Source: an uncultured bacterium
GTDB taxonomy: Bacteria; UBP14; UBA6098
DNA: 64,000 nucleotides
Reading direction: 5' to 3'
Assembly (NCBI GenBank): GCA_964606695.1
Contig: CAZSHG010000004.1
Span: 97,725-161,724 of the forward strand
Shown: piece after piece, positions 1-64,000 of the stretch
Layout of the letters: each line of letters begins with the position of its first letter
Numbering within the stretch: position 1 is the stretch's first letter
Translations under genes and position numbers: made by a program
Notes under the pieces: model-generated
Database searches by the model: none
What the model was told of the DNA's origin: nothing
Seen by the model: only the letters and a program-made list of their open reading frames with translations

Positions 1-484
1 TACGCGGATTGCCGTTACTTTCGTGGTATGCCCGAATCAGTAGCAGACCTGCGAATTCGCCGTGAGCGCCCGCCGCTGGTTGAAGCGTGATAGCGTCGTG
101 CCCAACTATCTCGCAGAGCATCTCCCCCAACTGCGCCATGAGTTCGATAGCGCCGGAAGCGAATTTGCTTCCCGTTAGCGGATGAAGTCCGGTAAAGCCC
201 TTGTTGGCGGCGGCGGACTCGTTCGCTTTGGGATTATATTTCATCGTGCAACTGCCGAGAGGATAGAATCCTTTGTCCACGTGATGATTCAGGTTGGACA
301 ACCTGACGAAATGCCGCATGACATCGATTTCGGCCAATTCCGGCAAGCCTATATCGCCCTTTCGACGCATATTATCTGGAATATTTTCCATAGTTTCCGG
401 GACGTCCAGTTCCGGCAAATTTGTCCCGCGAACGCCCGAACGTGAAAGTTCGAAGATCGTCTTTTCGATTATTCTATCCGCCAT
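1..484 (-). CDS. gcvPB: Glycine dehydrogenase (decarboxylating) subunit 2 (GcvPB), N-terminal part only. The gene runs off the window start, with the ATG at 484..482 on the minus strand.
   Basis: Manual minus-strand translation from 484 gives MADRIIEKTIFELSRSGVRGTNLPELDVPETMENIPDNMRRKGDIGLPELAEIDVMRHFVRLSNLNHHVDKGFYPLGSCTMKYNPKANE..., a typical GcvPB N-terminus. The start overlaps the upstream gene's stop (TAATG). It is not in the ORF track because the ORF is cut by the window edge. Confidence 0.75.
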   Translation of the reverse strand, partial: MADRIIEKTIFELSRSGVRGTNLPELDVPETMENIPDNMRRKGDIGLPELAEIDVMRHFVRLSNLNHHVDKGFYPLGSCTMKYNPKANESAAANKGFTGLHPLTGSKFASGAIELMAQLGEMLCEIVGHDAITLQPAAGAHGEFAGLLLIRAYHESNGNPR

Positions 485-2457
485 TATTCTACCTCTTCAG
501 GTTCTACATTTTTTTCCAGTATTATTTTCTCGAGTAATATCATCCGATTTTTCGGGGATTTATACGCCCGCAGTAAATCTCTCGCGACGGAGTAATCTTC
601 TGTCTCGATCCAGCAATCACTAATCTTAAGAGTTATGTCATAAGTAACGTAATCGCCGTCCTGAGAAGAATTTACGGTTATCTCGCCGAAATTATTTGAT
701 ATAGACATCGGTTCGCTGACCCATGCAATTCGATATCCCGGCGGGATTTTGACATCGAAATGATATTTCTCCTCGAAGGGCGTCGAGAGCACAAGAGGTT
801 CTTCGCGTTCGTCGAGGCTCGTAACGATTTCCATAGTCGCAAAATCCAGAGGGTTTTCCGGGAAATTGAAGATCATCATTTCATCCTGGATAAAGGCGTA
901 TTCTTCCGTTTCGAAATCGACTTTCAGTGTCGGTGTATCGCCGAGATTATCGATACCTTCAATCTCGAAAGGTTTTTCACCCACCAGTTTGCCTCCACCG
1001 AGATTGGACACGAAACTCTCGACTTTCTGTTCTCGTCTTCGCGGCGATGCGTCGTGGAAAATATCCCGGTAATCTATGGCATAATTGCCGAAGAAGGCGG
1101 CGGCCATACTTCCGGTCATCTCGCCCCTTTCACCTATTTCGATATCGAAACCGAGGACAATATTATTTTCCCCGGAATTTATTTTCGGCACCTCGACGAG
1201 TTCGCCTTTGCCTGGACTGACCAGCAGTGCGGTCTCGCCGTCAAAGCCGGGTAAGTAGCCTGCTGGCGTGTATTCGTCCTCCGTCCAGAGCCAGATTCTC
1301 TCGCCGTTATCCGGGTCGTTTACGGTAACTATCATCCTCGATAACTGCCCTATGGCCGGAACGTCTTTTTCAATTTGCACGTTGCGCGGCGAAAGCAGTG
1401 CGATTTTCGGATCGAAACCACTTGCTTTCAGCAATGCAGAAAGGACTACGGTTCTGTCGCGAGTATCGCCGTAGCCGTTTTCGAGGACTGTGGAAGCTTT
1501 GTTTGGTATATATCCAGCGTCGCCGAGTTCCAGCTCGATGAACTTGATATTCCGCGCCACCCAGTATGTAAGCGAGTCTATGGCCGTTCTACCCGCGAGA
1601 GTTCCCAGAATCTCATCCGTTTTGGCCTGCACAGTCTCATCCACGAGAATCTTCGGTGCAACCCGCTTCTGGATATAGTCCGCGGCGAGTGTCCAGTTCT
1701 TTATCGTTGTGTAATACACCGCCGGGAATACGTTCCTGCCGCGCGGTCCTTGCGGTTCGGGCACAAAGCCATCGTAATCCTCGATTGTCCATGTATATAT
1801 GTTACCTTCTATCATCGGTTCCGGCGCGCCGTTGGCCGATTTGAAAATAAGTTTCCGACCTTCAGGGACGATTATCGTGAGCTTGTAAAATAGAATCGGA
1901 GTCTCCTGAGCGAGTATCTCGATGCCGCCGAAGGGCTTTTTAGGCGTGTCAGTCGTGATTATCTCCGCGCCGATATCGACTATGGACGAATCGTCCACGC
2001 CGGGTAAAGTTACAACGCGCTGTTGAAGGCTGGCATAGATTCCAGCTCCGGATAATCCGGGCGGTGTGATGTCGTTGATTTCTGTTTCATCGCTAACAAC
2101 CACAGTGAAAATCGAATCGACGGCGGGTGTTATACTTCTTGCGCGTGTGATATTAATCGATTCGAAATCCGTATCGTAGGTGTATTTGACATTGGACATC
2201 TCCTTTTTGCCCATGAAAGTCAGAACCTGCGTTACGTTACGCCACTCAATCTTATATCCGCCGTCCGGGAGAAGCTCGATAGTCTTCTCGCCCCATAAAA
2301 GGACGTGTTTGGCATCGGTGTAATCCTCGCGTGTAGGCGCATCGATCGCCATATCGAACGTCTTTTCGTCGAGAACAGTGTCGGCCTGAGAGGGCACCGC
2401 GTAAATTCCGGATATGATAATCGCGATTGAGAATAGTATAATAATCGTCCTTCTCAT
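484..2457 (-). CDS. Secreted transglutaminase-like / DUF3857-type protein (657 aa), with the expected catalytic Cys position substituted.
   Basis: N-terminal signal peptide MRRTIIILFSIAIIISGIYAVPSQA. The region GYGDTRDRTVVLSALLKASGFDPKIALL aligns with the transglutaminase-core G-x-C-x-D...L-R-x-x-G motif of the neighbouring paralog but has T in place of C. The ORF is translationally coupled on both sides. Confidence 0.55.
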   Translation of the reverse strand: MRRTIIILFSIAIIISGIYAVPSQADTVLDEKTFDMAIDAPTREDYTDAKHVLLWGEKTIELLPDGGYKIEWRNVTQVLTFMGKKEMSNVKYTYDTDFESINITRARSITPAVDSIFTVVVSDETEINDITPPGLSGAGIYASLQQRVVTLPGVDDSSIVDIGAEIITTDTPKKPFGGIEILAQETPILFYKLTIIVPEGRKLIFKSANGAPEPMIEGNIYTWTIEDYDGFVPEPQGPRGRNVFPAVYYTTIKNWTLAADYIQKRVAPKILVDETVQAKTDEILGTLAGRTAIDSLTYWVARNIKFIELELGDAGYIPNKASTVLENGYGDTRDRTVVLSALLKASGFDPKIALLSPRNVQIEKDVPAIGQLSRMIVTVNDPDNGERIWLWTEDEYTPAGYLPGFDGETALLVSPGKGELVEVPKINSGENNIVLGFDIEIGERGEMTGSMAAAFFGNYAIDYRDIFHDASPRRREQKVESFVSNLGGGKLVGEKPFEIEGIDNLGDTPTLKVDFETEEYAFIQDEMMIFNFPENPLDFATMEIVTSLDEREEPLVLSTPFEEKYHFDVKIPPGYRIAWVSEPMSISNNFGEITVNSSQDGDYVTYDITLKISDCWIETEDYSVARDLLRAYKSPKNRMILLEKIILEKNVEPEEVE

Positions 2458-4466
2458 TACGCATCACCCCCTTTTTCGAGTATAATCATCCCCTGACCGG
2501 CATTCTCCATTCGTTTGACCGCCTTTCGATAATCTGGATATTCGTCGGCAGGAATCACAGGCTTTTTAATCATAAAGGACGATTTATAAGTAACGACGTC
2601 GCCCTCCAATGTGTAATCCATTGCGAATGAAGATGGAGCTTCATCGAGCATAATCCTATCGGGAAGCGATTTTGCCGCGTAACCTCCGGGAAGCACGATT
2701 GTCTCTTCCAATATACTGCCAATTGTAAACTGTATGTTCAGGGGAAATTCCCTCTCCGTTAGAGTCGTTGTTTGGGTCAATAATAAACCGATTATATCGA
2801 AAGCGTAAGTCGATAGGGGCGATTTCACCAGAAGATAATCCCCCGCGACAATCGCGTAATCGGGTATCTCGTATTCGATCGTCATGTTCACGGGTTCCCA
2901 GAGGTTATCGATAGGCTCAGGGGAAACTTCGAGTTTTGTGATTTTTGCCGAGGGATGCACGGCATTCTTGACCATCTGCGTCCAGAATCTTTCCTGTTGG
3001 GTAGGTTCCATTTGCTGGAATATCAGTCGCAGAACCTGATCGTAAAAGCCTTTGGCGTTGATAGTTACAGCGCTCTTAAACGTTCCGTCGGGGAAGATTT
3101 CGCTGTTCGCTGTAATTTTGCCCGCCTGCGTTTCCGGCGGTAGAATCGGATGATACATCAGGTCCTCGCCCTCCGGCGTGCATATCAACGCGGCTTTCTT
3201 CATGTGATAGGCCGGAAGCATATCCATGCAAAGGGCGTCCGTAGGATCCATCCAGTGCTCGTTGCCCTCGCGGTCGTAACAAACGACTATCATGTGGTTG
3301 AACTGGTTCGCCGCAACCTCTTTATGCACGTGATTTAACGGATTCGATAACGCCACGTAGGATTTAAATCCCGCTTCTTCTAACATAACCGCCAGCAGGG
3401 CGGATTTGTCTTTGCAAACTCCGGCCTGTGCCTCGAAAGTCTCGCAAACGTCGTGCGGGGTGATCCCCTCCTTCGCACCGAGTGAAAGCCCGATGTAACG
3501 AATATCCTGCGCTGTGTAATACGCTATAGCGCGAATACTGTCGATGTCGCTTTTCTGATCCTTCACCAGTTCGGCCACTTTAGCTACTATAACTTCGTTA
3601 GCTATCATATTCGGTTGAGAAAGTTCGTAAACCTTGCGCGAATATTCCTGCCAGGTTACGTTCGATGCGAGGATTTTTGTCAGGAATTCGCTTACTGGCG
3701 GCATTCCGTCCTCGGTGATAGCCATCGGGAAACTGTCGCCTTCCCAATGGTAAATCCGCAGGGAATCCTCGATAATCTTTTCGGCGAAACTCACTCGTCC
3801 TTCCGGGTCATTGTATATTTTCCAGTTCATTTCCTCGGAATATGGCACCACGAGTGCGGCCTCCGCGTGCATTACGGGTTCGGTGCTCTGGAAACCGGCG
3901 CGGTAATCCATCATATCTTCCAACATTGGTTGGACGGTTTCGAACCTTATAGCGAACTCCAACCCGCATCCAACCTCGAGTTCCGGCAGATGGATCACCT
4001 TCTGGCGTAGGTTCGACCAGTAGATGTCCATCTCGGCGTAACCTTCGAGAGTTTCGTCGGTTATGTCCTCTTCCCCGACCGTTACTACGCTGGAATCGGG
4101 ATATATAACGCGGACGTAAATGATATCCAGCGTCATCTGCTGTGTATCGTAACCGATGGGAATCGTCGTGTAATCCTTGGTAGCTTTCATAGTGAGTAAT
4201 TTCGTCAGAGAGTAAGATGACGAAACCTGGTTGCCGTCTGGATGGAAATAGGAAGAATCGGACTGAAACACGGTAACTGTATGGGCATTCGGCCAATCGT
4301 GGCGCGCCCCGGCGGACTCAAGGAGTTGCATAATTTGCGGGGAAGCTTTAGTTACAGGCTCTCTCGACCATCGATCGATGAGGAACGCTTTGCCCCCACC
4401 ACAACCGGCCAGTATGAACGCCAGCGTAATAGCGATAAGGATTAGACAATTATTTCTCTTAAGCAT
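2457..4466 (-). CDS. Transglutaminase-like cysteine-protease-fold lipoprotein (669 aa, DUF3857-like N-terminal region).
   Basis: Lipoprotein signal with lipobox (LAFILAGCGGG). Transglutaminase-like core motif GVCKDKSALLAVMLEEAGFKSYVALSNP. The start overlaps the gcvPA stop by 8 nt. Confidence 0.65.
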   Translation of the reverse strand: MLKRNNCLILIAITLAFILAGCGGGKAFLIDRWSREPVTKASPQIMQLLESAGARHDWPNAHTVTVFQSDSSYFHPDGNQVSSSYSLTKLLTMKATKDYTTIPIGYDTQQMTLDIIYVRVIYPDSSVVTVGEEDITDETLEGYAEMDIYWSNLRQKVIHLPELEVGCGLEFAIRFETVQPMLEDMMDYRAGFQSTEPVMHAEAALVVPYSEEMNWKIYNDPEGRVSFAEKIIEDSLRIYHWEGDSFPMAITEDGMPPVSEFLTKILASNVTWQEYSRKVYELSQPNMIANEVIVAKVAELVKDQKSDIDSIRAIAYYTAQDIRYIGLSLGAKEGITPHDVCETFEAQAGVCKDKSALLAVMLEEAGFKSYVALSNPLNHVHKEVAANQFNHMIVVCYDREGNEHWMDPTDALCMDMLPAYHMKKAALICTPEGEDLMYHPILPPETQAGKITANSEIFPDGTFKSAVTINAKGFYDQVLRLIFQQMEPTQQERFWTQMVKNAVHPSAKITKLEVSPEPIDNLWEPVNMTIEYEIPDYAIVAGDYLLVKSPLSTYAFDIIGLLLTQTTTLTEREFPLNIQFTIGSILEETIVLPGGYAAKSLPDRIMLDEAPSSFAMDYTLEGDVVTYKSSFMIKKPVIPADEYPDYRKAVKRMENAGQGMIILEKGGDA

Positions 4467-5811
4467 TAAGAACCTCCGTCGCGACCTCGACGAAATTATC
4501 CATTTCGAAACGCGATCTCTTTTCAGTTACTGCAATCAGTAACTCGTTTTCCCTTTCGGGATAGAACTTTCGCATTGGAATGCCCGCCAGAAAACCCTCC
4601 GCCGCCATCGTCTCTACGAATTCCGTCGCAGACATGGGTAGTTTTACAGCGAATTCGCGGAAGAAGGGATCGTCGTGGAGTAATTCGATTCCATTTATTT
4701 CGGTGAGCTTTTTCGCGAGGTAATGCGCCTTATGATAGCACTGCGAGGATATTTCCACGAATCCTTTTTCGCCTACGAGCGACATGTAAACGGTTACCGC
4801 GAGAGCGCACAGAGCTTCGTTCGTGCAGATATTGCTGGTTGCTTTCTCGCGGCGTATATGCTGTTCGCGGGTTTGGAGCGTCATAACGAAACCGCGGGTG
4901 CCTTTGTCGTCCGTGGATGCGCCTATAAGGCGCCCGGGCATCTTGCGGATGTGCTTTTCCCTCGCACCGAAGAAACCGATATAGGGTCCTCCGAATCCGA
5001 CAGGATTGCCCATCGACTGGGCTTCGCCGACGGCGATATCCGCGCCGTATTCGCCCGGTGGTGTCAGCATACCCAGCGAAATCGGATCGACCGCGGCAAG
5101 AAGTTCCGCGCCGGATTCCTCGATGGCTTTATCAAAAGCGAAACCGTCCTCGATACATCCGACAAAATTCGGATTCTGGATTATCGCCGCGGCTATCGTA
5201 TTGTCGGCCATTTCGGCGAGTTTCGCGTAATCCGTAACGCCGCCCTTCGCGGGCACAGTAATCAGATCGATTCCGGTGGGATATGTATATGTCCGCAGGA
5301 CTTTCAAATAATGGGGATGAAGATGTTCGGGCACCAGGATTTTTTCGCGGCGTTTCTCGCCTACCGCCATCAACACGGCTTCCGCGAGTGCCGTCGGGCC
5401 GTCATACATGCTGGCGTTGGCCACGTCCATCCCGGTTAATCTGGCAATCAGCGACTGGAACTCGAATATCGCCTGAAGGGTTCCCTGCGATACCTCCGCC
5501 TGGTAGGGAGTGTATGCCGTCGCGAATTCCGGTCTCGAGGTTATATGTTCCACCGCCGCCGGGATATAGTGATCGTAAGCCCCCGCTCCGAGGAAACTCA
5601 CGAAAGCGTTCGAATCTGCATTTGTCGCCGATAACGCCCAGGCTTCGGCAAGAGCTTCCATTTCGCTTATCGGCTCGGGAAGTTTCGGTAATCGTTGCGA
5701 TATTAGTTCATCCGGGACGGCATCTCGAATGAGTTCTTGAATCGAACCATAGCCCATCGCCTCGAGCATCGCCTTGCGGTCCTCGGGCGTGTTTGGTATG
5801 TATCCCATAAT
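4459..5811 (-). CDS. gcvPA: Glycine dehydrogenase (decarboxylating) subunit 1 (GcvPA). The likely true start is MGYIPNTPEDRKAML at 5811; the ORF track extends it to 5904.
   Basis: Strong family-level similarity across the whole ORF (MGYIPNTPEDRKAMLEAMGY..., PLP-dependent fold). The ATG at 5811..5809 lies 5 nt after the gcvH stop. Confidence 0.9.
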   Translation of the reverse strand: MMGYIPNTPEDRKAMLEAMGYGSIQELIRDAVPDELISQRLPKLPEPISEMEALAEAWALSATNADSNAFVSFLGAGAYDHYIPAAVEHITSRPEFATAYTPYQAEVSQGTLQAIFEFQSLIARLTGMDVANASMYDGPTALAEAVLMAVGEKRREKILVPEHLHPHYLKVLRTYTYPTGIDLITVPAKGGVTDYAKLAEMADNTIAAAIIQNPNFVGCIEDGFAFDKAIEESGAELLAAVDPISLGMLTPPGEYGADIAVGEAQSMGNPVGFGGPYIGFFGAREKHIRKMPGRLIGASTDDKGTRGFVMTLQTREQHIRREKATSNICTNEALCALAVTVYMSLVGEKGFVEISSQCYHKAHYLAKKLTEINGIELLHDDPFFREFAVKLPMSATEFVETMAAEGFLAGIPMRKFYPERENELLIAVTEKRSRFEMDNFVEVATEVLNA

Positions 5812-5815
5812 ACTC

Positions 5816-6190
5816 CTACTCGATAAGATCCGTGTAATCTTTCGCGGAAAGAAGCTCGTCCAGTTCGGTAGTATCGGACATCTTAACCTTGATGAACCAG
5901 CCACCCTCGTAAGGCTCCTGGTTGACCAATTCGGGTGTTCCCTCGAGAGATTCGTTTATCTCCATAACCTCTCCGGAAACAGGCGCGTAAACGTCATTTA
6001 CGGCCTTTACCGCCTCAATCGTTCCCATCGATTCGAACTGGGTAACCATATCTCCTATTTCGGGTAACTCGACGTAAACGACGTCGCCCAACTCGCTCTG
6101 GGCATAATCCGTAATACCGATTGTGGCGATATCGCCATCGACCTTTACCCATTCATGTTCTTTGGTGAATTTTAGATCCTGAGGAACCAT
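5816..6190 (-). CDS. gcvH: Glycine cleavage system H protein (lipoyl carrier).
   Basis: 124 aa with KFTKEHEWVKVDGDIATIGITDYAQSELGDVVYVELPEIGD and the lipoyl-lysine context ESMGTIEAVKAVNDVYAP, typical of GcvH. Confidence 0.9.
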   Translation of the reverse strand: MVPQDLKFTKEHEWVKVDGDIATIGITDYAQSELGDVVYVELPEIGDMVTQFESMGTIEAVKAVNDVYAPVSGEVMEINESLEGTPELVNQEPYEGGWFIKVKMSDTTELDELLSAKDYTDLIE

Positions 6191-6311
6191 GTCTCCTCCT
6201 CTTCTGGTTATATGACCTATCGGTCATTTTCAACTCATTTAGAACCTTAAATATAGGAATCGTTTTATTAATTGCAAAGTATTTTTCGGCAAATATATCG
6301 CTAAAAACATC

Positions 6312-6341
6312 TTGCGAATCCCGGTAATCGAATTATATAAT
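6312..6341 (+). promoter_or_regulatory. Candidate sigma70-like promoter (TTGCGA, about 17-18 nt spacer, TATAAT) for the small-ORF/comEC operon.
   Basis: TTGCGA at 6312-6317 and TATAAT at 6336-6341 sit in the divergent intergenic region between gcvH and the comEC operon. The match is to the E. coli consensus, which may not hold for this lineage. Confidence 0.2.
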
Positions 6342-6367
6342 TAAATGTCAACGATTAGACCCTGGAA

Positions 6368-6634
6368 ATGGAACCGAAAATGAGACGTGAACAATTATTA
6401 CAGGCCCTTGAAGAACTTGCCGCAAAAATCGGCATCGAAGTCCGTTATGAAAAAATGGGCACGATTTTGGGTGGGCTTTGTCGTATCCACGACGGTAAAG
6501 TTATACTCATCAATAAAAACCTTTCCGACGCGTCCAGGGTCGAATTGCTTTCCTCCGAACTTGCGCTGGAAAGCGAAAAACTCGAAAAGGTCTATGTTCT
6601 TCCTGAGGTTCGCGAAATACTTGGTCTGTCGTGA
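6368..6634 (+). CDS. Hypothetical small protein (88 aa), translationally coupled to comEC.
   Basis: ORF with no recognisable motif. Its stop overlaps the comEC start (ATGA at 6631-6634). Confidence 0.4.
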   Translation: MEPKMRREQLLQALEELAAKIGIEVRYEKMGTILGGLCRIHDGKVILINKNLSDASRVELLSSELALESEKLEKVYVLPEVREILGLS

Positions 6635-9087
6635 AACCCGCCAGGACTCCCCCAACACCTTTACTTATGGCCTTTGGTCTAATAGCGGTCGGTATCGTCT
6701 TAGCCAGGATGATATTTCCCCAGAGCGAAAAGGGCATTATCGTATTCGGTGCGATATCCATTCTCGCCTGCGTTGTAGCAATTCTGACGGCTTCATTCAG
6801 TAAAGGGAAAATCAAGCTGGCCGCCTTTATTACCATCGTTATTGGATTAATTTCGTTCGGCGGTTATCGTTACGAGCTGTGGAGCCGAATTCCAGAAAGC
6901 GACGTCAGTCGTCTCAACGGACGTGAAGTGCGGTTATACGGCGCAATCACAAGCGACATCGAACTTAGCGAAGATCGTCAGCGGTTCGAATTATCGGCCG
7001 ATTCGGTCGAAATCCAGGATACTATGGTCATCGCCATTGGTAAAATCCGCATTTATCTTTATCAGGCAAGACCACTCGCTTACGGCGATTATATAGCTAT
7101 TAACGTGAAACTCCAGGAACCCTGGCGCGCGACAAACCCTTATGCCTACGATTTCAAAAAATCCCTGGAATCCAAAGGAATCCGTTCGATTGCTTTCGTC
7201 TATCGGGATAGGAATGTTAGACTTCTCGATAGTTCCGGCGGAAGCTTCTTTTTATCGGACATCGTCAATCCCCTGCGCCGGCACATTGAAAAGACAATAG
7301 ACGCCAATCTTCACGGCGACTCGGCGGCACTGTTGAAAGGCCTTATGCTGGGGCTTGGACGAAAGCTCCCCGACGATGTCCGCGACGCTTTCGCAGATTC
7401 TGGAACGGTGCACATCCTTGCTGTCAGCGGTTTGCACGTCGGCATTATAGCCGGATTGGCGTGGTTACTTTTCGCTTCGATAATCCGTATTCCACGGGGA
7501 ATAAGCGCGGTTATGACAATCGTGTTGCTCGCGGTTTTCGCCGGGCTGGTTGGAGGAAGGCCATCAGTTCTACGTGCGGCTTTCATGTTCTCGATTATTA
7601 TCGTCGGTGCTTCGCTAAATAAGCCCCCCAATTTACTTAATTCGATAGGTGCGGCAGGCGCGGTTCTGCTCGCAATAAAGCCAATCTGGATAGGCGACAT
7701 AGGCTTTCAGCTTAGTTTCGGCGCTACGCTCGGAATAGCCTATTTATTGCCAAAATTCCAATCCTGGCTACCGGAAAAATATCAGAAAGCGAATTTCGCA
7801 GGAACATGGATCATTTCCCCATTCCTGGTTTCGCTTTCTGCAACCCTTGGCACCGCGCCGCTTGTGGCCTGGCATTTCCACCGTTTCCAGCTAATTGGCC
7901 CCATAGCCAACCTTGTCGTCCTACCGCCGCTTGGAATAATTATTGGTTACGGAATCCTGGCTGTGATATTCCAACCGATTTTGCCTTTTTTAACGAAACT
8001 TTTCCTCGCCGTAGATTGGTTATTCTTGAGGATTTACCTGCTTAATGCCGTGAAGTTTTTCGCGTCGTTACCATTTGCTTATTTGACATTTCCCCACCCC
8101 TCTTTTACCTGGGTGGTTTTCTATTATGTAGTCCTCGTCGCAAGCCCGGTATTGCTCCAGAAACTCAACCGAAAATATCTCGCGGCGATAGGTTACATAG
8201 CAATTACCGCGTTAGCCCTGTTGTTGGGCAGGATAACTTCGGTCGAGAGACTTGACGAGGACATTCGCGTAACATTTTTCGACATAGGCCAGGGCGATTG
8301 TGCATTGATTGAATTCGACGACGGGCGTGAGATGCTTATCGACGGCGGTCAACCAGGTAACGTGGATTTCAGTGTTGTGCCATATCTACAAGCACGGGGA
8401 TTAAAACGAATCGACGCAGTTGTGATGACCCACTCCGATGCCGACCACGTCGGCGGGTTACGCGACCTGCAAAACGATTTCGAATACGGCACGATCTATG
8501 TCCCATACGCAACTTACACCAGCAACCTGCATCGCCGTTTCATCGAATACGCCGATTCGCTCGGCACACTTGTCGAACTGCTTTCCCTCAGTGAACATAT
8601 CCACGATTTCCCGGAATTGGAAGTCCTCTGGCCGGATACGTTATCCGTATCGCCGGAAGGATCCCTTCTGGTGAATGCCAACGAGGGATCTATCGTTCTC
8701 ATGTTGAAATCGGGCGAAGCGGAAGTTTTCTTTGCAGGAGATATCGGTATCCCCACCGAACGAAGTATAGTCGAATTGGCGGACATCGAATGCGATGTCG
8801 TGAAAGTCCCTCATCACGGAAGTAAATACTCCACCGCCGAAGAGATGGTCAAAGAAACAACTCCTCTTCTGGCGGTAATCTCAGTCGGAGCTAAAAACCG
8901 TTTCGGTCATCCGGCGGATAGGGTTATCGAAGACTACAGAAAAGCCGGCAGTGAAGTCCTCCGCACCGATAAGCATGGCGCGGTGATTCTATCAATCGAT
9001 AAGGGTAAGATTAAATACCGAAGCTATCTTGGCAAATCCGGAGTCTTTAACGCAACCGACCAACCTCATCAAACAAACGTCGAATAA
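6631..9087 (+). CDS. comEC: DNA internalization-related competence protein ComEC/Rec2 (polytopic membrane channel plus C-terminal metallo-beta-lactamase domain).
   Basis: 818 aa with multiple TM helices. The competence-domain region (HILAVSGLHVGIIAG) and C-terminal MBL motif (VVMTHSDADHVGG ... VKVPHHGS) match the canonical ComEC architecture. Confidence 0.85.
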   Translation: MKPARTPPTPLLMAFGLIAVGIVLARMIFPQSEKGIIVFGAISILACVVAILTASFSKGKIKLAAFITIVIGLISFGGYRYELWSRIPESDVSRLNGREVRLYGAITSDIELSEDRQRFELSADSVEIQDTMVIAIGKIRIYLYQARPLAYGDYIAINVKLQEPWRATNPYAYDFKKSLESKGIRSIAFVYRDRNVRLLDSSGGSFFLSDIVNPLRRHIEKTIDANLHGDSAALLKGLMLGLGRKLPDDVRDAFADSGTVHILAVSGLHVGIIAGLAWLLFASIIRIPRGISAVMTIVLLAVFAGLVGGRPSVLRAAFMFSIIIVGASLNKPPNLLNSIGAAGAVLLAIKPIWIGDIGFQLSFGATLGIAYLLPKFQSWLPEKYQKANFAGTWIISPFLVSLSATLGTAPLVAWHFHRFQLIGPIANLVVLPPLGIIIGYGILAVIFQPILPFLTKLFLAVDWLFLRIYLLNAVKFFASLPFAYLTFPHPSFTWVVFYYVVLVASPVLLQKLNRKYLAAIGYIAITALALLLGRITSVERLDEDIRVTFFDIGQGDCALIEFDDGREMLIDGGQPGNVDFSVVPYLQARGLKRIDAVVMTHSDADHVGGLRDLQNDFEYGTIYVPYATYTSNLHRRFIEYADSLGTLVELLSLSEHIHDFPELEVLWPDTLSVSPEGSLLVNANEGSIVLMLKSGEAEVFFAGDIGIPTERSIVELADIECDVVKVPHHGSKYSTAEEMVKETTPLLAVISVGAKNRFGHPADRVIEDYRKAGSEVLRTDKHGAVILSIDKGKIKYRSYLGKSGVFNATDQPHQTNVE

Positions 9088-9144
9088 ACCAAATTTAAAA
9101 TTATTTCACTTCTAAATTGACAGGGAGAGGTATTTCATATAATA

Positions 9145-10431
9145 TTGAATATTATGAAAGAAAATCACCGCAAAACGGTTTTAGACAATGGGATTACTGT
9201 CCTATCGCTTCCTATGGCAGGCAGAGCCGGAGTTGCAGTCGGCGTCTGGCTGGATGTCGGTAGCAGAGACGATCCGCCCGGACGCGAGGGCATGGCTCAT
9301 CTCGTCGAACATCTTATGTTTAAAGGCACCGAGAAACGGACATCACTGCAAATAGCTCGAGAACTCGAATATGTCGGTGGGAGCGGCGATGCCTACACCT
9401 CCCGTGAAGAAACCTGCTACTACGCCTATGTCCCCTCGCGTGAACTTCCTAAAGCACTGGATATTATCGGCGATATGATAGCTCACTCACGCATCGACGA
9501 GGTCTCTTTCCAGCGAGAAAAAAGCATCGTCCTGGAGGAGATGGCGGAAGTTCAGGATTCGCCTCAGGAGATAGCGCAGGAGTATTTCCCCTCGATTCTG
9601 TTCGGCAATCATCCGCTTGGCCAATCGATATTGGGAAGCCCAGAAGGTGTGAAAGCAACTAAGCGGAACGATGTAATCGACTTCATGAACGCCAATTATA
9701 CCGCCGAAAAAACGTTAGTCGCGGCAGTTGGGAAAATCGAACATGGTGAACTCTGCGAACTCGCCGATAAATACATAAATCTTCCAAAGGGCATTTCAAC
9801 AACCTCTCAGCCCGCACCACCCCTAAAGCCGATAGGGGAAATCGGATTATTGAAAAAACCAGCCGCGCAGGTAAATATTATAATCGGCGGGAGACTTTTC
9901 CCTTTCAAAGACGAACTAAGATATCCCTTCGCAATACTCAATAAAATACTCGGGCAAGGGGCGTCGAGTTTGCTGTTTCAGAGGGTTCGCGAAGAAGCCG
10001 GTATCGGTTACGACGTCCATTCTTTCGACGAATATTTCAAAGATTCCGGCATGTGGGGCGTTTTTGGAGCTTTCGAATCGAAATCGGTTATGAGTTTCCT
10101 CAATATTCTCAGATCGACTATGGATGAGATTAATGACGGTCTTATCGATGAACAAATTCTGCGCGATACTATTAACGGGCTTTCCGGCAACGCGGTTCTC
10201 CAGAAAGATTCCATAAGCTCGATGCTGAACAGGCTCGCGGAAAACGAACTCCAATTAGGCCGATTTATCCCGGTAGAAGAGAGTATCAACAGGCTGAGAG
10301 AAGTAACGCCTGAACAGATTCGTGAACTCGCATCCGATTTATTCAACCCCATATCACTGGGCGGAATTGCAGTAGGGACTATACATCCAAAGGACTCGCC
10401 GAATTGGTTGAAATGGAAGGATATGGCATGA
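9145..10431 (+). CDS. M16 family (pitrilysin/insulinase-like) zinc peptidase.
   Basis: Inverted zinc-binding motif HLVEHLMFKGT (HxxEH). Length of 428 aa and overall M16 N- and C-domain layout. Confidence 0.85.
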   Translation: MNIMKENHRKTVLDNGITVLSLPMAGRAGVAVGVWLDVGSRDDPPGREGMAHLVEHLMFKGTEKRTSLQIARELEYVGGSGDAYTSREETCYYAYVPSRELPKALDIIGDMIAHSRIDEVSFQREKSIVLEEMAEVQDSPQEIAQEYFPSILFGNHPLGQSILGSPEGVKATKRNDVIDFMNANYTAEKTLVAAVGKIEHGELCELADKYINLPKGISTTSQPAPPLKPIGEIGLLKKPAAQVNIIIGGRLFPFKDELRYPFAILNKILGQGASSLLFQRVREEAGIGYDVHSFDEYFKDSGMWGVFGAFESKSVMSFLNILRSTMDEINDGLIDEQILRDTINGLSGNAVLQKDSISSMLNRLAENELQLGRFIPVEESINRLREVTPEQIRELASDLFNPISLGGIAVGTIHPKDSPNWLKWKDMA

Positions 10432-10874
10432 CTATTGCGCCGATTGTCAGAGTTAAACTGCTTCGCGACTGCGCATATGCACCCGAATTCATGAGTGACG
10501 GCGCGGCTGGAGCGGATTTGAGAGCATGTTTGAATGAGAGTATCGTTCTCGAACCCGGGGAACGTGCGCTTGTTCCAACCGGGATTATAATCGAGATGCC
10601 GCCGGGTTACGAGGGGGAGATCCGCCCGAGGAGCGGGCTTGCTGTTCGATATGGAATTTCACTGGTCAACTCGCCAGGCACAATAGATTCCGACTATCGA
10701 GGCGAATTAAAGATTATTATGATTAATCATGGCTACGAATCTTACGAGATAAACAACGGCGACCGAATCGCGCAACTTCTCATAAATAAAATCGAAAGAC
10801 CGAGATTTGAAATCGTGGATGAATTGACAGACACAGAACGAGCGAGTGGCGGTTTCGGTAGTTCCGGAAAGTAG
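10428..10874 (+). CDS. dut: dUTP diphosphatase (dUTPase). The likely start is MTIAPIV at 10428, an ATGA overlap with the M16 stop.
   Basis: Conserved dUTPase motifs (AGADLRA..., RSGLAVRYGISLVNSPGTIDSDYRGEL, C-terminal SERASGGFGSSGK). Confidence 0.9.
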   Translation: MTIAPIVRVKLLRDCAYAPEFMSDGAAGADLRACLNESIVLEPGERALVPTGIIIEMPPGYEGEIRPRSGLAVRYGISLVNSPGTIDSDYRGELKIIMINHGYESYEINNGDRIAQLLINKIERPRFEIVDELTDTERASGGFGSSGK

Positions 10875-10879
10875 GCAAA

Positions 10880-12100
10880 ATGTTAGAGACATTAAAAAAG
10901 ATTGCCTTTGAAAGGGTCGGCGGAACGCCGGAGGAATTAGAAGCTTTTGAAATCCTTGCCGGTGAAGTCGGTAAAAGGGATGTGAAAACTCATATGGAGC
11001 CTTTCAAAGTGCGCACATTTCGACTCGGTGAGGGTTCGGTTGAAATTCTATCCGATCCACCTCAGAATTTCAAAGCCAATCCTATCGGCCTAACCGGTTC
11101 GGTGGACACGACGGCGGCGGCACGATATGTCGAAATCCCCAACCTCGATAATATGGACTCCGCAGAGGGTGAAATTTTGTTGCTCCATAAAAGAATGACC
11201 TACGATATCTACCGTAACCTGACTCGCCTGAAACCCGAAGCCTTCATCTTGATTAACGAACCCGGTAAAACCCCCGGCTATCCGATAGTTAAAGAGTCAC
11301 TTATCGATGAATTCGGCAAAATTCCCGGCGCGGTTATGAGTTACGAGGCCGCGATAAAGGTGATTTCCGCAAAGGATGAAAAAATCAGACTCAAACTCGA
11401 ACAGAGCGATTTCGAAGGCACCAGCCACAACCTTATAGCCGAAATCCCCGGCGAAATCGAGGAGGAGATAATCGTAATCGGCGCGCACGCGGACAGCGTG
11501 GCCAGCTCCCCCGGCGCTGTCGATAACGGCGCTGGATGCGTCGAATTGCTCGGTCTTATCGGCCATTTCGCAAAGGAGAAACCCCGCAGAACTTTGCGTT
11601 TCTGCTTCTTCGGAAGCGAGGAACTGGGATTGCTGGGAAGCCGCGAATATGTCCGCGCACACGAGGACGAACTGGACAAAATCCGCCTGATGGTCAACCT
11701 GGACATGGGCGGCGATATTTTCGGCGAGGACAAGGCGATTGTCACCGGAGCCAACGAGCTCGCTAACTACATCGACTCGCGCAATAAGCTGGTGGGCATG
11801 GGATTACGCGTTTCTCGAGGCACATACTCCAGCGACAATATGCCCTTCGCCCGTGAGGGCATCCCTGCGGTCAGTTTCGGCAGATCCGGCCTTGGCGCAA
11901 GCCTGGGCCATTCTCGTGACGACGACATGCGCAATGTCGATGAGGAATCCCTCCGCTCGATGGCAAATATCGCCCTCGCTTTCGTCAAGGAAATAGCCAA
12001 CGCCCGCACTATCCCCTTCGAACGCACCGTCCCGGACGACATTATGGAGAAAATCGACGAATATTTCTACAATAAAACCGGCGAGAAGAGGCAAAAGTGA
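10880..12100 (+). CDS. M28 family aminopeptidase (PA-domain type).
   Basis: Zn-ligand context IGAHADSVASSPGAVDNGAGCVELLGLIGHF ... FFGSEELGLLGS ... NLDMGG, typical of M28. Confidence 0.8.
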   Translation: MLETLKKIAFERVGGTPEELEAFEILAGEVGKRDVKTHMEPFKVRTFRLGEGSVEILSDPPQNFKANPIGLTGSVDTTAAARYVEIPNLDNMDSAEGEILLLHKRMTYDIYRNLTRLKPEAFILINEPGKTPGYPIVKESLIDEFGKIPGAVMSYEAAIKVISAKDEKIRLKLEQSDFEGTSHNLIAEIPGEIEEEIIVIGAHADSVASSPGAVDNGAGCVELLGLIGHFAKEKPRRTLRFCFFGSEELGLLGSREYVRAHEDELDKIRLMVNLDMGGDIFGEDKAIVTGANELANYIDSRNKLVGMGLRVSRGTYSSDNMPFAREGIPAVSFGRSGLGASLGHSRDDDMRNVDEESLRSMANIALAFVKEIANARTIPFERTVPDDIMEKIDEYFYNKTGEKRQK

Positions 12101-13695
12101 GATTCACGCCATATATAATTGCACTGGTCATATCCTCGACTCTATTCGGTATCGTCTGCGGACTGCCGGAAATCGCCAGGCGACGCGCACCTTTGATGAT
12201 GCCCCGCCCTACTTCTCTGCTATATTTTTACGACTCACCGGATAGCAATTTCAGAATATGGTATAATCCCAAATCCGAGGACGAGGTAAACGGCATAGAC
12301 GCTACCGATTGCGATGCCAGCGGTTACCCGGACTGGGTGGAACATGCCGGACAATATCTCGAAAAAACCCGTGCTTATTTAGTCGATACCCTCGGCGCGA
12401 GACCGCCTATCCCCGATTCGGGACGTGGCGGGGACGACAAAACCGACGTATATTTCGTCAACCTCGGATCCAGTCTATACGGCATGACTTACACCGACGG
12501 CACTCTCCCGGACGGCACGGCGTCGGCCTTCGTGGAAATAGAAAACGATTTCGCGGGACACACCGAATATGCCGGAAGAGAAACCGATGCTCTGGCGGTA
12601 ACATGCGCACACGAATTCTTCCATACCATTCATTTCGCATATACCACCGAAATGAGCAATGTCTGGTGGATGGAAGCCACGGCGGTCTGGTCGGAAGAAC
12701 AGAATTTCCCGGAAATTAACGACTATCTGAACTACCTCGATTATTTTCAGGACTACCCCTCAACCGCCCTCAACGACGACACGCCATCGGGTAGGATTTA
12801 CGGCACAGTGTTGCTCCCGATATTTATCGGAATGAACTACGGCGAACGCGCCGTTATCGATATCTGGGAACGTGTTTTCGACATGAACATCTATCAGGCT
12901 CTGGAAGACTGGGCGGATTCCGTAGGCGTAAATCTGAACGACTTTTACGGCGAATTTGCGCGATGGAATTTTTTCGTTGGCGATAATTATCGCGGGTGGG
13001 GCTACGATGACGCTGAGATAATGCCCGAACCCGCGATAGTCGATACTCATAATATCCCCGAAACATTGCCCGGTGCAGGTGCCGCAACTTATATTGATCT
13101 TTCAATCTTCCTGGATGATTGGGGCGAAGATTACACTGGCGGTTTCTGGGTTGAACTTTCAGGCGGCGACAGCGTAGGTGCCCTTATGGTAGGGCTTCCG
13201 CCCGCCGAAAATTCCGATACACCTGACACAAATGTCAATATTCTGAACGTCCCGGACACTATACCGGGAATATGGCGTTACGATGCCGTCGTTGCATCGA
13301 TTGGACATGTGAAAAGCCAGTTTATCGTCCCGGCACACCTCGGCGACCTTCTTACCGGCCCGGCGACTTCGGCAAAGGTCGAGAGATTCCATAGCATCGA
13401 AGAGCCACCTTATCCAAATCCTTTCTACTACGGCGGCGAAAGCGAATATGTCTATTTCCCTTACAGCCTCACCGAAAACAGCGACATCGCCCTTTATGTC
13501 TGGACATCCGCCGGAGACCTTGTATATTATATGGAAAACGCAACCAGCCGGGGGCTTCATCTCACAACAAGCGGCTCCCTGGGTTGGCAACCGCGAAATA
13601 TGCACGGAGAAAGACTCGCAACCGGTGTTTACGTCTATCGACTCGCAGTCGAAACCGACGAATACATCGGGAAAATATCGATAATAAATCCATAA
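12097..13695 (+). CDS. Secreted putative zinc metallopeptidase (HExxH) with a C-terminal T9SS-type (Por_Secre_tail-like) sorting domain.
   Basis: GTG start overlaps the M28 stop (GTGA). N-terminal signal peptide. HEFFH motif (TCAHEFFHTIHF). C-terminal about 80 aa begins YPNPFYY ... VYVYRLAVETDEYIGKISIINP, typical of the T9SS C-terminal domain. Confidence 0.55.
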   Translation: MRFTPYIIALVISSTLFGIVCGLPEIARRRAPLMMPRPTSLLYFYDSPDSNFRIWYNPKSEDEVNGIDATDCDASGYPDWVEHAGQYLEKTRAYLVDTLGARPPIPDSGRGGDDKTDVYFVNLGSSLYGMTYTDGTLPDGTASAFVEIENDFAGHTEYAGRETDALAVTCAHEFFHTIHFAYTTEMSNVWWMEATAVWSEEQNFPEINDYLNYLDYFQDYPSTALNDDTPSGRIYGTVLLPIFIGMNYGERAVIDIWERVFDMNIYQALEDWADSVGVNLNDFYGEFARWNFFVGDNYRGWGYDDAEIMPEPAIVDTHNIPETLPGAGAATYIDLSIFLDDWGEDYTGGFWVELSGGDSVGALMVGLPPAENSDTPDTNVNILNVPDTIPGIWRYDAVVASIGHVKSQFIVPAHLGDLLTGPATSAKVERFHSIEEPPYPNPFYYGGESEYVYFPYSLTENSDIALYVWTSAGDLVYYMENATSRGLHLTTSGSLGWQPRNMHGERLATGVYVYRLAVETDEYIGKISIINP

Positions 13696-13705
13696 CGGAG
13701 GAAAT

Positions 13706-14740
13706 ATGAACTGGAAACTTCTGGAAGAGCTTTGTAATACCCCCGGAGTCCCCGGGCACGAGCGCAAGGTGGCCGAGATTTTCAAGCGCGAAGCCGAGGG
13801 GATCGCGGTGGAATCGTGGTTCGATAACGTCGGCAACTGCATAGTGCACGTCGGCGGGGAAGGCCCGGTAGTGGCGCTGGACGCCCACACCGACGAGGTC
13901 GGTTTCATCGTCTCGCACGTCGATGACGAGGGCTTCATTCGCGTGGTCCCGCTGGGGGGCATCGACCCGCGAGTTTTTTACGCGCAACGCGTCGTCGTCC
14001 ACGGCACCGAGGATTTGCCGGGCGTTGTAGGCGCGGTTCCGCCGCATCTTCTGAACAAAAACGCCGACCGCGACAAGGCAGTGCCCATCGAGGACGCCTT
14101 CATCGACCTGGGCCTCCCCGGGGATAAGGTCAAACAGAAAGTCCGCATAGGGGACGTGGTCACCTTCGACAGCAAGTTCGAGGATTTAGGGGACGTGGTC
14201 ATCGGGAAGGCGTTCGACGACCGGCTGGGCCTGTTCGTCATCCTCGAGGCTATTAAAAAAGCTAAGAAAATCGCCTGCGACCTCTATCTGGTGGCGACGG
14301 TTCAGGAGGAACGCGGCCTCCGGGGCGCGACCTGCGCGGCTTTCACCGTCAACCCGGACATCGCCATCGCACTGGAGGGGACTTTTGCGAACGACCTGCC
14401 GGGAGTGCCTTCGCACAAGCGGCTGGCCACGCAGAACAAGGGCGCAGAACTCCGCATCACCGACCGCGCCGTCATAGCCGACCGCGCGCTGGTGGACTAC
14501 CTGGCGGAAATCGCCGACGGCGGCGGCATCGACCACCAGTTCGTGGTGAAAAACGCCGGCACCACCAACGCCACCGCCATCGAGCTTGCCTCCGGAGGCA
14601 CCCGCGTGGCGGCAATCTCCGCGCCGGTGCGATATATTCACAGCCCCATCGGCATGGTCAACAAGCACGACATCGAATGCCAGATAGACCTCCTGGCGAA
14701 ATACCTGGAAGTCGCCGACAAAACCCCGCCGCGGCGGTAG
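13706..14740 (+). CDS. M42 family (FrvX/CelM-like) aminopeptidase. The gene is distinctly GC-rich compared with its neighbours.
   Basis: 344 aa with M42 architecture (GHERKVAEIF..., ALDAHTDEVGF, GKAFDDRLG, EERGLRGA). Its last about 70 bp and terminator are duplicated downstream. Confidence 0.8.
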   Translation: MNWKLLEELCNTPGVPGHERKVAEIFKREAEGIAVESWFDNVGNCIVHVGGEGPVVALDAHTDEVGFIVSHVDDEGFIRVVPLGGIDPRVFYAQRVVVHGTEDLPGVVGAVPPHLLNKNADRDKAVPIEDAFIDLGLPGDKVKQKVRIGDVVTFDSKFEDLGDVVIGKAFDDRLGLFVILEAIKKAKKIACDLYLVATVQEERGLRGATCAAFTVNPDIAIALEGTFANDLPGVPSHKRLATQNKGAELRITDRAVIADRALVDYLAEIADGGGIDHQFVVKNAGTTNATAIELASGGTRVAAISAPVRYIHSPIGMVNKHDIECQIDLLAKYLEVADKTPPRR

Positions 14741-14798
14741 TTACGCTACCCCTAAAAATTTCCCCCGGCTCCCGCGCTCCGCGTGGGGGCCTTTTTTA
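14668..14798. repeat. Direct repeat copy 1 (131 bp, identical to 15711..15841). It covers the 3' end of the M42 gene, its stop and a rho-independent terminator.
   Basis: Base-by-base reading shows an identical 131-bp string (cgacatcgaatgccagatagacc ... gcgtgggggcctttttta) at both positions. Confidence 0.85.
14762..14797 (+). terminator. Rho-independent terminator of the M42 gene (GC-rich stem CCCCC...GGGGG followed by T6).
   Basis: cccccggctcccgcgctccgcgtgggggcc followed by tttttt. The same structure recurs at 15805..15840. Confidence 0.6.
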
Positions 14799-14993
14799 TG
14801 CTCGTATTCTTCTTTTCGAGATAGTAATCTGTTTACTGGAGGAGCGAAATGCACATAACAACGGGGAAAAGGGGCGATCACAAGGAATCGCCCCTACGGT
14901 TCGCACGAAGCGTCTTATCCGGTCGCGAATCCACCGGAGGTGGTTGAGCACAAACGGCTGCGGCCCTGCCGCCGGCTGGCTGGAAATTGAATC

Positions 14994-15021
14994 TTGACAG
15001 AGCTGAGAACAACGCTAAATT
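14994..15021 (+). promoter_or_regulatory. Candidate promoter for the MNT/HepT cassette (perfect TTGACA -35, 16-nt spacer, TAAATT -10).
   Basis: TTGACA at 14994-14999 and TAAATT at 15016-15021, with the ATG at 15031. Confidence 0.3.
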
Positions 15022-15030
15022 ATTATTAAG

Positions 15031-15327
15031 ATGAAAAATAAGGAACAAATAAAATCTCTGATCTCGGCAAACCTGGCGACAATCAAAAAGCGGTTTGGCG
15101 TTTCCTCCATCGGCGTGTTCGGATCTTATGTTCGCGGCGAACAGACCGAAAACAGCGACCTCGATATAATTGTCGTTTTCGAGCCGGGACACAACGACCT
15201 GTTCAATTATTCCCGCCTGAAGACCTATCTTGAGGAATTATTCGGTCTGGAGATCGATCTGGTAATTCAAAACGGCATTAAGCAAGAACTTCGGGATAAC
15301 ATACTCGGAGAGGTTCAATATGCCTGA
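15031..15327 (+). CDS. mnt: Nucleotidyltransferase-domain protein (MNT-type), the antitoxin partner of HepT in type VII toxin-antitoxin systems.
   Basis: 98 aa with the minimal nucleotidyltransferase motif GVFGSYVRGEQTENSDLDIIV (GS...D.D). It overlaps the downstream HEPN gene by 8 nt. Confidence 0.85.
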   Translation: MKNKEQIKSLISANLATIKKRFGVSSIGVFGSYVRGEQTENSDLDIIVVFEPGHNDLFNYSRLKTYLEELFGLEIDLVIQNGIKQELRDNILGEVQYA

Positions 15328-15673
15328 CAGCAGGAGAACCGACCTCCATTTTATTGAAGACATCCTGGTTGCGATTGAGAAGATCGAGCGCTATGTTGGG
15401 GATATGGATTTCGAGAGTTTCGACGCTAACGATATGGCCAAAGACGCGATTATAAGGAATTTTGAGGTGATCGGGGAAGCGGCGCGGAATATTTCGGATG
15501 AGATGCGCGCCAGATATCCTTTTGCCGAGTGGAAAGAGATGACCTCCTTTCGGAATGTTCTTATTCACGGCTATTTCACCCTGAGCACCGAGACGATCTG
15601 GGATACGGTAAAAAAGAACCTCGAACCGCTGAAAGCCCACCTGTTAGAGATTAAAAAGGCCGAAACAAGATGA
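15320..15673 (+). CDS. hepT: HEPN-domain toxin (HepT/DUF86 family) with the R-x4-HxY motif.
   Basis: 117 aa with FRNVLIHGY (Rx4-6HxY HEPN RNase motif). Paired with the MNT gene in the canonical antitoxin-toxin order. Confidence 0.85.
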   Translation: MPDSRRTDLHFIEDILVAIEKIERYVGDMDFESFDANDMAKDAIIRNFEVIGEAARNISDEMRARYPFAEWKEMTSFRNVLIHGYFTLSTETIWDTVKKNLEPLKAHLLEIKKAETR

Positions 15674-15680
15674 CCATATA

Positions 15681-15783
15681 ACCCGGCGACGCCCAATTCG
15701 CCGACGGCGGCGACATCGAATGCCAGATAGACCTCCTGGCGAAATACCTGGAAGTCGCCGACAAAACCCCGCCGCGGCGGTAG
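15681..15783 (+). pseudogene. Degraded duplicate of the 3' end of the M42 peptidase gene, in frame through the TAG at 15781-15783. It probably carries an internal deletion relative to the intact copy.
   Basis: The stretch ttcgccgacggcggcgacatcgaatgccag fuses two sequences that lie about 150 bp apart in the intact M42 gene (atcgccgacggcggcggcatcgac at about 14507 and cacgacatcgaatgccag at about 14665). The identical last 24 codons and stop follow. Confidence 0.5.
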
Positions 15784-15841
15784 TTACGCTACCCCTAAAA
15801 ATTTCCCCCGGCTCCCGCGCTCCGCGTGGGGGCCTTTTTTA
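15711..15841. repeat. Direct repeat copy 2 (131 bp, identical to 14668..14798), including the duplicated terminator.
   Basis: Identical string on direct reading. It is immediately followed by an RBS and ATGCACATCACAA, the start of the next gene. Confidence 0.85.
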
Positions 15842-15891
15842 ATTCTTGCACTCAATACCACTATGCTGTATTTTGTTTTCAGGAGGCCATC

Positions 15892-16788
15892 ATGCACATC
15901 ACAATCGAACAAAACAAAGTCATCGTCAACCTCGACGAAAACGAGTTCCCAGCCTTCGAGGCGATGTTTCGGAACCTCGAACTGGACAAATTCGTCCAAT
16001 GCGATTTTCGGGATTTCGATTTCGGGGATTACGGATCGAAGCGAAAGCTCCTGCCTATGCACCTATGCCGAACAATCGGCGAGGCGAACCTTGGAAGCGA
16101 CCCCTTCGCAACCGTGTCGCTCTATCCCTTCTGGAAACACGGTTTTGCTTTTGGGGCGGATGATAACCTGATAATCGCGCCGGGAGTGGAGGACCCACAC
16201 AAGAAAGCCGTTGCCGCGGACGAGTTCGGCATGGGCTTCTGTTGCTGGGCGATGGAGGAGCTGTTCAACTGCGACACCTGGGCGGACTGTTCCGCGCTGA
16301 TAAAGATGGGCGCGGTGTTTCCGGTGGGAACGAAACGCCCGGATTTCGTATGCACCCTCCCCGACGGCTCCCTCGGCGTGTTCGAGGCGAAGGGCACGAC
16401 CGGCACGGCGGGCAACCTCGCGCTAAGTCAGGGCAAAATCCAGACTCAGGGCATAACCGCAGACGACCCAATCTCCCTGCGCGTGGTTGTAGGATGCGCT
16501 CTCGGCGGCGACACCACGCGAATAGTTCTCCTCGACCCGCCCCCCTCGACTCCCCTCGGGGACCGGCCCTCGAACGGAGAACGGGACGAAAGGTCGTTGA
16601 GCGGAGCCGAAACGAACGGTGTGAAAACCAACCTGACCGCCGACCTCGTAAAACGCGCGGCGAAAGGGATGCGCACCCAGACCCAGACGCTGCAAACCGT
16701 ATTCCGCTCCCCCACCGCCGAACTCAACCTCAAACGCAAGGATTACAAAGACGACAAAGGCCACGGCTGGCTGGAGATTAATCGATAA
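15892..16788 (+). CDS. Hypothetical protein with a PD-(D/E)xK nuclease-like core and a GC-rich, Pro/Thr/Arg-rich C-terminal tail. The likely start is MHITIEQ at 15892; the ORF track extends it to 15826.
   Basis: The motif arrangement AADEFGMGF ... RPDFVCTLPDGSLGVFEAKGTTG fits E ... PD ... ExK of the restriction-endonuclease fold. This is a pattern-level inference with no family assignment. The 3' third of the gene (about 16400-16790) is very GC-rich. Confidence 0.4.
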   Translation: MHITIEQNKVIVNLDENEFPAFEAMFRNLELDKFVQCDFRDFDFGDYGSKRKLLPMHLCRTIGEANLGSDPFATVSLYPFWKHGFAFGADDNLIIAPGVEDPHKKAVAADEFGMGFCCWAMEELFNCDTWADCSALIKMGAVFPVGTKRPDFVCTLPDGSLGVFEAKGTTGTAGNLALSQGKIQTQGITADDPISLRVVVGCALGGDTTRIVLLDPPPSTPLGDRPSNGERDERSLSGAETNGVKTNLTADLVKRAAKGMRTQTQTLQTVFRSPTAELNLKRKDYKDDKGHGWLEINR

Positions 16789-16848
16789 ACAATGGTATGT
16801 TAATAGCTTCGATGAGAATGGATTAAATATATAAACTTCATAAACAGC

Positions 16849-16877
16849 TTGACATTTGTTTTTAAGGAAAGTAACTT
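16849..16877 (+). promoter_or_regulatory. Candidate promoter for the methyltransferase gene (TTGACA, 17-nt spacer, TAACTT).
   Basis: TTGACA at 16849-16854 and TAACTT at 16872-16877 in the AT-rich spacer between the GC-rich upstream gene and the AT-rich methyltransferase gene. Confidence 0.25.
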
Positions 16878-16886
16878 TGAATTAAG

Positions 16887-19766
16887 TTGGTTCCAAAAGG
16901 GGTTTTCCAAATGAGCAGTCCACATCAATGGCTTTTAGATTTCCAGGAAACTGGAAATACGACTATTGAAGGGATTGTCTCGGTCGATAACTATTCCCTA
17001 AACGACTTGCCTCCCGATTCTATCCCTATAATGGAAAAAGCCGAGGAATACGGAGCAAAAGCCGTATTCTTTGAAAAGGAGCGGGAAGGCAGACCTCCAA
17101 TTGCACAAGCCTTCATCTTTGTTTGCGACGAACAGGCCGATAAAGAAAGATTTGCTAAACTGCACCAGCGGATGTGGAGCTGGGGCGGCGTTCCTCTGGT
17201 CTATAGAGTTACACCGGGCAAGGTAGAGTTGTTCCGGTGTGCCCATAAGGCGGATTTCGAAAAAAACGGTGAAATCAGTTATAAAGCCTACAAGACTTTA
17301 AAAACTGCTGCAAAGATTGCGAATGATCCGTGGTGGGATTCTGACCGCCTTTATTATGGAAGTATATGGGACGATCCGACAGCTTGCAAAAAACTCCTAT
17401 CAGGTAGCCGGGCGGCGCAGAATACTTTGATTAAAGAGGTAAAAGCCCTCAACACTAAATTAGAGGAAAAAAGCCACTTAGATAGGCCACTTCAGCGCAA
17501 ACTACTTATTTTGTCTTTGATGATCGCATACCTCGAAGAACGGAAGGTCCTTACCGAAGATTATTTCTATAAGTTTAAATCCGGGGCAAACGAATTTTTT
17601 GAAATACTTAAAGATGGCGAAGCGCTGGTAAATCTCCTTGAAAATCTCGAAGAGAGATTCAACGGCCAGATTTTCACTTTATCGCCGGAGATGAAAACGG
17701 AGCTACGGGAAAATCCTGACCTTAGCGAATTCGTGAGGCTTATCGAAGGAATAGAAGACACAAGCGGACAATTAAATCTTTGGAAAAGGTACTCGTTTGC
17801 CGATTTACCAGTCGAATTAATAAGCCACGTTTACCAGCTTTTTGTCGAAGATAAAGACACTGCCGTTTATACCCCGCCTTTCCTCGTGAAATTAATGTTA
17901 GGAGAAGTTCTCACCAAAGAACGGCTGGATAGACTAATAAAAGAGGAAGAGATTATTCTGGACCCGGCTTGCGGCTCTGGCGTCTTTTTAGTCGAAGCTT
18001 ATAAACGCCTTGTGCTACATTGGAGGGCCGAAAAAAATTGGGAAGAGAAACCAGGTGAAGATGACTTAAAAGAACTTTTAACGAAATACATCTATGGCAT
18101 TGATAAAGATAAAGGGGCGACGGAACTAACCGCTTTCAGCCTTTGCCTTGCGCTTTGCGATGCACTTAAACCGGACGAGATTAGTGATAGTAGAAAGATA
18201 TTCCCTCCACTTCTGGGCAAAAACGTTTATGCCATGTGTTTCTTCGAAGCGAGAGAACAGAACAAGATAGAAAAGGACGTCGGGATAATTGTCGGAAATC
18301 CGCCCTTTAAATCTGAATTAATGACTGATGGGGCTAAGAGCGCCTATGAACGATACAACAAGGAATATGCAGATGAAAGAGGCAAATTACCCGACAAGCA
18401 AATAGCCTATCTCTTTCTCCATAAATCGATGGAGATGCTAACTCCGGGCGGTGTTCTCTCGATGCTCCAACAATACAGCTTCTTGTATAACGAACAATCG
18501 ATAAGTTTCCGGAAGAAGTTTTTCGAGAAATGGGATGTTCGAGAAATCCTCGACATGGTTTCTATAACCGGCCTTTTTAAAAAAAGTAAAAAGAACACAA
18601 AGGTTGTTGTTATCGTGGCTGAGGCGAAAGAACCATCTCCAGAGCGAAAGATTCTGCACGCTACTTTCCGACGTAGCGGTAGAACTCATGCCGAACAAGG
18701 TTTCAATATTGATTACTACGATTTACATTGGTTAAAACAGGAAACTGCCGTTGAAAGCCCCTGGATTTGGCGTTCGGATTTGTTTGGAGGTGGTCGAGTT
18801 TTTAATCTAATTGAGAGATTGAAAGAGTACCGGACTCTAGAACAATATGCAAATGAACAGGATTGGGACCATGGGGAAGGCTTCATCAAGGGAGGAAAAG
18901 TAAAAAGAAAACCAGCAAAACATATAACCGGAAGCTTATTAATTAGACCTTATCAATTAGAAGAAGAAGAGATTAACATTGAGACTTTACAAAAGGTAGA
19001 AGAAACGAATTTTAGGTCGGCTTATTCTAAGAAGCGATTTACTGCTCCTATGGTTCTTGTTCGAGAAAACGAAAACCTTGCGGTTAAGTACTTTTCATCT
19101 GGTTATTATACTTATGAAGATAAAATCGTAGGCTTCTGTGTCGGAGATGGGAAAGATGATAATTTATCTTTGTTATTTAATTGGTTTAAAAGTAATCGTG
19201 AAACACTTATAGCCTTGGTTTGTGCAGGAGGAACTACCAACTTTACTCAAAGAGATTCGCAATTAAGCTTATCTGATATACGAAGCTTACCGTCCCCTGA
19301 CATCGACTTGGATTTATCGTTTACCGAGAAAATCGTCGTATCTGATATTGTCGAATATTACCGTGAGTTAATTAGAAAGGGCCAAAATTCGGACGCGATG
19401 ACAAAACCGGGCATAGATGCCCTCCCTGATTTCAATGGAATCTATACCGGTCAGATAAACGCGATCTATAAAGAGAAAAAACTAAAGGCACTCGAACCTC
19501 AAACATGGGCGGGGTTCCTATGCCAGCCCTATGTTTTTGGCGATGGGGAAGTCGATTGGTCGGGTTCGGACGGACTGAAAGACAAATTAGAAAAACTAAT
19601 GAAGGAAAAACGGCCTTATGGCCTGAATATTTATCGAATAGCACGGATTTATGACGGCCCATTCATTTTTCTCTTAAAACCAAACGTTTTGCGTTATTGG
19701 CTGAGGTCTATTGCCCTACGCGATGCCGACGAAACCTTGTCCGATTTATGGAAGCAGGGCTTCTGA
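16887..19766 (+). CDS. Large (959 aa) gamma-class N6-adenine DNA methyltransferase fusion protein. It has an about 330-aa N-terminal domain, a methyltransferase core and an about 340-aa C-terminal, presumably target-recognition, region. The size class matches Type IIG/IIL (Eco57I/MmeI-like) enzymes.
   Basis: Motif X AVYTPPFLV preceded by LISHVYQLF, motif I ILDPACGSGVFLVEAY, motif IV IIVGNPPF. The size and domain order resemble single-chain RM enzymes, but no convincing nuclease motif could be confirmed by eye in the N-terminus. About 41% GC versus about 60% in flanking genes. Confidence 0.8.
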   Translation: MVPKGVFQMSSPHQWLLDFQETGNTTIEGIVSVDNYSLNDLPPDSIPIMEKAEEYGAKAVFFEKEREGRPPIAQAFIFVCDEQADKERFAKLHQRMWSWGGVPLVYRVTPGKVELFRCAHKADFEKNGEISYKAYKTLKTAAKIANDPWWDSDRLYYGSIWDDPTACKKLLSGSRAAQNTLIKEVKALNTKLEEKSHLDRPLQRKLLILSLMIAYLEERKVLTEDYFYKFKSGANEFFEILKDGEALVNLLENLEERFNGQIFTLSPEMKTELRENPDLSEFVRLIEGIEDTSGQLNLWKRYSFADLPVELISHVYQLFVEDKDTAVYTPPFLVKLMLGEVLTKERLDRLIKEEEIILDPACGSGVFLVEAYKRLVLHWRAEKNWEEKPGEDDLKELLTKYIYGIDKDKGATELTAFSLCLALCDALKPDEISDSRKIFPPLLGKNVYAMCFFEAREQNKIEKDVGIIVGNPPFKSELMTDGAKSAYERYNKEYADERGKLPDKQIAYLFLHKSMEMLTPGGVLSMLQQYSFLYNEQSISFRKKFFEKWDVREILDMVSITGLFKKSKKNTKVVVIVAEAKEPSPERKILHATFRRSGRTHAEQGFNIDYYDLHWLKQETAVESPWIWRSDLFGGGRVFNLIERLKEYRTLEQYANEQDWDHGEGFIKGGKVKRKPAKHITGSLLIRPYQLEEEEINIETLQKVEETNFRSAYSKKRFTAPMVLVRENENLAVKYFSSGYYTYEDKIVGFCVGDGKDDNLSLLFNWFKSNRETLIALVCAGGTTNFTQRDSQLSLSDIRSLPSPDIDLDLSFTEKIVVSDIVEYYRELIRKGQNSDAMTKPGIDALPDFNGIYTGQINAIYKEKKLKALEPQTWAGFLCQPYVFGDGEVDWSGSDGLKDKLEKLMKEKRPYGLNIYRIARIYDGPFIFLLKPNVLRYWLRSIALRDADETLSDLWKQGF

Positions 19767-20497
19767 TGTGCAGGAGAATGCTGTCTGATATTGAGCCCAT
19801 TGCACATTCGGGCAGAATAGGGGAAGAGGTCCTTGCACGGAATACAATTCGATTCGAGCTTATCGAATTTATTAGAACGGAATTACCAAAATGGCGCGAT
19901 GACCCGGAAAGGCCTATGGAACATGCCGAGACAGTTTTAACCAGCCAGCTTTGTAGCCATATGAATAGCGTATCAAGAATATCAGAAGCATGGCATAGGA
20001 TTCAATTTGGAACAGAAATCCGAGATGAGAATAATAAAAGAGGGACAATCGACTTTGCACCAAAACCATGTTCTGTGGTTTTGATAATTGAAGGTCGCAA
20101 ATATACTCATTTTGATATGATTTTCCCAATCGAGTGTAAACGCTTACCTACTCCGGCCGGTACAAAAAGAGACGAAAAAGAATATGTAATTGTGGATAGT
20201 GGGTCTACGGGTGGGATCCAACGATTCAAGTTCGGTTTTCACGCATCGGATCATGATTTTGGTGCAATGATAGCCTATGTTCAGGATGCCATTGGTTTTA
20301 GCCGATGGCTGACCAGAATAAATGGATGGGTTCACGACCTCGGGCAAGCTACTGATTCTGTTTGGTGCGACGAAGATCGTTTGGAGCTTTTAGAAGAAGA
20401 TACGGATAACCGTGTTTGTTCATTGAAATCGAATCATCATCGCCAAAACGGCCTCGACGACATCGAGCTCCGACATTTATGGATTGATATGAATTGA
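19767..20497 (+). CDS. Hypothetical protein (about 243 aa) with a possible PD-(D/E)xK-like nuclease motif. The likely start is the ATG at 19767 (MCRRML; TGATG overlap with the methyltransferase stop); the ORF track starts at 19697.
   Basis: GTIDFAPKPCSVVLIIEGRKYTHFDMIFPIECKRLP contains D ... E.K spacing compatible with a restriction-endonuclease-like core (weak). About 43% GC and tightly coupled to the methyltransferase gene. Confidence 0.3.
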
Positions 20498-20696
20498 AGT
20501 AATTCGCGGGGAGCGAAATTCCCCTTGACAAATGACAGTTCGTATTTTAGCTTTTGTGTAGCGGTTTGGTTATGTGGATGGTCTTTGATAATGTTAAGTG
20601 TTCTCGGGGGGTGGAAAATCACCTTTTTTGGGATTTTGGGAGCGAAACTGGGGGTTTTTACGTAAGTGGTTGATTTATAACGTGTAGGAGCGGAAA

Positions 20697-20923
20697 ACAC
20701 GGGCGCTTTTTGATGGACACGCGCACTTTTCGTTAAAACACGAGCATATTCAAGAAAACATGGGCGCTTTCTCCAAATACATTAGCATTTTCTCCAAATA
20801 CACGGGCACTCTACCAAAATACATTGGCACTTTCGGGAAATACACGCGCACATTTCAGAAAACACGAGCACTTTGCTCAAATACATTGGCACTTTCGCCA
20901 AAAACATTAACGCTTTTGTAACC
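20697..20923. repeat. Tandem array of 11 imperfect repeats of 20-21 bp (consensus about ACAYNRGCRCTTTCNNNAAAT), ending 11 bp before the start codon at 20935.
   Basis: Units read directly: acacgggcgctttttgatgg / acacgcgcacttttcgttaaa / acacgagcatattcaagaaa / acatgggcgctttctccaaat / acattagcattttctccaaat / acacgggcactctaccaaaat / acattggcactttcgggaaat / acacgcgcacatttcagaaa / acacgagcactttgctcaaat / acattggcactttcgccaaaa / acattaacgcttttgtaacc. The period equals two helical turns, with an A-tract in each unit. Confidence 0.8.
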
Positions 20924-20934
20924 GGGGAGAGATC

Positions 20935-21936
20935 ATGGCCAAGAAAACAAGAGAACCAGCAAGGTTAGGGCACGCGGACTATTGCAAGTGGTTCGAGCAG
21001 ATGATCGGATTCAAGGAAGATCGTATTGCCGACGGAACCTGGCCGACTCATCTAAACGCAAATTTCCAGGCACTGTTCAATGAATTATGGGACGCCTGGG
21101 ACACTTACGATCGTTTGAAAAATGAGCTTAAAGGGACGACATACAAGGCGTATGACGATGCCTCGAAGCCGGTTTATGATCGGTTAGTCTCGCTTCGAGA
21201 GCTAATTCCGACGCTTTTCGACGGCGACGACGCGGTTCTCGGCGAATTCGGCATGGCTCGAAAAGTGCCTCGCGACAAAGAGGATTTGTTCACGATGGCG
21301 AGCGGGTGCCTGGAGCATTGGGACGACATCACTGACCCGGACGTCCCGCCCGAATATGCGCCCGTTGCGGATATGTTCGCGGAGTTTCAGGATGAATACG
21401 ACACGTTTCAGGCCGCTTACACGGCGTATATCGCCAAAACGCGAGATGTCGAGGAGGCTCAGAATTTATTGCTCGAGAAACGCGAGCTTTGCCATCACAA
21501 GGAGCGTCTAATTTTCCACTGGTTCAAGGGATTACATAAGGACGGCGAGGCTGAATGGTGGACCGCGACGCTCTGGGGCAGGACTGGTGGCGGTTCTGGC
21601 GGCGGGGAGGAGCCGGGGCCGAGTAGCTGGGAGGATGCGCCGACGAATTTCGTCTTGAAAGAGGGTGTTGCGGGGTCGGCGTTGCTTCAGGCGGATGTCC
21701 ATGCCGATGCCGACGGATGCGCGGTGTTCATGGCCGAGACGGAACTGGGCGTGGCGGAACCGCCTATGCGTCCGGGCGAGCCTCTCGAGCCGCTGATTAC
21801 GCCAATCGAACCCGGAAAGTTTTCCTATAATTTGAATATTACGCCGAACCGTCGGGTGTGGTTTTGGATCTGCCATGTCAAGGACGGCGCATGGGGCGCG
21901 ATTGCGGGGCCGGAGTGGATCGAGATCGAGAAATAA
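20935..21936 (+). CDS. Hypothetical cytoplasmic protein (333 aa). Acidic helical N-terminal domain, Gly-rich linker (GRTGGGSGGGEEPGPSS) and C-terminal domain of about 110 aa.
   Basis: Clear RBS (GGGGAGAG) 4 nt upstream of the ATG. No recognisable catalytic motif. Preceded by the 21-bp array and followed by a perfect palindrome. Confidence 0.5.
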   Translation: MAKKTREPARLGHADYCKWFEQMIGFKEDRIADGTWPTHLNANFQALFNELWDAWDTYDRLKNELKGTTYKAYDDASKPVYDRLVSLRELIPTLFDGDDAVLGEFGMARKVPRDKEDLFTMASGCLEHWDDITDPDVPPEYAPVADMFAEFQDEYDTFQAAYTAYIAKTRDVEEAQNLLLEKRELCHHKERLIFHWFKGLHKDGEAEWWTATLWGRTGGGSGGGEEPGPSSWEDAPTNFVLKEGVAGSALLQADVHADADGCAVFMAETELGVAEPPMRPGEPLEPLITPIEPGKFSYNLNITPNRRVWFWICHVKDGAWGAIAGPEWIEIEK

Positions 21937-21960
21937 TATAGAATTTATAATGTAGAATGG

Positions 21961-21990
21961 CGTAGGGGCAATTCATGAATTGCCCCTACG
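21961..21990. repeat. 30-bp perfect palindrome cgtaggggcaattcatgaattgcccctacg, 25 bp after the stop of the orphan gene.
   Basis: Self-complementary on direct reading. It could be a stem-loop terminator, although no T-run follows, or a dimeric protein-binding site. Confidence 0.8.
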
Positions 21991-22067
21991 ATTAGTTTAT
22001 AGGCGGCTCGAGGTGGTCGTCTTTTTTTATCCCTCGTCATTGCAATGTTATATTTTAACATTAAAAG

Positions 22068-22105
22068 ATCGAGCGTCTCGCTCGATGTGCGGCGAGACGC
22101 CGCAC
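22068..22105. repeat. Two adjacent GC-rich hairpins (atcgagcg-tct-cgctcgat and gtgcggcg-aga-cgccgcac).
   Basis: Inverted repeats read directly from the sequence, each with a 3-nt loop. Possible terminator or insulator between the accessory stretch and the TonB-receptor operon. Confidence 0.6.
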
Positions 22106-22254
22106 CTATTAATTTCATAAACCTATTATATTAGAACCCTCCGGCCTTCGGACATCTCGCTTGTTGAGGGAGGCATAAGATTGGATTCGCGATCGGGTCG
22201 GGAATGACAGATGTCAGGAAGTTTTTTAGCTATCCTGAGGAACGCTCCGATTAA

Positions 22255-22590
22255 GTGGCGATGGCAGAAATATTTCCTTGCCCTCAAGTTCTTTGTGCCT
22301 ATATTGAATTCATGAGTCGAAGACGAGAAATATTATCCATTCTGCTTGCGTTCTATCTATTGTTCATAGTCGTTTTTGCGGCTGTTCACACCCACGAAGA
22401 CGGCAGGCACCATTCGGAATGTCAGCTATGCCAGATAGCTGTGTTATCTATCCTTCCGATATCTACATTCATTCTTACGACCAATTTCAGGCGTTGCTAT
22501 TCGACTTTCAATTTGGAAAACCAACTTGTCGAAGACCATCGCCCTACATTTGTCTCCAACCGTTCGCCACCGAAGCCTTTCGATAAATAA
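22255..22590 (+). CDS. Small membrane protein with a His/Cys-rich motif (HTHEDGRHHSECQLCQ), upstream of a TonB-dependent receptor.
   Basis: 111 aa with one predicted TM helix. The metal-ligand-like motif is HxH...HH..CxxC. The arrangement resembles small metal-related accessory proteins often found beside TonB receptors; this is inference. Confidence 0.4.
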   Translation: MAMAEIFPCPQVLCAYIEFMSRRREILSILLAFYLLFIVVFAAVHTHEDGRHHSECQLCQIAVLSILPISTFILTTNFRRCYSTFNLENQLVEDHRPTFVSNRSPPKPFDK

Positions 22591-22623
22591 GCTGTCTTAA
22601 ACACAATTATCGAAAGGAAAAAC

Positions 22624-24828
22624 ATGAGAATACGTATGTTATTATGTGTGTTCGCCATTGTTTGTTCTGTCGTCAGCGGCTTCGATGGAAGCGTTTTTGA
22701 CGGGCAGAGCGGCGAACCGTTGGCCGGTGCCAATATACTGGTAATCGGCACAAATATCGGGACTACAACTAATATCGACGGCAATTTTACCCTCGATATC
22801 GAATTGCCGGCGGAGATTTCCGTATCCTTCGTCGGTTACAAAACAAAGGTAGTCGATGTTACGGAAACCGACATAAAAATCGAGGTTCACCCGACCGCCC
22901 TCGGAGGTTCCGAGATAGTTGTAACCTCGACGCGTGGTGCGGCGGAATCGTCGAAATCGCCTCAGCCGACGTCCAGCATAAATTCAAGGCAGATGGCGAT
23001 GCGAAATATTATCACACTCGACGACGCTCTACGGGGCAGTGCCGGTCTGACATTGAACACAACCGGTTCAGGGAGTATTCGCCCCACGATTCGAGGGCTT
23101 TACGATTCCCACGTCCTGACGCTCATGGACGGTATCCCTCTTATGGACCTTCGCCCCGGCGGCGATCATGTCCTGCTTATTGAACCAAGCCAGCTTGGGC
23201 GAATCGAGATAGTTCGAGGCCCGGGATCGGTTCTTTACGGCTCGGACGCTATCGGCGGGGTCGTTAATTTCATCAGCAAGGAATTTGAACCCGTGAATGA
23301 CGGCACGGGGATTTCGGGCGAATTACGCGCGGGATATTCCTCCCTCGGCGACGGCTACAATGCCGACGTGTCGATAGAGAAGCCTCTGGAAAAGGCGAAT
23401 ATCGGCGCGGGGTTCGGTTACAGATCCAACGATGATATATCGGATCCGAACGGCGAGATTCCGAGTAGCGATTACTCCGGCTACCACGCCGATTTATCCG
23501 CAAGCGGCAGTTTCGGATCGAATAGACTATCTTTCGGTGCGCATTATATATCCGCTGACGTCGGAGTGCCGATTAGCCCGAGTATCGAGAGTTCGCATTT
23601 CGAAGGGGAATCGCAGTTGCTAAGCCTCGTCAAATACGAGGGCGTGAATATATCGGCCTTCAAAACCCTACAGGCGAATTTTTCCTGGCAGAAGCACCAT
23701 CGGCATTTCCATAAGATATGGCCTTCGGGCGATCCGAACATGGACGCACAGGTTTGGGTCGATGTCGATGGCTTGACCTTCCAGCTCCTGCCCATGCTTG
23801 ACCTGAAGGGCTTCGTCATTCAGCCGGGAGTAGATGTTACTTATCAATTCGCCTCTTCCGACAGAGTCGTGCAAATCACGGCAAGCGGCGACACGATCCT
23901 CGACAGTCCTGTTATCCCGAATTCGGATAGACTACTCGGCGGATTTTTCGTGCAGGCGAGCAAACCGGTCGGGGCTTTCGACTTCGCGGCGGGGGCAAGA
24001 TACGACGTCGTAACTTCGCATGCCGATGCCCGTGCGCCGGAGGACCCTTTCCAATCAGATGAGTATGATGTTACCGACGCGGATTTTTCCGGAAATCTTT
24101 CATTGCGATACGAACACGAAGATGGGATATTTGCGATAGCTTCTGTGGGAAGGGCTTTTCGCAGTCCGACACTGCTCGAACGATATTTTCGGGGGCCGCA
24201 TACGACCGGCGTCGATCAGGGCAACCCGGAATTGAAATCGGAAACCTCGTTTAATTTCGACCTCGGACTCGGATGGAGCTCGGATATTGTTAATACGAGG
24301 CTCTCGGGTTTCCGTAATCAGGTCGATAATTATATTTTCAAGGAGAATTCGGGCGATACCACCTCGGATGGTGCGGAGATATGGGAATGGAAAAACGAGG
24401 GCAAAGTCGAACTTATCGGTTTCGAAGCTGAGGTAAAAATCTCGCCCTCTGACTGGTTCGGCGCGTCGGGAAATCTGTCCTATGTCGAGGGCAAAGACGA
24501 GAATGACAATTATATGCCGAACATCCCGCCCTTAAACGGCAATCTTGATTTGCGCTTTGAGAAATGGGGTTTCGCTACGGATTTGTTCTGGCTGTTCGCG
24601 GTAAAACAGGATAAGTTAGCGGATAGCGAAACTGCTACAGACGGCTGGCTTACCCATAATATCAGTCTCTCCTACGACCTGTCCAAACACATTCCCATTG
24701 ACGCGGAGATAATTCTAACCGGGAAGAATCTCACGAACGAGGTTTATTACAATCATCTATCCCGAATCAAGGATTACTGGGCCGAAAGCGGAAGAAGTTT
24801 CACGATTTCGTTCGGTATGCAATTCTAA
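22624..24828 (+). CDS. TonB-dependent outer-membrane receptor with an N-terminal carboxypeptidase-regulatory-like domain.
   Basis: Signal peptide. CarboxypepD_reg-like N-terminus (GANILVIGTNIGTTTNIDGNFTL). Plug-region motifs (TLDDALRGSAGL ... IEIVRGPGSVLYGSDAIGGVVNFISK). C-terminal terminal aromatic residue (F). Confidence 0.85.
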   Translation: MRIRMLLCVFAIVCSVVSGFDGSVFDGQSGEPLAGANILVIGTNIGTTTNIDGNFTLDIELPAEISVSFVGYKTKVVDVTETDIKIEVHPTALGGSEIVVTSTRGAAESSKSPQPTSSINSRQMAMRNIITLDDALRGSAGLTLNTTGSGSIRPTIRGLYDSHVLTLMDGIPLMDLRPGGDHVLLIEPSQLGRIEIVRGPGSVLYGSDAIGGVVNFISKEFEPVNDGTGISGELRAGYSSLGDGYNADVSIEKPLEKANIGAGFGYRSNDDISDPNGEIPSSDYSGYHADLSASGSFGSNRLSFGAHYISADVGVPISPSIESSHFEGESQLLSLVKYEGVNISAFKTLQANFSWQKHHRHFHKIWPSGDPNMDAQVWVDVDGLTFQLLPMLDLKGFVIQPGVDVTYQFASSDRVVQITASGDTILDSPVIPNSDRLLGGFFVQASKPVGAFDFAAGARYDVVTSHADARAPEDPFQSDEYDVTDADFSGNLSLRYEHEDGIFAIASVGRAFRSPTLLERYFRGPHTTGVDQGNPELKSETSFNFDLGLGWSSDIVNTRLSGFRNQVDNYIFKENSGDTTSDGAEIWEWKNEGKVELIGFEAEVKISPSDWFGASGNLSYVEGKDENDNYMPNIPPLNGNLDLRFEKWGFATDLFWLFAVKQDKLADSETATDGWLTHNISLSYDLSKHIPIDAEIILTGKNLTNEVYYNHLSRIKDYWAESGRSFTISFGMQF

Positions 24829-24910
24829 ATGTAGAGGATTGTTTCGCACTGCTATTAATAGTCATCGGGAATGACATAAAAGAACCGCGCCCTCAAGGAT
24901 GCGGTTTAGT

Positions 24911-24940
24911 AAGGCCGCCCGAAAAGGCGGCCTTTTCGTT
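24911..24940. terminator. Bidirectional rho-independent terminator between the convergent TonB-receptor and SagB-like genes.
   Basis: aaggccgcc-cgaaaa-ggcggcctt hairpin (9-bp stem) followed by a T-rich stretch, with a second weaker hairpin (aaccgc...gcggtt) just upstream. Confidence 0.6.
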
Positions 24941-24955
24941 AGTATTCGCGATTTT

Positions 24956-25597
24956 TTATTCCCTCGGGCCGAGGGGCATTAGATAGAGCGGCGCGCCGGG
25001 GACATCGAAGAGCTCCGCGACTTTGTCGTCGTGGAAGGCGCCTATCATCACCGTCGAGAGGTTCAGGCCCTCGGCAATCAGATGGACATTCTGGCCGATG
25101 TGGCCGGCTTCCATGTGGACATAACGTTCCGCGCGGTCGCCGTAACGTCCTGCTGTCCGTTCGTAGATTCCGAAAAGGGCGACTACCGCCGAGGCCTCTT
25201 TCAGCGCGGGCTGGCCAAGAGCTGAAGTGGCCAGGTCGAGGATGAAGTTCCCCGATTTCACCAGTTCCAGCGCGTGGTCCTGTTCGATGTATTTGTAGAT
25301 TCCCGGTTCGATGCCGTCGATATTGCCTGCGACGAGGTAGGTGTCCATCGGGTATGTCGCGCCGGCGCTTGGAGCGGCTCTGAACCTGCCTCTACCGGTG
25401 ATTCCCGCCGCCGACCACATGATTTCGCTTGCCTGATTGATGGTCAGGCCGCCATCGCCGTAACTGCGTCTGCTACGGCGATTGGCGATGGCGTCGTGCA
25501 CGGAAAGCTCCGCGCCGGGGGGTTCGGGGAGTTGAATTGTCTGAGCCATTATGCCTCCAATGAGCATTAATCCAAGGATAGTTCCGAGTTTCAGCAT
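24956..25597 (-). CDS. SagB/ThcOx-type nitroreductase-fold dehydrogenase, secreted or periplasmic.
   Basis: 213 aa with an N-terminal signal peptide and nitroreductase-like core (AIANRRSRRSY ... APSAGATYP ... MEAGHIGQNVHLIAEGLNL). Confidence 0.6.
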   Translation of the reverse strand: MLKLGTILGLMLIGGIMAQTIQLPEPPGAELSVHDAIANRRSRRSYGDGGLTINQASEIMWSAAGITGRGRFRAAPSAGATYPMDTYLVAGNIDGIEPGIYKYIEQDHALELVKSGNFILDLATSALGQPALKEASAVVALFGIYERTAGRYGDRAERYVHMEAGHIGQNVHLIAEGLNLSTVMIGAFHDDKVAELFDVPGAPLYLMPLGPRE

Positions 25598-25611
25598 AGG
25601 CTAACTCCCTA

Positions 25612-26208
25612 TTAGTCCAGGACTTCCACCTTTTCCATGACGATGGTGGTCTGGGGGACATCCGAGGGGAAGGGCGATTTCGGGCCGGTGGGGGTTTCGG
25701 CTATTTTATCGACAACGTCCATGCCGTCGATGACCTTGCCGAAAACCGCATATCCCCATCCTCGGGCGTTCTCGCCGGTGAAGTTCAGGAAAGTGTTGTC
25801 TTTGTGATTGATGAAGAACTGGGCCGTCGCCGAGTGGGGATCGTTGGTGCGTGCCATGGCGATTGTGCCCCGGTCGTTTTTGAGGCCGTTGTTGGCTTCG
25901 TTCTTGATTGGGTCGTGAGTGTCCTTTTTCTGCAGATCCGCGGTGAATCCGCCTCCCTGAATCATGAAATCTTTGATTACACGATGGAAAATCGTGCCGT
26001 CGAAATAATCCTCCTCGACATAGGTGAGGAAATTTTCCACGGTGATTGGAGCTTTTTCCGGGTAGAGTTCGACATCGATGTTGCCCATGTTGGTCGTGAT
26101 TCGGACTACCGGGTTGTTACCAGCTTCCATTTTCGCCTCCGATTCTTGCGCAAAAGCCACCCCGAAAGCCAGCATTGCGATTATGATGGTTGTTAGAATT
26201 TCTCTCAT
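25612..26208 (-). CDS. ppiB: Cyclophilin-type peptidyl-prolyl cis-trans isomerase, periplasmic.
   Basis: Signal peptide plus cyclophilin signature [16 protein letters not shown] ... [21 protein letters not shown]. Confidence 0.9.
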
Positions 26209-26241
26209 TTTGTTCTCCTTTTGTTTTTGAGGGAAACCGAA

Positions 26242-28779
26242 TTACGGCGTCCCCTCGTATTTATCAATTTTATCTCTTGCTAAAGCTACTATCGAATCGT
26301 TGTCCGAGGTCTCTATCATCCAATGCCACACCATTTTGGCATCGGGGATACGTTCGCGGAACTCCAGAGCCAGAGATAAACTATACAATGCATCCTGGTC
26401 GTCGCTTCCGGCGCAGGCTAATGTATCCCCCGGCATTGGCAACAGAAGTTTCAAAGCCTCATCGACTTCTCCTAATCTAACAGCAATCTTGCCAAGTTGC
26501 TCTCCGAGTTCGCATCGAAAATCTCCCGGTGGCAGAGTATCATATACTTCGCGGGCGATATCAAAACCTCTCTCGTATTCCGCCATCTTATAATAAACAC
26601 GCACGAGTCCCATGAAGGCGTTAGTTCTGAGTGTCTGTGTCGCACCTGGATTGTCTCGGAGGTTATTGAACAGTATTCGAGCTTCGGGGTATCTGCCGAG
26701 TTCTTCGTAAGTCACGGCGAGTCGATATTCCGCGATGTTTAACTGCGTGGTGTCCTGCGCCTTTTCGATGACCTCGTTGTAGGCCTCCATCGCGCGGTCG
26801 ATTTCGTTCTGTTCCATGAAAAAATCGCCGAATGCGATCATCCCGCGCACAGCCACCGGATAGTATGGGAATTCGCCCAGCAACTGCGAGAAGATCTCCT
26901 CCGCCGCGGACGTATCCCCCAGGCCGAGATAGCATAGCCCCATGCGATAACTGGCCTCAACCCAGATTGAGTCCGGGATGCTACGCATTCGCAGTCGGTC
27001 GAAAGTAATAGCGCCCTTTTCGTAATCGCCGATTTCGCAGAGATAACTTCCGACATCCAGCAATATCTCGCCGACTAAAGGCGAATCCGGGTATTTTTCC
27101 AGGAAATTCTCTGTTATCTGCATCGGGTCTTCGTAGATACCCAGGGCGTAACGGGCGCGTTCGGCGGAAAATCTTACCCTATCCGCAGTTTCTCTGGAAA
27201 CCGAATAGAGTTCGATATCGTCGGATAGGCGGATAATATCTGAATATTGTTTGCGGGCAAGGAGCATGTCGTTCAATCGCGCTACGACATTATCGGCTCT
27301 GCGATTACGTCGATAGATGGATAGGAAATCCCAGCTCCTGTCTATTACTCGAAGCGTATCGCCCATGGCGTCGTAGCATAGGATGAGGTCGTAAAGGGCT
27401 TCGTCGCAGACCACGCCACGACAGGTTTTCAGAAAATCCTGCAACTCCTGAGCGGCTCTTCCGGGACGTCCCTCGGTCAAAAACGTTTCGGCATATATCA
27501 GCCGCGCGTGTTCAGCGAAATCGTCCTCATGGCCGGAGAAGATGGCGGAGAGATAGATTCGCGCGTCGTCGTAGCGGCGATTGCGGATATGGCACCACGC
27601 GATTCCCCAACTCGATTCGCGTTTACGATCTTCGGTATAATCGTAGGTAAGCTGGAAAAACGACATCGCCTCCCGATATCTGCGCCTTTGATAAGCCGAT
27701 TCCCCGGCGAATAGATATCCTTCTCCCTTTAAATCCGAACTCTCGGCGACTTCCGCCGCCCGGATAAAATTATTCTGTGCGGCGGACAATTCGCTATCCT
27801 GCAGGAACAGATACCCGATTCGTAGAAGGACGTCGGCCTTTAAATCGGGTGCGAGATTGGCTATAAGAACACTGTCCTGATCGGCACGAGTGGCTTTAGT
27901 CTCGATCTCCCCGAGAAGCGAGAGGTAAGGCAGTCTGCCGATGTATGGTGAATCGGGGAATCTCTGCCGAAGCCTGCCGAACTCTCGCATCGCAACCAGA
28001 TGCCTGTTCTCCATAAAATCGACAGCGCCGAGTAAAAACAGAGCCTCGTCCGCCCACCAATGCGCGGATTTGCGCGAGGAATTATCATAGAACTTCATCG
28101 CGGATTCCAATCGATGGCGGCAACCCGCCCAATCGGCCTGTGTAAAATCGATTGATCCCATGCGGTAATTTATTTCACCCTCCAAAAGATTTCTCGGATA
28201 TTTGTCCAGCAGGTTTTCGAAGACCTTTTCCGCGCGTTCCGCCGATCCCATTCTACTTAAGGACAATCCCTCGAAATATCCTGCCATAAGCCGCATTATC
28301 GCCTGTCCCTGGATACCGTTTGCCAGCGGATGGAATATCGTCGATGAAGAATCGTAATCTCCTATAACAAAATGCCATACGCCCAACCAGAACCTTCCCC
28401 AGGGGGGGCTTCTAACGGAGAAGACTTCGCGGAGATATTCCTCCTGTCCGCTTTGGTGAATAATGTCTCCGATCCAGAAGGCGGCCCAATCGGAATAGGG
28501 ATCGGAGTAAGGAGGTTTTATCGCGGAAGAATAACTCTCTATGGCACGGCGATTCCATTCGAGGGCCTGGTAGCTATATCCTCTGATCAAGGCCTCGCGC
28601 GCGCTCACTTCTCCGTCAAGATCACAGCCGACGAAGTAATGCGCCACACCGGGGTCGTTACGGATTATCTCCCGTGCCCAGTAGTCTTCAAATGTCTGAT
28701 TCGATTGGGATTGTGCGAAGCATAACGAGATAAAACACAGCGCAAGCGCCTTAATCAGGCCGCTCGAGCGCGGTGTCAT
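26242..28779 (-). CDS. Large tetratricopeptide-repeat (TPR) protein, secreted. The likely start is the internal Met (MTPRSSGLIKALALCF) at about 28779.
   Basis: About 845 aa of repeated TPR-like helical hairpins with many A/Y/L-rich 34-aa units. N-terminal signal peptide. Confidence 0.65.
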   Translation of the reverse strand: MTPRSSGLIKALALCFISLCFAQSQSNQTFEDYWAREIIRNDPGVAHYFVGCDLDGEVSAREALIRGYSYQALEWNRRAIESYSSAIKPPYSDPYSDWAAFWIGDIIHQSGQEEYLREVFSVRSPPWGRFWLGVWHFVIGDYDSSSTIFHPLANGIQGQAIMRLMAGYFEGLSLSRMGSAERAEKVFENLLDKYPRNLLEGEINYRMGSIDFTQADWAGCRHRLESAMKFYDNSSRKSAHWWADEALFLLGAVDFMENRHLVAMREFGRLRQRFPDSPYIGRLPYLSLLGEIETKATRADQDSVLIANLAPDLKADVLLRIGYLFLQDSELSAAQNNFIRAAEVAESSDLKGEGYLFAGESAYQRRRYREAMSFFQLTYDYTEDRKRESSWGIAWCHIRNRRYDDARIYLSAIFSGHEDDFAEHARLIYAETFLTEGRPGRAAQELQDFLKTCRGVVCDEALYDLILCYDAMGDTLRVIDRSWDFLSIYRRNRRADNVVARLNDMLLARKQYSDIIRLSDDIELYSVSRETADRVRFSAERARYALGIYEDPMQITENFLEKYPDSPLVGEILLDVGSYLCEIGDYEKGAITFDRLRMRSIPDSIWVEASYRMGLCYLGLGDTSAAEEIFSQLLGEFPYYPVAVRGMIAFGDFFMEQNEIDRAMEAYNEVIEKAQDTTQLNIAEYRLAVTYEELGRYPEARILFNNLRDNPGATQTLRTNAFMGLVRVYYKMAEYERGFDIAREVYDTLPPGDFRCELGEQLGKIAVRLGEVDEALKLLLPMPGDTLACAGSDDQDALYSLSLALEFRERIPDAKMVWHWMIETSDNDSIVALARDKIDKYEGTP

Positions 28780-29557
28780 CCTCTTCTTCTTCTCGGTTGG
28801 GAGCATAGAGTTGTGAAATGCCTGCACTTATTGAAGTTTCGTCTTTGCCAAAATATGTGGCTTCAAGTGAGATAACATAACCTTTTCCAACGTCGATGTC
28901 AAGCCCCAAGAGCGGTTTAGGATATTGCCCCGGGTCGGTGAAAAGTTGTGTCGTCGAGGCGTATGGTTCGGGGTTTGACGAGAAATAATCGATATATTTT
29001 CGACCGGTGATATAGGTCCAATGGACGCCGACGTAAGGCTTGATTCTGCCGAATTCCCAGCTTCCGTAGAGAGAAAGATCGATGTTCTGGAATCGATAAT
29101 TGACGTTCGTATGTCGAGTTGTTCCGAAGGGGATAGTCCCGGACGTTTTTGTGGTTAGCCACGTTGCGGCGGCATACCAGCGAATGGGATAATAACATGT
29201 CTGACATCCGAGGTTCGGGTAAAAGACGGCGTAGTGTAACCGCGTGCCAAGACCGAATGCCATCTCGCCGCTACCATTGAAATCGCTCTGGGGTATATTC
29301 ATATCGGTAACGCCGATATAACCGTAAAGATCGAGGAACTTCAGGATACCGAGAGACGGTTTGGCCAGAATCCTCTGCGAAGTTATTTTGAAATCCGTTC
29401 CGGGATAACGGATTTTCCACTTCTCATAGGTATATTCGACGGCCATGCCGAAACGTTCGTGTGGCGTTTCGGAAGTCGGGTTTGCGACCATAATCGCCTT
29501 AAGCGGCATTGCCAGAGCGATTACACCTAATACTATGAGGATAGTCTTTTTCAACAT
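28751..29557 (-). CDS. Small outer-membrane beta-barrel protein (about 268 aa), immediately downstream of the giant adhesin gene. The likely start is MLKKTILIVL at 29557.
   Basis: Signal peptide. Alternating amphipathic beta-strand pattern. C-terminus is a non-aromatic Asp (…LERPD), which is atypical for OMPs. Confidence 0.45.
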   Translation of the reverse strand: MLKKTILIVLGVIALAMPLKAIMVANPTSETPHERFGMAVEYTYEKWKIRYPGTDFKITSQRILAKPSLGILKFLDLYGYIGVTDMNIPQSDFNGSGEMAFGLGTRLHYAVFYPNLGCQTCYYPIRWYAAATWLTTKTSGTIPFGTTRHTNVNYRFQNIDLSLYGSWEFGRIKPYVGVHWTYITGRKYIDYFSSNPEPYASTTQLFTDPGQYPKPLLGLDIDVGKGYVISLEATYFGKDETSISAGISQLYAPNREEEEDDTALERPD

Positions 29558-29606
29558 ATCACTCCAATCCACCGGCGGGAGCCAAAGCCCCCGCCGGTTG
29601 AGCTTA

Positions 29607-32600
29607 TTAATCCTCTTCTCGGATATAGAACTCGTTTCTTCTTATCACGGCCCTTTCAGGAACCGTAGCTGAATCGGAAACTTCGGGGTCGTATTCCGGC
29701 CGCCGTCTTCTCGATACGTATGTAACCGATGTATTAATAACGGCACCCGTGCTATTTATGGTTACCATCAGGACATCGGTGCTCGGAGCGGTGGAATCTG
29801 GGGCTGTCAGTGTCCAGCTCGTCTCGCCGGTTGCGCCGGTTACTGCGTTACCGCCGCCGGATGCGCTTGCCGCGGAAAGCGTTACGCTCTCGCCGGCAAT
29901 TGGGTTATCCCATTGATCGACGATACGCGTGCTGACCAGATATGAAGTATTATATGGAACTTCAGACGGAGCCGTTATCGACGAATGACTGGAATTCGGT
30001 AGATCGTGCTTCAGATATACAACATTATTAGCAGTAACACCGCCAATATTAGCCGTAACGTCCACTATACGAGCCGTATCCTGGTTTGCGTAATCATCCC
30101 GGAACAGGTTAGCGCCGGTATAATTACTAATTGCGTAACTGCCGTAGCATTCGTTAATCGAGGTAACCGGCGAGGACGCCGTTCCCCAATCCGCGATAAC
30201 ATTCACGCTGGTTCCGTTAACTACGGGACGGCGGTTAACGTCCCAAATCGAGACCTGGATTTCCGCCGTTCCGGTAGCATCGGCATATACCATATATGGC
30301 GAGATGGAAATACTAATCGAGTCCGCCGGGCCGCTGTTGTAGAAGAAAGTAGTATCGGCACGGGTTCCGGATGTATCTCGTGTTTCGGCGGAGATAGTTA
30401 CGATGCCGCTATCCCTCGGCGACGATGAATACCAGGTAGCGAAAGCGAATCCGGAATCGTCCGTCACCGACGATGTTGTAACCGCGCCCTGTAACGCGGT
30501 GAACCATACTGCCGTTCCGGGCGCAACCGGGTTATCGTAAACATCGGTAACGATTGCCATCACTGAGTTCGCTACGCCGTCGGTATCGAAACCCGGAACA
30601 TTGCAATCGCCTACGGAGACCGAAACATGATACGGTAATCCGCTTCCTATAGTAATCCTCGGCGCACGCGAATCGATAGATCCGCCGGCAGGAATATATG
30701 CCACCGCCTCGATGACCATAGACCCAGATCTGTCGCCGCTTCGTGCCGCGACGCTGGCGCGACCGGCCATCGTATATACCGTATCGCTGACCAATCCGCC
30801 GCCTGGAATAAGTTCCGGATTGATAGAGCCACCGATCGGGTAATCGACGATTCGGAATATTACTGCGCAACTATCGCGAACCGGATTATCGTATTGATCG
30901 AATATTACCGCCTCTATAACCGCCTGGTCTATTTCGCCTACACCGCGGATATAAATAAAGTCTCTACTGACATCGATATCCATCGTATGAGGTGGGCCTG
31001 CTTTAAGGAGAATATTTGCGTGCGCTGTGATTTCATCGACGGTCGCCGTAACACCGGTCATACCTGCTTTCAGGCCGGGCGTGTAGAACGTCGAGAAGTA
31101 ACCGCTGTCATCGACTGCGACTATCGGATCGGCGATACTACCCGTTCCGATGCTATCGACAGTGAGATATACATAAGTTCCCGCCGCGACGGGATTTCCC
31201 ACGCCGTCGGTTACCATACCGCTAACCACACTCGACGTTGTGCTTCCGACTGTAGCCGTATCGGGCACAACGGATAACTCGATATCCGCTGGCGAGCCGG
31301 CTTCGTAGGTAACAGCGACCCTGGACGTTTCTCCCAGGCATGTCGCCTTTATAGTATCCACGCCGCTTGTATCGGCGGCTACCAATAAGGCTTCCGCGAT
31401 ACCTCCCGATAGATAATCGAAAGGAGTAATCAGGCCGAGATCCGCCGTAAATCTCACTATAACTCCGTTTGCAATCGGATTACCATCGGAGTCGAGAACT
31501 AGCGCTCTGACATCCGCAGTTGAAGATCCGTCGGCAGGCAAGCCTCGCGGAGTAATGCTGAGGATTATCGTATCTACCGAATCTGGCACGAAGTCGATAG
31601 GCAGATAACCTGTCGCTCCGCCGCTTGTAGCCATCAGATATGTCGAGCCCACAGAATCGGGAGAGGTAATTCTGAATCTAACTCCGCCGTTGCCGTCCGT
31701 AACCGCTATCGGTGGGCTTACGTATCCGAATTCGAGTGTGAAGTTCACCGCCTGGTCGGGGATGGGATTGCCAAAGGCATCCTCTACCCAGGCGGAATCG
31801 CTGAGCGTATCCGCGCCATCCGCAATTAATTGGACGAAACTCGTATCGAAACGCACAACTGCCGCTTCACCGGGACTGAAGTAAACGGACTGCGTATCCG
31901 AACATACGGTATCGCTTCCCATTGGTATATATGCATAAACATAAGTGCTTCCCGCTATGGTTGGTGCGTAAAGTTCGACGGTGGCCTGTCCGCCTTCTGT
32001 GTCCTGCCTGTTCGGGACTATTAAAGCCTCTACGTTTCCCGGCGGGACGAGTTGCGTGAATCGCACAATCGTGCCGTCGGCTATCTCGAAACCGGTCGAG
32101 TCCGTTACGAAGGCTCTAACGTTCGTGCTCGAAATACCGTCGGCATCCATGTATCTTGTGTCTATCGAAAGGCCGATATCCGCTACGGTAGTCGGCATGA
32201 GTTCTACCTGCGTTATACCTGTTGCCGAACCACAGTTAGCGGTAATTACGGCCATTCCCGCATATCTACCTGCTCTGAATCTTATATCGAAAGCTCCGGT
32301 ATCGTTTGTAGCGGTAACAGGTGTAATCGTGCCGTAATCAGATGGATTGATGCTCAAATTAACTATTTGTCCCGCATTCACCGGATTGCCTTCTTCGTCG
32401 TAAACGACTCCGTAAATACGCGTTGTATCCGTTTCATTGGCAAGTAGCGATGAATCTGCCGGCCACATGCGTATCAGATACGGATCGCCAGGCACGAATT
32501 CTATTGATACTGTGTCGGTGGAATCGCCGCTGGTGGCGACGAGGGTATCCCACCCAACGCTTGTATATGAAGTAACAGTCCCATAAACTACGCCATCGAC

Positions 32601-35600
32601 AGTAGTGGCAAACAACGGCGAAATACTGCCGAGATTCAATTCACTGAATCTCACGGGGGTGCCGTCCGAAACGGGGACACCAACGGTATCCAGGACATAA
32701 CAGGTAACTCCCGCCGTCGATGTTCCGTCGGCTGTCAACCTGGACGGCGACACCGTGAGTAACACGTCGCCGACGTCGGTGGGCGCAAATTCGATAAGTA
32801 TATTCGCGCCCGTGGCACCCGCACTTGCGGTTATGTTACTGAAACCGGCGGACGTTCCGGATAGTAGTCTCGCTCTGGCTCTGCCCAGCGTATCGGTATA
32901 TGCGGTCGATGGAATAGTTCCCAGTGAAGCTGAGAAATTAACTGCAACTCCACTACCGACCGAATTACCGAATATATCCTGAACATAGACCATTATCGAT
33001 GTTGTGTCCGCCCCATTAGCGACGATAACCGTGTCGGAAGCTTCTATATACATAATTTCCGGCGGACCTGGGATAAATCTCGCCATAGTCGTATCTACCG
33101 CGGTCGTTCCCGCACTTGCGACCACGAATACGGAATCGGAAGGCGTAGTGCTGGCGATGAGCGTGCTGGTAGCAACGCCTCCTGCCGTATAACCAATCAC
33201 CGGCGAGACAATACCGTCTGAGGTTGAGAATTTAACGATAGTCCCATCCGAAACGGGGTAGCCCGACGTATCGAATACTACTGCAGTCAAATCCGCGTTA
33301 TCCGAACCGTTCGCCGTAAGTGTAGGAGGATTGACCACAAGATACAGTGTATCGGCTATCAACGGGATGAAATTCAATGTAGCGTAACCCGCGGCACCTC
33401 CGCAGGTAGCGGAAATACTCGCCGTTCCGAAATCGGCGCTGGAAACTACTACAGCAGAGGCTCTTCCAAGAGTGTCCGTTGCAGATGGGGAAGTTATACT
33501 TCCAATCGTTATCCCGAAGTTTACGGACAGACCAGGCGAAACCGTGTTTCCGAAGGCGTCGGTTATTTCTACCGTAACGAGTTGTGTATCCGCACCGTCG
33601 GCATACATATCGCGTATCGGCGGGATAAAGGAGACTATAGCCGGCGGTCCGGGAGTAAACTCAACAACCGCTGTATCCGCAAGCGTAGCGCTAACGCTGG
33701 CTATAACAGTGTCATAACCGGCGATAACACTCGATAATAAGGCCGTGGTTACTTTGCCGCCTTCGGTATAACACGTTGTAGGACTCAATATTCCGCTTCC
33801 AATATTCTGGAAAGTAACAGGCGTATTATCAGACACAGGTCTTGTTCTTCCCAGGGAATCGATATTGAATACCGTTGCCAATACATTACTCGTAGATACG
33901 CCGTCCGCCGTAAGTCGCACGGGATTTGCGACTATGCTAATTAGATCCGCATCGAGTGTTGTAAACTCGTAAGGTTTACTTGCCACCGCTCCCTCACTTC
34001 GTGCTGTGATAAATGCAGGACCGGCTTCCGTGCTCGAAACGAGCGTCCTCGCCGAACCGCTGGTCGAGTCCACCGCAACGGGCGAAATTATTTCTCCCCG
34101 GCTCGTCTCGAATGTAACAGCGGTTCCAATATCCACGGGGTTAGTGTATTCATCGTAAACGTGGACAACGACGGGATAGCCTGAACCGTCGGCAGGCAGA
34201 GTCGTGGTATACATCGTATCGAAGATTATTATAGCAGGTTCGCCCGCCTGATAGGTTACCTCGAAGGTATCCGCGACAGTAGCGCCGACGTTGGCGATTA
34301 TCCTGCCCGTTCCGACGCCGATTGGCGCGGTAAGTTCGACATGCACCGTGCCGGCGTCCGTGAATACTATCCGTGGGGTTATAATCCCTCGAATGAAGCT
34401 ACCTGAAGTGTCCTGTGTGAACGATACCCTCGTGCCGTCGGAGACGTAAAGCCCACTGGAATATACCCATGCCTTAACATTGGCAGTCGATGTTCCGTCG
34501 CCCTGGAGAATTGCGGGATTGATAGTCATTACTATTTCATCCGCGATGAGCGAATCCAGCCGAACATCGACGAATTGAATCGCTTCCTGACAACGGATTG
34601 TTATAAGCGCGTCGCCAACTTCGGTTCCGGCGGTAAGTCTGGTGAATACATAACCAGCGGAATTCGTATATCCTGTCGGTATAACCGAGCCGAGAGTCGT
34701 CTCGAAACTAACCGGAGTGCCCGGTCTAACGGGATTAGAGAACCGGTCGTAAACTGTGCATTCCACTGCGGTAACTGAAGCGCCGTCGGCATACAACACC
34801 GAATCCTGGGCATAAGCGATTATCCTGTTGGCGACACCGGGATCGAGTCTTATGTTGACTGTTCCTGTATCGTCGTCGGCTATGGCTAGAATCTGCACAC
34901 TACTTGCGGCTATCGTATCCGCTCTTATAGTTGTTATCGCTATCCCACTGTCGGTATATGCTTCATTAGGTTCGGCATAAGCGAGCCCCGACGGCACGAC
35001 GAAATCCACGAGAGTCTCATCGGACACGAGGTAACCGCCCGGCGAGTAAACATGCGCGCGAACCGAAGTCGAAGAAACGCCGTCCGCCGTAAGCGAACTA
35101 CTGTCCGAATATACGATTATATTAGATACAGTGGTAGGCCTGAAATTAATCTGGTTGTAACCTACAGCCGATCCGGAATGCGCCATTATAACAGCGTCTC
35201 CAGGATTAAGACCGGACGTAAGGACAACTCTCGCAATACCACTCGTATCCGTAATCGCGCTTGAGGTAATCGTGCCGAGGCTAGTTGTAAATGTAACTTC
35301 TTGACCGGCTCTCAAGTGGTTGCCGTATTGGTCGTTCACGCGGGCATATACATACATGTGATCCCATCCGTCGGCGTTTAGGGTATCTTGTGGAACGTGA
35401 GTTGAATCTCCCCAGATTTCTATTGTCGCCGCGGAACCGGGATGTATAAATACGCGGACGCTGTCCATAATCGAGTCGCCCGGCGTGTAAACTTTGCCTA
35501 CAATCCATGCCTCGCCGTAGCCGACATCGGTACTCGACGTGAAGCTGGTAACGCACGAACCGCCCAGAGTTAGTTTGGGCGAAACGACCGTCCCGCCGGT

Positions 35601-38600
35601 ATCGGCCGGATGCACCTGGAAATAAACCTCGGTGCCGTCCGATGCCGGACTACCCTCCGTATCGTAAACGTCGCACGTGAGGACAGATTGCGACATACCG
35701 TCAGCCGTTACTACTACCGGATCGGCCGTCATCAGGAGATACCCGACGTCGCTTTGCCGTATGGTTATCGGTGTAATCTCGAATGCGTCTCCGCTACTCG
35801 CCCATACACGGGCAGTTCCGGGATCGGTTCCCGCGGTAAGCGTGGTGAAAGCCTCTCCGACGGAATTCGTCATCGTAGAGGTCGGGTAAATTGACCCGAG
35901 ATCGGTGCCGAAAGAAACGTTATGCCCGGACATAAGTGGATTATTGAAATCGTCGTATAACGTAGCCGTGAGGCCGGTATTATCCCGTCCGTTCGCCGCG
36001 ATTACGTCTGTATCCGGGATAAAGGTGATATATGAAAGATCACCCGGAAGAATCTGGACGAGCACCGAATCGCGGACGGAATCCACCGCCGCGCCTACTG
36101 CGCCTTTAATCCAGACCCTGCCTCTGATAGTCTTCACGCGGAACGTTGTATTTGCTTCGCCACTCTCTGTGTATCCGACTTCTGGAATCAAGTTTCCGAA
36201 AGTATCCGCTGGCGTGGGCGGAGATGTAAAACCGTCGGGAATCATCGAGAAATCGACACGGGTTCTATCGCTCATCGGATTTCCGAGAGTATCATATACA
36301 TTGGCTTGAACGGCCGTTTGCGAGAACCCATCCGCCTGTAGAATCGGGTTTTCGACTGTAATCGCGATATCATTCACCGCGGAATCGCTACGGGTGAACT
36401 CGACGAAGGTATCACCGCGCGCGTCGCCCGCCCTTGCGGTTACCCTGGCGACACCCACGTTATAAGTGCTCATCAGGTCGAAAATCACCATGCCGCGCGA
36501 ATTCGTTTCGTCCGAAGTCCTCGAAAGGATGCCCATACTGGCCTCGAAATCGACCTCGGTGCCGGCGGTCATAGCGTTGTAATATCTATCGTAAACATAT
36601 ACACTACAGGTCGCCACCGAGAAACTATCCGCGGGAATAACCGCAGGCGTTGGCCAGATGTCTATAATATGCGGATCGCCCGGGATAAGCTCGCACCACG
36701 TCGTATCGGCGATTGTATCGTTGCCTATATAAACCTCGGCGACGATATCGCATACACCCGCAGTAGTATCCGCACTAAATTCGGTTACGAATTCGCCGCT
36801 GTCGGTATAAACGGTCGCGGGAGAAATAAATCCGTAATTCGTGCCTGCGCTATCCGGTATCGGATAGAGGTGCACAGGTGTCATATACATAATAGGATTA
36901 CCGATAGAATCACGAACCACACCGCTAATCGTAGCGGTTGAATGCCTGTCCGCCGGGATTATATCCGGTTCGATGGACACGAAAACGTCGCCGATACCAA
37001 AGGGCACGAAATCGATATGTCCGATACCAATAGCTCCCTCGCAGGTTGCCGTAATCACGGCGGTTCCCGGAGTTGTGCCGCTTCTGAGCAGAACGGTCAC
37101 TACTCCTGTGCTATCGATCAGAGTATCGGTAACCGTAACGCCCAGCGTATCTATTGTTCCCAGATTCGATTCGAATATGACAATCTTCCCGTTTTTGACA
37201 CGATTGCCCTGGACATCGCGAACTATCGCAGTTACAGAGCATGTGTCCATTCCATCGGCGATAAGACTCAATTTGGATGGGGTTACCTCGATAACATGTG
37301 GCGGACCAGGAACGAAATTAATAAGGGTCGTATCCGCGACAGCCATGCTGTCCGTCGGATCCCAGGGATCTCCGACGTATGCGATTATCGTATCCGGCTC
37401 GAGATTCGATCGAGACGGGCTTCTGAGAGTAACCACACCCTCGCCCATCGAACTGTATCCCACTCCCGGGAATATTGTTCCGCCCGATGAATAGAAATAA
37501 ATTGGTGTTGAATCCGAGACCGCCGTTCCTGAATCATTAAGCGCGTAAGCATGAACGAGACACGTGTTTAGACCGTTGGCCGTCATAGAAAGGCTGTCAG
37601 CGAATACGTCGATTTCTGCAACTTCGAGAGGCCTGAGTTCTATAAGTCCTGCACCGGTGGGCCCGCCCGAAACGTCCGCACTGATAACGGCTATTCCGGT
37701 AGATACTCCGGCCCTGAACGTAACGACGCTCGGAGCATCGTTATCTGTATAAACATAGGGCGGTATAACAGATCCCAGACTGGTGCTTGGACCGACCGTT
37801 ATATCTACTCTCGTCCCAGCCTCCACCAGGTTATCGTATTCATCCATGACTTTGATTGTGCATGCAGAGGCGCTGACGCCATCCGCTGTAAGAATCGGAT
37901 ACTCCGGGATAACCTCGACGTGATGCGGTGGTCCCGGCACGAACCAGACGTTGATTGTATCGCTGAGTGTCGTATCGATTCTTGCGGAAACCCATGCGGT
38001 TCCTGTGCTCGGTTCGGAATATAGAGATACTACGGCGTTTCCATCCGTAGTAGTTTCCAGTGTATCGATAACGCCGAAATCGGCCCCGGTGGAATCCACG
38101 GAATGGAACACGACTATCTGGCCGTCGCTGACGGGCTGGCCGAGTTCGTTGAGAACCCTCGCGGTAATAACCGAATAACTTTCACCGTCGGCGGCTATCT
38201 TGCGCGGACTTGCCCGTAAACTTAGATACGCCGGAGGTGAAATTCCTATATTTACGGTAACCACGGCATGTATTCCCTCGGCGGTAATATCCACTCTGGC
38301 AATTGTAGGAACACTTGTCGCAGTCAACACGGCGGTAACTTCGCCGCGCGAATTTGTATATCCATAAACTGGGCTTATATTTGCACCGGTCGCCGAAAAA
38401 TCTACTCGAACGCCTGAACCGACGGGATTATCATATCTGTCATACAGAATCGCATGGACAATAGTAAAGTCTTCGCCGTTGGCCACAAGAGCTGAATCTT
38501 CTGCCCAGGCATCGATACTGTCAACCGGGCCAGGCACCATATCTATAAATATGCCTCCGCAGGTAGTATCCACGGAATCGTGGGTGCAGGCTGTAAACCA

Positions 38601-41600
38601 CACCCTTCCCGTCTGCGTCGCGCTCCTCACCTGAACCGCGGCTTCTCCGGCGACAGTAAATCCCATAGTAGGCGACAGCATAGCCATAGTTGTATCCGAG
38701 GGCGATCCGGCAATCGTATCGATACTGAAATATACCGGCGTGCCGTCGGAAACGGGCATACCTACACTATCTGAAACAAACGCGCGCAGGAAGGTGGTGG
38801 ACATAGCGTCCGCGACGAGGGAACTGGTATCGGAAGTTAGAGTAACATAACTCGTCGCCGAATTTTCCAATACAATATAAGCTTCTCCGGTAGCGTCCTC
38901 GGCGTGAGCGCGTATTCGCGCTTCTCCGGGACGCCTTCCCGCCATAAATATTATATCGGCGTGACCACTGGAATTAGTCGTCTCATGGTCAGGATCGAGA
39001 TATCCCCTGTTAGCGTCGAAAGTTAGATCGATACCTGCACCAACGGGATTGGCGAATCTATCGAATACTTCGACATGGATATTCGTCGTAGAGAAACTAT
39101 CCGCGGGAAGAACGGAATCTTCCGGTTCTACCAGAATGCTATCGGGCGGACCGGGAAGTAATTCTACCATTACGCTTTCAACTACACCTCCGCCGGCATC
39201 TCCGACAATATAGGCAAGGCCCACATTGCGATTTGCAGTAAACACTGCCTCGAAATAACCGCTATCTGTATGGGCAGTCATCGGAGAGACTGAACCGTAA
39301 GGTCCTAACGAATCCGTCGTAACACTCAATAAAACCGGACTTCCATCGGAAATGGGATTCCCAATTGAATTGGTTACACGCCCCCAAACTCGCGCGGTAT
39401 CGCGTCCATCGGCTATAACTTCATTAGGATCGATATAGAGATACATGAACGCGGCGTTTGTATTCGTGAAATTCACTGTAGTCTGCCCAATAGCGGTTCC
39501 GGAAGTTGCCCAAATCACCGCTGTTCCGGGGGTAATACCGGCATACAGGAAAACCGTAGCTTCTCCAAGTGTATTAGTGTATGCGAGTGTATCGATGGTG
39601 CCGAGAGTAGTGGTAAAGGTAATTGGAACTCCGGCGTTTACCGTATTACCATTAATATCATAGGCCGTAACCAGTATCTGTGTGAATGTATCGCCGTTCG
39701 CAGGTATAGTCGTTGGAATAGCATCAATATCAATCGAAGCTGGAGGTCCCGGGATGAAATCGACGGTCGTTGTTCCAAGAACACTATCGCCTGCGTCCCC
39801 GGTGATAGTCGCTGTTCCTACGGTTGTTGCGCTTCTGAGAGTCGTTACTGCCTCTCCATCTATCGTATAAGCTATACCGGGGAATATAAATCCCAGATCG
39901 GTGGTAAACCTTATCGGCGTATTATCGGGAACGGCGACCATATCCGAATCCTGAACGACCGCATGTATAATCGTCGAACTGAGACCGTCCGCGTTCAATT
40001 GAGCTGAATCTGACATCAGGAATATATACGCCGCGACCAGTTCAGTGAAAGTAAGTTCAGCGTAATCAACATAAGAACCGCTCAGAATACTCGCCATAAC
40101 CGTAGTTGCACCGACCTCGTCAGAATACAGTTCCACCGAAATCTGGCCAAGACTATCCGTATTGCCTGTCGTATAAATGAAGGTTCCCAATGGGGTTGCG
40201 GCAAAGGTTACTGTAACTCTAGGGACAGGATTACCGTATTCGTCATAAACCGTTGCGGTTGCTGTAGCTCTTGAGAAACCGTCCGCAGGCACACTGTCGG
40301 GTGATACTTCGATATCGATTCCCGCCGGTTCTCCGGGTATAAACGATACAAGAGCGCTATCCTCAAGACCATATATACCACCAAAGACATGGGCATCTGC
40401 TGAAATAGTAGGTGCAACCCAATTCACATTTATCATTCCGCTTGTAGTAAAGGCTACATCCGGAATATCTCCAACCGGGCTTCCGTCGAGAACATTCTCG
40501 GTTCTAAAACTAACAATCGTGCCGTCTGCCACAGGATTGCCTGTTGAATCATAAGCCGAAGCCGTAACCACAGAGTAACTCGAACCGTCGGCCTGCACAC
40601 GGTTAGGTGAAGCTGTTACATTGATAAAGGAAGCGATAGGCGGTATCTGCTCGACATCGAACAATTGAGTAGCAGTAATCTGGTTACGGTCATAAGTTGG
40701 ATAATACGGTAAATCCCATTCGCCATAATCATCCGACACATGATTACCGTTACCGAAGAAAGCCTCCATTATTGCGGTTCCGACGTCGTTCGAGGCTCTG
40801 TATGTAGCCATAAATTGACCCTGGCTATCCACAATCGCAGGAGATGTAATGAAACCGGGGGCAATAGGTATATCTTCGTTTGCTTTTAATAAAATCGGCG
40901 TTCCTGGACGTGCGAAGTTTAGATAAACATCTTGAACCGTAGCATAAACGCGACTTCTGGATACGCCGTCTGCAAAGATAGTATCCGGGACAATGGAATC
41001 TATGTAGATATAGACCGGGCAGTCGGCAATGTAATGAACGAATATCGTATCCGCGATAGCTCCGCTATCCGCCGAAGCAATAATCGTATCTACAAGGGCA
41101 ACGGTTGTCGCGAACAATTGGGAAGTCGTGTATCCGTCTGCAGTAAACCCGAAGGGCGGATCTATTTCGCCACGCGCGGCTGTAAAATCGACTCGCGTAT
41201 CATCCGATATAGGTCTTCCACCTGCATCGAAAACGCTTGCACGTAAGCTCGTTGATGTTCCTACCGTTATCTTAATACTATCGGACGTAAGGACTATATA
41301 TGCCGGGCCCGTCGGGACGATTTCAATTGGCACCGTAGCGACAGCGTCGTCTATTGAAGCTCTAATAACAACACGGCCAATTACGGTTCCGCTGGTGAAC
41401 GTAGTCCGTGCGAAACCCGAGTCCGTCGCCATCGGCGAAATAATGCTACCCATAGTATCGGGGATAGCGTCGAATACTACGTCTCTGCCATCCTCGACGC
41501 GGTTGCCATAGGCATCGAAACATTCCGCGGTAATATCGGAAATCTCGCCGCCGACGGATAGCAGGGTATCCGGGTCGGCATCGAGTAAAATTGTCTCCAC

Positions 41601-44600
41601 AGGCCCCGGTTTGATACGAACGGTTTGCGTATCGGCAATACCTCCAATAGAAGCGATAACGACACACGTTCCGGCTAAAGTATCCGGCCGGAATTCAGCT
41701 ACCGCTTCGCCGCCCGCGGTTGATGGCCTCGGTGGGACTATATCCGCCATTCCTTCGGGTTCCACCCGCATCGAAACGAGTGTGCCGTCGCTTATCGGTC
41801 CTCCAGAACTATCATAGACTGTAGCCGTAACGTTCATCGTTCTGCCAATATGTATCGAAGTGCTGTCTATCGAGAGGAATATATCCTCTACAGGTAACGA
41901 GCCAACATAAACCACTTTCGTATCCGTTACTGCTCCTACAGTTGCAGTTACAAGACCGCTACCTTCCATAGTGTCCGAGCGGAATTCTGCCAGCGCCATG
42001 CCCGTATCCGTATCCACCGTAAACGGGACAACTCTTCCGATTTCCGGCGGGATTACGTCGAAATACACCGGCGTTCCGTCGCTAATTGGATATCCGGCGC
42101 TATCGAAGACTTCGGCTTTAACTCCCATCACACTCGACGGGGCTATACGAATGCTGTCGAGTGTCAATAGCACTGTCCCCGCGTGGCCTGCACCTATATA
42201 TACGTATTTCGAATCGGATACCGCGCCGGAAGTCGCTATTATCAGAGCCTCGCCGGATAAAGTCCCGGCCTCGAAACTCGCGGTGGCGATACCGTCCATA
42301 GTGGTCGCATGTTCGGGAGCTATGCTTCCCATTTCATCCGGTTCGACGCTGAATTCGACTATCGAACCGTCGCTGATATGCGATCCGGAAGTATCGAACA
42401 CCTCCGCCTGAATATTCATCGAACCTTCGATAGGCAGGTGTGTGCTGTCGGCCGTGAGATAGAGGAACCCCGATAAGGAACTTGTAAGCCAGATGCCTAT
42501 ATTATTGAAAACCGTCGGGTAAACGGATAATTTTGCTACAACCACTGCTTCTCCGGTAACAAAACGGCTTCGGAAAGTAGTTGTGCATGCGCTTTCAATA
42601 TTCGTGTTAATAGTCGGGCGGAGGATATCGCCCATTCCCTCGCTACCAGCTTCCAATTCAAATTCGACCGTGATTCCATCTCCAGCAGGGTTGCCATGTG
42701 CGTCTGTAACCAGAGCGGCTATTCTACTCGTGCTTGTGCTGTCGGCGGGTATCGTATCCGGTTCCGCCGAAAGATGTATCATTCGCGGAACATCGGGTTT
42801 GAAGGCTATCATCATACTGTCCGTAACATCTTCGGTGTCGCTTATAGCCACCGTCGCCTTGACCCATGTAGTGCCTATAGTAGTTGGAGCAATGAGATAT
42901 ATACGTGCGAAACCGCTTTCCGTAGTAGTGCTGAAAGTGTCGTCCATTGGTGAAAGGAACTCGCCCGGGACAAGCCCGCCATCGGTCGATCGAGGCGATA
43001 TCCTGCCGCGCGGCGACGTAGGTCTTTCAACGTCGTGAGAAATTCTGTTTTCCGCGTCGATCTTATTATCGGGTATATCGGGAGCCGGTCTGAATCTTGA
43101 TGAATATGGGAGGAACGTTCCCAATTCCGTCGAGAAAGTAACTTCGATTCCGTCCGAGCAGGGATTATCGTGCTCGTCCACGACGTAAACACTTATAAGG
43201 ACGCTATCCGCGCCGTTAGCCGTGGCCGAATCGAAATCGGCGAGCATACGTAGATCGCGTGGATAGACCGGGTAGAAATAAATATCGCCTATCCCCGCCA
43301 TCGCACCGGCGGAAGTTGCGGTTATCGTATGCCAACCGGTAACGCGGGAACTTGTGAGAACGGTTTGTGCCTGCCCGGATGCGTTAGTATTGTCGGAGGG
43401 GGGATTAACCGTCCCGCCGCTACCATCGGGGGTAAAGGCAACCGACTGTCCCGCGCCAACGGGGTTATCGTAGGCGTCGTAAACATCAGCCCAAACAGTG
43501 CATGTATCCTCTTCGTCCGCGCGAATACTATCCCGACTGAAGGCAACCTCTATTCTATCAGGTGTTCCCGAGAGGAAGGGAATATAAATCGTATCCGCCG
43601 CCGTTATCACTGTATCGGCAATTAGCGTATCATAAGTTTGATACCACGCGGCTACCATACAAGAGTCGGCCACATAACCGCTTGTCAACAGGACACTGCA
43701 GAAACCGTCGTCGGTGGTTGCTTCTCGATAATCTACCGTGTAAATATTTCTGGTTCTGTTGGTCAGTAAGGGCGTCGCCCTATCGAAACCGACTCCGGAA
43801 AGCGAGCCGAGATCGGTATAGAATTTGATCCGCACGCCGTCGGTAACCGGAGTATAGGCCGAGTCCAGAACCTCTGCGGTGATAGTCGATTGGCTGAGAC
43901 CGTCGGCGGGTAAGCTTGTCGGCGAGGCATTCAACTGTATATGGCGCGGTATAGTATTGGCTAAAAGGACTTCAGTATAACCCGATGCGCTCTGGCACGT
44001 GGCGGTGATTCTCGCATAGCCGGATATTGTGCCGCTGGTAAGCATGGTTGTTGCTTTTCCAAGTGAATCGGTAAGCGAACTGGAGGGGAAAAGGTCGCCC
44101 TTGTCCGTTGAGAAGCTTACGGTTAGTCCCGAGGAAACCGGGTTGCCATAGTCATCGAAAACCTGCGCAGTAATCTTTGTCGTATCAACACCGTCGGCCA
44201 TAATCTGGCTTCTTCCCGGCGTAACAACTATGCTATGCGGAGAACCGGCCACGAAAGTAACATAAGTCGTATCTGAGAGCGTATCGCTTGTTGAGAAAGC
44301 GCTGGCCGTGCATTCCACACGTCCGGCGGTAGTCGAACTCCGCAGTTTCACCCTGGCGTAACCCGATTCGGTATATGCGGTAATCGAGCTGTTGGGACTT
44401 GTATTCATTCCCAAAGTCCGATGGGTGGCTTTTCTGGAATTGACTAAATCGCCTTTGCCGGGCCTTAAGCTGGATAACGAATATTTGGAACCGGTATAGG
44501 GCAAAAGCGCGCCGTTATCGGAAGTGAAGTATATCTCGGTGCCGTCGGGGGCAGGCGCACCGGTTCCGCCGATTGTAACATAGGCGGAAAGCGTTAATTC

Positions 44601-45413
44601 AGATTCGCCGTCGGCGTCGATACTCGTAGGCGATGCCGAAAGGTCTATGAAATCTACGTCGGGGATATCGAGAACCCAAATCGTGGTTGTATCCGCGATA
44701 GAGTCCGCAGTGCCCACGACCGCCGCGGAAATAATGACTTCGCGGGAATCGTTCGGGGCGGTAAAGGTAGCCTCGACTTTTCCATCCGAACCAGTAATGG
44801 GACTCCCACCGGTGAAATCGAGGATCAGGTCGCCCATGTTCCCCTGAAGGAACTTGAAGGTAACGGTCTTATTTTGTAACGGCGTATAAAGGGAATCGAC
44901 GACTCGCGCGGTCAATAGAACCTGGCTGGTGCCGTCCGCATAAACCGTATCCGGCACCGCGGTGAGGAAAATGTATCCCGGATTGGTGAAGTTCGTGGGC
45001 AGGACGGTAATGGTTATCCGTTTAATCCTCTCCTGTTCCGCCGATACCTTTGCCGTTATCGTGATAGTATAGGTTCCGGAGCTGTCCGGCTCGGTCATAA
45101 TAGTCGTTCCCGCTATGCCTTCGTCGTTCGTAATCGGTTCTGGTGAGACAATCGAACCGCCGTTCGATGTAAACTCAACCGGAAGGTTTTTAGCTGGATT
45201 ACCAGAAGTCGCCCCTCTGACCATAACATAGATGTTGGTGAAATCGCCAGCGACAATAGTCGTCTGGTCCGCCCATATGCTGTCGATGATAAAATCCGTG
45301 TCGCCGCCCGGGTCGATATTGCCCTGTGAAGAACAACCTGAGAAGAAAACAACGCTTAGAGCGAGTATTAATACCGCCCCAAGAACGAATTTAAATCTAT
45401 TAGAGTTGGTCAT
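29607..45413 (-). CDS. Giant (5268 aa) surface lipoprotein made of about 45-50 tandem bacterial Ig-like (Big_1, intimin/invasin-type) domains. Putative adhesin.
   Basis: One uninterrupted 15.8-kb ORF. Lipoprotein signal (LILALSVVFFSGCSS). An about 95-100-aa unit with consensus ...TAxVxDxxGNPVxDGTxVxFxT... is reiterated throughout. Confidence 0.85.
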   Translation of the reverse strand: MTNSNRFKFVLGAVLILALSVVFFSGCSSQGNIDPGGDTDFIIDSIWADQTTIVAGDFTNIYVMVRGATSGNPAKNLPVEFTSNGGSIVSPEPITNDEGIAGTTIMTEPDSSGTYTITITAKVSAEQERIKRITITVLPTNFTNPGYIFLTAVPDTVYADGTSQVLLTARVVDSLYTPLQNKTVTFKFLQGNMGDLILDFTGGSPITGSDGKVEATFTAPNDSREVIISAAVVGTADSIADTTTIWVLDIPDVDFIDLSASPTSIDADGESELTLSAYVTIGGTGAPAPDGTEIYFTSDNGALLPYTGSKYSLSSLRPGKGDLVNSRKATHRTLGMNTSPNSSITAYTESGYARVKLRSSTTAGRVECTASAFSTSDTLSDTTYVTFVAGSPHSIVVTPGRSQIMADGVDTTKITAQVFDDYGNPVSSGLTVSFSTDKGDLFPSSSLTDSLGKATTMLTSGTISGYARITATCQSASGYTEVLLANTIPRHIQLNASPTSLPADGLSQSTITAEVLDSAYTPVTDGVRIKFYTDLGSLSGVGFDRATPLLTNRTRNIYTVDYREATTDDGFCSVLLTSGYVADSCMVAAWYQTYDTLIADTVITAADTIYIPFLSGTPDRIEVAFSRDSIRADEEDTCTVWADVYDAYDNPVGAGQSVAFTPDGSGGTVNPPSDNTNASGQAQTVLTSSRVTGWHTITATSAGAMAGIGDIYFYPVYPRDLRMLADFDSATANGADSVLISVYVVDEHDNPCSDGIEVTFSTELGTFLPYSSRFRPAPDIPDNKIDAENRISHDVERPTSPRGRISPRSTDGGLVPGEFLSPMDDTFSTTTESGFARIYLIAPTTIGTTWVKATVAISDTEDVTDSMMIAFKPDVPRMIHLSAEPDTIPADSTSTSRIAALVTDAHGNPAGDGITVEFELEAGSEGMGDILRPTINTNIESACTTTFRSRFVTGEAVVVAKLSVYPTVFNNIGIWLTSSLSGFLYLTADSTHLPIEGSMNIQAEVFDTSGSHISDGSIVEFSVEPDEMGSIAPEHATTMDGIATASFEAGTLSGEALIIATSGAVSDSKYVYIGAGHAGTVLLTLDSIRIAPSSVMGVKAEVFDSAGYPISDGTPVYFDVIPPEIGRVVPFTVDTDTGMALAEFRSDTMEGSGLVTATVGAVTDTKVVYVGSLPVEDIFLSIDSTSIHIGRTMNVTATVYDSSGGPISDGTLVSMRVEPEGMADIVPPRPSTAGGEAVAEFRPDTLAGTCVVIASIGGIADTQTVRIKPGPVETILLDADPDTLLSVGGEISDITAECFDAYGNRVEDGRDVVFDAIPDTMGSIISPMATDSGFARTTFTSGTVIGRVVIRASIDDAVATVPIEIVPTGPAYIVLTSDSIKITVGTSTSLRASVFDAGGRPISDDTRVDFTAARGEIDPPFGFTADGYTTSQLFATTVALVDTIIASADSGAIADTIFVHYIADCPVYIYIDSIVPDTIFADGVSRSRVYATVQDVYLNFARPGTPILLKANEDIPIAPGFITSPAIVDSQGQFMATYRASNDVGTAIMEAFFGNGNHVSDDYGEWDLPYYPTYDRNQITATQLFDVEQIPPIASFINVTASPNRVQADGSSYSVVTASAYDSTGNPVADGTIVSFRTENVLDGSPVGDIPDVAFTTSGMINVNWVAPTISADAHVFGGIYGLEDSALVSFIPGEPAGIDIEVSPDSVPADGFSRATATATVYDEYGNPVPRVTVTFAATPLGTFIYTTGNTDSLGQISVELYSDEVGATTVMASILSGSYVDYAELTFTELVAAYIFLMSDSAQLNADGLSSTIIHAVVQDSDMVAVPDNTPIRFTTDLGFIFPGIAYTIDGEAVTTLRSATTVGTATITGDAGDSVLGTTTVDFIPGPPASIDIDAIPTTIPANGDTFTQILVTAYDINGNTVNAGVPITFTTTLGTIDTLAYTNTLGEATVFLYAGITPGTAVIWATSGTAIGQTTVNFTNTNAAFMYLYIDPNEVIADGRDTARVWGRVTNSIGNPISDGSPVLLSVTTDSLGPYGSVSPMTAHTDSGYFEAVFTANRNVGLAYIVGDAGGGVVESVMVELLPGPPDSILVEPEDSVLPADSFSTTNIHVEVFDRFANPVGAGIDLTFDANRGYLDPDHETTNSSGHADIIFMAGRRPGEARIRAHAEDATGEAYIVLENSATSYVTLTSDTSSLVADAMSTTFLRAFVSDSVGMPVSDGTPVYFSIDTIAGSPSDTTMAMLSPTMGFTVAGEAAVQVRSATQTGRVWFTACTHDSVDTTCGGIFIDMVPGPVDSIDAWAEDSALVANGEDFTIVHAILYDRYDNPVGSGVRVDFSATGANISPVYGYTNSRGEVTAVLTATSVPTIARVDITAEGIHAVVTVNIGISPPAYLSLRASPRKIAADGESYSVITARVLNELGQPVSDGQIVVFHSVDSTGADFGVIDTLETTTDGNAVVSLYSEPSTGTAWVSARIDTTLSDTINVWFVPGPPHHVEVIPEYPILTADGVSASACTIKVMDEYDNLVEAGTRVDITVGPSTSLGSVIPPYVYTDNDAPSVVTFRAGVSTGIAVISADVSGGPTGAGLIELRPLEVAEIDVFADSLSMTANGLNTCLVHAYALNDSGTAVSDSTPIYFYSSGGTIFPGVGYSSMGEGVVTLRSPSRSNLEPDTIIAYVGDPWDPTDSMAVADTTLINFVPGPPHVIEVTPSKLSLIADGMDTCSVTAIVRDVQGNRVKNGKIVIFESNLGTIDTLGVTVTDTLIDSTGVVTVLLRSGTTPGTAVITATCEGAIGIGHIDFVPFGIGDVFVSIEPDIIPADRHSTATISGVVRDSIGNPIMYMTPVHLYPIPDSAGTNYGFISPATVYTDSGEFVTEFSADTTAGVCDIVAEVYIGNDTIADTTWCELIPGDPHIIDIWPTPAVIPADSFSVATCSVYVYDRYYNAMTAGTEVDFEASMGILSRTSDETNSRGMVIFDLMSTYNVGVARVTARAGDARGDTFVEFTRSDSAVNDIAITVENPILQADGFSQTAVQANVYDTLGNPMSDRTRVDFSMIPDGFTSPPTPADTFGNLIPEVGYTESGEANTTFRVKTIRGRVWIKGAVGAAVDSVRDSVLVQILPGDLSYITFIPDTDVIAANGRDNTGLTATLYDDFNNPLMSGHNVSFGTDLGSIYPTSTMTNSVGEAFTTLTAGTDPGTARVWASSGDAFEITPITIRQSDVGYLLMTADPVVVTADGMSQSVLTCDVYDTEGSPASDGTEVYFQVHPADTGGTVVSPKLTLGGSCVTSFTSSTDVGYGEAWIVGKVYTPGDSIMDSVRVFIHPGSAATIEIWGDSTHVPQDTLNADGWDHMYVYARVNDQYGNHLRAGQEVTFTTSLGTITSSAITDTSGIARVVLTSGLNPGDAVIMAHSGSAVGYNQINFRPTTVSNIIVYSDSSSLTADGVSSTSVRAHVYSPGGYLVSDETLVDFVVPSGLAYAEPNEAYTDSGIAITTIRADTIAASSVQILAIADDDTGTVNIRLDPGVANRIIAYAQDSVLYADGASVTAVECTVYDRFSNPVRPGTPVSFETTLGSVIPTGYTNSAGYVFTRLTAGTEVGDALITIRCQEAIQFVDVRLDSLIADEIVMTINPAILQGDGTSTANVKAWVYSSGLYVSDGTRVSFTQDTSGSFIRGIITPRIVFTDAGTVHVELTAPIGVGTGRIIANVGATVADTFEVTYQAGEPAIIIFDTMYTTTLPADGSGYPVVVHVYDEYTNPVDIGTAVTFETSRGEIISPVAVDSTSGSARTLVSSTEAGPAFITARSEGAVASKPYEFTTLDADLISIVANPVRLTADGVSTSNVLATVFNIDSLGRTRPVSDNTPVTFQNIGSGILSPTTCYTEGGKVTTALLSSVIAGYDTVIASVSATLADTAVVEFTPGPPAIVSFIPPIRDMYADGADTQLVTVEITDAFGNTVSPGLSVNFGITIGSITSPSATDTLGRASAVVVSSADFGTASISATCGGAAGYATLNFIPLIADTLYLVVNPPTLTANGSDNADLTAVVFDTSGYPVSDGTIVKFSTSDGIVSPVIGYTAGGVATSTLIASTTPSDSVFVVASAGTTAVDTTMARFIPGPPEIMYIEASDTVIVANGADTTSIMVYVQDIFGNSVGSGVAVNFSASLGTIPSTAYTDTLGRARARLLSGTSAGFSNITASAGATGANILIEFAPTDVGDVLLTVSPSRLTADGTSTAGVTCYVLDTVGVPVSDGTPVRFSELNLGSISPLFATTVDGVVYGTVTSYTSVGWDTLVATSGDSTDTVSIEFVPGDPYLIRMWPADSSLLANETDTTRIYGVVYDEEGNPVNAGQIVNLSINPSDYGTITPVTATNDTGAFDIRFRAGRYAGMAVITANCGSATGITQVELMPTTVADIGLSIDTRYMDADGISSTNVRAFVTDSTGFEIADGTIVRFTQLVPPGNVEALIVPNRQDTEGGQATVELYAPTIAGSTYVYAYIPMGSDTVCSDTQSVYFSPGEAAVVRFDTSFVQLIADGADTLSDSAWVEDAFGNPIPDQAVNFTLEFGYVSPPIAVTDGNGGVRFRITSPDSVGSTYLMATSGGATGYLPIDFVPDSVDTIILSITPRGLPADGSSTADVRALVLDSDGNPIANGVIVRFTADLGLITPFDYLSGGIAEALLVAADTSGVDTIKATCLGETSRVAVTYEAGSPADIELSVVPDTATVGSTTSSVVSGMVTDGVGNPVAAGTYVYLTVDSIGTGSIADPIVAVDDSGYFSTFYTPGLKAGMTGVTATVDEITAHANILLKAGPPHTMDIDVSRDFIYIRGVGEIDQAVIEAVIFDQYDNPVRDSCAVIFRIVDYPIGGSINPELIPGGGLVSDTVYTMAGRASVAARSGDRSGSMVIEAVAYIPAGGSIDSRAPRITIGSGLPYHVSVSVGDCNVPGFDTDGVANSVMAIVTDVYDNPVAPGTAVWFTALQGAVTTSSVTDDSGFAFATWYSSSPRDSGIVTISAETRDTSGTRADTTFFYNSGPADSISISISPYMVYADATGTAEIQVSIWDVNRRPVVNGTSVNVIADWGTASSPVTSINECYGSYAISNYTGANLFRDDYANQDTARIVDVTANIGGVTANNVVYLKHDLPNSSHSSITAPSEVPYNTSYLVSTRIVDQWDNPIAGESVTLSAASASGGGNAVTGATGETSWTLTAPDSTAPSTDVLMVTINSTGAVINTSVTYVSRRRRPEYDPEVSDSATVPERAVIRRNEFYIREED

Positions 45414-45582
45414 AATAAAACTCCTCGAAAAAGCTAATATACGAAAGTTCCTATATACCTTATGATTATACTAATTCTCTTGAAGTGATTTGTCAAGCAC
45501 TAATTCCAAATAATTAATGTTTTAATGTATTGTCCGTGTTTGAAGCGCTCCGAAATGGCACGGATTAAAGCGAGCACGCATC

Positions 45583-45600
45583 TATATTATATATATATAT
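45583..45600. repeat. (TA)n dinucleotide tract (tatattatatatatatat) in the upstream region of the giant adhesin gene.
   Basis: Read directly. It lies about 170-190 bp upstream of the adhesin start codon (minus strand) in the 312-bp intergenic region. Confidence 0.8.
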
Positions 45601-45725
45601 TGGGATTTTACAACTTTTCGGACTCGTTTATTGACGGCGCGAGGAACGCCTTCGTTGGAAATAGGCGTTCGAAGCCCAAAAAGGTCATAAACAGGCGATT
45701 TGCGTGATATAAACGTGATATAAAA

Positions 45726-46691
45726 TCAGAACTCGAGGCGGAGCGTATCGCGGAAAATTCCTTTAGCTCCGAAGCTTTCTTTGAATCGTGCAAGGCCAAA
45801 ATTCGGCTCCATATCGAGAGTATAGGTGCCGAAATCGAACCATGAAAAACCACGTTTACTCGCCCATTGGAAAATTTCCCAGAAAAGCAGATTTAACGGG
45901 CGATATTCCTGATGTTCCTGGCTGTGGCTTATATAAAAAGCAATAACCGCCCGTGGATTTACCTCCCAGACAGTAACGCCGGCGAGGATTTCGCCGTTGA
46001 GAATAGCGTTGAACTGGTGTATTCGATCCGTGAAACGCGACTTCAAATCGAGAAGCTCTTCGAGAGAATGGGTTGGAGTAACGTTGTGGCGAGCGTATAG
46101 ATTAGCTGATAAGACTTCATAGAATCCCGGAATATCGCCATTTAAGCTGATTTCAACTCCGGCTTTAATGGCTTTGCGCGTAGAGGTCCTCGCCGGCGGG
46201 CGAAACAGGGAGAAATTATCTTCGGAATCGGGGTAAATCCTGAGAACCGCAGTAAGTTCTCTCTTCACAAAACCGGCACCGCGAACGATCAATGCGAAAT
46301 CCTGATGCTCTTCCGGCAGATCGTGGTATATAAGCGGAACTCTGGTAAATTCTACGCCCTCGAAATCGTTCTTTTTAGCCCATTCGATCCACAATTCTAC
46401 CATTCGCGATGTCGCCTCGACACCGGCTTTACAGCTCAATGCGATACCGCCGAAACTGGCTCCGGGATGGCTCACATAAATCCTCTTGCCTTCGCGATTT
46501 CTTGTGGCTCCCGGGAGAACTCCCATCCAGCAATTCCGATGTTCAAAAACCAGATGTCGATGTTCGAATCTTTTCGGAGGATGATAGCCGAGAAATCTCT
46601 GCGTATGAAAAATCGTGCCGTTATTGGATTCCTCGACGAAGGCATCCCACTTTTTCGACATTTCGGGCTTGTATTCGACTATCTTCATCAA
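45726..46691 (-). CDS. FemAB-like / GNAT-fold acyltransferase (PF13480-like).
   Basis: 321 aa. The two-lobed GNAT-like pattern resembles peptidoglycan-bridge or aminoacyl-transferase-like proteins. Weak, fold-level call. Coupled to the upstream beta-propeller gene with a 4-nt overlap. Confidence 0.45.
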   Translation of the reverse strand: MMKIVEYKPEMSKKWDAFVEESNNGTIFHTQRFLGYHPPKRFEHRHLVFEHRNCWMGVLPGATRNREGKRIYVSHPGASFGGIALSCKAGVEATSRMVELWIEWAKKNDFEGVEFTRVPLIYHDLPEEHQDFALIVRGAGFVKRELTAVLRIYPDSEDNFSLFRPPARTSTRKAIKAGVEISLNGDIPGFYEVLSANLYARHNVTPTHSLEELLDLKSRFTDRIHQFNAILNGEILAGVTVWEVNPRAVIAFYISHSQEHQEYRPLNLLFWEIFQWASKRGFSWFDFGTYTLDMEPNFGLARFKESFGAKGIFRDTLRLEF

Positions 46692-48950
46692 TCGCTCCTT
46701 ATAAGAGCGACTTTGCCACGCGATACGACCTCGCCGTTATTGGCCACAACCACGTAAACGCCACTGGCTACTGCTTCACCTGCTTCGTTTCTACCGTCCC
46801 ATTCGGCATAGGCGAGTGAAACGCGTTCATCCGTTTCAATGGTCCTCACGAGAGAACCGTCCGGTGAATATATATAGACTTCGGCGTCAGAAGGAATTTG
46901 CGCTATTCTGACGTAATTACCGGCGAAACCGTCCCATATATAGGGATTGGGATATACGAGCAACTCCTGCCCCTGGTCGAATACACTTCCAATATGGAAG
47001 ACGCTGATTGCGTTCTCTCCGCAGAACCAGACATCGCCGGTAACGGGATTATATGCCGTGGCGTATAGTAGTTCTACAGCGAGATCGGTTCGTTCGTAAT
47101 CGTAAACGTCCTGGGCGAATTCGGTTCTAATCGCAATCCAGGTGCTATCCGCCCTCCTGAAAACGCCGGCACCGTTATCCGTCGATACCCATACGTTGTC
47201 GTCGTCATCTACGGAAACACCGCTGACAAAAGTAGAAAGATGTTCCGGCAAGACCTGCTCCGTAACCAGCCCCAGATATGGTTCGATAGAGACTACCCCG
47301 CCGGAAACTGCTACCCACGATATTCCTTCCGAATCCACGGCCACGCGATTGGCCATAGCTCCGGGGAGTCCGTCGGAATAGTTATGGACAAAATCGTCCG
47401 AATAGCTATAGATATCGTATCCCGGATCTATCAGGGTAACGCCCTCGTCTCTGAGAACCAGCCATATATCGCCGCCGGAAGCGGTTAACGACATTACATA
47501 ATTGTTCGGCATGGAAGCGGTTCCGGTATAATATTCCGCAATAGGCGAGGTAAGATCGTCACCGGGGTTGAAAGCCGCCGCTGAAAGCCCGCTGAGGTTA
47601 TCGTAGTTCGATATCCACATCAAATCGCGGGTTTCGTCGTAATCGAGCCCCCAACACAGCGGTGCGTCCGGATTCGCGGAGTATCCGTCGAGGATACTGT
47701 TAGTCTTATCGAAGATATCCCATCCTCCGGTTTCTGAATATCTAAACACTCCGTCGCCGGTCATCCCCAACCAGATGTTGCCGTTACCGTCGTATGCGCA
47801 CCTGTAAACGTGATGGATATTACTTCGCACCTGGGAATATACCGAATCGTCGTAGTCATAAGGCATATATTTCGCGGTGATATTTTCCCACTCGCCATCG
47901 CTGTAAACGCAAGCGCCCTGAGCATTACTAACTACCAAAACGTCTCCGTTCGGGGCAATCGCGATATCTTTGAATGCCTCTCCGCTGGGGCTGTTAACCG
48001 TTCTGTGCCGGACGGTATCCTGGCGAAGAACTCCAAAACCTATTTCCATGGCAAGATAAAGCGAATCTCCGACGGCAGAGCCTCCGTGAATCGCCCAATG
48101 TTCATCCAGGCGAACCCGAACGAAATCGTCCGGGGCGGCCATTTTGAACAGGCCGTCGTGGCCGTGCGCGTATAACTCGCCGTCGTAATAGAATATACCG
48201 TCGAGTCTCCTGCTCAACATGAATGAATCTTCAACGGTATCGACGACCTCGCCGTCGAAATAAAAAATGACCGGCACATCGTCCGCATCGTCGAGGACAA
48301 ACCAAACTCCGCCGGAATCGGCGAAAACATCGATAACAGCGCGATTAGTGGAGTCAATCGACCAGGCTTCCGGAACGAAGAGGTTACCGTCGAGGGCACC
48401 ATAAGCCAATCCGATATCCGTAGCGAGCCACAAAATCGAGTCTCCGGCGGAAACCGCATTTACGGGGTAATTTCTATCCAGTTCGCTGATTTTGTTGAAA
48501 TTTTCCGCGACTTCGAGGACCTGATTGCCGTATAACGGCCTGAGCTTGCTAACTCCCTGAATTGTAGCGACATATAGATAATCGCCGCCGACGGTGATGT
48601 CGTTGATGCCTACGTTATCCCGGAGCAGGTCCGGGAATATTTCCCACGAATCTCCTTTCAGCCTTCCAAGCGCGCCGTTGGAAGCGGCGTAATAAAGATC
48701 GCCCTCGTATTCTATAAGACCGCATACATCGAGGCCTCCAAGCCCGTGGACATTGGTCATGATTTCCCAATCCTCCGAGGGTTGACCGGGGATATATTTG
48801 ATTATACCCCCGCGCGTTCCGACGTAAAGAACGTCGTCGAAGCCTACGGTGCAGTTAGCGTAATTGGCGTCGCCGAAAGTCTCCCATGTTCCCGGAACCC
48901 GGGCGATTATAAGAGATATTGCGAGCAGGATTATTAGCTTGTATTTCACA
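46688..48950 (-). CDS. Secreted beta-propeller-repeat protein with a C-terminal T9SS-type sorting domain. The likely start is GTG at 48950 (GTGA overlap with the lnt stop); the ORF track extends it to 49018.
   Basis: Repeated about 40-50-aa units rich in W/Y/G/D, consistent with a propeller. Signal peptide after the GTG start (KYKLIILLAISLIIA). C-terminus VYPNPY ... GVYVVVANNGEVVSRGKVALIRSD, T9SS CTD-like. Confidence 0.5.
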
Positions 48951-50427
48951 GTTTTAGCAATAGTCCGGTTAAAATCAGAATCAGCGGAGAAGCAAAAAAG
49001 CTGCCATAACCCACCCAATCTCCAATTCTGGTAAAAATAGTCGTGTGCGACCTGACGGGAATATCACCGACGATTACGCCTTTCGTGTTAAGGGAAAGTT
49101 TCCGTGTGAATCTTCCCGTTTCGTCGCATATCAGCGATATACCGGTCTGAGCGGCGCGTCCCACGCCTAACCTGTTCTCGACCGCCCTGAATCGGACAAA
49201 ATTAGCGTGTTGATAGGGGCCTGGTGTCCTCCCGAACCATCCATCATTTGTGATATTAGTAAGGAATTCCGCGCCGGATAGCGCGTAATCACGAACCGTG
49301 TTACTAAACAAGATTTCGTAACATATAGGCGCGGAGAATTTCATGCCGTCGATATCGAACACGACCGCGGAATCTCCCATAGCGAAATGGCTCCCCCCGA
49401 CTTCGATTTTCCGGAGCGCTGGAATTTGATCCTGAAAGGGTATGTGTTCGCTTCCGGGCACGAGGTTAATTTTGTGATACACGGCCATAGCGCCCTCGCC
49501 TGTAAATAGCCCGGAAGCGTTGTAATACAGGCGTTTTCTATCGGCGGGATCGTAATCCAGAGTGCCGCTGAGAATGGGAGCGTCAACCTGCACCGATAGT
49601 TTCTTCAGTTTATCTACGACGAACGGGTAATCGCGATGATAATAGGCCGTGGCGGATTCCGGCAGGATTAACAGGTCGATATCGTCGGCGATGTCGCGTG
49701 CCATTTCGGCGTAGTAGTCGATATTTTTCCGCCGGAATGTCCTTTCCCATTTATTTTCCGCACTTATATTCCCCTGCAATAACGCTACTTTGATTTTCTC
49801 CGAAGGCAACGGCTGTGAAAGACGCCATAGGCCGTAAACGAAAGGCAATGTAAAGATAATCGCCAGAGCGAGAATATAAATCCACCGTCTTTTTTTCGCT
49901 ATTATTATGCCTATAATCAGGGAATTCAAGGCCACGATCCAGAAGCTGATTCCCCGATGCCCCACTACATCCGCCATCTGGATAATAATCCGGTAAACTC
50001 CCTGCGAATACCCGAGGTCCATCCAGGGGAAACCGAGCTGACCGTAGCCTCGAAGGAATTCCATACCCGTCCATAAAATGGGAGAAGCGGCGAGGGCGAT
50101 AGTATAACTGCGGCGCTCTAAAAAACAAAAACCCAGCCCGAAAAAACCGTTATATAGCGACGCAATTACAACGGCGGCTATCATGCCGGGGAGGGTTGGA
50201 ATAGCAATCCAGTATAACGAAATGAGATTCGACGTAAATCCCCAGAGGTAGCCAAGTAAAAACGCTCCACGACAGCTTTTGCCTTTCAAGGAGATGAAAA
50301 GCGGAACGAGGCAAAACCAGGCTAAAAACGATGTGTAATGCGGCGGTTGCGATGCCGAGAAAAAAACTCCACCGATTATCGCGTAGAGAATATCGTTTTT
50401 CGATATTCGCGTCCGAGGATCTTTCAA
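48946..50427 (-). CDS. lnt: Apolipoprotein N-acyltransferase.
   Basis: N-terminal polytopic membrane domain plus C-terminal CN-hydrolase domain (VALLQGNI ... PESA ... APICYEILF). 493 aa. Confidence 0.85.
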   Translation of the reverse strand: MKDPRTRISKNDILYAIIGGVFFSASQPPHYTSFLAWFCLVPLFISLKGKSCRGAFLLGYLWGFTSNLISLYWIAIPTLPGMIAAVVIASLYNGFFGLGFCFLERRSYTIALAASPILWTGMEFLRGYGQLGFPWMDLGYSQGVYRIIIQMADVVGHRGISFWIVALNSLIIGIIIAKKRRWIYILALAIIFTLPFVYGLWRLSQPLPSEKIKVALLQGNISAENKWERTFRRKNIDYYAEMARDIADDIDLLILPESATAYYHRDYPFVVDKLKKLSVQVDAPILSGTLDYDPADRKRLYYNASGLFTGEGAMAVYHKINLVPGSEHIPFQDQIPALRKIEVGGSHFAMGDSAVVFDIDGMKFSAPICYEILFSNTVRDYALSGAEFLTNITNDGWFGRTPGPYQHANFVRFRAVENRLGVGRAAQTGISLICDETGRFTRKLSLNTKGVIVGDIPVRSHTTIFTRIGDWVGYGSFFASPLILILTGLLLKL

Positions 50428-51464
50428 AGGTTCTTTCCCCTCAAAATCACGTTTCTATTTCCTTTGATTATCTCCCCGCAAACAACCGCTGAAACATCGT
50501 TCTGCGCCAGCGTTTCGACAGCACCAACGGAATCTTCCCCTTCGACGGCAATTACGTAACCGGCTCCCATATTGAATACGTCGAACATCTCGTCCATCTC
50601 GATTTCGCCTTCGCGACGGATTAATTCAAAAATTGGCGGCGCGGGTAGAGTCGAGACATCGAAGATAGCGTCACAATTACCCGGTAATATCCTCCTGAAA
50701 TTGCCACGCAATCCCCCGCCGGTGATATGCGCCATCCCTTTTATCTCGAAATTCGGCATCAATTTTTCAATTGGGCGAAGATAGCTCGGGTGAATTGCCA
50801 GTAACGCTTCGCCGATGGATTTGCCATCCAGGATTTCCGGCCTGTCGTCTATTTTGAATCGTCCATCGTCCAGGAGGACCTTTCGCGCCAACGAATAGCC
50901 GTTAGTCTGGAGCCCGTTGCTCAGGAGGGCAATTAGTTTATTTCCGGGAGTAATGTTATCACCGGTAATCAGTTCATCTTCGAAAGCCGTTCCCACGATG
51001 AATCCCACCAGATCGAATTCGCCCGGATTATATATCCCCGGCATCTGAGCCGTTTCGCCGCCGATAAGGGATACTCCGTTCGCGCTACAAGCTATACTCA
51101 AACCTTCGACTATTTTCGTTATACCGTCCGGTTCGATGTCCGAATAGCCTACGTAATCCAGAAAGAACAGGGGTTTTGCGCCGAGTGTCAGGATGTCGTT
51201 TACGCAATGGTTAACCAGGTCCTGTCCAACGGTATTGAGGACATTCATGGCGGAAGCTACCTTTAGCTTAGTTCCGACGCCGTCGGCAGAAGCAAGAAGC
51301 AGGCTTCTCGTTTCGGAGGGGAATCTATATACCCCTCCAAAAGCCCCTATTTCACTCGTGACGTTGGCGGAGAAAGTCGATTTAGCCAGTTCCGCGATTT
51401 TTTTTGTGGCGATTTCGGCGGAATCGAGATCGACTCCGGCGGATTTGTATGCTTTTCCGCTCAT
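50424..51464 (-). CDS. purM: Phosphoribosylformylglycinamidine cyclo-ligase (AIR synthetase).
   Basis: MSGKAYKSAGVDLDSAE ... GGFGGVY-like N-terminus and the PurM fold throughout. 346 aa. Confidence 0.9.
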   Translation of the reverse strand: MSGKAYKSAGVDLDSAEIATKKIAELAKSTFSANVTSEIGAFGGVYRFPSETRSLLLASADGVGTKLKVASAMNVLNTVGQDLVNHCVNDILTLGAKPLFFLDYVGYSDIEPDGITKIVEGLSIACSANGVSLIGGETAQMPGIYNPGEFDLVGFIVGTAFEDELITGDNITPGNKLIALLSNGLQTNGYSLARKVLLDDGRFKIDDRPEILDGKSIGEALLAIHPSYLRPIEKLMPNFEIKGMAHITGGGLRGNFRRILPGNCDAIFDVSTLPAPPIFELIRREGEIEMDEMFDVFNMGAGYVIAVEGEDSVGAVETLAQNDVSAVVCGEIIKGNRNVILRGKNL

Positions 51465-52126
51465 GCCAGTTTTACTCCGTTTATAACAAGTTCGAATTTC
51501 GCTTCAAAATGAAGCGCCGCCATCTGACAGGCGTTCATACGTTTGAGGAAAATCTCGAAATACTCCATGACAGTGGATACTTCCGGATCGACTATTATAT
51601 CGATTCCGATAATTTGTCCTTCTTTACCGATGTATAATTCGCTTTTTTTCGCGGCAAAATTCACGCGGTCGTGTATATCGCCGACGATATCCCCCGAAGC
51701 TCTAACTCGTGATTCCCTGACATCGGATTTATCCGCGAGTATAAGTCCTGCTGTGATATCCGATACGGGGTCCCCCTCGCCCTCGTGATGATTGCCTATT
51801 GCGGCAATTACCTCGTGGACTTCGTGCATGGGCATGCCAAGACGCAACAATATAGGTTTAGCGAGCAATGCCCCGTGCATAGCGTGATGTCTTCGATTTA
51901 TAGTATTTCCGATGTCGTGGATCAGACCCGCGATGGCGCAGAGTTCCGCCACTCTCGGTTCTCGTCCTAATTGAAGCAGAAGTTCCCTCGCCCTCGACGC
52001 TACGACCTCCGTATGACTGAAACCGTGATCCGTATATCCTACCTTTTCGAGGTTGCGGTTCGACGTCTCAACGAGGTCTATTATCTCGGGATCGTTTCGA
52101 ATAATTTCTATATTCACTTCCAACAT
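51461..52126 (-). CDS. HD-domain phosphohydrolase. The likely start is MLEVNIEI at 52126, preceded by GGAGG; the ORF track extends it to 52237.
   Basis: HD motif (GLIHDIGNTINRRHHAMHGA) and HxxEG motifs. Confidence 0.7.
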   Translation of the reverse strand: MLEVNIEIIRNDPEIIDLVETSNRNLEKVGYTDHGFSHTEVVASRARELLLQLGREPRVAELCAIAGLIHDIGNTINRRHHAMHGALLAKPILLRLGMPMHEVHEVIAAIGNHHEGEGDPVSDITAGLILADKSDVRESRVRASGDIVGDIHDRVNFAAKKSELYIGKEGQIIGIDIIVDPEVSTVMEYFEIFLKRMNACQMAALHFEAKFELVINGVKLA

Positions 52127-52277
52127 CTTACCTCCATTTTTTCCTATCTTCCGAAATATATAATCGACCGGCCATAAGTCAAGGTAAAGGCAACATGTAT
52201 TTTCAGAAGGATAAAGATTCTCAATATACACAAGCACGGGTTGACAAATCGGGTTTTGGGGTATTTATTTCGTTATT

Positions 52278-53342
52278 ATGACGCGAGTTTTATTTATAGA
52301 GCCTTATTACGGCGACAGTCATGCACACCTCGTGGATGGTTTGATGAAAAGGCTTCCATGCGAGTGCGAACTACTCAGTATGTCGCCCCGTAAGTGGAAA
52401 TGGCGGATGCGCGGCGGCACTATTTATCTGGCGAAAGAAGCGGGGAAGATCGCTCCGTGCGATATAATCTTCGCCGGTGATTTTCTCGATCTGCCCGTTT
52501 TTCTTGCTCTCGGGCCAAAATGGCTTTCCAACTGCCGTAAAATTGTCTATTTTCATGAAAACCAGCTTACATATCCGGTCCAGGTCGAGGACGAACGAGA
52601 TTTCCATTTTGGCCTTACGAACGTAACGACGGCGCTGACCGCGGATAGAATCGCTTTTAACAGCGAATTCCATCGAAGGGAATTTATCGAGGCAATAGGT
52701 GAATTTATAAAGAAATTCCCGGATTATCGTCCAAAGGACGTCGGAAAGGAAATTAAACTTAGATCGTCGATAAATCCGATTCCTCTCGATATACAGAATA
52801 TCCCCCGGAAAATAAATAGAACCGGTCGGCTTCGTATCCTCTGGAACCAGCGATGGGAATTCGATAAAGCGCCTGAGACGTTGTTTGAGATTTTGTTTTC
52901 GCTGGTCGATGCCGGAGTTGAATTCGAGATTGTAGTTGCCGGGGAGGTTTTTAAGGATTATCCGGAGATATTCGACGTTGCCGAAGGAAGGTTACGGAGC
53001 AGGATTGTGTCCTGGGGATATATCGAAAATAGGCGGAAATACCTGGAGACTTTAGCCGACTGCGACGTAGTGGTTTCCACCGCTATTCACGAATTTTTTG
53101 GGATAGCCGTAGCGGAAGCTGTAGCGGCTGGATGTCGCCCGCTACTACCGAGAAGACTCGCCTACACCGACATTTATCCCGATGAATTCCTATATTCCGA
53201 CGAGGACGATTTTCAGGAACAGCTTCGGAAAATGGCGACTTGCCCGGAGATACTGAGAAATGACGATTACAGGAAATTAGTAGAACACCTCGATTGGCGG
53301 GAACAAATTCAGCTTTATGAGGATCTCATATTGAATTGGTAA
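52278..53342 (+). CDS. Glycosyltransferase, GT4-like / DUF3524 family.
   Basis: 354 aa. N-terminal DUF3524-like region (LFIEPYYGDSHAHLVDGL) plus C-terminal GT-B motifs (EFFGIAVAEAVAAGCRPLLP). Confidence 0.5.
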   Translation: MTRVLFIEPYYGDSHAHLVDGLMKRLPCECELLSMSPRKWKWRMRGGTIYLAKEAGKIAPCDIIFAGDFLDLPVFLALGPKWLSNCRKIVYFHENQLTYPVQVEDERDFHFGLTNVTTALTADRIAFNSEFHRREFIEAIGEFIKKFPDYRPKDVGKEIKLRSSINPIPLDIQNIPRKINRTGRLRILWNQRWEFDKAPETLFEILFSLVDAGVEFEIVVAGEVFKDYPEIFDVAEGRLRSRIVSWGYIENRRKYLETLADCDVVVSTAIHEFFGIAVAEAVAAGCRPLLPRRLAYTDIYPDEFLYSDEDDFQEQLRKMATCPEILRNDDYRKLVEHLDWREQIQLYEDLILNW

Positions 53343-53358
53343 TTCAGGAAGTAAATTC

Positions 53359-54000
53359 TTATTTCCTGGATAGGCCTTCGAAGACTATATCGAGTATGCC
53401 GTTTGCGTGTTCCTCCAGCGATTTCCGGCTCTCGCCGTCAATGCCGTAATAATCGCCCATCGCGGGACTCACGGTAGCCTGTTGAAATCCCGTTATCAGG
53501 ACGACGAGCTCGAACACGACCATATCCATATCAATATCCGCCCTGATTTCGCCTCGTTGCTGAGCCTTTTTTATTATTTCCCTCATATAATTCAACGAAG
53601 GTTCGGTCATAATACGGCTTATCTCGTTATCGAAGGGTATGCTTGTATCACCGACCATAGCGAAATAAAAATGCACCTGCGCCGGATAATTTTCCTGGAA
53701 TTCCCGGAAGAATAACATGGTGCGCAATAGGGTCTCGCGGAAAGGCTGTTTTGCGACATTGCCCACAAATTCCGCCCGATGGGACATATAGGATTCTTTG
53801 ACGTAGGAAACGAGGTATAGGTAGAAGTCTTTTTTGTCGTCGAAATATTGATAAATACTGCCTTTAGCGATATCGGCACGGTCAACTATCGAGTTTATGC
53901 TGGTCTGCGCGTAACCGTTCGCCGCGAATTCCTCTATCGCCGCGTCGATAATTTTTTTCCGTTTCTCATCTGGCAAGTTGAAAAATGTTTGTTTAGGCAT
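53359..54000 (-). CDS. TetR/AcrR family transcriptional regulator.
   Basis: N-terminal HTH (YAQTSINSIVDRADIAKGSIYQYFDDKKDFYLYLV). Confidence 0.8.
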   Translation of the reverse strand: MPKQTFFNLPDEKRKKIIDAAIEEFAANGYAQTSINSIVDRADIAKGSIYQYFDDKKDFYLYLVSYVKESYMSHRAEFVGNVAKQPFRETLLRTMLFFREFQENYPAQVHFYFAMVGDTSIPFDNEISRIMTEPSLNYMREIIKKAQQRGEIRADIDMDMVVFELVVLITGFQQATVSPAMGDYYGIDGESRKSLEEHANGILDIVFEGLSRK

Positions 54001-54113
54001 TATATTCGGTTTCGTTTAGTTTATTCTTTTCTATTTTAAGTTCGTGAATTTACTCAATTGGCGGTTCAAGTCAAGGTTTTTTTGAGTTATTGCATATATG
54101 ACCGGGCGGAAAT

Positions 54114-54860
54114 ATGGGATTCGACAGCATCGAGAACGCGGTGAATAATAATCCCGATTTGCTATATAGGCTTCTTCGGGATGAGACCGTCGATATTCGG
54201 CTTATCGCTTTCGACACTTTTTTGAGACTTCTCAACAGGGAAGATTCGAGTGCAAAAAAGGTCTTTTCGGATATTCTGACCGTCATCCGCGTGGAGCTGA
54301 TACCCAACCTATCGGACGAGTCCGACCTGGACAAACGTGGCGGGTTGATCCACGTTCTCGATGGGATTCAGGGACTTTGTTGTTCGACGTTCAACGGCGG
54401 GAATTTCGTGCCGTTTATAGATACCTGTTTCGAATTGACAAAACACCCGTTCCCAAAGGTCAAGGCCTCCGCCCTACGAACACTGGGGAAACTCTTCATG
54501 CGGAATCCCGACGAACTCGACGATACGCGGGCAAATAAGATGTTACGCTTCTTCAGTTCCAACGAAGGCGTAGTTCGCACTGCGGCGGTGGGAGCCTGGA
54601 GCGATCTGTCGATTTCTGCTGTAGAAAAGGCGGTCGAGGCAATCAGCCCAATATATCGGCTTCTTCAGGATGATGACGCCGAAGTTCGCGCGGAAGCGGC
54701 GGGGTTCTTCCATAGCCTGGCCGATGCCGGTTGCGACCAGTGCGCGGTGGCACTCCCCCTACTAAGGCAAATTAAGAATTCCGATACGGATGATTTCCCA
54801 CGGGAAAGGGCGGGTGCCGCAGTGCAGGCTATCAATAATTCACTCGGTAAATTAATCTGA
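54114..54860 (+). CDS. HEAT / PBS-lyase-type repeat protein.
   Basis: Recurrent about 30-aa helical repeats with ...VR..A..AL... periodicity (RLIAFDTFLRLL ..., SALRTLGKLF ..., VRTAAVGAWSDL ..., VRAEAAGFFHSL ...). Confidence 0.55.
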   Translation: MGFDSIENAVNNNPDLLYRLLRDETVDIRLIAFDTFLRLLNREDSSAKKVFSDILTVIRVELIPNLSDESDLDKRGGLIHVLDGIQGLCCSTFNGGNFVPFIDTCFELTKHPFPKVKASALRTLGKLFMRNPDELDDTRANKMLRFFSSNEGVVRTAAVGAWSDLSISAVEKAVEAISPIYRLLQDDDAEVRAEAAGFFHSLADAGCDQCAVALPLLRQIKNSDTDDFPRERAGAAVQAINNSLGKLI

Positions 54861-54905
54861 GATAATTTCGCTTTCGTAACGGTCGATTCTCACTAAATTC
54901 TACTT

Positions 54906-55619
54906 ATGCGTAATAAATTCAAATCGCTACATGCAGTCCTGAATACGCTCGGTTCGATTCTCGTCGCGTTGAGCTGGGTAATACTCATATCTACCGTTAT
55001 AGTTTTATTTCACAATGAGACTGTATTATATCATTATAGAACTTTGATAGCGTTCATATTTTCCGCGGCGATAGCACTTATTATCGGATTGCTTTTGAAG
55101 ACTTTTTCCCGCAAAGTGGGATTAAACCTCGTTCACGCGATGTTGGTTTGCAGTATCAGCTGGCTGGTTTGTTCTATAATCGGTGCCGTTCCTGTTATGA
55201 TTATCGTCTGTCTCGCGACGGCCCGAAAGCGCCTTTCGATAACGTCGAAATGCTTTACTGGCGGGGTTTGTAGAAAGGCTTGTGAAGGCTAGTTAATGCC
55301 AACCGACGGCTACGCTCTCAGCCATCAGGGCGTTCTGAAACAACTGGAGTATAATTTTTGGGCGATTCTCTTTCAGGTCATGTCGATTCTCACCACAACC
55401 GGTTTCGGGACATCGGATATTGGAGGACCTTTTTTCGGTTATGTCGCGAAGCAATTGTTTCTTATAATGATGGTAATCGGAGGTTGTATCGGTTCCACCG
55501 GCGGCGGGATAAAGGTCTTGCGGGTGGCCATTCTTATCCGCATTTTAGAGCGCGATTTCGTGCCGGGTTCCGAGCTTATGGAAAGTTTCAAGCTGATTAT
55601 GGAGAGGGAGTCGGGTTGA
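54906..55619 (+). pseudogene. TrkH/KtrB-family K+ transporter remnant. Two collinear ORFs are separated by a single in-frame TAG at 55293-55295, and the total length is less than half of a normal TrkH.
   Basis: The second ORF carries the diagnostic TrkH segment SILTTTGFGTSD ... IGGCIGSTGGGIKVLRV. The first ORF is in the same reading frame (54906 plus 3x129 gives 55293). Confidence 0.45.
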
Positions 55620-55679
55620 GATAGCACAATCCGTGCTTGACATTTGGGGTGTTTATAAATAATTTACAAGGTTGTATTT

Positions 55680-55753
55680 CGGGGCGTGGCGCAGCCTGGT
55701 AGCGCGCCTGCTTTGGGAGCAGGAAGTCGTAGGTTCAAATCCTATCGCCCCGA
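55680..55753 (+). tRNA. tRNA-Pro (anticodon UGG).
   Basis: Manual cloverleaf. Acceptor stem CGGGGCG/CGCCCCG with the C1:G72 pair typical of bacterial tRNA-Pro. D-arm GCGC-AGCCTGGTA-GCGC. Anticodon arm CCTGC-TTTGGGA-GCAGG with anticodon TGG at 55714-55716. T-arm GTAGG-TTCAAAT-CCTAT. Discriminator A; CCA not encoded. Confidence 0.9.
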
Positions 55754-55830
55754 TGTTTTGATGCAATCAACCTAACTTGAAATTACTTTATATTGGATTT
55801 AATATTTAGAATCGAAAACGAAGGATACGG

Positions 55831-57186
55831 ATGTCGAAATCTAAGGATATTATGAAAGAAATCACCGCGCTGACCAAGAGACGCGGTTTTATTTTCCAAT
55901 CGAGCGAGATATATGGCGGCGTGGCATCGACATACGATTACGGCTCGCTGGGAGTCGAATTGAAACGAAACGTGAAAGAACTCTGGTGGCGCGAGATGGT
56001 GCAACTCAGGTCGGATATCGAAGGCATCGATTCTGCGATTATAATGCATCCCGAGGTTTGGGTTGCAAGCGGCCATGTAGATGAATTCGTCGATCCGCTG
56101 GTCGAATGCAAGCAATGTCACCATCGTTTCAAGGCGGACGATCTCGACAATCCCGTCCAATGTCCCGATTGCGGCACGCGCGATAGTTTCACCGAGCCGA
56201 GGTTGTTTCACCTTATGTTCCAGACTTATATGGGGCCGGTTCAATCCGAGGATAATATCGCCTATCTCCGTCCAGAAACCGCGCAGGGAATATATGTAAA
56301 TTACGAAAACGTCCGCACGCCAGCGCGGCAAAAAGTCCCATTCGGCATCGCGCAAATAGGCAAGGCTTTCCGCAACGAGATTACTCCCGGCAACTTCACG
56401 TTCCGAACCAGGGAATTCGAACAAATGGAGATGCAGTATTTCGTCCATCCGAAAGAAGCCGATAAATGGTTCGAGCATTGGAAAGAAGAGCGCCGGAAAT
56501 GGTATATGGGGTTGGGTTTCAAGATGGAGAATCTTCATTTTCATGAACATGAGAAGCTGGCTCATTACGCCAAAGCGGCTGTAGATATCGAATACGATTT
56601 TCCTTTCGGAAGAAGCGAACTCGAAGGTATCCACAATCGGGGCGATTTCGATTTAACACACCATCAGGAACATTCCGGCAAGAGCATGGAGTATTTCGAC
56701 CAGGCCAACGATGAACGGTATATCCCATATATAATCGAGACCTCTGGCGGCGTGGACAGGTGTATCCTCGCCCTACTTATCGACGCTTACGAGGAGGAAC
56801 CGGAACCGGATGATCCCAACAAAACCCGCACGGTATTGAAATTCCATCCGAAGGTAGCGCCGGTGAAGGTCGGCATATTCCCGCTTGTTAAACGTGAAGG
56901 GATGCCGGAAATAGCCCGCGAAATAGAAGCCGATCTTCGGAAACACTTTATGGTGTTTTACGACGACGGCGGTTCAATTGGCAGGCGTTATCGAAGGCAG
57001 GACGAAGCGGGAACGCCTTTCTGTGTTACCGTCGATGGGCAAACTCTCGAGGACCGCACAGTAACCATTCGTGAAAGGGATACGATGGTGCAGGTTCGCG
57101 TAAATATCGACGATATCCCGAAAATGGTTAGAGAATATATCGAAACCTGGGAACGAAACAAGGGACTTGCCGTAGAAAATGCTTAA
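55831..57186 (+). CDS. glyQS: Glycine--tRNA ligase (class II, homodimeric GlyQS type).
   Basis: 451 aa. N-terminal hallmark ...RRGFIFQSSEIYGGVASTYDYGSLGVELKRN..., class II motifs (FRNEITPGNFTFRTREFEQMEM), C-terminal anticodon-binding domain. Confidence 0.9.
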   Translation: MSKSKDIMKEITALTKRRGFIFQSSEIYGGVASTYDYGSLGVELKRNVKELWWREMVQLRSDIEGIDSAIIMHPEVWVASGHVDEFVDPLVECKQCHHRFKADDLDNPVQCPDCGTRDSFTEPRLFHLMFQTYMGPVQSEDNIAYLRPETAQGIYVNYENVRTPARQKVPFGIAQIGKAFRNEITPGNFTFRTREFEQMEMQYFVHPKEADKWFEHWKEERRKWYMGLGFKMENLHFHEHEKLAHYAKAAVDIEYDFPFGRSELEGIHNRGDFDLTHHQEHSGKSMEYFDQANDERYIPYIIETSGGVDRCILALLIDAYEEEPEPDDPNKTRTVLKFHPKVAPVKVGIFPLVKREGMPEIAREIEADLRKHFMVFYDDGGSIGRRYRRQDEAGTPFCVTVDGQTLEDRTVTIRERDTMVQVRVNIDDIPKMVREYIETWERNKGLAVENA

Positions 57187-57275
57187 TCATAGGGGCAACA
57201 CGGTTTCCCGATAAATAAAAATACCGTTTGCGCAAAGCTTATTTTGATATTAAATTGAATTGATGAGGTAATGTT

Positions 57276-57560
57276 ATGATAACATGGGCATTAATAATAT
57301 TTATTCTCGACGCGATACTTTACTATAGCCTCGTTTCCGGGAAATGTGGGCAACAGTGTTCTCTGTTTTTTTGTATCGGTATCGCGGTTGCGGCCCTCGG
57401 TATCCTCATCAGGACTTTTGTCAAGATTCGCGCGGGACGTTTCGAGCAAATGGATAAAGAATTACGGCGGATGAAAGATGATAACAAAGAGTTATTGGAA
57501 AGGATCTCGAACATCCGCGAACAACAGATAATAGACCGCACCGACAAAGACCTTATCTAA
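57276..57560 (+). CDS. Hypothetical small membrane protein with a C-terminal coiled-coil (94 aa).
   Basis: Two N-terminal TM segments followed by a charged helical tail (MDKELRRMKDDNKELLERISNIREQQIIDR). Confidence 0.35.
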   Translation: MITWALIIFILDAILYYSLVSGKCGQQCSLFFCIGIAVAALGILIRTFVKIRAGRFEQMDKELRRMKDDNKELLERISNIREQQIIDRTDKDLI

Positions 57561-57606
57561 AATCAATAAAAAATATTTTCAGGAATCCTGTCTTCGCGAA
57601 CTACTT

Positions 57607-58008
57607 CTATGCAAAGATACTGTTAAGTATAGGGATCAGATCGTTAGATATTTCCCTGGAATACAATCTGACTACACTCGATGTAATTCCGGTGTCCGCT
57701 ATTGCGACAATGAACGCTTCCGGCATGATGCTATGAATATGCAGGTTTTGGTGAGTCCCCTGGTAACTTGTTGCGGCGAATTTTTTCTCTCCCAGAGCGG
57801 ACGCCAGCGCTTGAGTGCTCGATAGTCCCGCCGTAGCGAGAACCGCGAGAGAATTCACGTTAACGCCGGAGAAATCCCCGGCCTGGCTCAGGATAAAACC
57901 GCTTCGGCTGACCAGAACAACGGATTTAGCCCCGGTATCGCTCAAATATGTTACGAGCAGTTCGGTTAATTTCCTGCTGTCTTCTCCCTGAATAACTACG
58001 TTCTTCAT
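57607..58008 (-). CDS. mglB: Roadblock/LC7-domain protein, MglB-like GTPase-activating partner of MglA.
   Basis: 133 aa roadblock/LC7 fold pattern (VVLVSRSGFILSQAG ... AIADTGITSSVV). Sits 4 nt downstream of the mglA-like gene. Confidence 0.7.
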   Translation of the reverse strand: MKNVVIQGEDSRKLTELLVTYLSDTGAKSVVLVSRSGFILSQAGDFSGVNVNSLAVLATAGLSSTQALASALGEKKFAATSYQGTHQNLHIHSIMPEAFIVAIADTGITSSVVRLYSREISNDLIPILNSIFA

Positions 58009-58012
58009 AGTT

Positions 58013-58618
58013 TTAATTCCTCGGTTTGATATCCTCTAAAAGCTTCCTGACGCATATCCTGCAAACAGCGTTGAGCGTATCGAATACTTTCGTCCCGTTT
58101 ATCGCTATCGATTCGAAAACGGGAACCGGGTTTGGGACATTATTCAACAACTCATCCATGGATTCTATTTTCGATATCTGTTCAAGATCGCGTTTATTGT
58201 ATTGCAGGACGTAGGACATATCCGTAAGTAGAATCCCGAAATCCGCCAGGTTGTCTATGAGGTTTTGAAACGATTCCGCATTCGCTTTCTGTCTGTTCCA
58301 TTGGGAATCCGCTACAAAAACGACCGCATCGGCTCCCTGAAGGACGAGTCGTCTCGTTGCATTATAATGAACCTGTCCGGGGACTGTATATAACTGAAAT
58401 TTAGTTGTGAACCCGGGGATTATTTTCGATTGTATCGGAAGGAAATCGAAATAAAGCGTCCTGTCACCCTCGGTTGAAATCGATATCATTTCCGACGCTT
58501 CCTTGCAGGATATCTTCTTCCTAATATACTCCAGATTCGTGGTTTTCCCGGACATAGCCGGTCCATAATAAACGATTTTGATGCAAATCTCTTTGTCAAC
58601 TACGTTTACTTGAGCCAT
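58013..58618 (-). CDS. mglA: Ras-like small GTPase MglA.
   Basis: KIVYYGPAMSGKTTNLEYI P-loop, characteristic of MglA, with switch/G3-G5 regions. 201 aa. Confidence 0.85.
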   Translation of the reverse strand: MAQVNVVDKEICIKIVYYGPAMSGKTTNLEYIRKKISCKEASEMISISTEGDRTLYFDFLPIQSKIIPGFTTKFQLYTVPGQVHYNATRRLVLQGADAVVFVADSQWNRQKANAESFQNLIDNLADFGILLTDMSYVLQYNKRDLEQISKIESMDELLNNVPNPVPVFESIAINGTKVFDTLNAVCRICVRKLLEDIKPRN

Positions 58619-58654
58619 TTTAATCTATGTATCTTTCAAAACGCATTTAGTTTC

Positions 58655-60712
58655 CTATCCGAAGGACGGTAAATCATCGTTGCCGCTATCGATCCAGGAG
58701 GATTCCGATTCGTCTTCCCCGCCGGATTTCAACAGTGAAGGATCTACCTGTGGCGCTATATCTTCCATCGGTAGCTGGACCTTGAGTTCCATTATGTTCG
58801 GCCCCTGTTGCGCGGCGATGAAATTCACGAGTTCTATCGGCACCATATTATATATGAAATCTACAGTAACTTCGACTTTCCCGCTAGGTAACTGGTCGAT
58901 TATCATCCTCAGGGGGATTTTGAGATTATGGTCGGAACCTTTTCTAATCAATTTATCGAGAACGGCACCGCTCTCCGATCCCGCATTGTAACTGATTATC
59001 TTCCTCACGGATATTTCTATCTTGTCGGCCGGGTCGCTTGCGAGATTCATAGCCTCGGCCGGTGGCATTTCGGGTTGTTTTTCCTCTTCCTTTTTTTCCG
59101 ACTCTTCCATGGCCTTCCTGAGTTCGTCCTCGGTGAATTCCCCCTTTTCTTTCTTTTCTTTGCCCGGAGCTTTTTCTTCAGGCTTTCCAAGCCCGTCCAG
59201 TTCGCTCACTATCTCCGCGATTCCTTCTTCATCGATCTTCTTCCTCCCGGGCTTTTTGCCTTCTTCTTCGTCGCCCGCCGGTTCCGCTTTCTCTTCGATT
59301 TCGACGCCGAGGTCTTCGAGAAGTTCACCTAAATCAGGGTCGAGGTCGTCCGGCAAATCTTCATAATCTTCAATAAGATCTTCCTTGAAATCAGAGACTG
59401 TTTCGATTTCAGGTTCCTCCCTTTTCTTTCTATGCGGTTTGTTTATCTCGGCAGTCTCTTCGGTTTCTTTTTCCTCCTCTTTCTGTTCAACCTTTTCCGG
59501 TGGAATTTTCTCCTCCGCTTCTTCGGGCTCGGGTTGAGGTTCTTCTTCTACTTTTTTCTCTTCCGGTTGTTCGGGTTTTTCCGTTTCATCCCCAGAAACT
59601 TTTTCGATAACTGGAGTTTCAGGTTTCTCCTCGGTTTCCTCTATTCCGGGTTCAATCAGTTTTTCTATATCCGCCATTCCACCGATATCTTCGATTTCCG
59701 GCTCGAGTTCTTCTTCGACAATGGGTTCTTCGACAACCGATTCCCCGGTTTCCATTGTCTCCATGGTTTCATGTCCTTGTCCTCGTTCGGTAACGATATC
59801 CTCGACGAGTTCTTCCGCAGATTCCGTAATTTCTTCGATTTCGGGTTTTTCTACAATCGGTTTCGGGATGATTTTCGGCTCGATTTCTTCAGTGGCTGTT
59901 TCCTTTTCCTCTTCAACAATATCTAACTCCGGCTCTTCGCTTTCGCCGGCCTCTTCACTTTCTTCGGTCTGCGATTTACTAATTTTGAGAAGTTCATCTA
60001 AGGTTTCGCCGCCTTTCTCCTCCAATCCCTCCGCTAAACCCGCATTAATAGAAGTAAGCCCTCCCGTATCGATTTCCGATTCTTCCCCTGAAACGCCTTC
60101 TTCCACTTCACTCAGGAATTTATCGAAAAGTCCGATATCCTCGATATTAGGTTCGCTACTCCACAGGTCTGTTTCGTCTTCTTCGGTCTCGGATATGGCT
60201 TCGTGGGTAAAGAATTCGGCGGGAGGCGGCGATTCTACAGTTCTTTTAGGGGATTCAGTTTCTTCCTCTTCTTTTTCGAGTAATTTTTTTTCTTCCTCGT
60301 GCCCCAGCGAGTGGATGAGGATAGGAAAAGCGAGAGCCGGGGAGAGAATCACCTGGAATACGAAAGTTGGCGTGTAGTCAAAAAGAGCGTTACGGAAAGA
60401 TTCGAACAGAAAAAGTTCGGAACGGTTGAAGAAAAAGAAAAATATAAGGCCGTTGCCGAGAGCGAGTAATATCCAGAAAATTAAGATAACTATCAATCCT
60501 TTAAACCAGAGAAACGGCTCGAAACGATGATTCGAATAGAGAAAAAGCGCCAGGATAAAGACCGCTACGGCAAACGCTACTTTGATTTGCCACGGAATAA
60601 ACAGTTCCGGGATGCTATCTCGCAAATCGTAGAGCAACGAACTCACGCCCACTCCGGCCACGAATAGGACGAGAATAAGTATTATTGCCGATTTTGTCGA
60701 TATCTCTCTCAT
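58655..60712 (-). CDS. Membrane-anchored, extremely acidic low-complexity protein (685 aa). It has about 4 N-terminal TM helices, then an about 350-aa Glu/Lys/Pro-rich disordered region, then a conserved-looking C-terminal domain of about 150 aa. Co-oriented with mglAB, 36 nt upstream.
   Basis: Direct reading of the translation. EEK/EPE/EIE-type repeats (…EEEKKLLEKEEEETESPKR…EEKPETPVIEKVSGDETEKPEQPEEKKVEEEPQPEPEEAEEK…). The opposite-strand ORFs in the track are Ser/Phe-rich artefacts of the same repeats. Confidence 0.55.
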   Translation of the reverse strand: MREISTKSAIILILVLFVAGVGVSSLLYDLRDSIPELFIPWQIKVAFAVAVFILALFLYSNHRFEPFLWFKGLIVILIFWILLALGNGLIFFFFFNRSELFLFESFRNALFDYTPTFVFQVILSPALAFPILIHSLGHEEEKKLLEKEEEETESPKRTVESPPPAEFFTHEAISETEEDETDLWSSEPNIEDIGLFDKFLSEVEEGVSGEESEIDTGGLTSINAGLAEGLEEKGGETLDELLKISKSQTEESEEAGESEEPELDIVEEEKETATEEIEPKIIPKPIVEKPEIEEITESAEELVEDIVTERGQGHETMETMETGESVVEEPIVEEELEPEIEDIGGMADIEKLIEPGIEETEEKPETPVIEKVSGDETEKPEQPEEKKVEEEPQPEPEEAEEKIPPEKVEQKEEEKETEETAEINKPHRKKREEPEIETVSDFKEDLIEDYEDLPDDLDPDLGELLEDLGVEIEEKAEPAGDEEEGKKPGRKKIDEEGIAEIVSELDGLGKPEEKAPGKEKKEKGEFTEDELRKAMEESEKKEEEKQPEMPPAEAMNLASDPADKIEISVRKIISYNAGSESGAVLDKLIRKGSDHNLKIPLRMIIDQLPSGKVEVTVDFIYNMVPIELVNFIAAQQGPNIMELKVQLPMEDIAPQVDPSLLKSGGEDESESSWIDSGNDDLPSFG

Positions 60713-61010
60713 TTAGCCTTTCTATGACAACTTATAATATTAATAAAGATATACGGGGATGTCAACGTATTTGACTTCGGGTAAGCTGAAAAATCGGGGG
60801 AAGCCTTTTTTTTTGACGCTTGAGAATGCGCCTATACGAATATTTGAAAGTGCTCGCTCATAACCAAACGATAACTGCAATATGGTCAGAATAATTTCAT
60901 GCACACGTGTTCCATTTTTATTACTAATTAAACTAAAAAAATCGATTCTTGCCTTGATTTAATAACCGCCTATCGATATTTTCCGATAAATAATCAACTG
61001 GAGGTTCCAG

Positions 61011-62528
61011 ATGAGATATCGAATTTTAGTAATACTAATCCTCGTTTTCGTTTTTATCGGTTTTGCGCAATGGACGCCGGATCCGCGTTATCACACGGTG
61101 GATGATGTTATCGACGAAGTGTTAGCGCTTGCGGATACTTTTTCCAGCTATTGCCATATCGAAACACTCGGCACCGGCCCGTGGTTCGGAAAACCAATCC
61201 TGGCAATGCGGATTTCCGAGAATCCCACGGTCGATGAAGACGAGATCACTATCGAGATCCACGGAGGGCAACACGCCGACGAACCTCAGGGGGTCGAAAC
61301 CTGTATGTGGATGATAAAGGATCTTCTTCACCGAATCGACGAGGGGGATAGCTCCGCGACATTATGGTGGCAAACCTATGAAATCTGGATAATCCCACAA
61401 GTTAACACCGACGGCAGAATTATGTGCCTGGATTCATGCTATAACGAATGGCGAAAAACCTGCAATGACCTTGATTCAAATGGCATTCTCGACGCTTACG
61501 ACGACGGGGTCGATCCAAATCGAAACTGGGATTACGAGTGGGAAGAATACACTCCCGAAGATTACGACAATACCAAAGGTCTCTTCCCGTGGAGTGAACC
61601 GTGCGTGGTAGCTATGCGAGATTTCTTTGAAAGAGAACGGCCGCTGTTTATCGTAGATCTGCATTCCCCCGATTACACGGGTGGAAATAAACTCTGGACA
61701 TGCTGGTATTTCGAGGGCGGCCCCTGGGATGCAAGTTATACTCCCGAGGGCAGTGAATCTTTTGACGAAATCCGATATTACCTTTCGCAGGCTATTCGCG
61801 ACGAGGAGGGCGATCCTTACGAAGGATTATGGGCGAACCAGAACAAACCCAAACTTCAGAACTGGTGCTATTATAACCTCGGACACTGTCCAATATTGAT
61901 CGAGATTACCAACCAGTGCTTCTGGCACGCCGACACGATCGATACTATTGCGGCGCGAGTCGGGCACGGACTTTATTATCTGATGGAACGTCCGATGGAA
62001 AGGCTTCTGGTCGTCCACGTCGTGGATACACTCGGCGAACCGGTTTTAGATGCGGGCGTAGATATAGTGGAGTTACAACACGATTATCTCCCCGTGCGGA
62101 CAGTCGATCCGGTATTCGGCACCTGCAGGAAACTTGTGCGCGATAATAGATATTATACTCTCGAAATCACCGCCCCGGGAATGCCTACCGAAGTCCACGA
62201 TTCGATATATATCCCACCGGATTCTCCTCCTTTGCATAGGACAATTATCATGGGCGACGCGTCGATAGGCGAACCGAAATTGCCCGAAAGGCTGGAAATG
62301 CGAGCCTATCCGAATCCCTTTAATTCGGCTGTTCGTATCGAACATGCCCCAGATTATGATAGCCGGCTGGATATTTACGATATTTGCGGCAATCGGATCG
62401 TGCGGTTAGATATGAGTGCCAATGGCGAGACTTTATGGCGGCCCGATCACAGCGTCAATTCGGGATTATATTTCGTTAAGATAGTCGGGTCGGACGAGGG
62501 CGCTATCAGGATGGTCTTTCTTAAATAG
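61011..62528 (+). CDS. Secreted M14 family zinc carboxypeptidase with a C-terminal T9SS-type sorting domain.
   Basis: Signal peptide. M14 zinc ligands (EIHGGQHADEPQG, that is HxxE ... H). C-terminus MRAYPNPFNSAVRIEH ... GLYFVKIVGSDEGAIRMVFLK (Por_Secre_tail-like). Confidence 0.8.
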   Translation: MRYRILVILILVFVFIGFAQWTPDPRYHTVDDVIDEVLALADTFSSYCHIETLGTGPWFGKPILAMRISENPTVDEDEITIEIHGGQHADEPQGVETCMWMIKDLLHRIDEGDSSATLWWQTYEIWIIPQVNTDGRIMCLDSCYNEWRKTCNDLDSNGILDAYDDGVDPNRNWDYEWEEYTPEDYDNTKGLFPWSEPCVVAMRDFFERERPLFIVDLHSPDYTGGNKLWTCWYFEGGPWDASYTPEGSESFDEIRYYLSQAIRDEEGDPYEGLWANQNKPKLQNWCYYNLGHCPILIEITNQCFWHADTIDTIAARVGHGLYYLMERPMERLLVVHVVDTLGEPVLDAGVDIVELQHDYLPVRTVDPVFGTCRKLVRDNRYYTLEITAPGMPTEVHDSIYIPPDSPPLHRTIIMGDASIGEPKLPERLEMRAYPNPFNSAVRIEHAPDYDSRLDIYDICGNRIVRLDMSANGETLWRPDHSVNSGLYFVKIVGSDEGAIRMVFLK

Positions 62529-62574
62529 ACTGACAAAAAACGGGCTATCAAGGGAGGACACAGTTCCTCCCTTT

Positions 62575-63168
62575 TTATTGGATACGTCGCGCTCCCGCGA
62601 ACCTGGTGTCGTAATATGGGTCGTCCAGCGAGCTGATAGTTACGCCAAGGCTGGAACTGGCGTGGGCGAACCTCTTACCCCCCAGGGCTATACCCACGTG
62701 ATCTACCTTGCGTCCGTCCATTCGGAAGAAAACCAGATCGCCGAACTGCGGATTAGATATGGACGATCCCACTTCGTATTGTTCGCGGCTGGTTCGAGGT
62801 AAATCTATCCCGGCCTGTCCGAAGACATTGTGCACGAAACCGGAACAATCCACGCCGTCGAATCCATTGCCGCCGTAAAGATAGGGCGTTCCGATGTAGA
62901 GGTTGATTGCGCCGAGAAGGGCTTCGCCGTCGAATCCGGAACCGCCGGCACCCAATGAATAAGCCGGTTTCCCCGACTGAGAAGGTGTAGTAGAAGAACG
63001 AACCACTTCTTTCGTTCCCTTCGCCGTCGAATCCGGTTGTTCCGTATGGGGCCGTTCAACCTTTTTCTCCATCGACGGGCGCGCATGGCCTATGTATCTG
63101 GGGGAAGGAGTGCAACCGGAGAAAATAGTCGCGCCGACTGCTATTAAGAAGATGAGTGTTTTATAGTG
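62575..63168 (-). CDS. NlpC/P60 (C40) family cell-wall peptidase lipoprotein. The N-terminal boundary is uncertain because it is fused in frame to the upstream uvrC reading frame.
   Basis: Lipoprotein signal ...KTLIFLIAVGATIFSGCTPS. NlpC/P60 catalytic context DCSGFVHNVFGQAGIDLPR ... GDLVFFRMDG..VDHVGIALG. No canonical start codon lies between the uvrC HhH domain and the signal peptide; the nearest candidates are CTG or ATC. Confidence 0.65.
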   Translation of the reverse strand, partial: HYKTLIFLIAVGATIFSGCTPSPRYIGHARPSMEKKVERPHTEQPDSTAKGTKEVVRSSTTPSQSGKPAYSLGAGGSGFDGEALLGAINLYIGTPYLYGGNGFDGVDCSGFVHNVFGQAGIDLPRTSREQYEVGSSISNPQFGDLVFFRMDGRKVDHVGIALGGKRFAHASSSLGVTISSLDDPYYDTRFAGARRIQ

Positions 63169-64000
63169 GGATAACTCGCGCAGGATTTTCTCAGCCAGCT
63201 CGATCGGGATCTTTCCCGCTTTTGATACCTTTTCCGGCGTGGAGTTGACTATTTCCTGCAGTGATTCAAACTCATTCAGCAAACGTTTTTGACGTTTCGG
63301 TCCGATACCTTGCACGGAGGCGAGTTCGGTAGCCTGGAACGCCTTAGTCCTTCGTTTTCGCTGGTATTGCACCGCAAACCTGTGGGCTTCGTTGCGGACA
63401 CGCATAAGCAACCTCAACGCGGCGGAGTCTCTGGGCAACATTATCGACCGGTCGAATTGTGGGCGAAATACCTCTTCCATGCGTTTTGCTATCGAAGTTA
63501 ATTCGATCTTACCTTCCGCATCGAATTCATCTACCGCCTTTTTCGCCGCGGAAAGTTGGCCCTTTCCGCCGTCGATTAGTAACAGGTCGGGAAAACTTTT
63601 ATCCTCCTTGTTAAGCCTTTTGAGACGCCGGGATACGACCTCGTGAATCGAGCCGTAGTCGTCCCCCGGTTGAGCGGATTTTATCATAAACCGGCGATAA
63701 CCCCGGCTATATTTTTTGCCATCGCGGAAGGTTACCAGCGACGCCACTGCATTCGTGCTCTGCAGGTGCGATATATCGATTGCCTCGATAAGGCGCGGCG
63801 GTTTGTCGAGTTTAAGTTCCTTCTGAAGCTCTATAACGGCGTAAGGCAGATGCACCTTGTTTTTCTGATGGACGAGTTCGGCCAGTAAAAGCTCGGCGTT
63901 TCGTTCAACTAACTCGATGAATTCGCGTTTCTGGCCGCGCTGTGGTCTGCGTATATCCACCGACGTTCCGCGTCGGTCGGAAACGAAATTCGATATATCC
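63169..64000 (-). CDS. uvrC: Excinuclease ABC subunit C (UvrC), C-terminal part covering the RNase-H-like endonuclease domain and the (HhH)2 domain. The gene continues beyond the window end.
   Basis: ...IEAIDISHLQSTNAVASLVTFRDGKKYSRGYRRF ... LLLIDGGKGQLSAAKKAVDEF ... ELASVQGIGPKRQKRLLNEFESLQEIVNSTPEKV is typical of the UvrC C-terminal half. The reading frame continues without a stop into the NlpC/P60 gene. Confidence 0.75.

Follow-up and report, generated by a model that had tools for sequence, protein, structure and literature searches.

The question raised by this locus is what a very acidic, membrane-anchored protein of 685 aa, here called X, does directly in front of the genes of the MglA/MglB GTPase switch. 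What is known of MglA and MglB was learned almost entirely in Myxococcus and to a lesser degree in Thermus and Bdellovibrio, and the accessory proteins of these bacteria are either soluble (RomR/RomX, MglC) or part of a motor (GltJ). We analysed X and its gene neighbourhood in a 64-kb stretch of DNA from an uncultured bacterium of the GTDB lineage UBP14; UBA6098, referred to as the window throughout.

Gene X is located at positions 58655..60712 on the minus strand, as are all features given below, and heads a trio of genes. It is followed after 36 nt by mglA (58013..58618), encoding a Ras-like polarity GTPase of 201 aa, and after a further gap of 4 nt by mglB (57607..58008), encoding the Roadblock/LC7 protein of 133 aa that is the cognate GAP of MglA. 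The initial annotation had placed a 685-aa reading frame on the same strand 36 nt upstream of mglA-mglB, and the open reading frames agree with this, while the naming of the two downstream genes is supported by the similarity of MglA over its full length and by the Robl_LC7 domain of MglB. Residues 2-193 of the window MglA align with the structures of Myxococcus xanthus MglA (6hjh, 6h17, 5ymx; E 4e-57) and Thermus thermophilus MglA (3t12; E 1.5e-56). Its P-loop reads GPAMSGKT, with Ala at the position of M. xanthus G21, the DxxGQ motif carries Thr for Asp (YTVPGQ) with its catalytic Gln retained, and switch 1 has its intrinsic arginine within EGDRTLYFD. An exact look-up of the window MglA in a contig index gave no match, and its best match in a scan of a genome collection was only 59% identical. 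MglB reaches 29.6 bits with Pfam Robl_LC7 (cut-off 23) and E values of about 1e-10 with MglB structures, but only 55 bits with the NCBIfam equivalog of the Thermus-type MglB (cut-off 200), and it has basic residues at the positions of K14, R115 and K119 in M. xanthus MglB.

The genes flanking the trio are divergent or convergent on both sides, and a scan for terminator-like sites between X, mglA and mglB found none; the gene order presents the three as a putative transcription unit. A promoter-like site, TTGACA-17 nt-TAATAT (60737..60765), lies about 25 nt 5′ of the start codon of X and matches 10 of the 12 consensus positions; it is a pattern match alone, from a region with no excess of such sites over shuffled sequence. 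The neighbouring genes include one encoding a protein of 5268 aa, and secreted and surface proteins are encoded in the same genome region.

The structure of full-length X was predicted with AlphaFold2 from an alignment of 22 family sequences. The N-terminal domain, which we named XN (aa 1-152; 60257..60712), was modelled with a pLDDT of 90-97 and consists of helices at residues 6-32, 41-59, 66-94, 102-112 and 114-152, of which 102-112 is a short extra helix in the third loop. Hydropathy analysis located four hydrophobic segments, all inside aa 3-136, so that the approximately four transmembrane helices expected from the initial reading are borne out by both approaches. XN is followed by a polyanionic linker (aa 153-555; 59048..60256) with 31% Glu, 48% charged residues and a net charge per residue of about -0.25; for aa 141-560 we counted 30.5% Glu, 9.8% Lys, 7.9% Pro and a net charge of -106. 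A charge-hydropathy (Uversky) plot places the linker among disordered sequences, its pLDDT is ~40, with aa 157-554 below 50 nearly throughout and devoid of regular structure, and the pI of the whole protein is 4.18, all of which bears out the claim of a disordered acidic region. The low-complexity region is also present as claimed, but it extends over about 400 rather than ~350 residues. A recent origin of the acidic region from tandem repeats was ruled out, as the DNA contains no more than two trivial repeats of 2 copies each.

Among the closest relatives both ends of X are 70-80% identical but the linker only ~39%, and it is variable in length, a pattern that identifies X as a real gene. Across relatives the linker ranges from 269 to 615 aa, with net charge per residue constant at -0.19 to -0.25. 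As it conserves charge density and neither sequence nor length, it is probably an electrostatic or entropic spacer. Yet this disordered sequence contains conserved islands. The island M1, WSSEPNIEDIGL (aa 184-195; 60128..60163), is kept across most of the close clade, with the exact motif in two relatives (L086 and L087) and a partial one in two others (L083 and L084). M2, DLPDDLDPDLGELLEDLGV (aa 452-470; 59303..59359), is near-invariant in the four closest relatives and is predicted to form a short helix at residues 461-467, where the pLDDT is locally raised. Conservation and the AlphaFold2 model also point to short helices in M3, IDEEGIAEIVSELDG (aa 493-507; 59192..59236), and M4, FTEDELRKAMEESEK (aa 526-540; 59093..59137), the latter acidic.

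The C-terminal domain, named XC (aa 556-665; 58718..59047), is an alpha/beta fold with a pLDDT >90 at residues 560-665. It consists of strand-helix units bearing the pattern h-x-h-P-h-x-x-h-h-x-Q-h-P, within which the core PIELVNF is invariant. The chain ends in an acidic tail, EDESESSWIDSGNDDLPSFG (58658..58717), in which one Trp and one Phe are conserved and the pLDDT is <50 at residues 667-685. A distinct C-terminal domain had been postulated for the last 150 residues; it exists, but as a folded part of ~110 residues plus this 20-residue tail. Searches of Pfam, NCBIfam, PDB sequences and PDB folds gave no match for XN or XC, and the fold search with the full-length model returned only generic helical-bundle noise for XN. 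An identity of XC with PilZ, profile or fold, was thereby ruled out, as were RomR-C and other known domains, and the suspicion that the C-terminal domain might belong to an unrelated well-known family found no support. XN and XC are two uncatalogued domains.

The distribution of XC was determined with HMMER against 1.84 billion proteins (E up to 1e-3), which yielded a small family of 35 clusters at 50% identity and recovered the window protein as well. A word-indexed protein search gave 0 matches with XC alone and two fragments only with a profile of 10 XC sequences. X fits the XN profile of this provisional family (E 4.5e-56; 31 representatives in the alignment) as well as its XC profile (E 4e-34). 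The relatives stem without exception from uncultured organisms, and those members that have a name are all labelled 'hypothetical protein'; an identical X protein is present in NCBI with no name attached.

The linkage to mglA is strict. In 16/16 loci anchored on XC, comprising 14 metagenome loci found via XC alone and 2 from a fragment match, mglA and then mglB lie downstream of X, immediately or within ~1 kb, and in 3/3 further mglA clusters (62-63% identity) a protein with XN and XC is encoded directly upstream. The synteny that the initial annotation had proposed to check in relatives is therefore real. Across the linked loci the XC domains are just 34-77% identical, and the trio stays constant amid variable flanks, with GlyRS in the clade of the window and thioredoxin/LTD genes in another. 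In contrast, the idea of a lineage-specific factor was not borne out, as XN and XC are also encoded beside mglA, in most cases in fusion with Roadblock, in MAGs labelled Zixibacteria, Ignavibacteria, Rokubacteria/Methylomirabilota, Armatimonadota and unclassified bacteria.

These fusions occur in other phyla in three architectures: XN with Roadblock, XC with Roadblock, and XN followed by a linker, 1-7 copies of XC and a Roadblock-like module (the long forms). The XN profile matches XN-Roadblock proteins of 292-348 aa in mglA operons of Zixibacteria and Ignavibacteria (E 1e-15 to 7e-4), of which L012 is above the cut-off of Pfam Robl_LC7 (E 3.5e-5). L042, encoded directly upstream of mglA, combines two XC copies with a weak Roadblock region (Robl_LC7 E 0.0017, 18.5 bits; cut-off 23). 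No long form reached Robl_LC7 with its C-terminal module, and the hhalign probability against MglB was 9.9%. We keep the term 'Roadblock-like' for this module because its weak PDB matches (best E 0.037) are nearly all to Roadblock, LAMTOR2 or MglB and in register; the assignment is suggestive only. X itself is a short form in a minimal three-gene operon and lacks a Roadblock/LC7 domain, as its chain ends 20 residues past XC. Its tail shares an acidic-S-x-W motif with the other short forms and with long forms of the L002 type, and the extreme C-terminus, which reads LPSFG in the close clade, follows the pattern h-x-F-[DE] in other members. Accessory genes are missing as well. A PATAN gene was present in 57/80 of the mglA loci fetched and an extra Roadblock gene in 66-69/80, but neither PATAN nor MglC or other extra Roadblock genes were found in the window or at any short-form locus, and the TPR-Roadblock genes seen at other loci are likewise missing from the window trio.

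Given its fixed position directly before mglA and mglB, X is very probably a membrane partner of their switch that has not been described before; how it acts can be proposed in outline. Judging from gene context, we give a probability of roughly 0.6 to X being a tether or scaffold at the cytoplasmic membrane that is dedicated to this switch. The strict linkage, the Roadblock fusions, the pattern of conservation, the operon layout and the precedents discussed below are all consistent with it. X, MglA and MglB would be produced together, and XN, with its predicted helices, would fix X in the inner membrane. Both ends of X probably face the cytoplasm because the helix count is even, a weak positive-inside bias is present and the partners are cytoplasmic. 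The linker of ~400 residues would then keep the functional end at a distance from the membrane, and its short conserved acidic helices could bind partners. XC and the acidic Trp/Phe tail might bind MglB, MglA or both, which would enrich the switch on the membrane, or on one particular part of it, and so determine where MglA-GTP can exist. The Roadblock fusions of relatives may represent an ancestral docking onto the MglB/MglA complex, through a module that X would have lost. As X lacks the Roadblock-like module, which is the clearest link in its relatives, any binding surface on it is a guess. With PATAN, TPR-Roadblock and extra Roadblock genes absent from the operon, X is probably the sole scaffold there. 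The gene order would also suggest a role of X in polarity or gliding.

The same adjacency to mglA fits a downstream effector equally well. XC or the tail of X could bind only MglA-GTP, and XN could relay the signal to an envelope machine such as type IV pili or T9SS-linked gliding; there is a precedent in the membrane protein GltJ, which MglA-GTP reads via a disordered linker and which couples it to the Agl-Glt motor. XN is also better conserved than a bare anchor requires (70-80% in close relatives and recognisable across phyla), with conserved Gln and Pro residues in helix 4; moreover, an mglA cluster of Zixibacteria and Ignavibacteria that holds an XN protein ends with a PilB-type ATPase, and the organism encodes T9SS substrates. 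However, pilus and gliding genes are absent from the 64-kb window and from the 10 kb on either side of every short-form X locus, no similarity of XN to motor or secretion components could be detected, and the fusion partner in relatives is Roadblock, the fold of the MglA regulators MglB and MglC and not of machine components. We therefore rate the effector role as possible but rather doubtful.

Still less probable is that X has no connection with MglA and merely shares an operon with it as a generic membrane polyanion, for example in cation buffering, protection against stress or desiccation, or as a nucleoid spacer. Some stress and ion-binding proteins do have this kind of acidic, disordered and compositionally constrained sequence, and X has no recognisable catalytic or binding domain. 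Against this stand the linkage at all 16 plus 3 loci despite XC identities that low and changing flanks, the fusion of both XN and XC to Roadblock beside mglA in other phyla, and the fact that conservation is highest in the folded XN and XC and not in the acidic tract. Hardly likely at all, in our assessment, is an N-out, C-out topology in which the linker and XC are periplasmic or surface-exposed and the membrane domain alone contacts cytoplasmic MglA/MglB. The weakness of the positive-inside bias and the secreted and surface proteins encoded nearby could be read this way, but Lys and Arg cluster at the N-terminus and after helix 4 and not in loops 1 and 3, and relatives carry Roadblock, with its cytoplasmic partners, at the same position after helix 4. 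Nor does the N-terminus resemble a signal peptide followed by a cleavage site; the first helix, beginning at residue 6, is retained as a membrane helix in the model.

Two domains are thus tied to mglA in MAGs of several phyla, Roadblock-fused in most lineages and reduced in the window to an anchor, a tether and XC. If X functions as a tether or scaffold, the trio would be a minimal polarity module open to reconstitution and X a concrete candidate for the membrane attachment of a bacterial Ras-like switch, and the two domain families would turn dozens of 'hypothetical proteins' into MglA-associated annotations. If this function is wrong, the strict synteny of X with mglAB still needs an explanation.

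Among known systems, the eukaryotic Ragulator offers one comparison: the membrane-anchored, largely unstructured LAMTOR1/p18 tethers Roadblock-fold dimers, and through these small GTPases are kept on the membrane. In the long-form relatives of X a single chain similarly comprises a membrane anchor, a disordered linker and Roadblock-like domains and is encoded beside a Ras-like GTPase and its Roadblock GAP. LAMTOR1, in contrast, is anchored by lipids and not by helices and is not homologous to X, and the window protein has no Roadblock domain. We tentatively raise the possibility, unlikely as it may appear, that XN-XC proteins are a bacterial counterpart of the Ragulator principle, with the polyanionic arm and the XC fold positioning Roadblock-GTPase complexes and, in the lineage of the window, replacing the RomR/MglC/PATAN set. 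In that case, the soluble Myxococcus model would understate how old and how widespread in bacteria the tethering of Roadblock-regulated small GTPases to membranes is.

The initial annotation held that a membrane-anchored acidic MglA partner was undescribed; this is correct for the XN-XC family itself but not for the principle, which is known from GltJ and CvnA. In GltJ, the cytosolic linker is disordered and binds MglA-GTP with a short motif; GltJ also recruits MglB (PMC11135422). Like X, it combines a membrane anchor with such a linker, but it also has a zinc-ribbon, a GYF domain and a periplasmic part, and gltJ lies among gliding-motor genes, X among mglAB. Pfam gave no zinc-ribbon or GYF match for X, and its sequence contains no Cys-rich motif. 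In the conservons (CvnA-CvnD) of Actinomycetota, one operon encodes an MglA-family GTPase, an MglB-type Roadblock protein and the membrane-spanning CvnA (PMC4316618). Unlike CvnA, a sensor of histidine-kinase type that contains HAMP and kinase domains, X has no kinase or other recognised signalling domain. MglC and PATAN proteins are, like X, encoded beside mglA/mglB, in their case in many phyla, but no domain is common to them and X. In the survey of prokaryotic Ras-like GTPases by Wuichet and Sogaard-Andersen, most mglA groups had no conserved neighbour, with the exception of an occasional PATAN (PMC4316618). RomR contacts the Roadblock protein MglC by docking its Glu-rich C-terminus on a patch of basic residues, and MglB has a conserved basic patch as well (PMC10329633), which the window MglB retains. 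RomR is a modular MglA/MglB partner with a long disordered region and a Glu-rich end, to which the conserved ends, fast-evolving linker and acidic helical islands of X correspond. Unlike X with its four transmembrane helices, RomR is soluble and has an N-terminal receiver domain. For X, neither Pfam nor NCBIfam gave a receiver-domain match at E up to 0.1, its N-terminal part being the four membrane helices, and sequence similarity between the two proteins was not detected. The linker of X is several-fold more acidic, and although it has short acidic helices, X ends in a folded alpha/beta domain with a coil tail, not in a Glu-rich helix of the RomR type. On our best reading, X would resemble RomR, GltJ and Ragulator in its way of working while belonging to none of them.

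The acidic protein X (685 aa) is encoded at 58655..60712 on the reverse strand and is followed in the same orientation by mglA (58013..58618 (-), 201 aa) and mglB (57607..58008 (-), 133 aa), with a gap of 36 nt between X and mglA, as the initial annotation had described, and one of 4 nt between mglA and mglB. Over its full length, the 201-aa protein matches the MglA structures of M. xanthus and T. thermophilus (E 4e-57), with the TVPGQ family motif and the switch-1 arginine both present, and the 133-aa protein exceeds the Pfam threshold for Roadblock/LC7 and resembles MglB structures at E of about 1e-10; judged by these matches, the pair is a genuine mglA and mglB. The trio stands alone because both flanking neighbours, an M14 peptidase with a T9SS C-terminal sorting domain (61011..62528 (+)) and a 94-aa ORF convergent with mglB (57276..57560 (+)), are on the opposite strand. 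A promoter-like TTGACA-17-TAATAT site, a consensus match only, lies just 5′ of X, and a consensus scan found no terminator-like site between X, mglA and mglB. Within the spacer at 58619..58654, the stop codon of X and the start codon of mglA are in the same frame, 12 codons apart, with a second in-frame stop inside.

As for the surroundings, the M14 peptidase is of the carboxypeptidase type, and the 94-aa ORF encodes membrane helices followed by a charged helical tail, has no family assignment in Pfam or NCBIfam, and keeps its position between mglB and the glycyl-tRNA synthetase gene in the close relatives L081, L097 and L098. Elsewhere in the window we noticed a giant 5268-aa ORF with about 27 Big_1/Invasin_D3 Ig-like repeats (29607..45413 (-)), presumably a surface adhesin; a SusC-like TonB-dependent receptor with a CarboxypepD_reg domain (22624..24828 (+)); and a 959-aa Eco57I/MmeI-type N6-adenine methyltransferase (16887..19766 (+)), probably a type IIG restriction-modification enzyme, after which come ORFs without a family match. 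The SusC-like receptor and the M14 carboxypeptidase are both signs that the organism belongs to the FCB group. Adjacent short ORFs of 128 and 107 aa and a third, overlapping one (54906..55624 (+)) resemble fragments of a single membrane transporter gene broken up by frameshifts. In two related loci (L099, L101), the gene directly upstream of X encodes another, different giant protein, 2474 to >3800 aa long, with faint matches to Cohesin.

The initial description of X as a 685-aa protein with about four membrane helices and a Glu/Lys/Pro-rich region was borne out by the ORF, its composition and AlphaFold2. All four hydrophobic segments lie within the first 136 residues, residues 141-560 consist of 30.5% Glu, 9.8% Lys and 7.9% Pro with a net charge of -106, and the last 125 residues are of ordinary composition, the pI of the whole protein being 4.18. 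A full-length AlphaFold2 model built with 22 family sequences placed helices at 6-32, 41-59, 66-94 and 114-152 and a short one at 102-112 in the N-terminal membrane domain (XN, aa 1-152; pLDDT 90-97). Residues 157-554 were nearly all at pLDDT <50 and without regular structure except for short helices at 461-467, 497-504 and 528-536. The distinct C-terminal domain expected from the sequence was recovered as an alpha/beta domain (XC, aa 556-665) with residues 560-665 at pLDDT >90, the tail at 667-685 being of low confidence, and a separate model of residues 548-685 (24 sequences) gave the same strand-helix pattern (mean pLDDT 83.6, pTM 0.70). XC consists of four strand-helix units, three of which bear the motif h-x-h-P-h-x-x-h-h-x-Q-h-P (e.g., LKIPLRMIIDQLP and LKVQLPMEDIAPQV), and its PIELVNF segment is almost invariant. 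The linker, with 48% charged residues and a net charge per residue of -0.25, is classed as disordered by the charge-hydropathy boundary, in agreement with the disorder originally assumed, and XN and XC are both classed as folded. A recent DNA repeat as the origin of the linker was rejected by a repeat search of the DNA.

Neither domain could be assigned to a catalogued family. Pfam and NCBIfam gave no match for X, the lone listed Pfam match being at noise level (E 0.047), and detected no receiver, zinc-ribbon, GYF or kinase domain; 24 XC domains shared no Pfam match at E up to 1; an XC profile found nothing among PDB sequences even at E up to 10; and a fold search with the full-length model returned only generic helical bundles. 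PilZ and RomR-C, both suggested beforehand for the C-terminus, were rejected because the Pfam, NCBIfam, PDB-sequence and fold searches gave no match.

An exhaustive HMMER search with XC against 1.84 billion representative proteins (E up to 1e-3) yielded only 35 clusters, window X among them. All full-length members have four membrane helices at the N-terminus, linkers that are acidic or rich in proline, and 1-7 XC copies, and most carry a further C-terminal module (long forms, with 250-560 residues after the last XC), whereas in the subclade that includes the window (P0003-P0012) the protein ends ≤30 residues after XC (short forms). Named members are always 'hypothetical protein' (from a Zixibacteria MAG, an Acidobacteriota MAG and an unclassified bacterium), the nearest named relative being from a Zixibacteria MAG, and window X itself is present in NCBI without a product name. 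The spread of XN and XC over MAGs assigned to several phyla speaks against the lineage-specific factor that had been proposed. Identity between window X and its closest relatives is 69-80% in XN and 73-77% in XC but only about 39% in the linker, the length of which ranges from 269 to 615 residues at a steady net charge per residue of -0.19 to -0.25. Four short islands are kept inside the linker of the close clade (WSSEPNIEDIGL, DLDPDLGELLEDLG, IDEEGIAEIVSELDG and FTEDELRKAMEES), the last three coinciding with the short helices predicted by AlphaFold2. An acidic-Ser-x-Trp motif on the C-terminal side of XC is kept in short forms and in long forms of the L002 type, followed 10-17 residues further on by a Phe-containing motif, which in the window clade is LPSFG at the very C-terminus.

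The linkage to mglAB was examined in two ways. A scan anchored on MglA, with one genome per species, gave 80 loci, the best only 59% identical. Among these, the unclassified MAG locus L002 encodes a 796-aa protein upstream of mglA with XN (E 2e-6) and XC (E 1e-25), and iterating the XC profile over all ORFs of the 80 loci added, for four Rokubacteria/Methylomirabilota MAGs, the proteins encoded immediately before mglA, as well as proteins in L025 (unclassified MAG), L042 and L019 (Armatimonadota MAG), the last being a 1001-aa acidic XC protein with four membrane helices. Independently, scanning metagenome contigs by XC patterns alone gave 14 loci (XC identity to the window 34-76%), and mglA then mglB followed immediately or about 1 kb downstream in 14/14, as they did in two more loci reached via a fragment match. 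Three further mglA clusters (62-63% identity) all have a Pfam-less gene directly upstream, 646-709 aa long or truncated, and these were confirmed as XN+XC proteins. The synteny that the initial annotation proposed to check holds at all the loci reached through XC and at these three clusters. The flanks vary by clade: the window clade has GlyRS there, another clade has genes for thioredoxin, LTD and poly(A) polymerase; the conserved unit is the X-mglA-mglB trio itself.

Relatives also connect these domains with Roadblock proteins. The XN profile also picks up proteins of 292-348 aa (E 1e-15 to 7e-4) encoded in the mglA operons of Zixibacteria/Ignavibacteria, in which a short linker joins XN to a Roadblock/LC7 domain (Robl_LC7 above the Pfam cut-off in L012, E 3.5e-5; weaker in L009). 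Their long conserved cluster (L028 6210..13795; also L009, L012, L013 and L021-L023) encodes, in order, PATAN (DUF4388), a four-helix 129-aa membrane protein, TPR+Roadblock, XN+Roadblock, Roadblock, MglA, MglB and a PilB-type ATPase (T2SSE+MshEN), the last of which ties the module in these MAGs to type IV pili. L042 has two XC copies ahead of a weak Robl_LC7 region (E 0.0017, under the Pfam cut-off), directly upstream of mglA. The C-terminal module of the long forms had no Pfam match and nothing significant among PDB sequences (best E 0.037); of its 24 weak PDB matches, 20 are in-register alignments to Roadblock/LC7 proteins, LAMTOR2 or MglB, and hhalign against an MglB alignment gave a probability of 9.9%, so that a Roadblock-like nature is suggested and not proven. 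L002, L094 and L096 have two extra genes between X and mglA, for a 120-aa Roadblock protein and, between it and the long-form X, a ~200-aa protein (L002 2417..3019, L094 2655..3263, L096 11239..11859; also L001 310..951) with one N-terminal membrane helix, a Lys/Pro-rich stretch and a weakly Roadblock-like region (Robl_LC7 E 0.069). Of the 80 loci from the MglA scan, 57 contain PATAN, 53 TPR-Roadblock, 66-69 an extra Roadblock gene and 15 PilB; since the window and all short-form X loci lack every one of these genes, the window has a stripped-down three-gene version.

The P-loop of the window MglA, GPAMSGKT, has Ala at the position of M. xanthus G21 and Ras G12. This Ala occurs in 14/97 MglA proteins of the fetched loci, 13 from short-form X loci and one from L019, which also encodes an XC protein. 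Because M. xanthus MglA G21V abolishes MglB-stimulated hydrolysis (PMC2910265), the window MglA may by analogy be intrinsically less GAP-sensitive, a property that possibly co-evolved with X.

From the architecture, the conservation pattern, the strict mglAB linkage and the XN-Roadblock fusions in relatives we infer, with a probability of roughly 0.6, that X serves the MglA/MglB switch as an inner-membrane tether or scaffold. XN would anchor X in the membrane, the linker would act as a polyanionic spacer selected for charge density rather than sequence, its short acidic helices could be docking sites, and XC with the Trp/Phe tail might bind MglB and/or MglA. There are precedents: GltJ, a membrane protein, has in its disordered cytosolic linker a discrete motif to which MglA-GTP binds, and it recruits MglB as well (PMC11135422); the Glu-rich C-terminus of RomR docks onto a basic patch on MglC, which is a Roadblock protein, and in MglB the conserved basic patch K14/R115/K120 serves to bind an acidic partner (PMC10329633). 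The window MglB has basic residues at the positions of M. xanthus K14, R115 and K119.

A closely related but doubtful alternative is that X is an effector passing MglA-GTP to an envelope machine via XN, in favour of which one could cite how unusually well XN is conserved and that relatives have a PilB neighbour; against it, no machine gene lies near X, and the Roadblock fusions fit it poorly. Mere co-location of X with mglAB, a trio kept while its flanks differ, seems very improbable. Loops 1 and 3 hold slightly less Lys/Arg than do the N-terminus, loop 2 and the stretch following helix 4, which together with the even helix count weakly favours both termini being cytoplasmic, and we give an outward-facing topology hardly any credence.

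The initial interpretation was largely right, and the polarity or gliding role that it offered stays a putative one. Its statement that a membrane-anchored partner is undescribed stands for this family, for which a full-text literature search found no description, and not in general, since membrane partners of MglA-type GTPases exist. A 2014 survey of prokaryotic Ras-like GTPases noted that gene neighbourhoods 'vary widely' in MglA groups 1, 4 and 5 and include PATAN proteins only occasionally (PMC4316618). The X family, all members of which come from uncultured organisms, is a solid, testable lead for the MglA field. As a tether or scaffold, X would work like the disordered, acidic scaffold RomR, but it lacks the receiver domain; like GltJ, a membrane protein read through its disordered linker, but without the zinc-ribbon and GYF domains; like the conservon membrane partner CvnA, but without a kinase domain; and like the Ragulator tether. 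It belongs to none of these four, and homology to any of them is undetectable. The X-mglA-mglB trio would be a known kind of system, composed of a Ras-like GTPase, a Roadblock GAP and a scaffold, that is built here from two uncatalogued domains.
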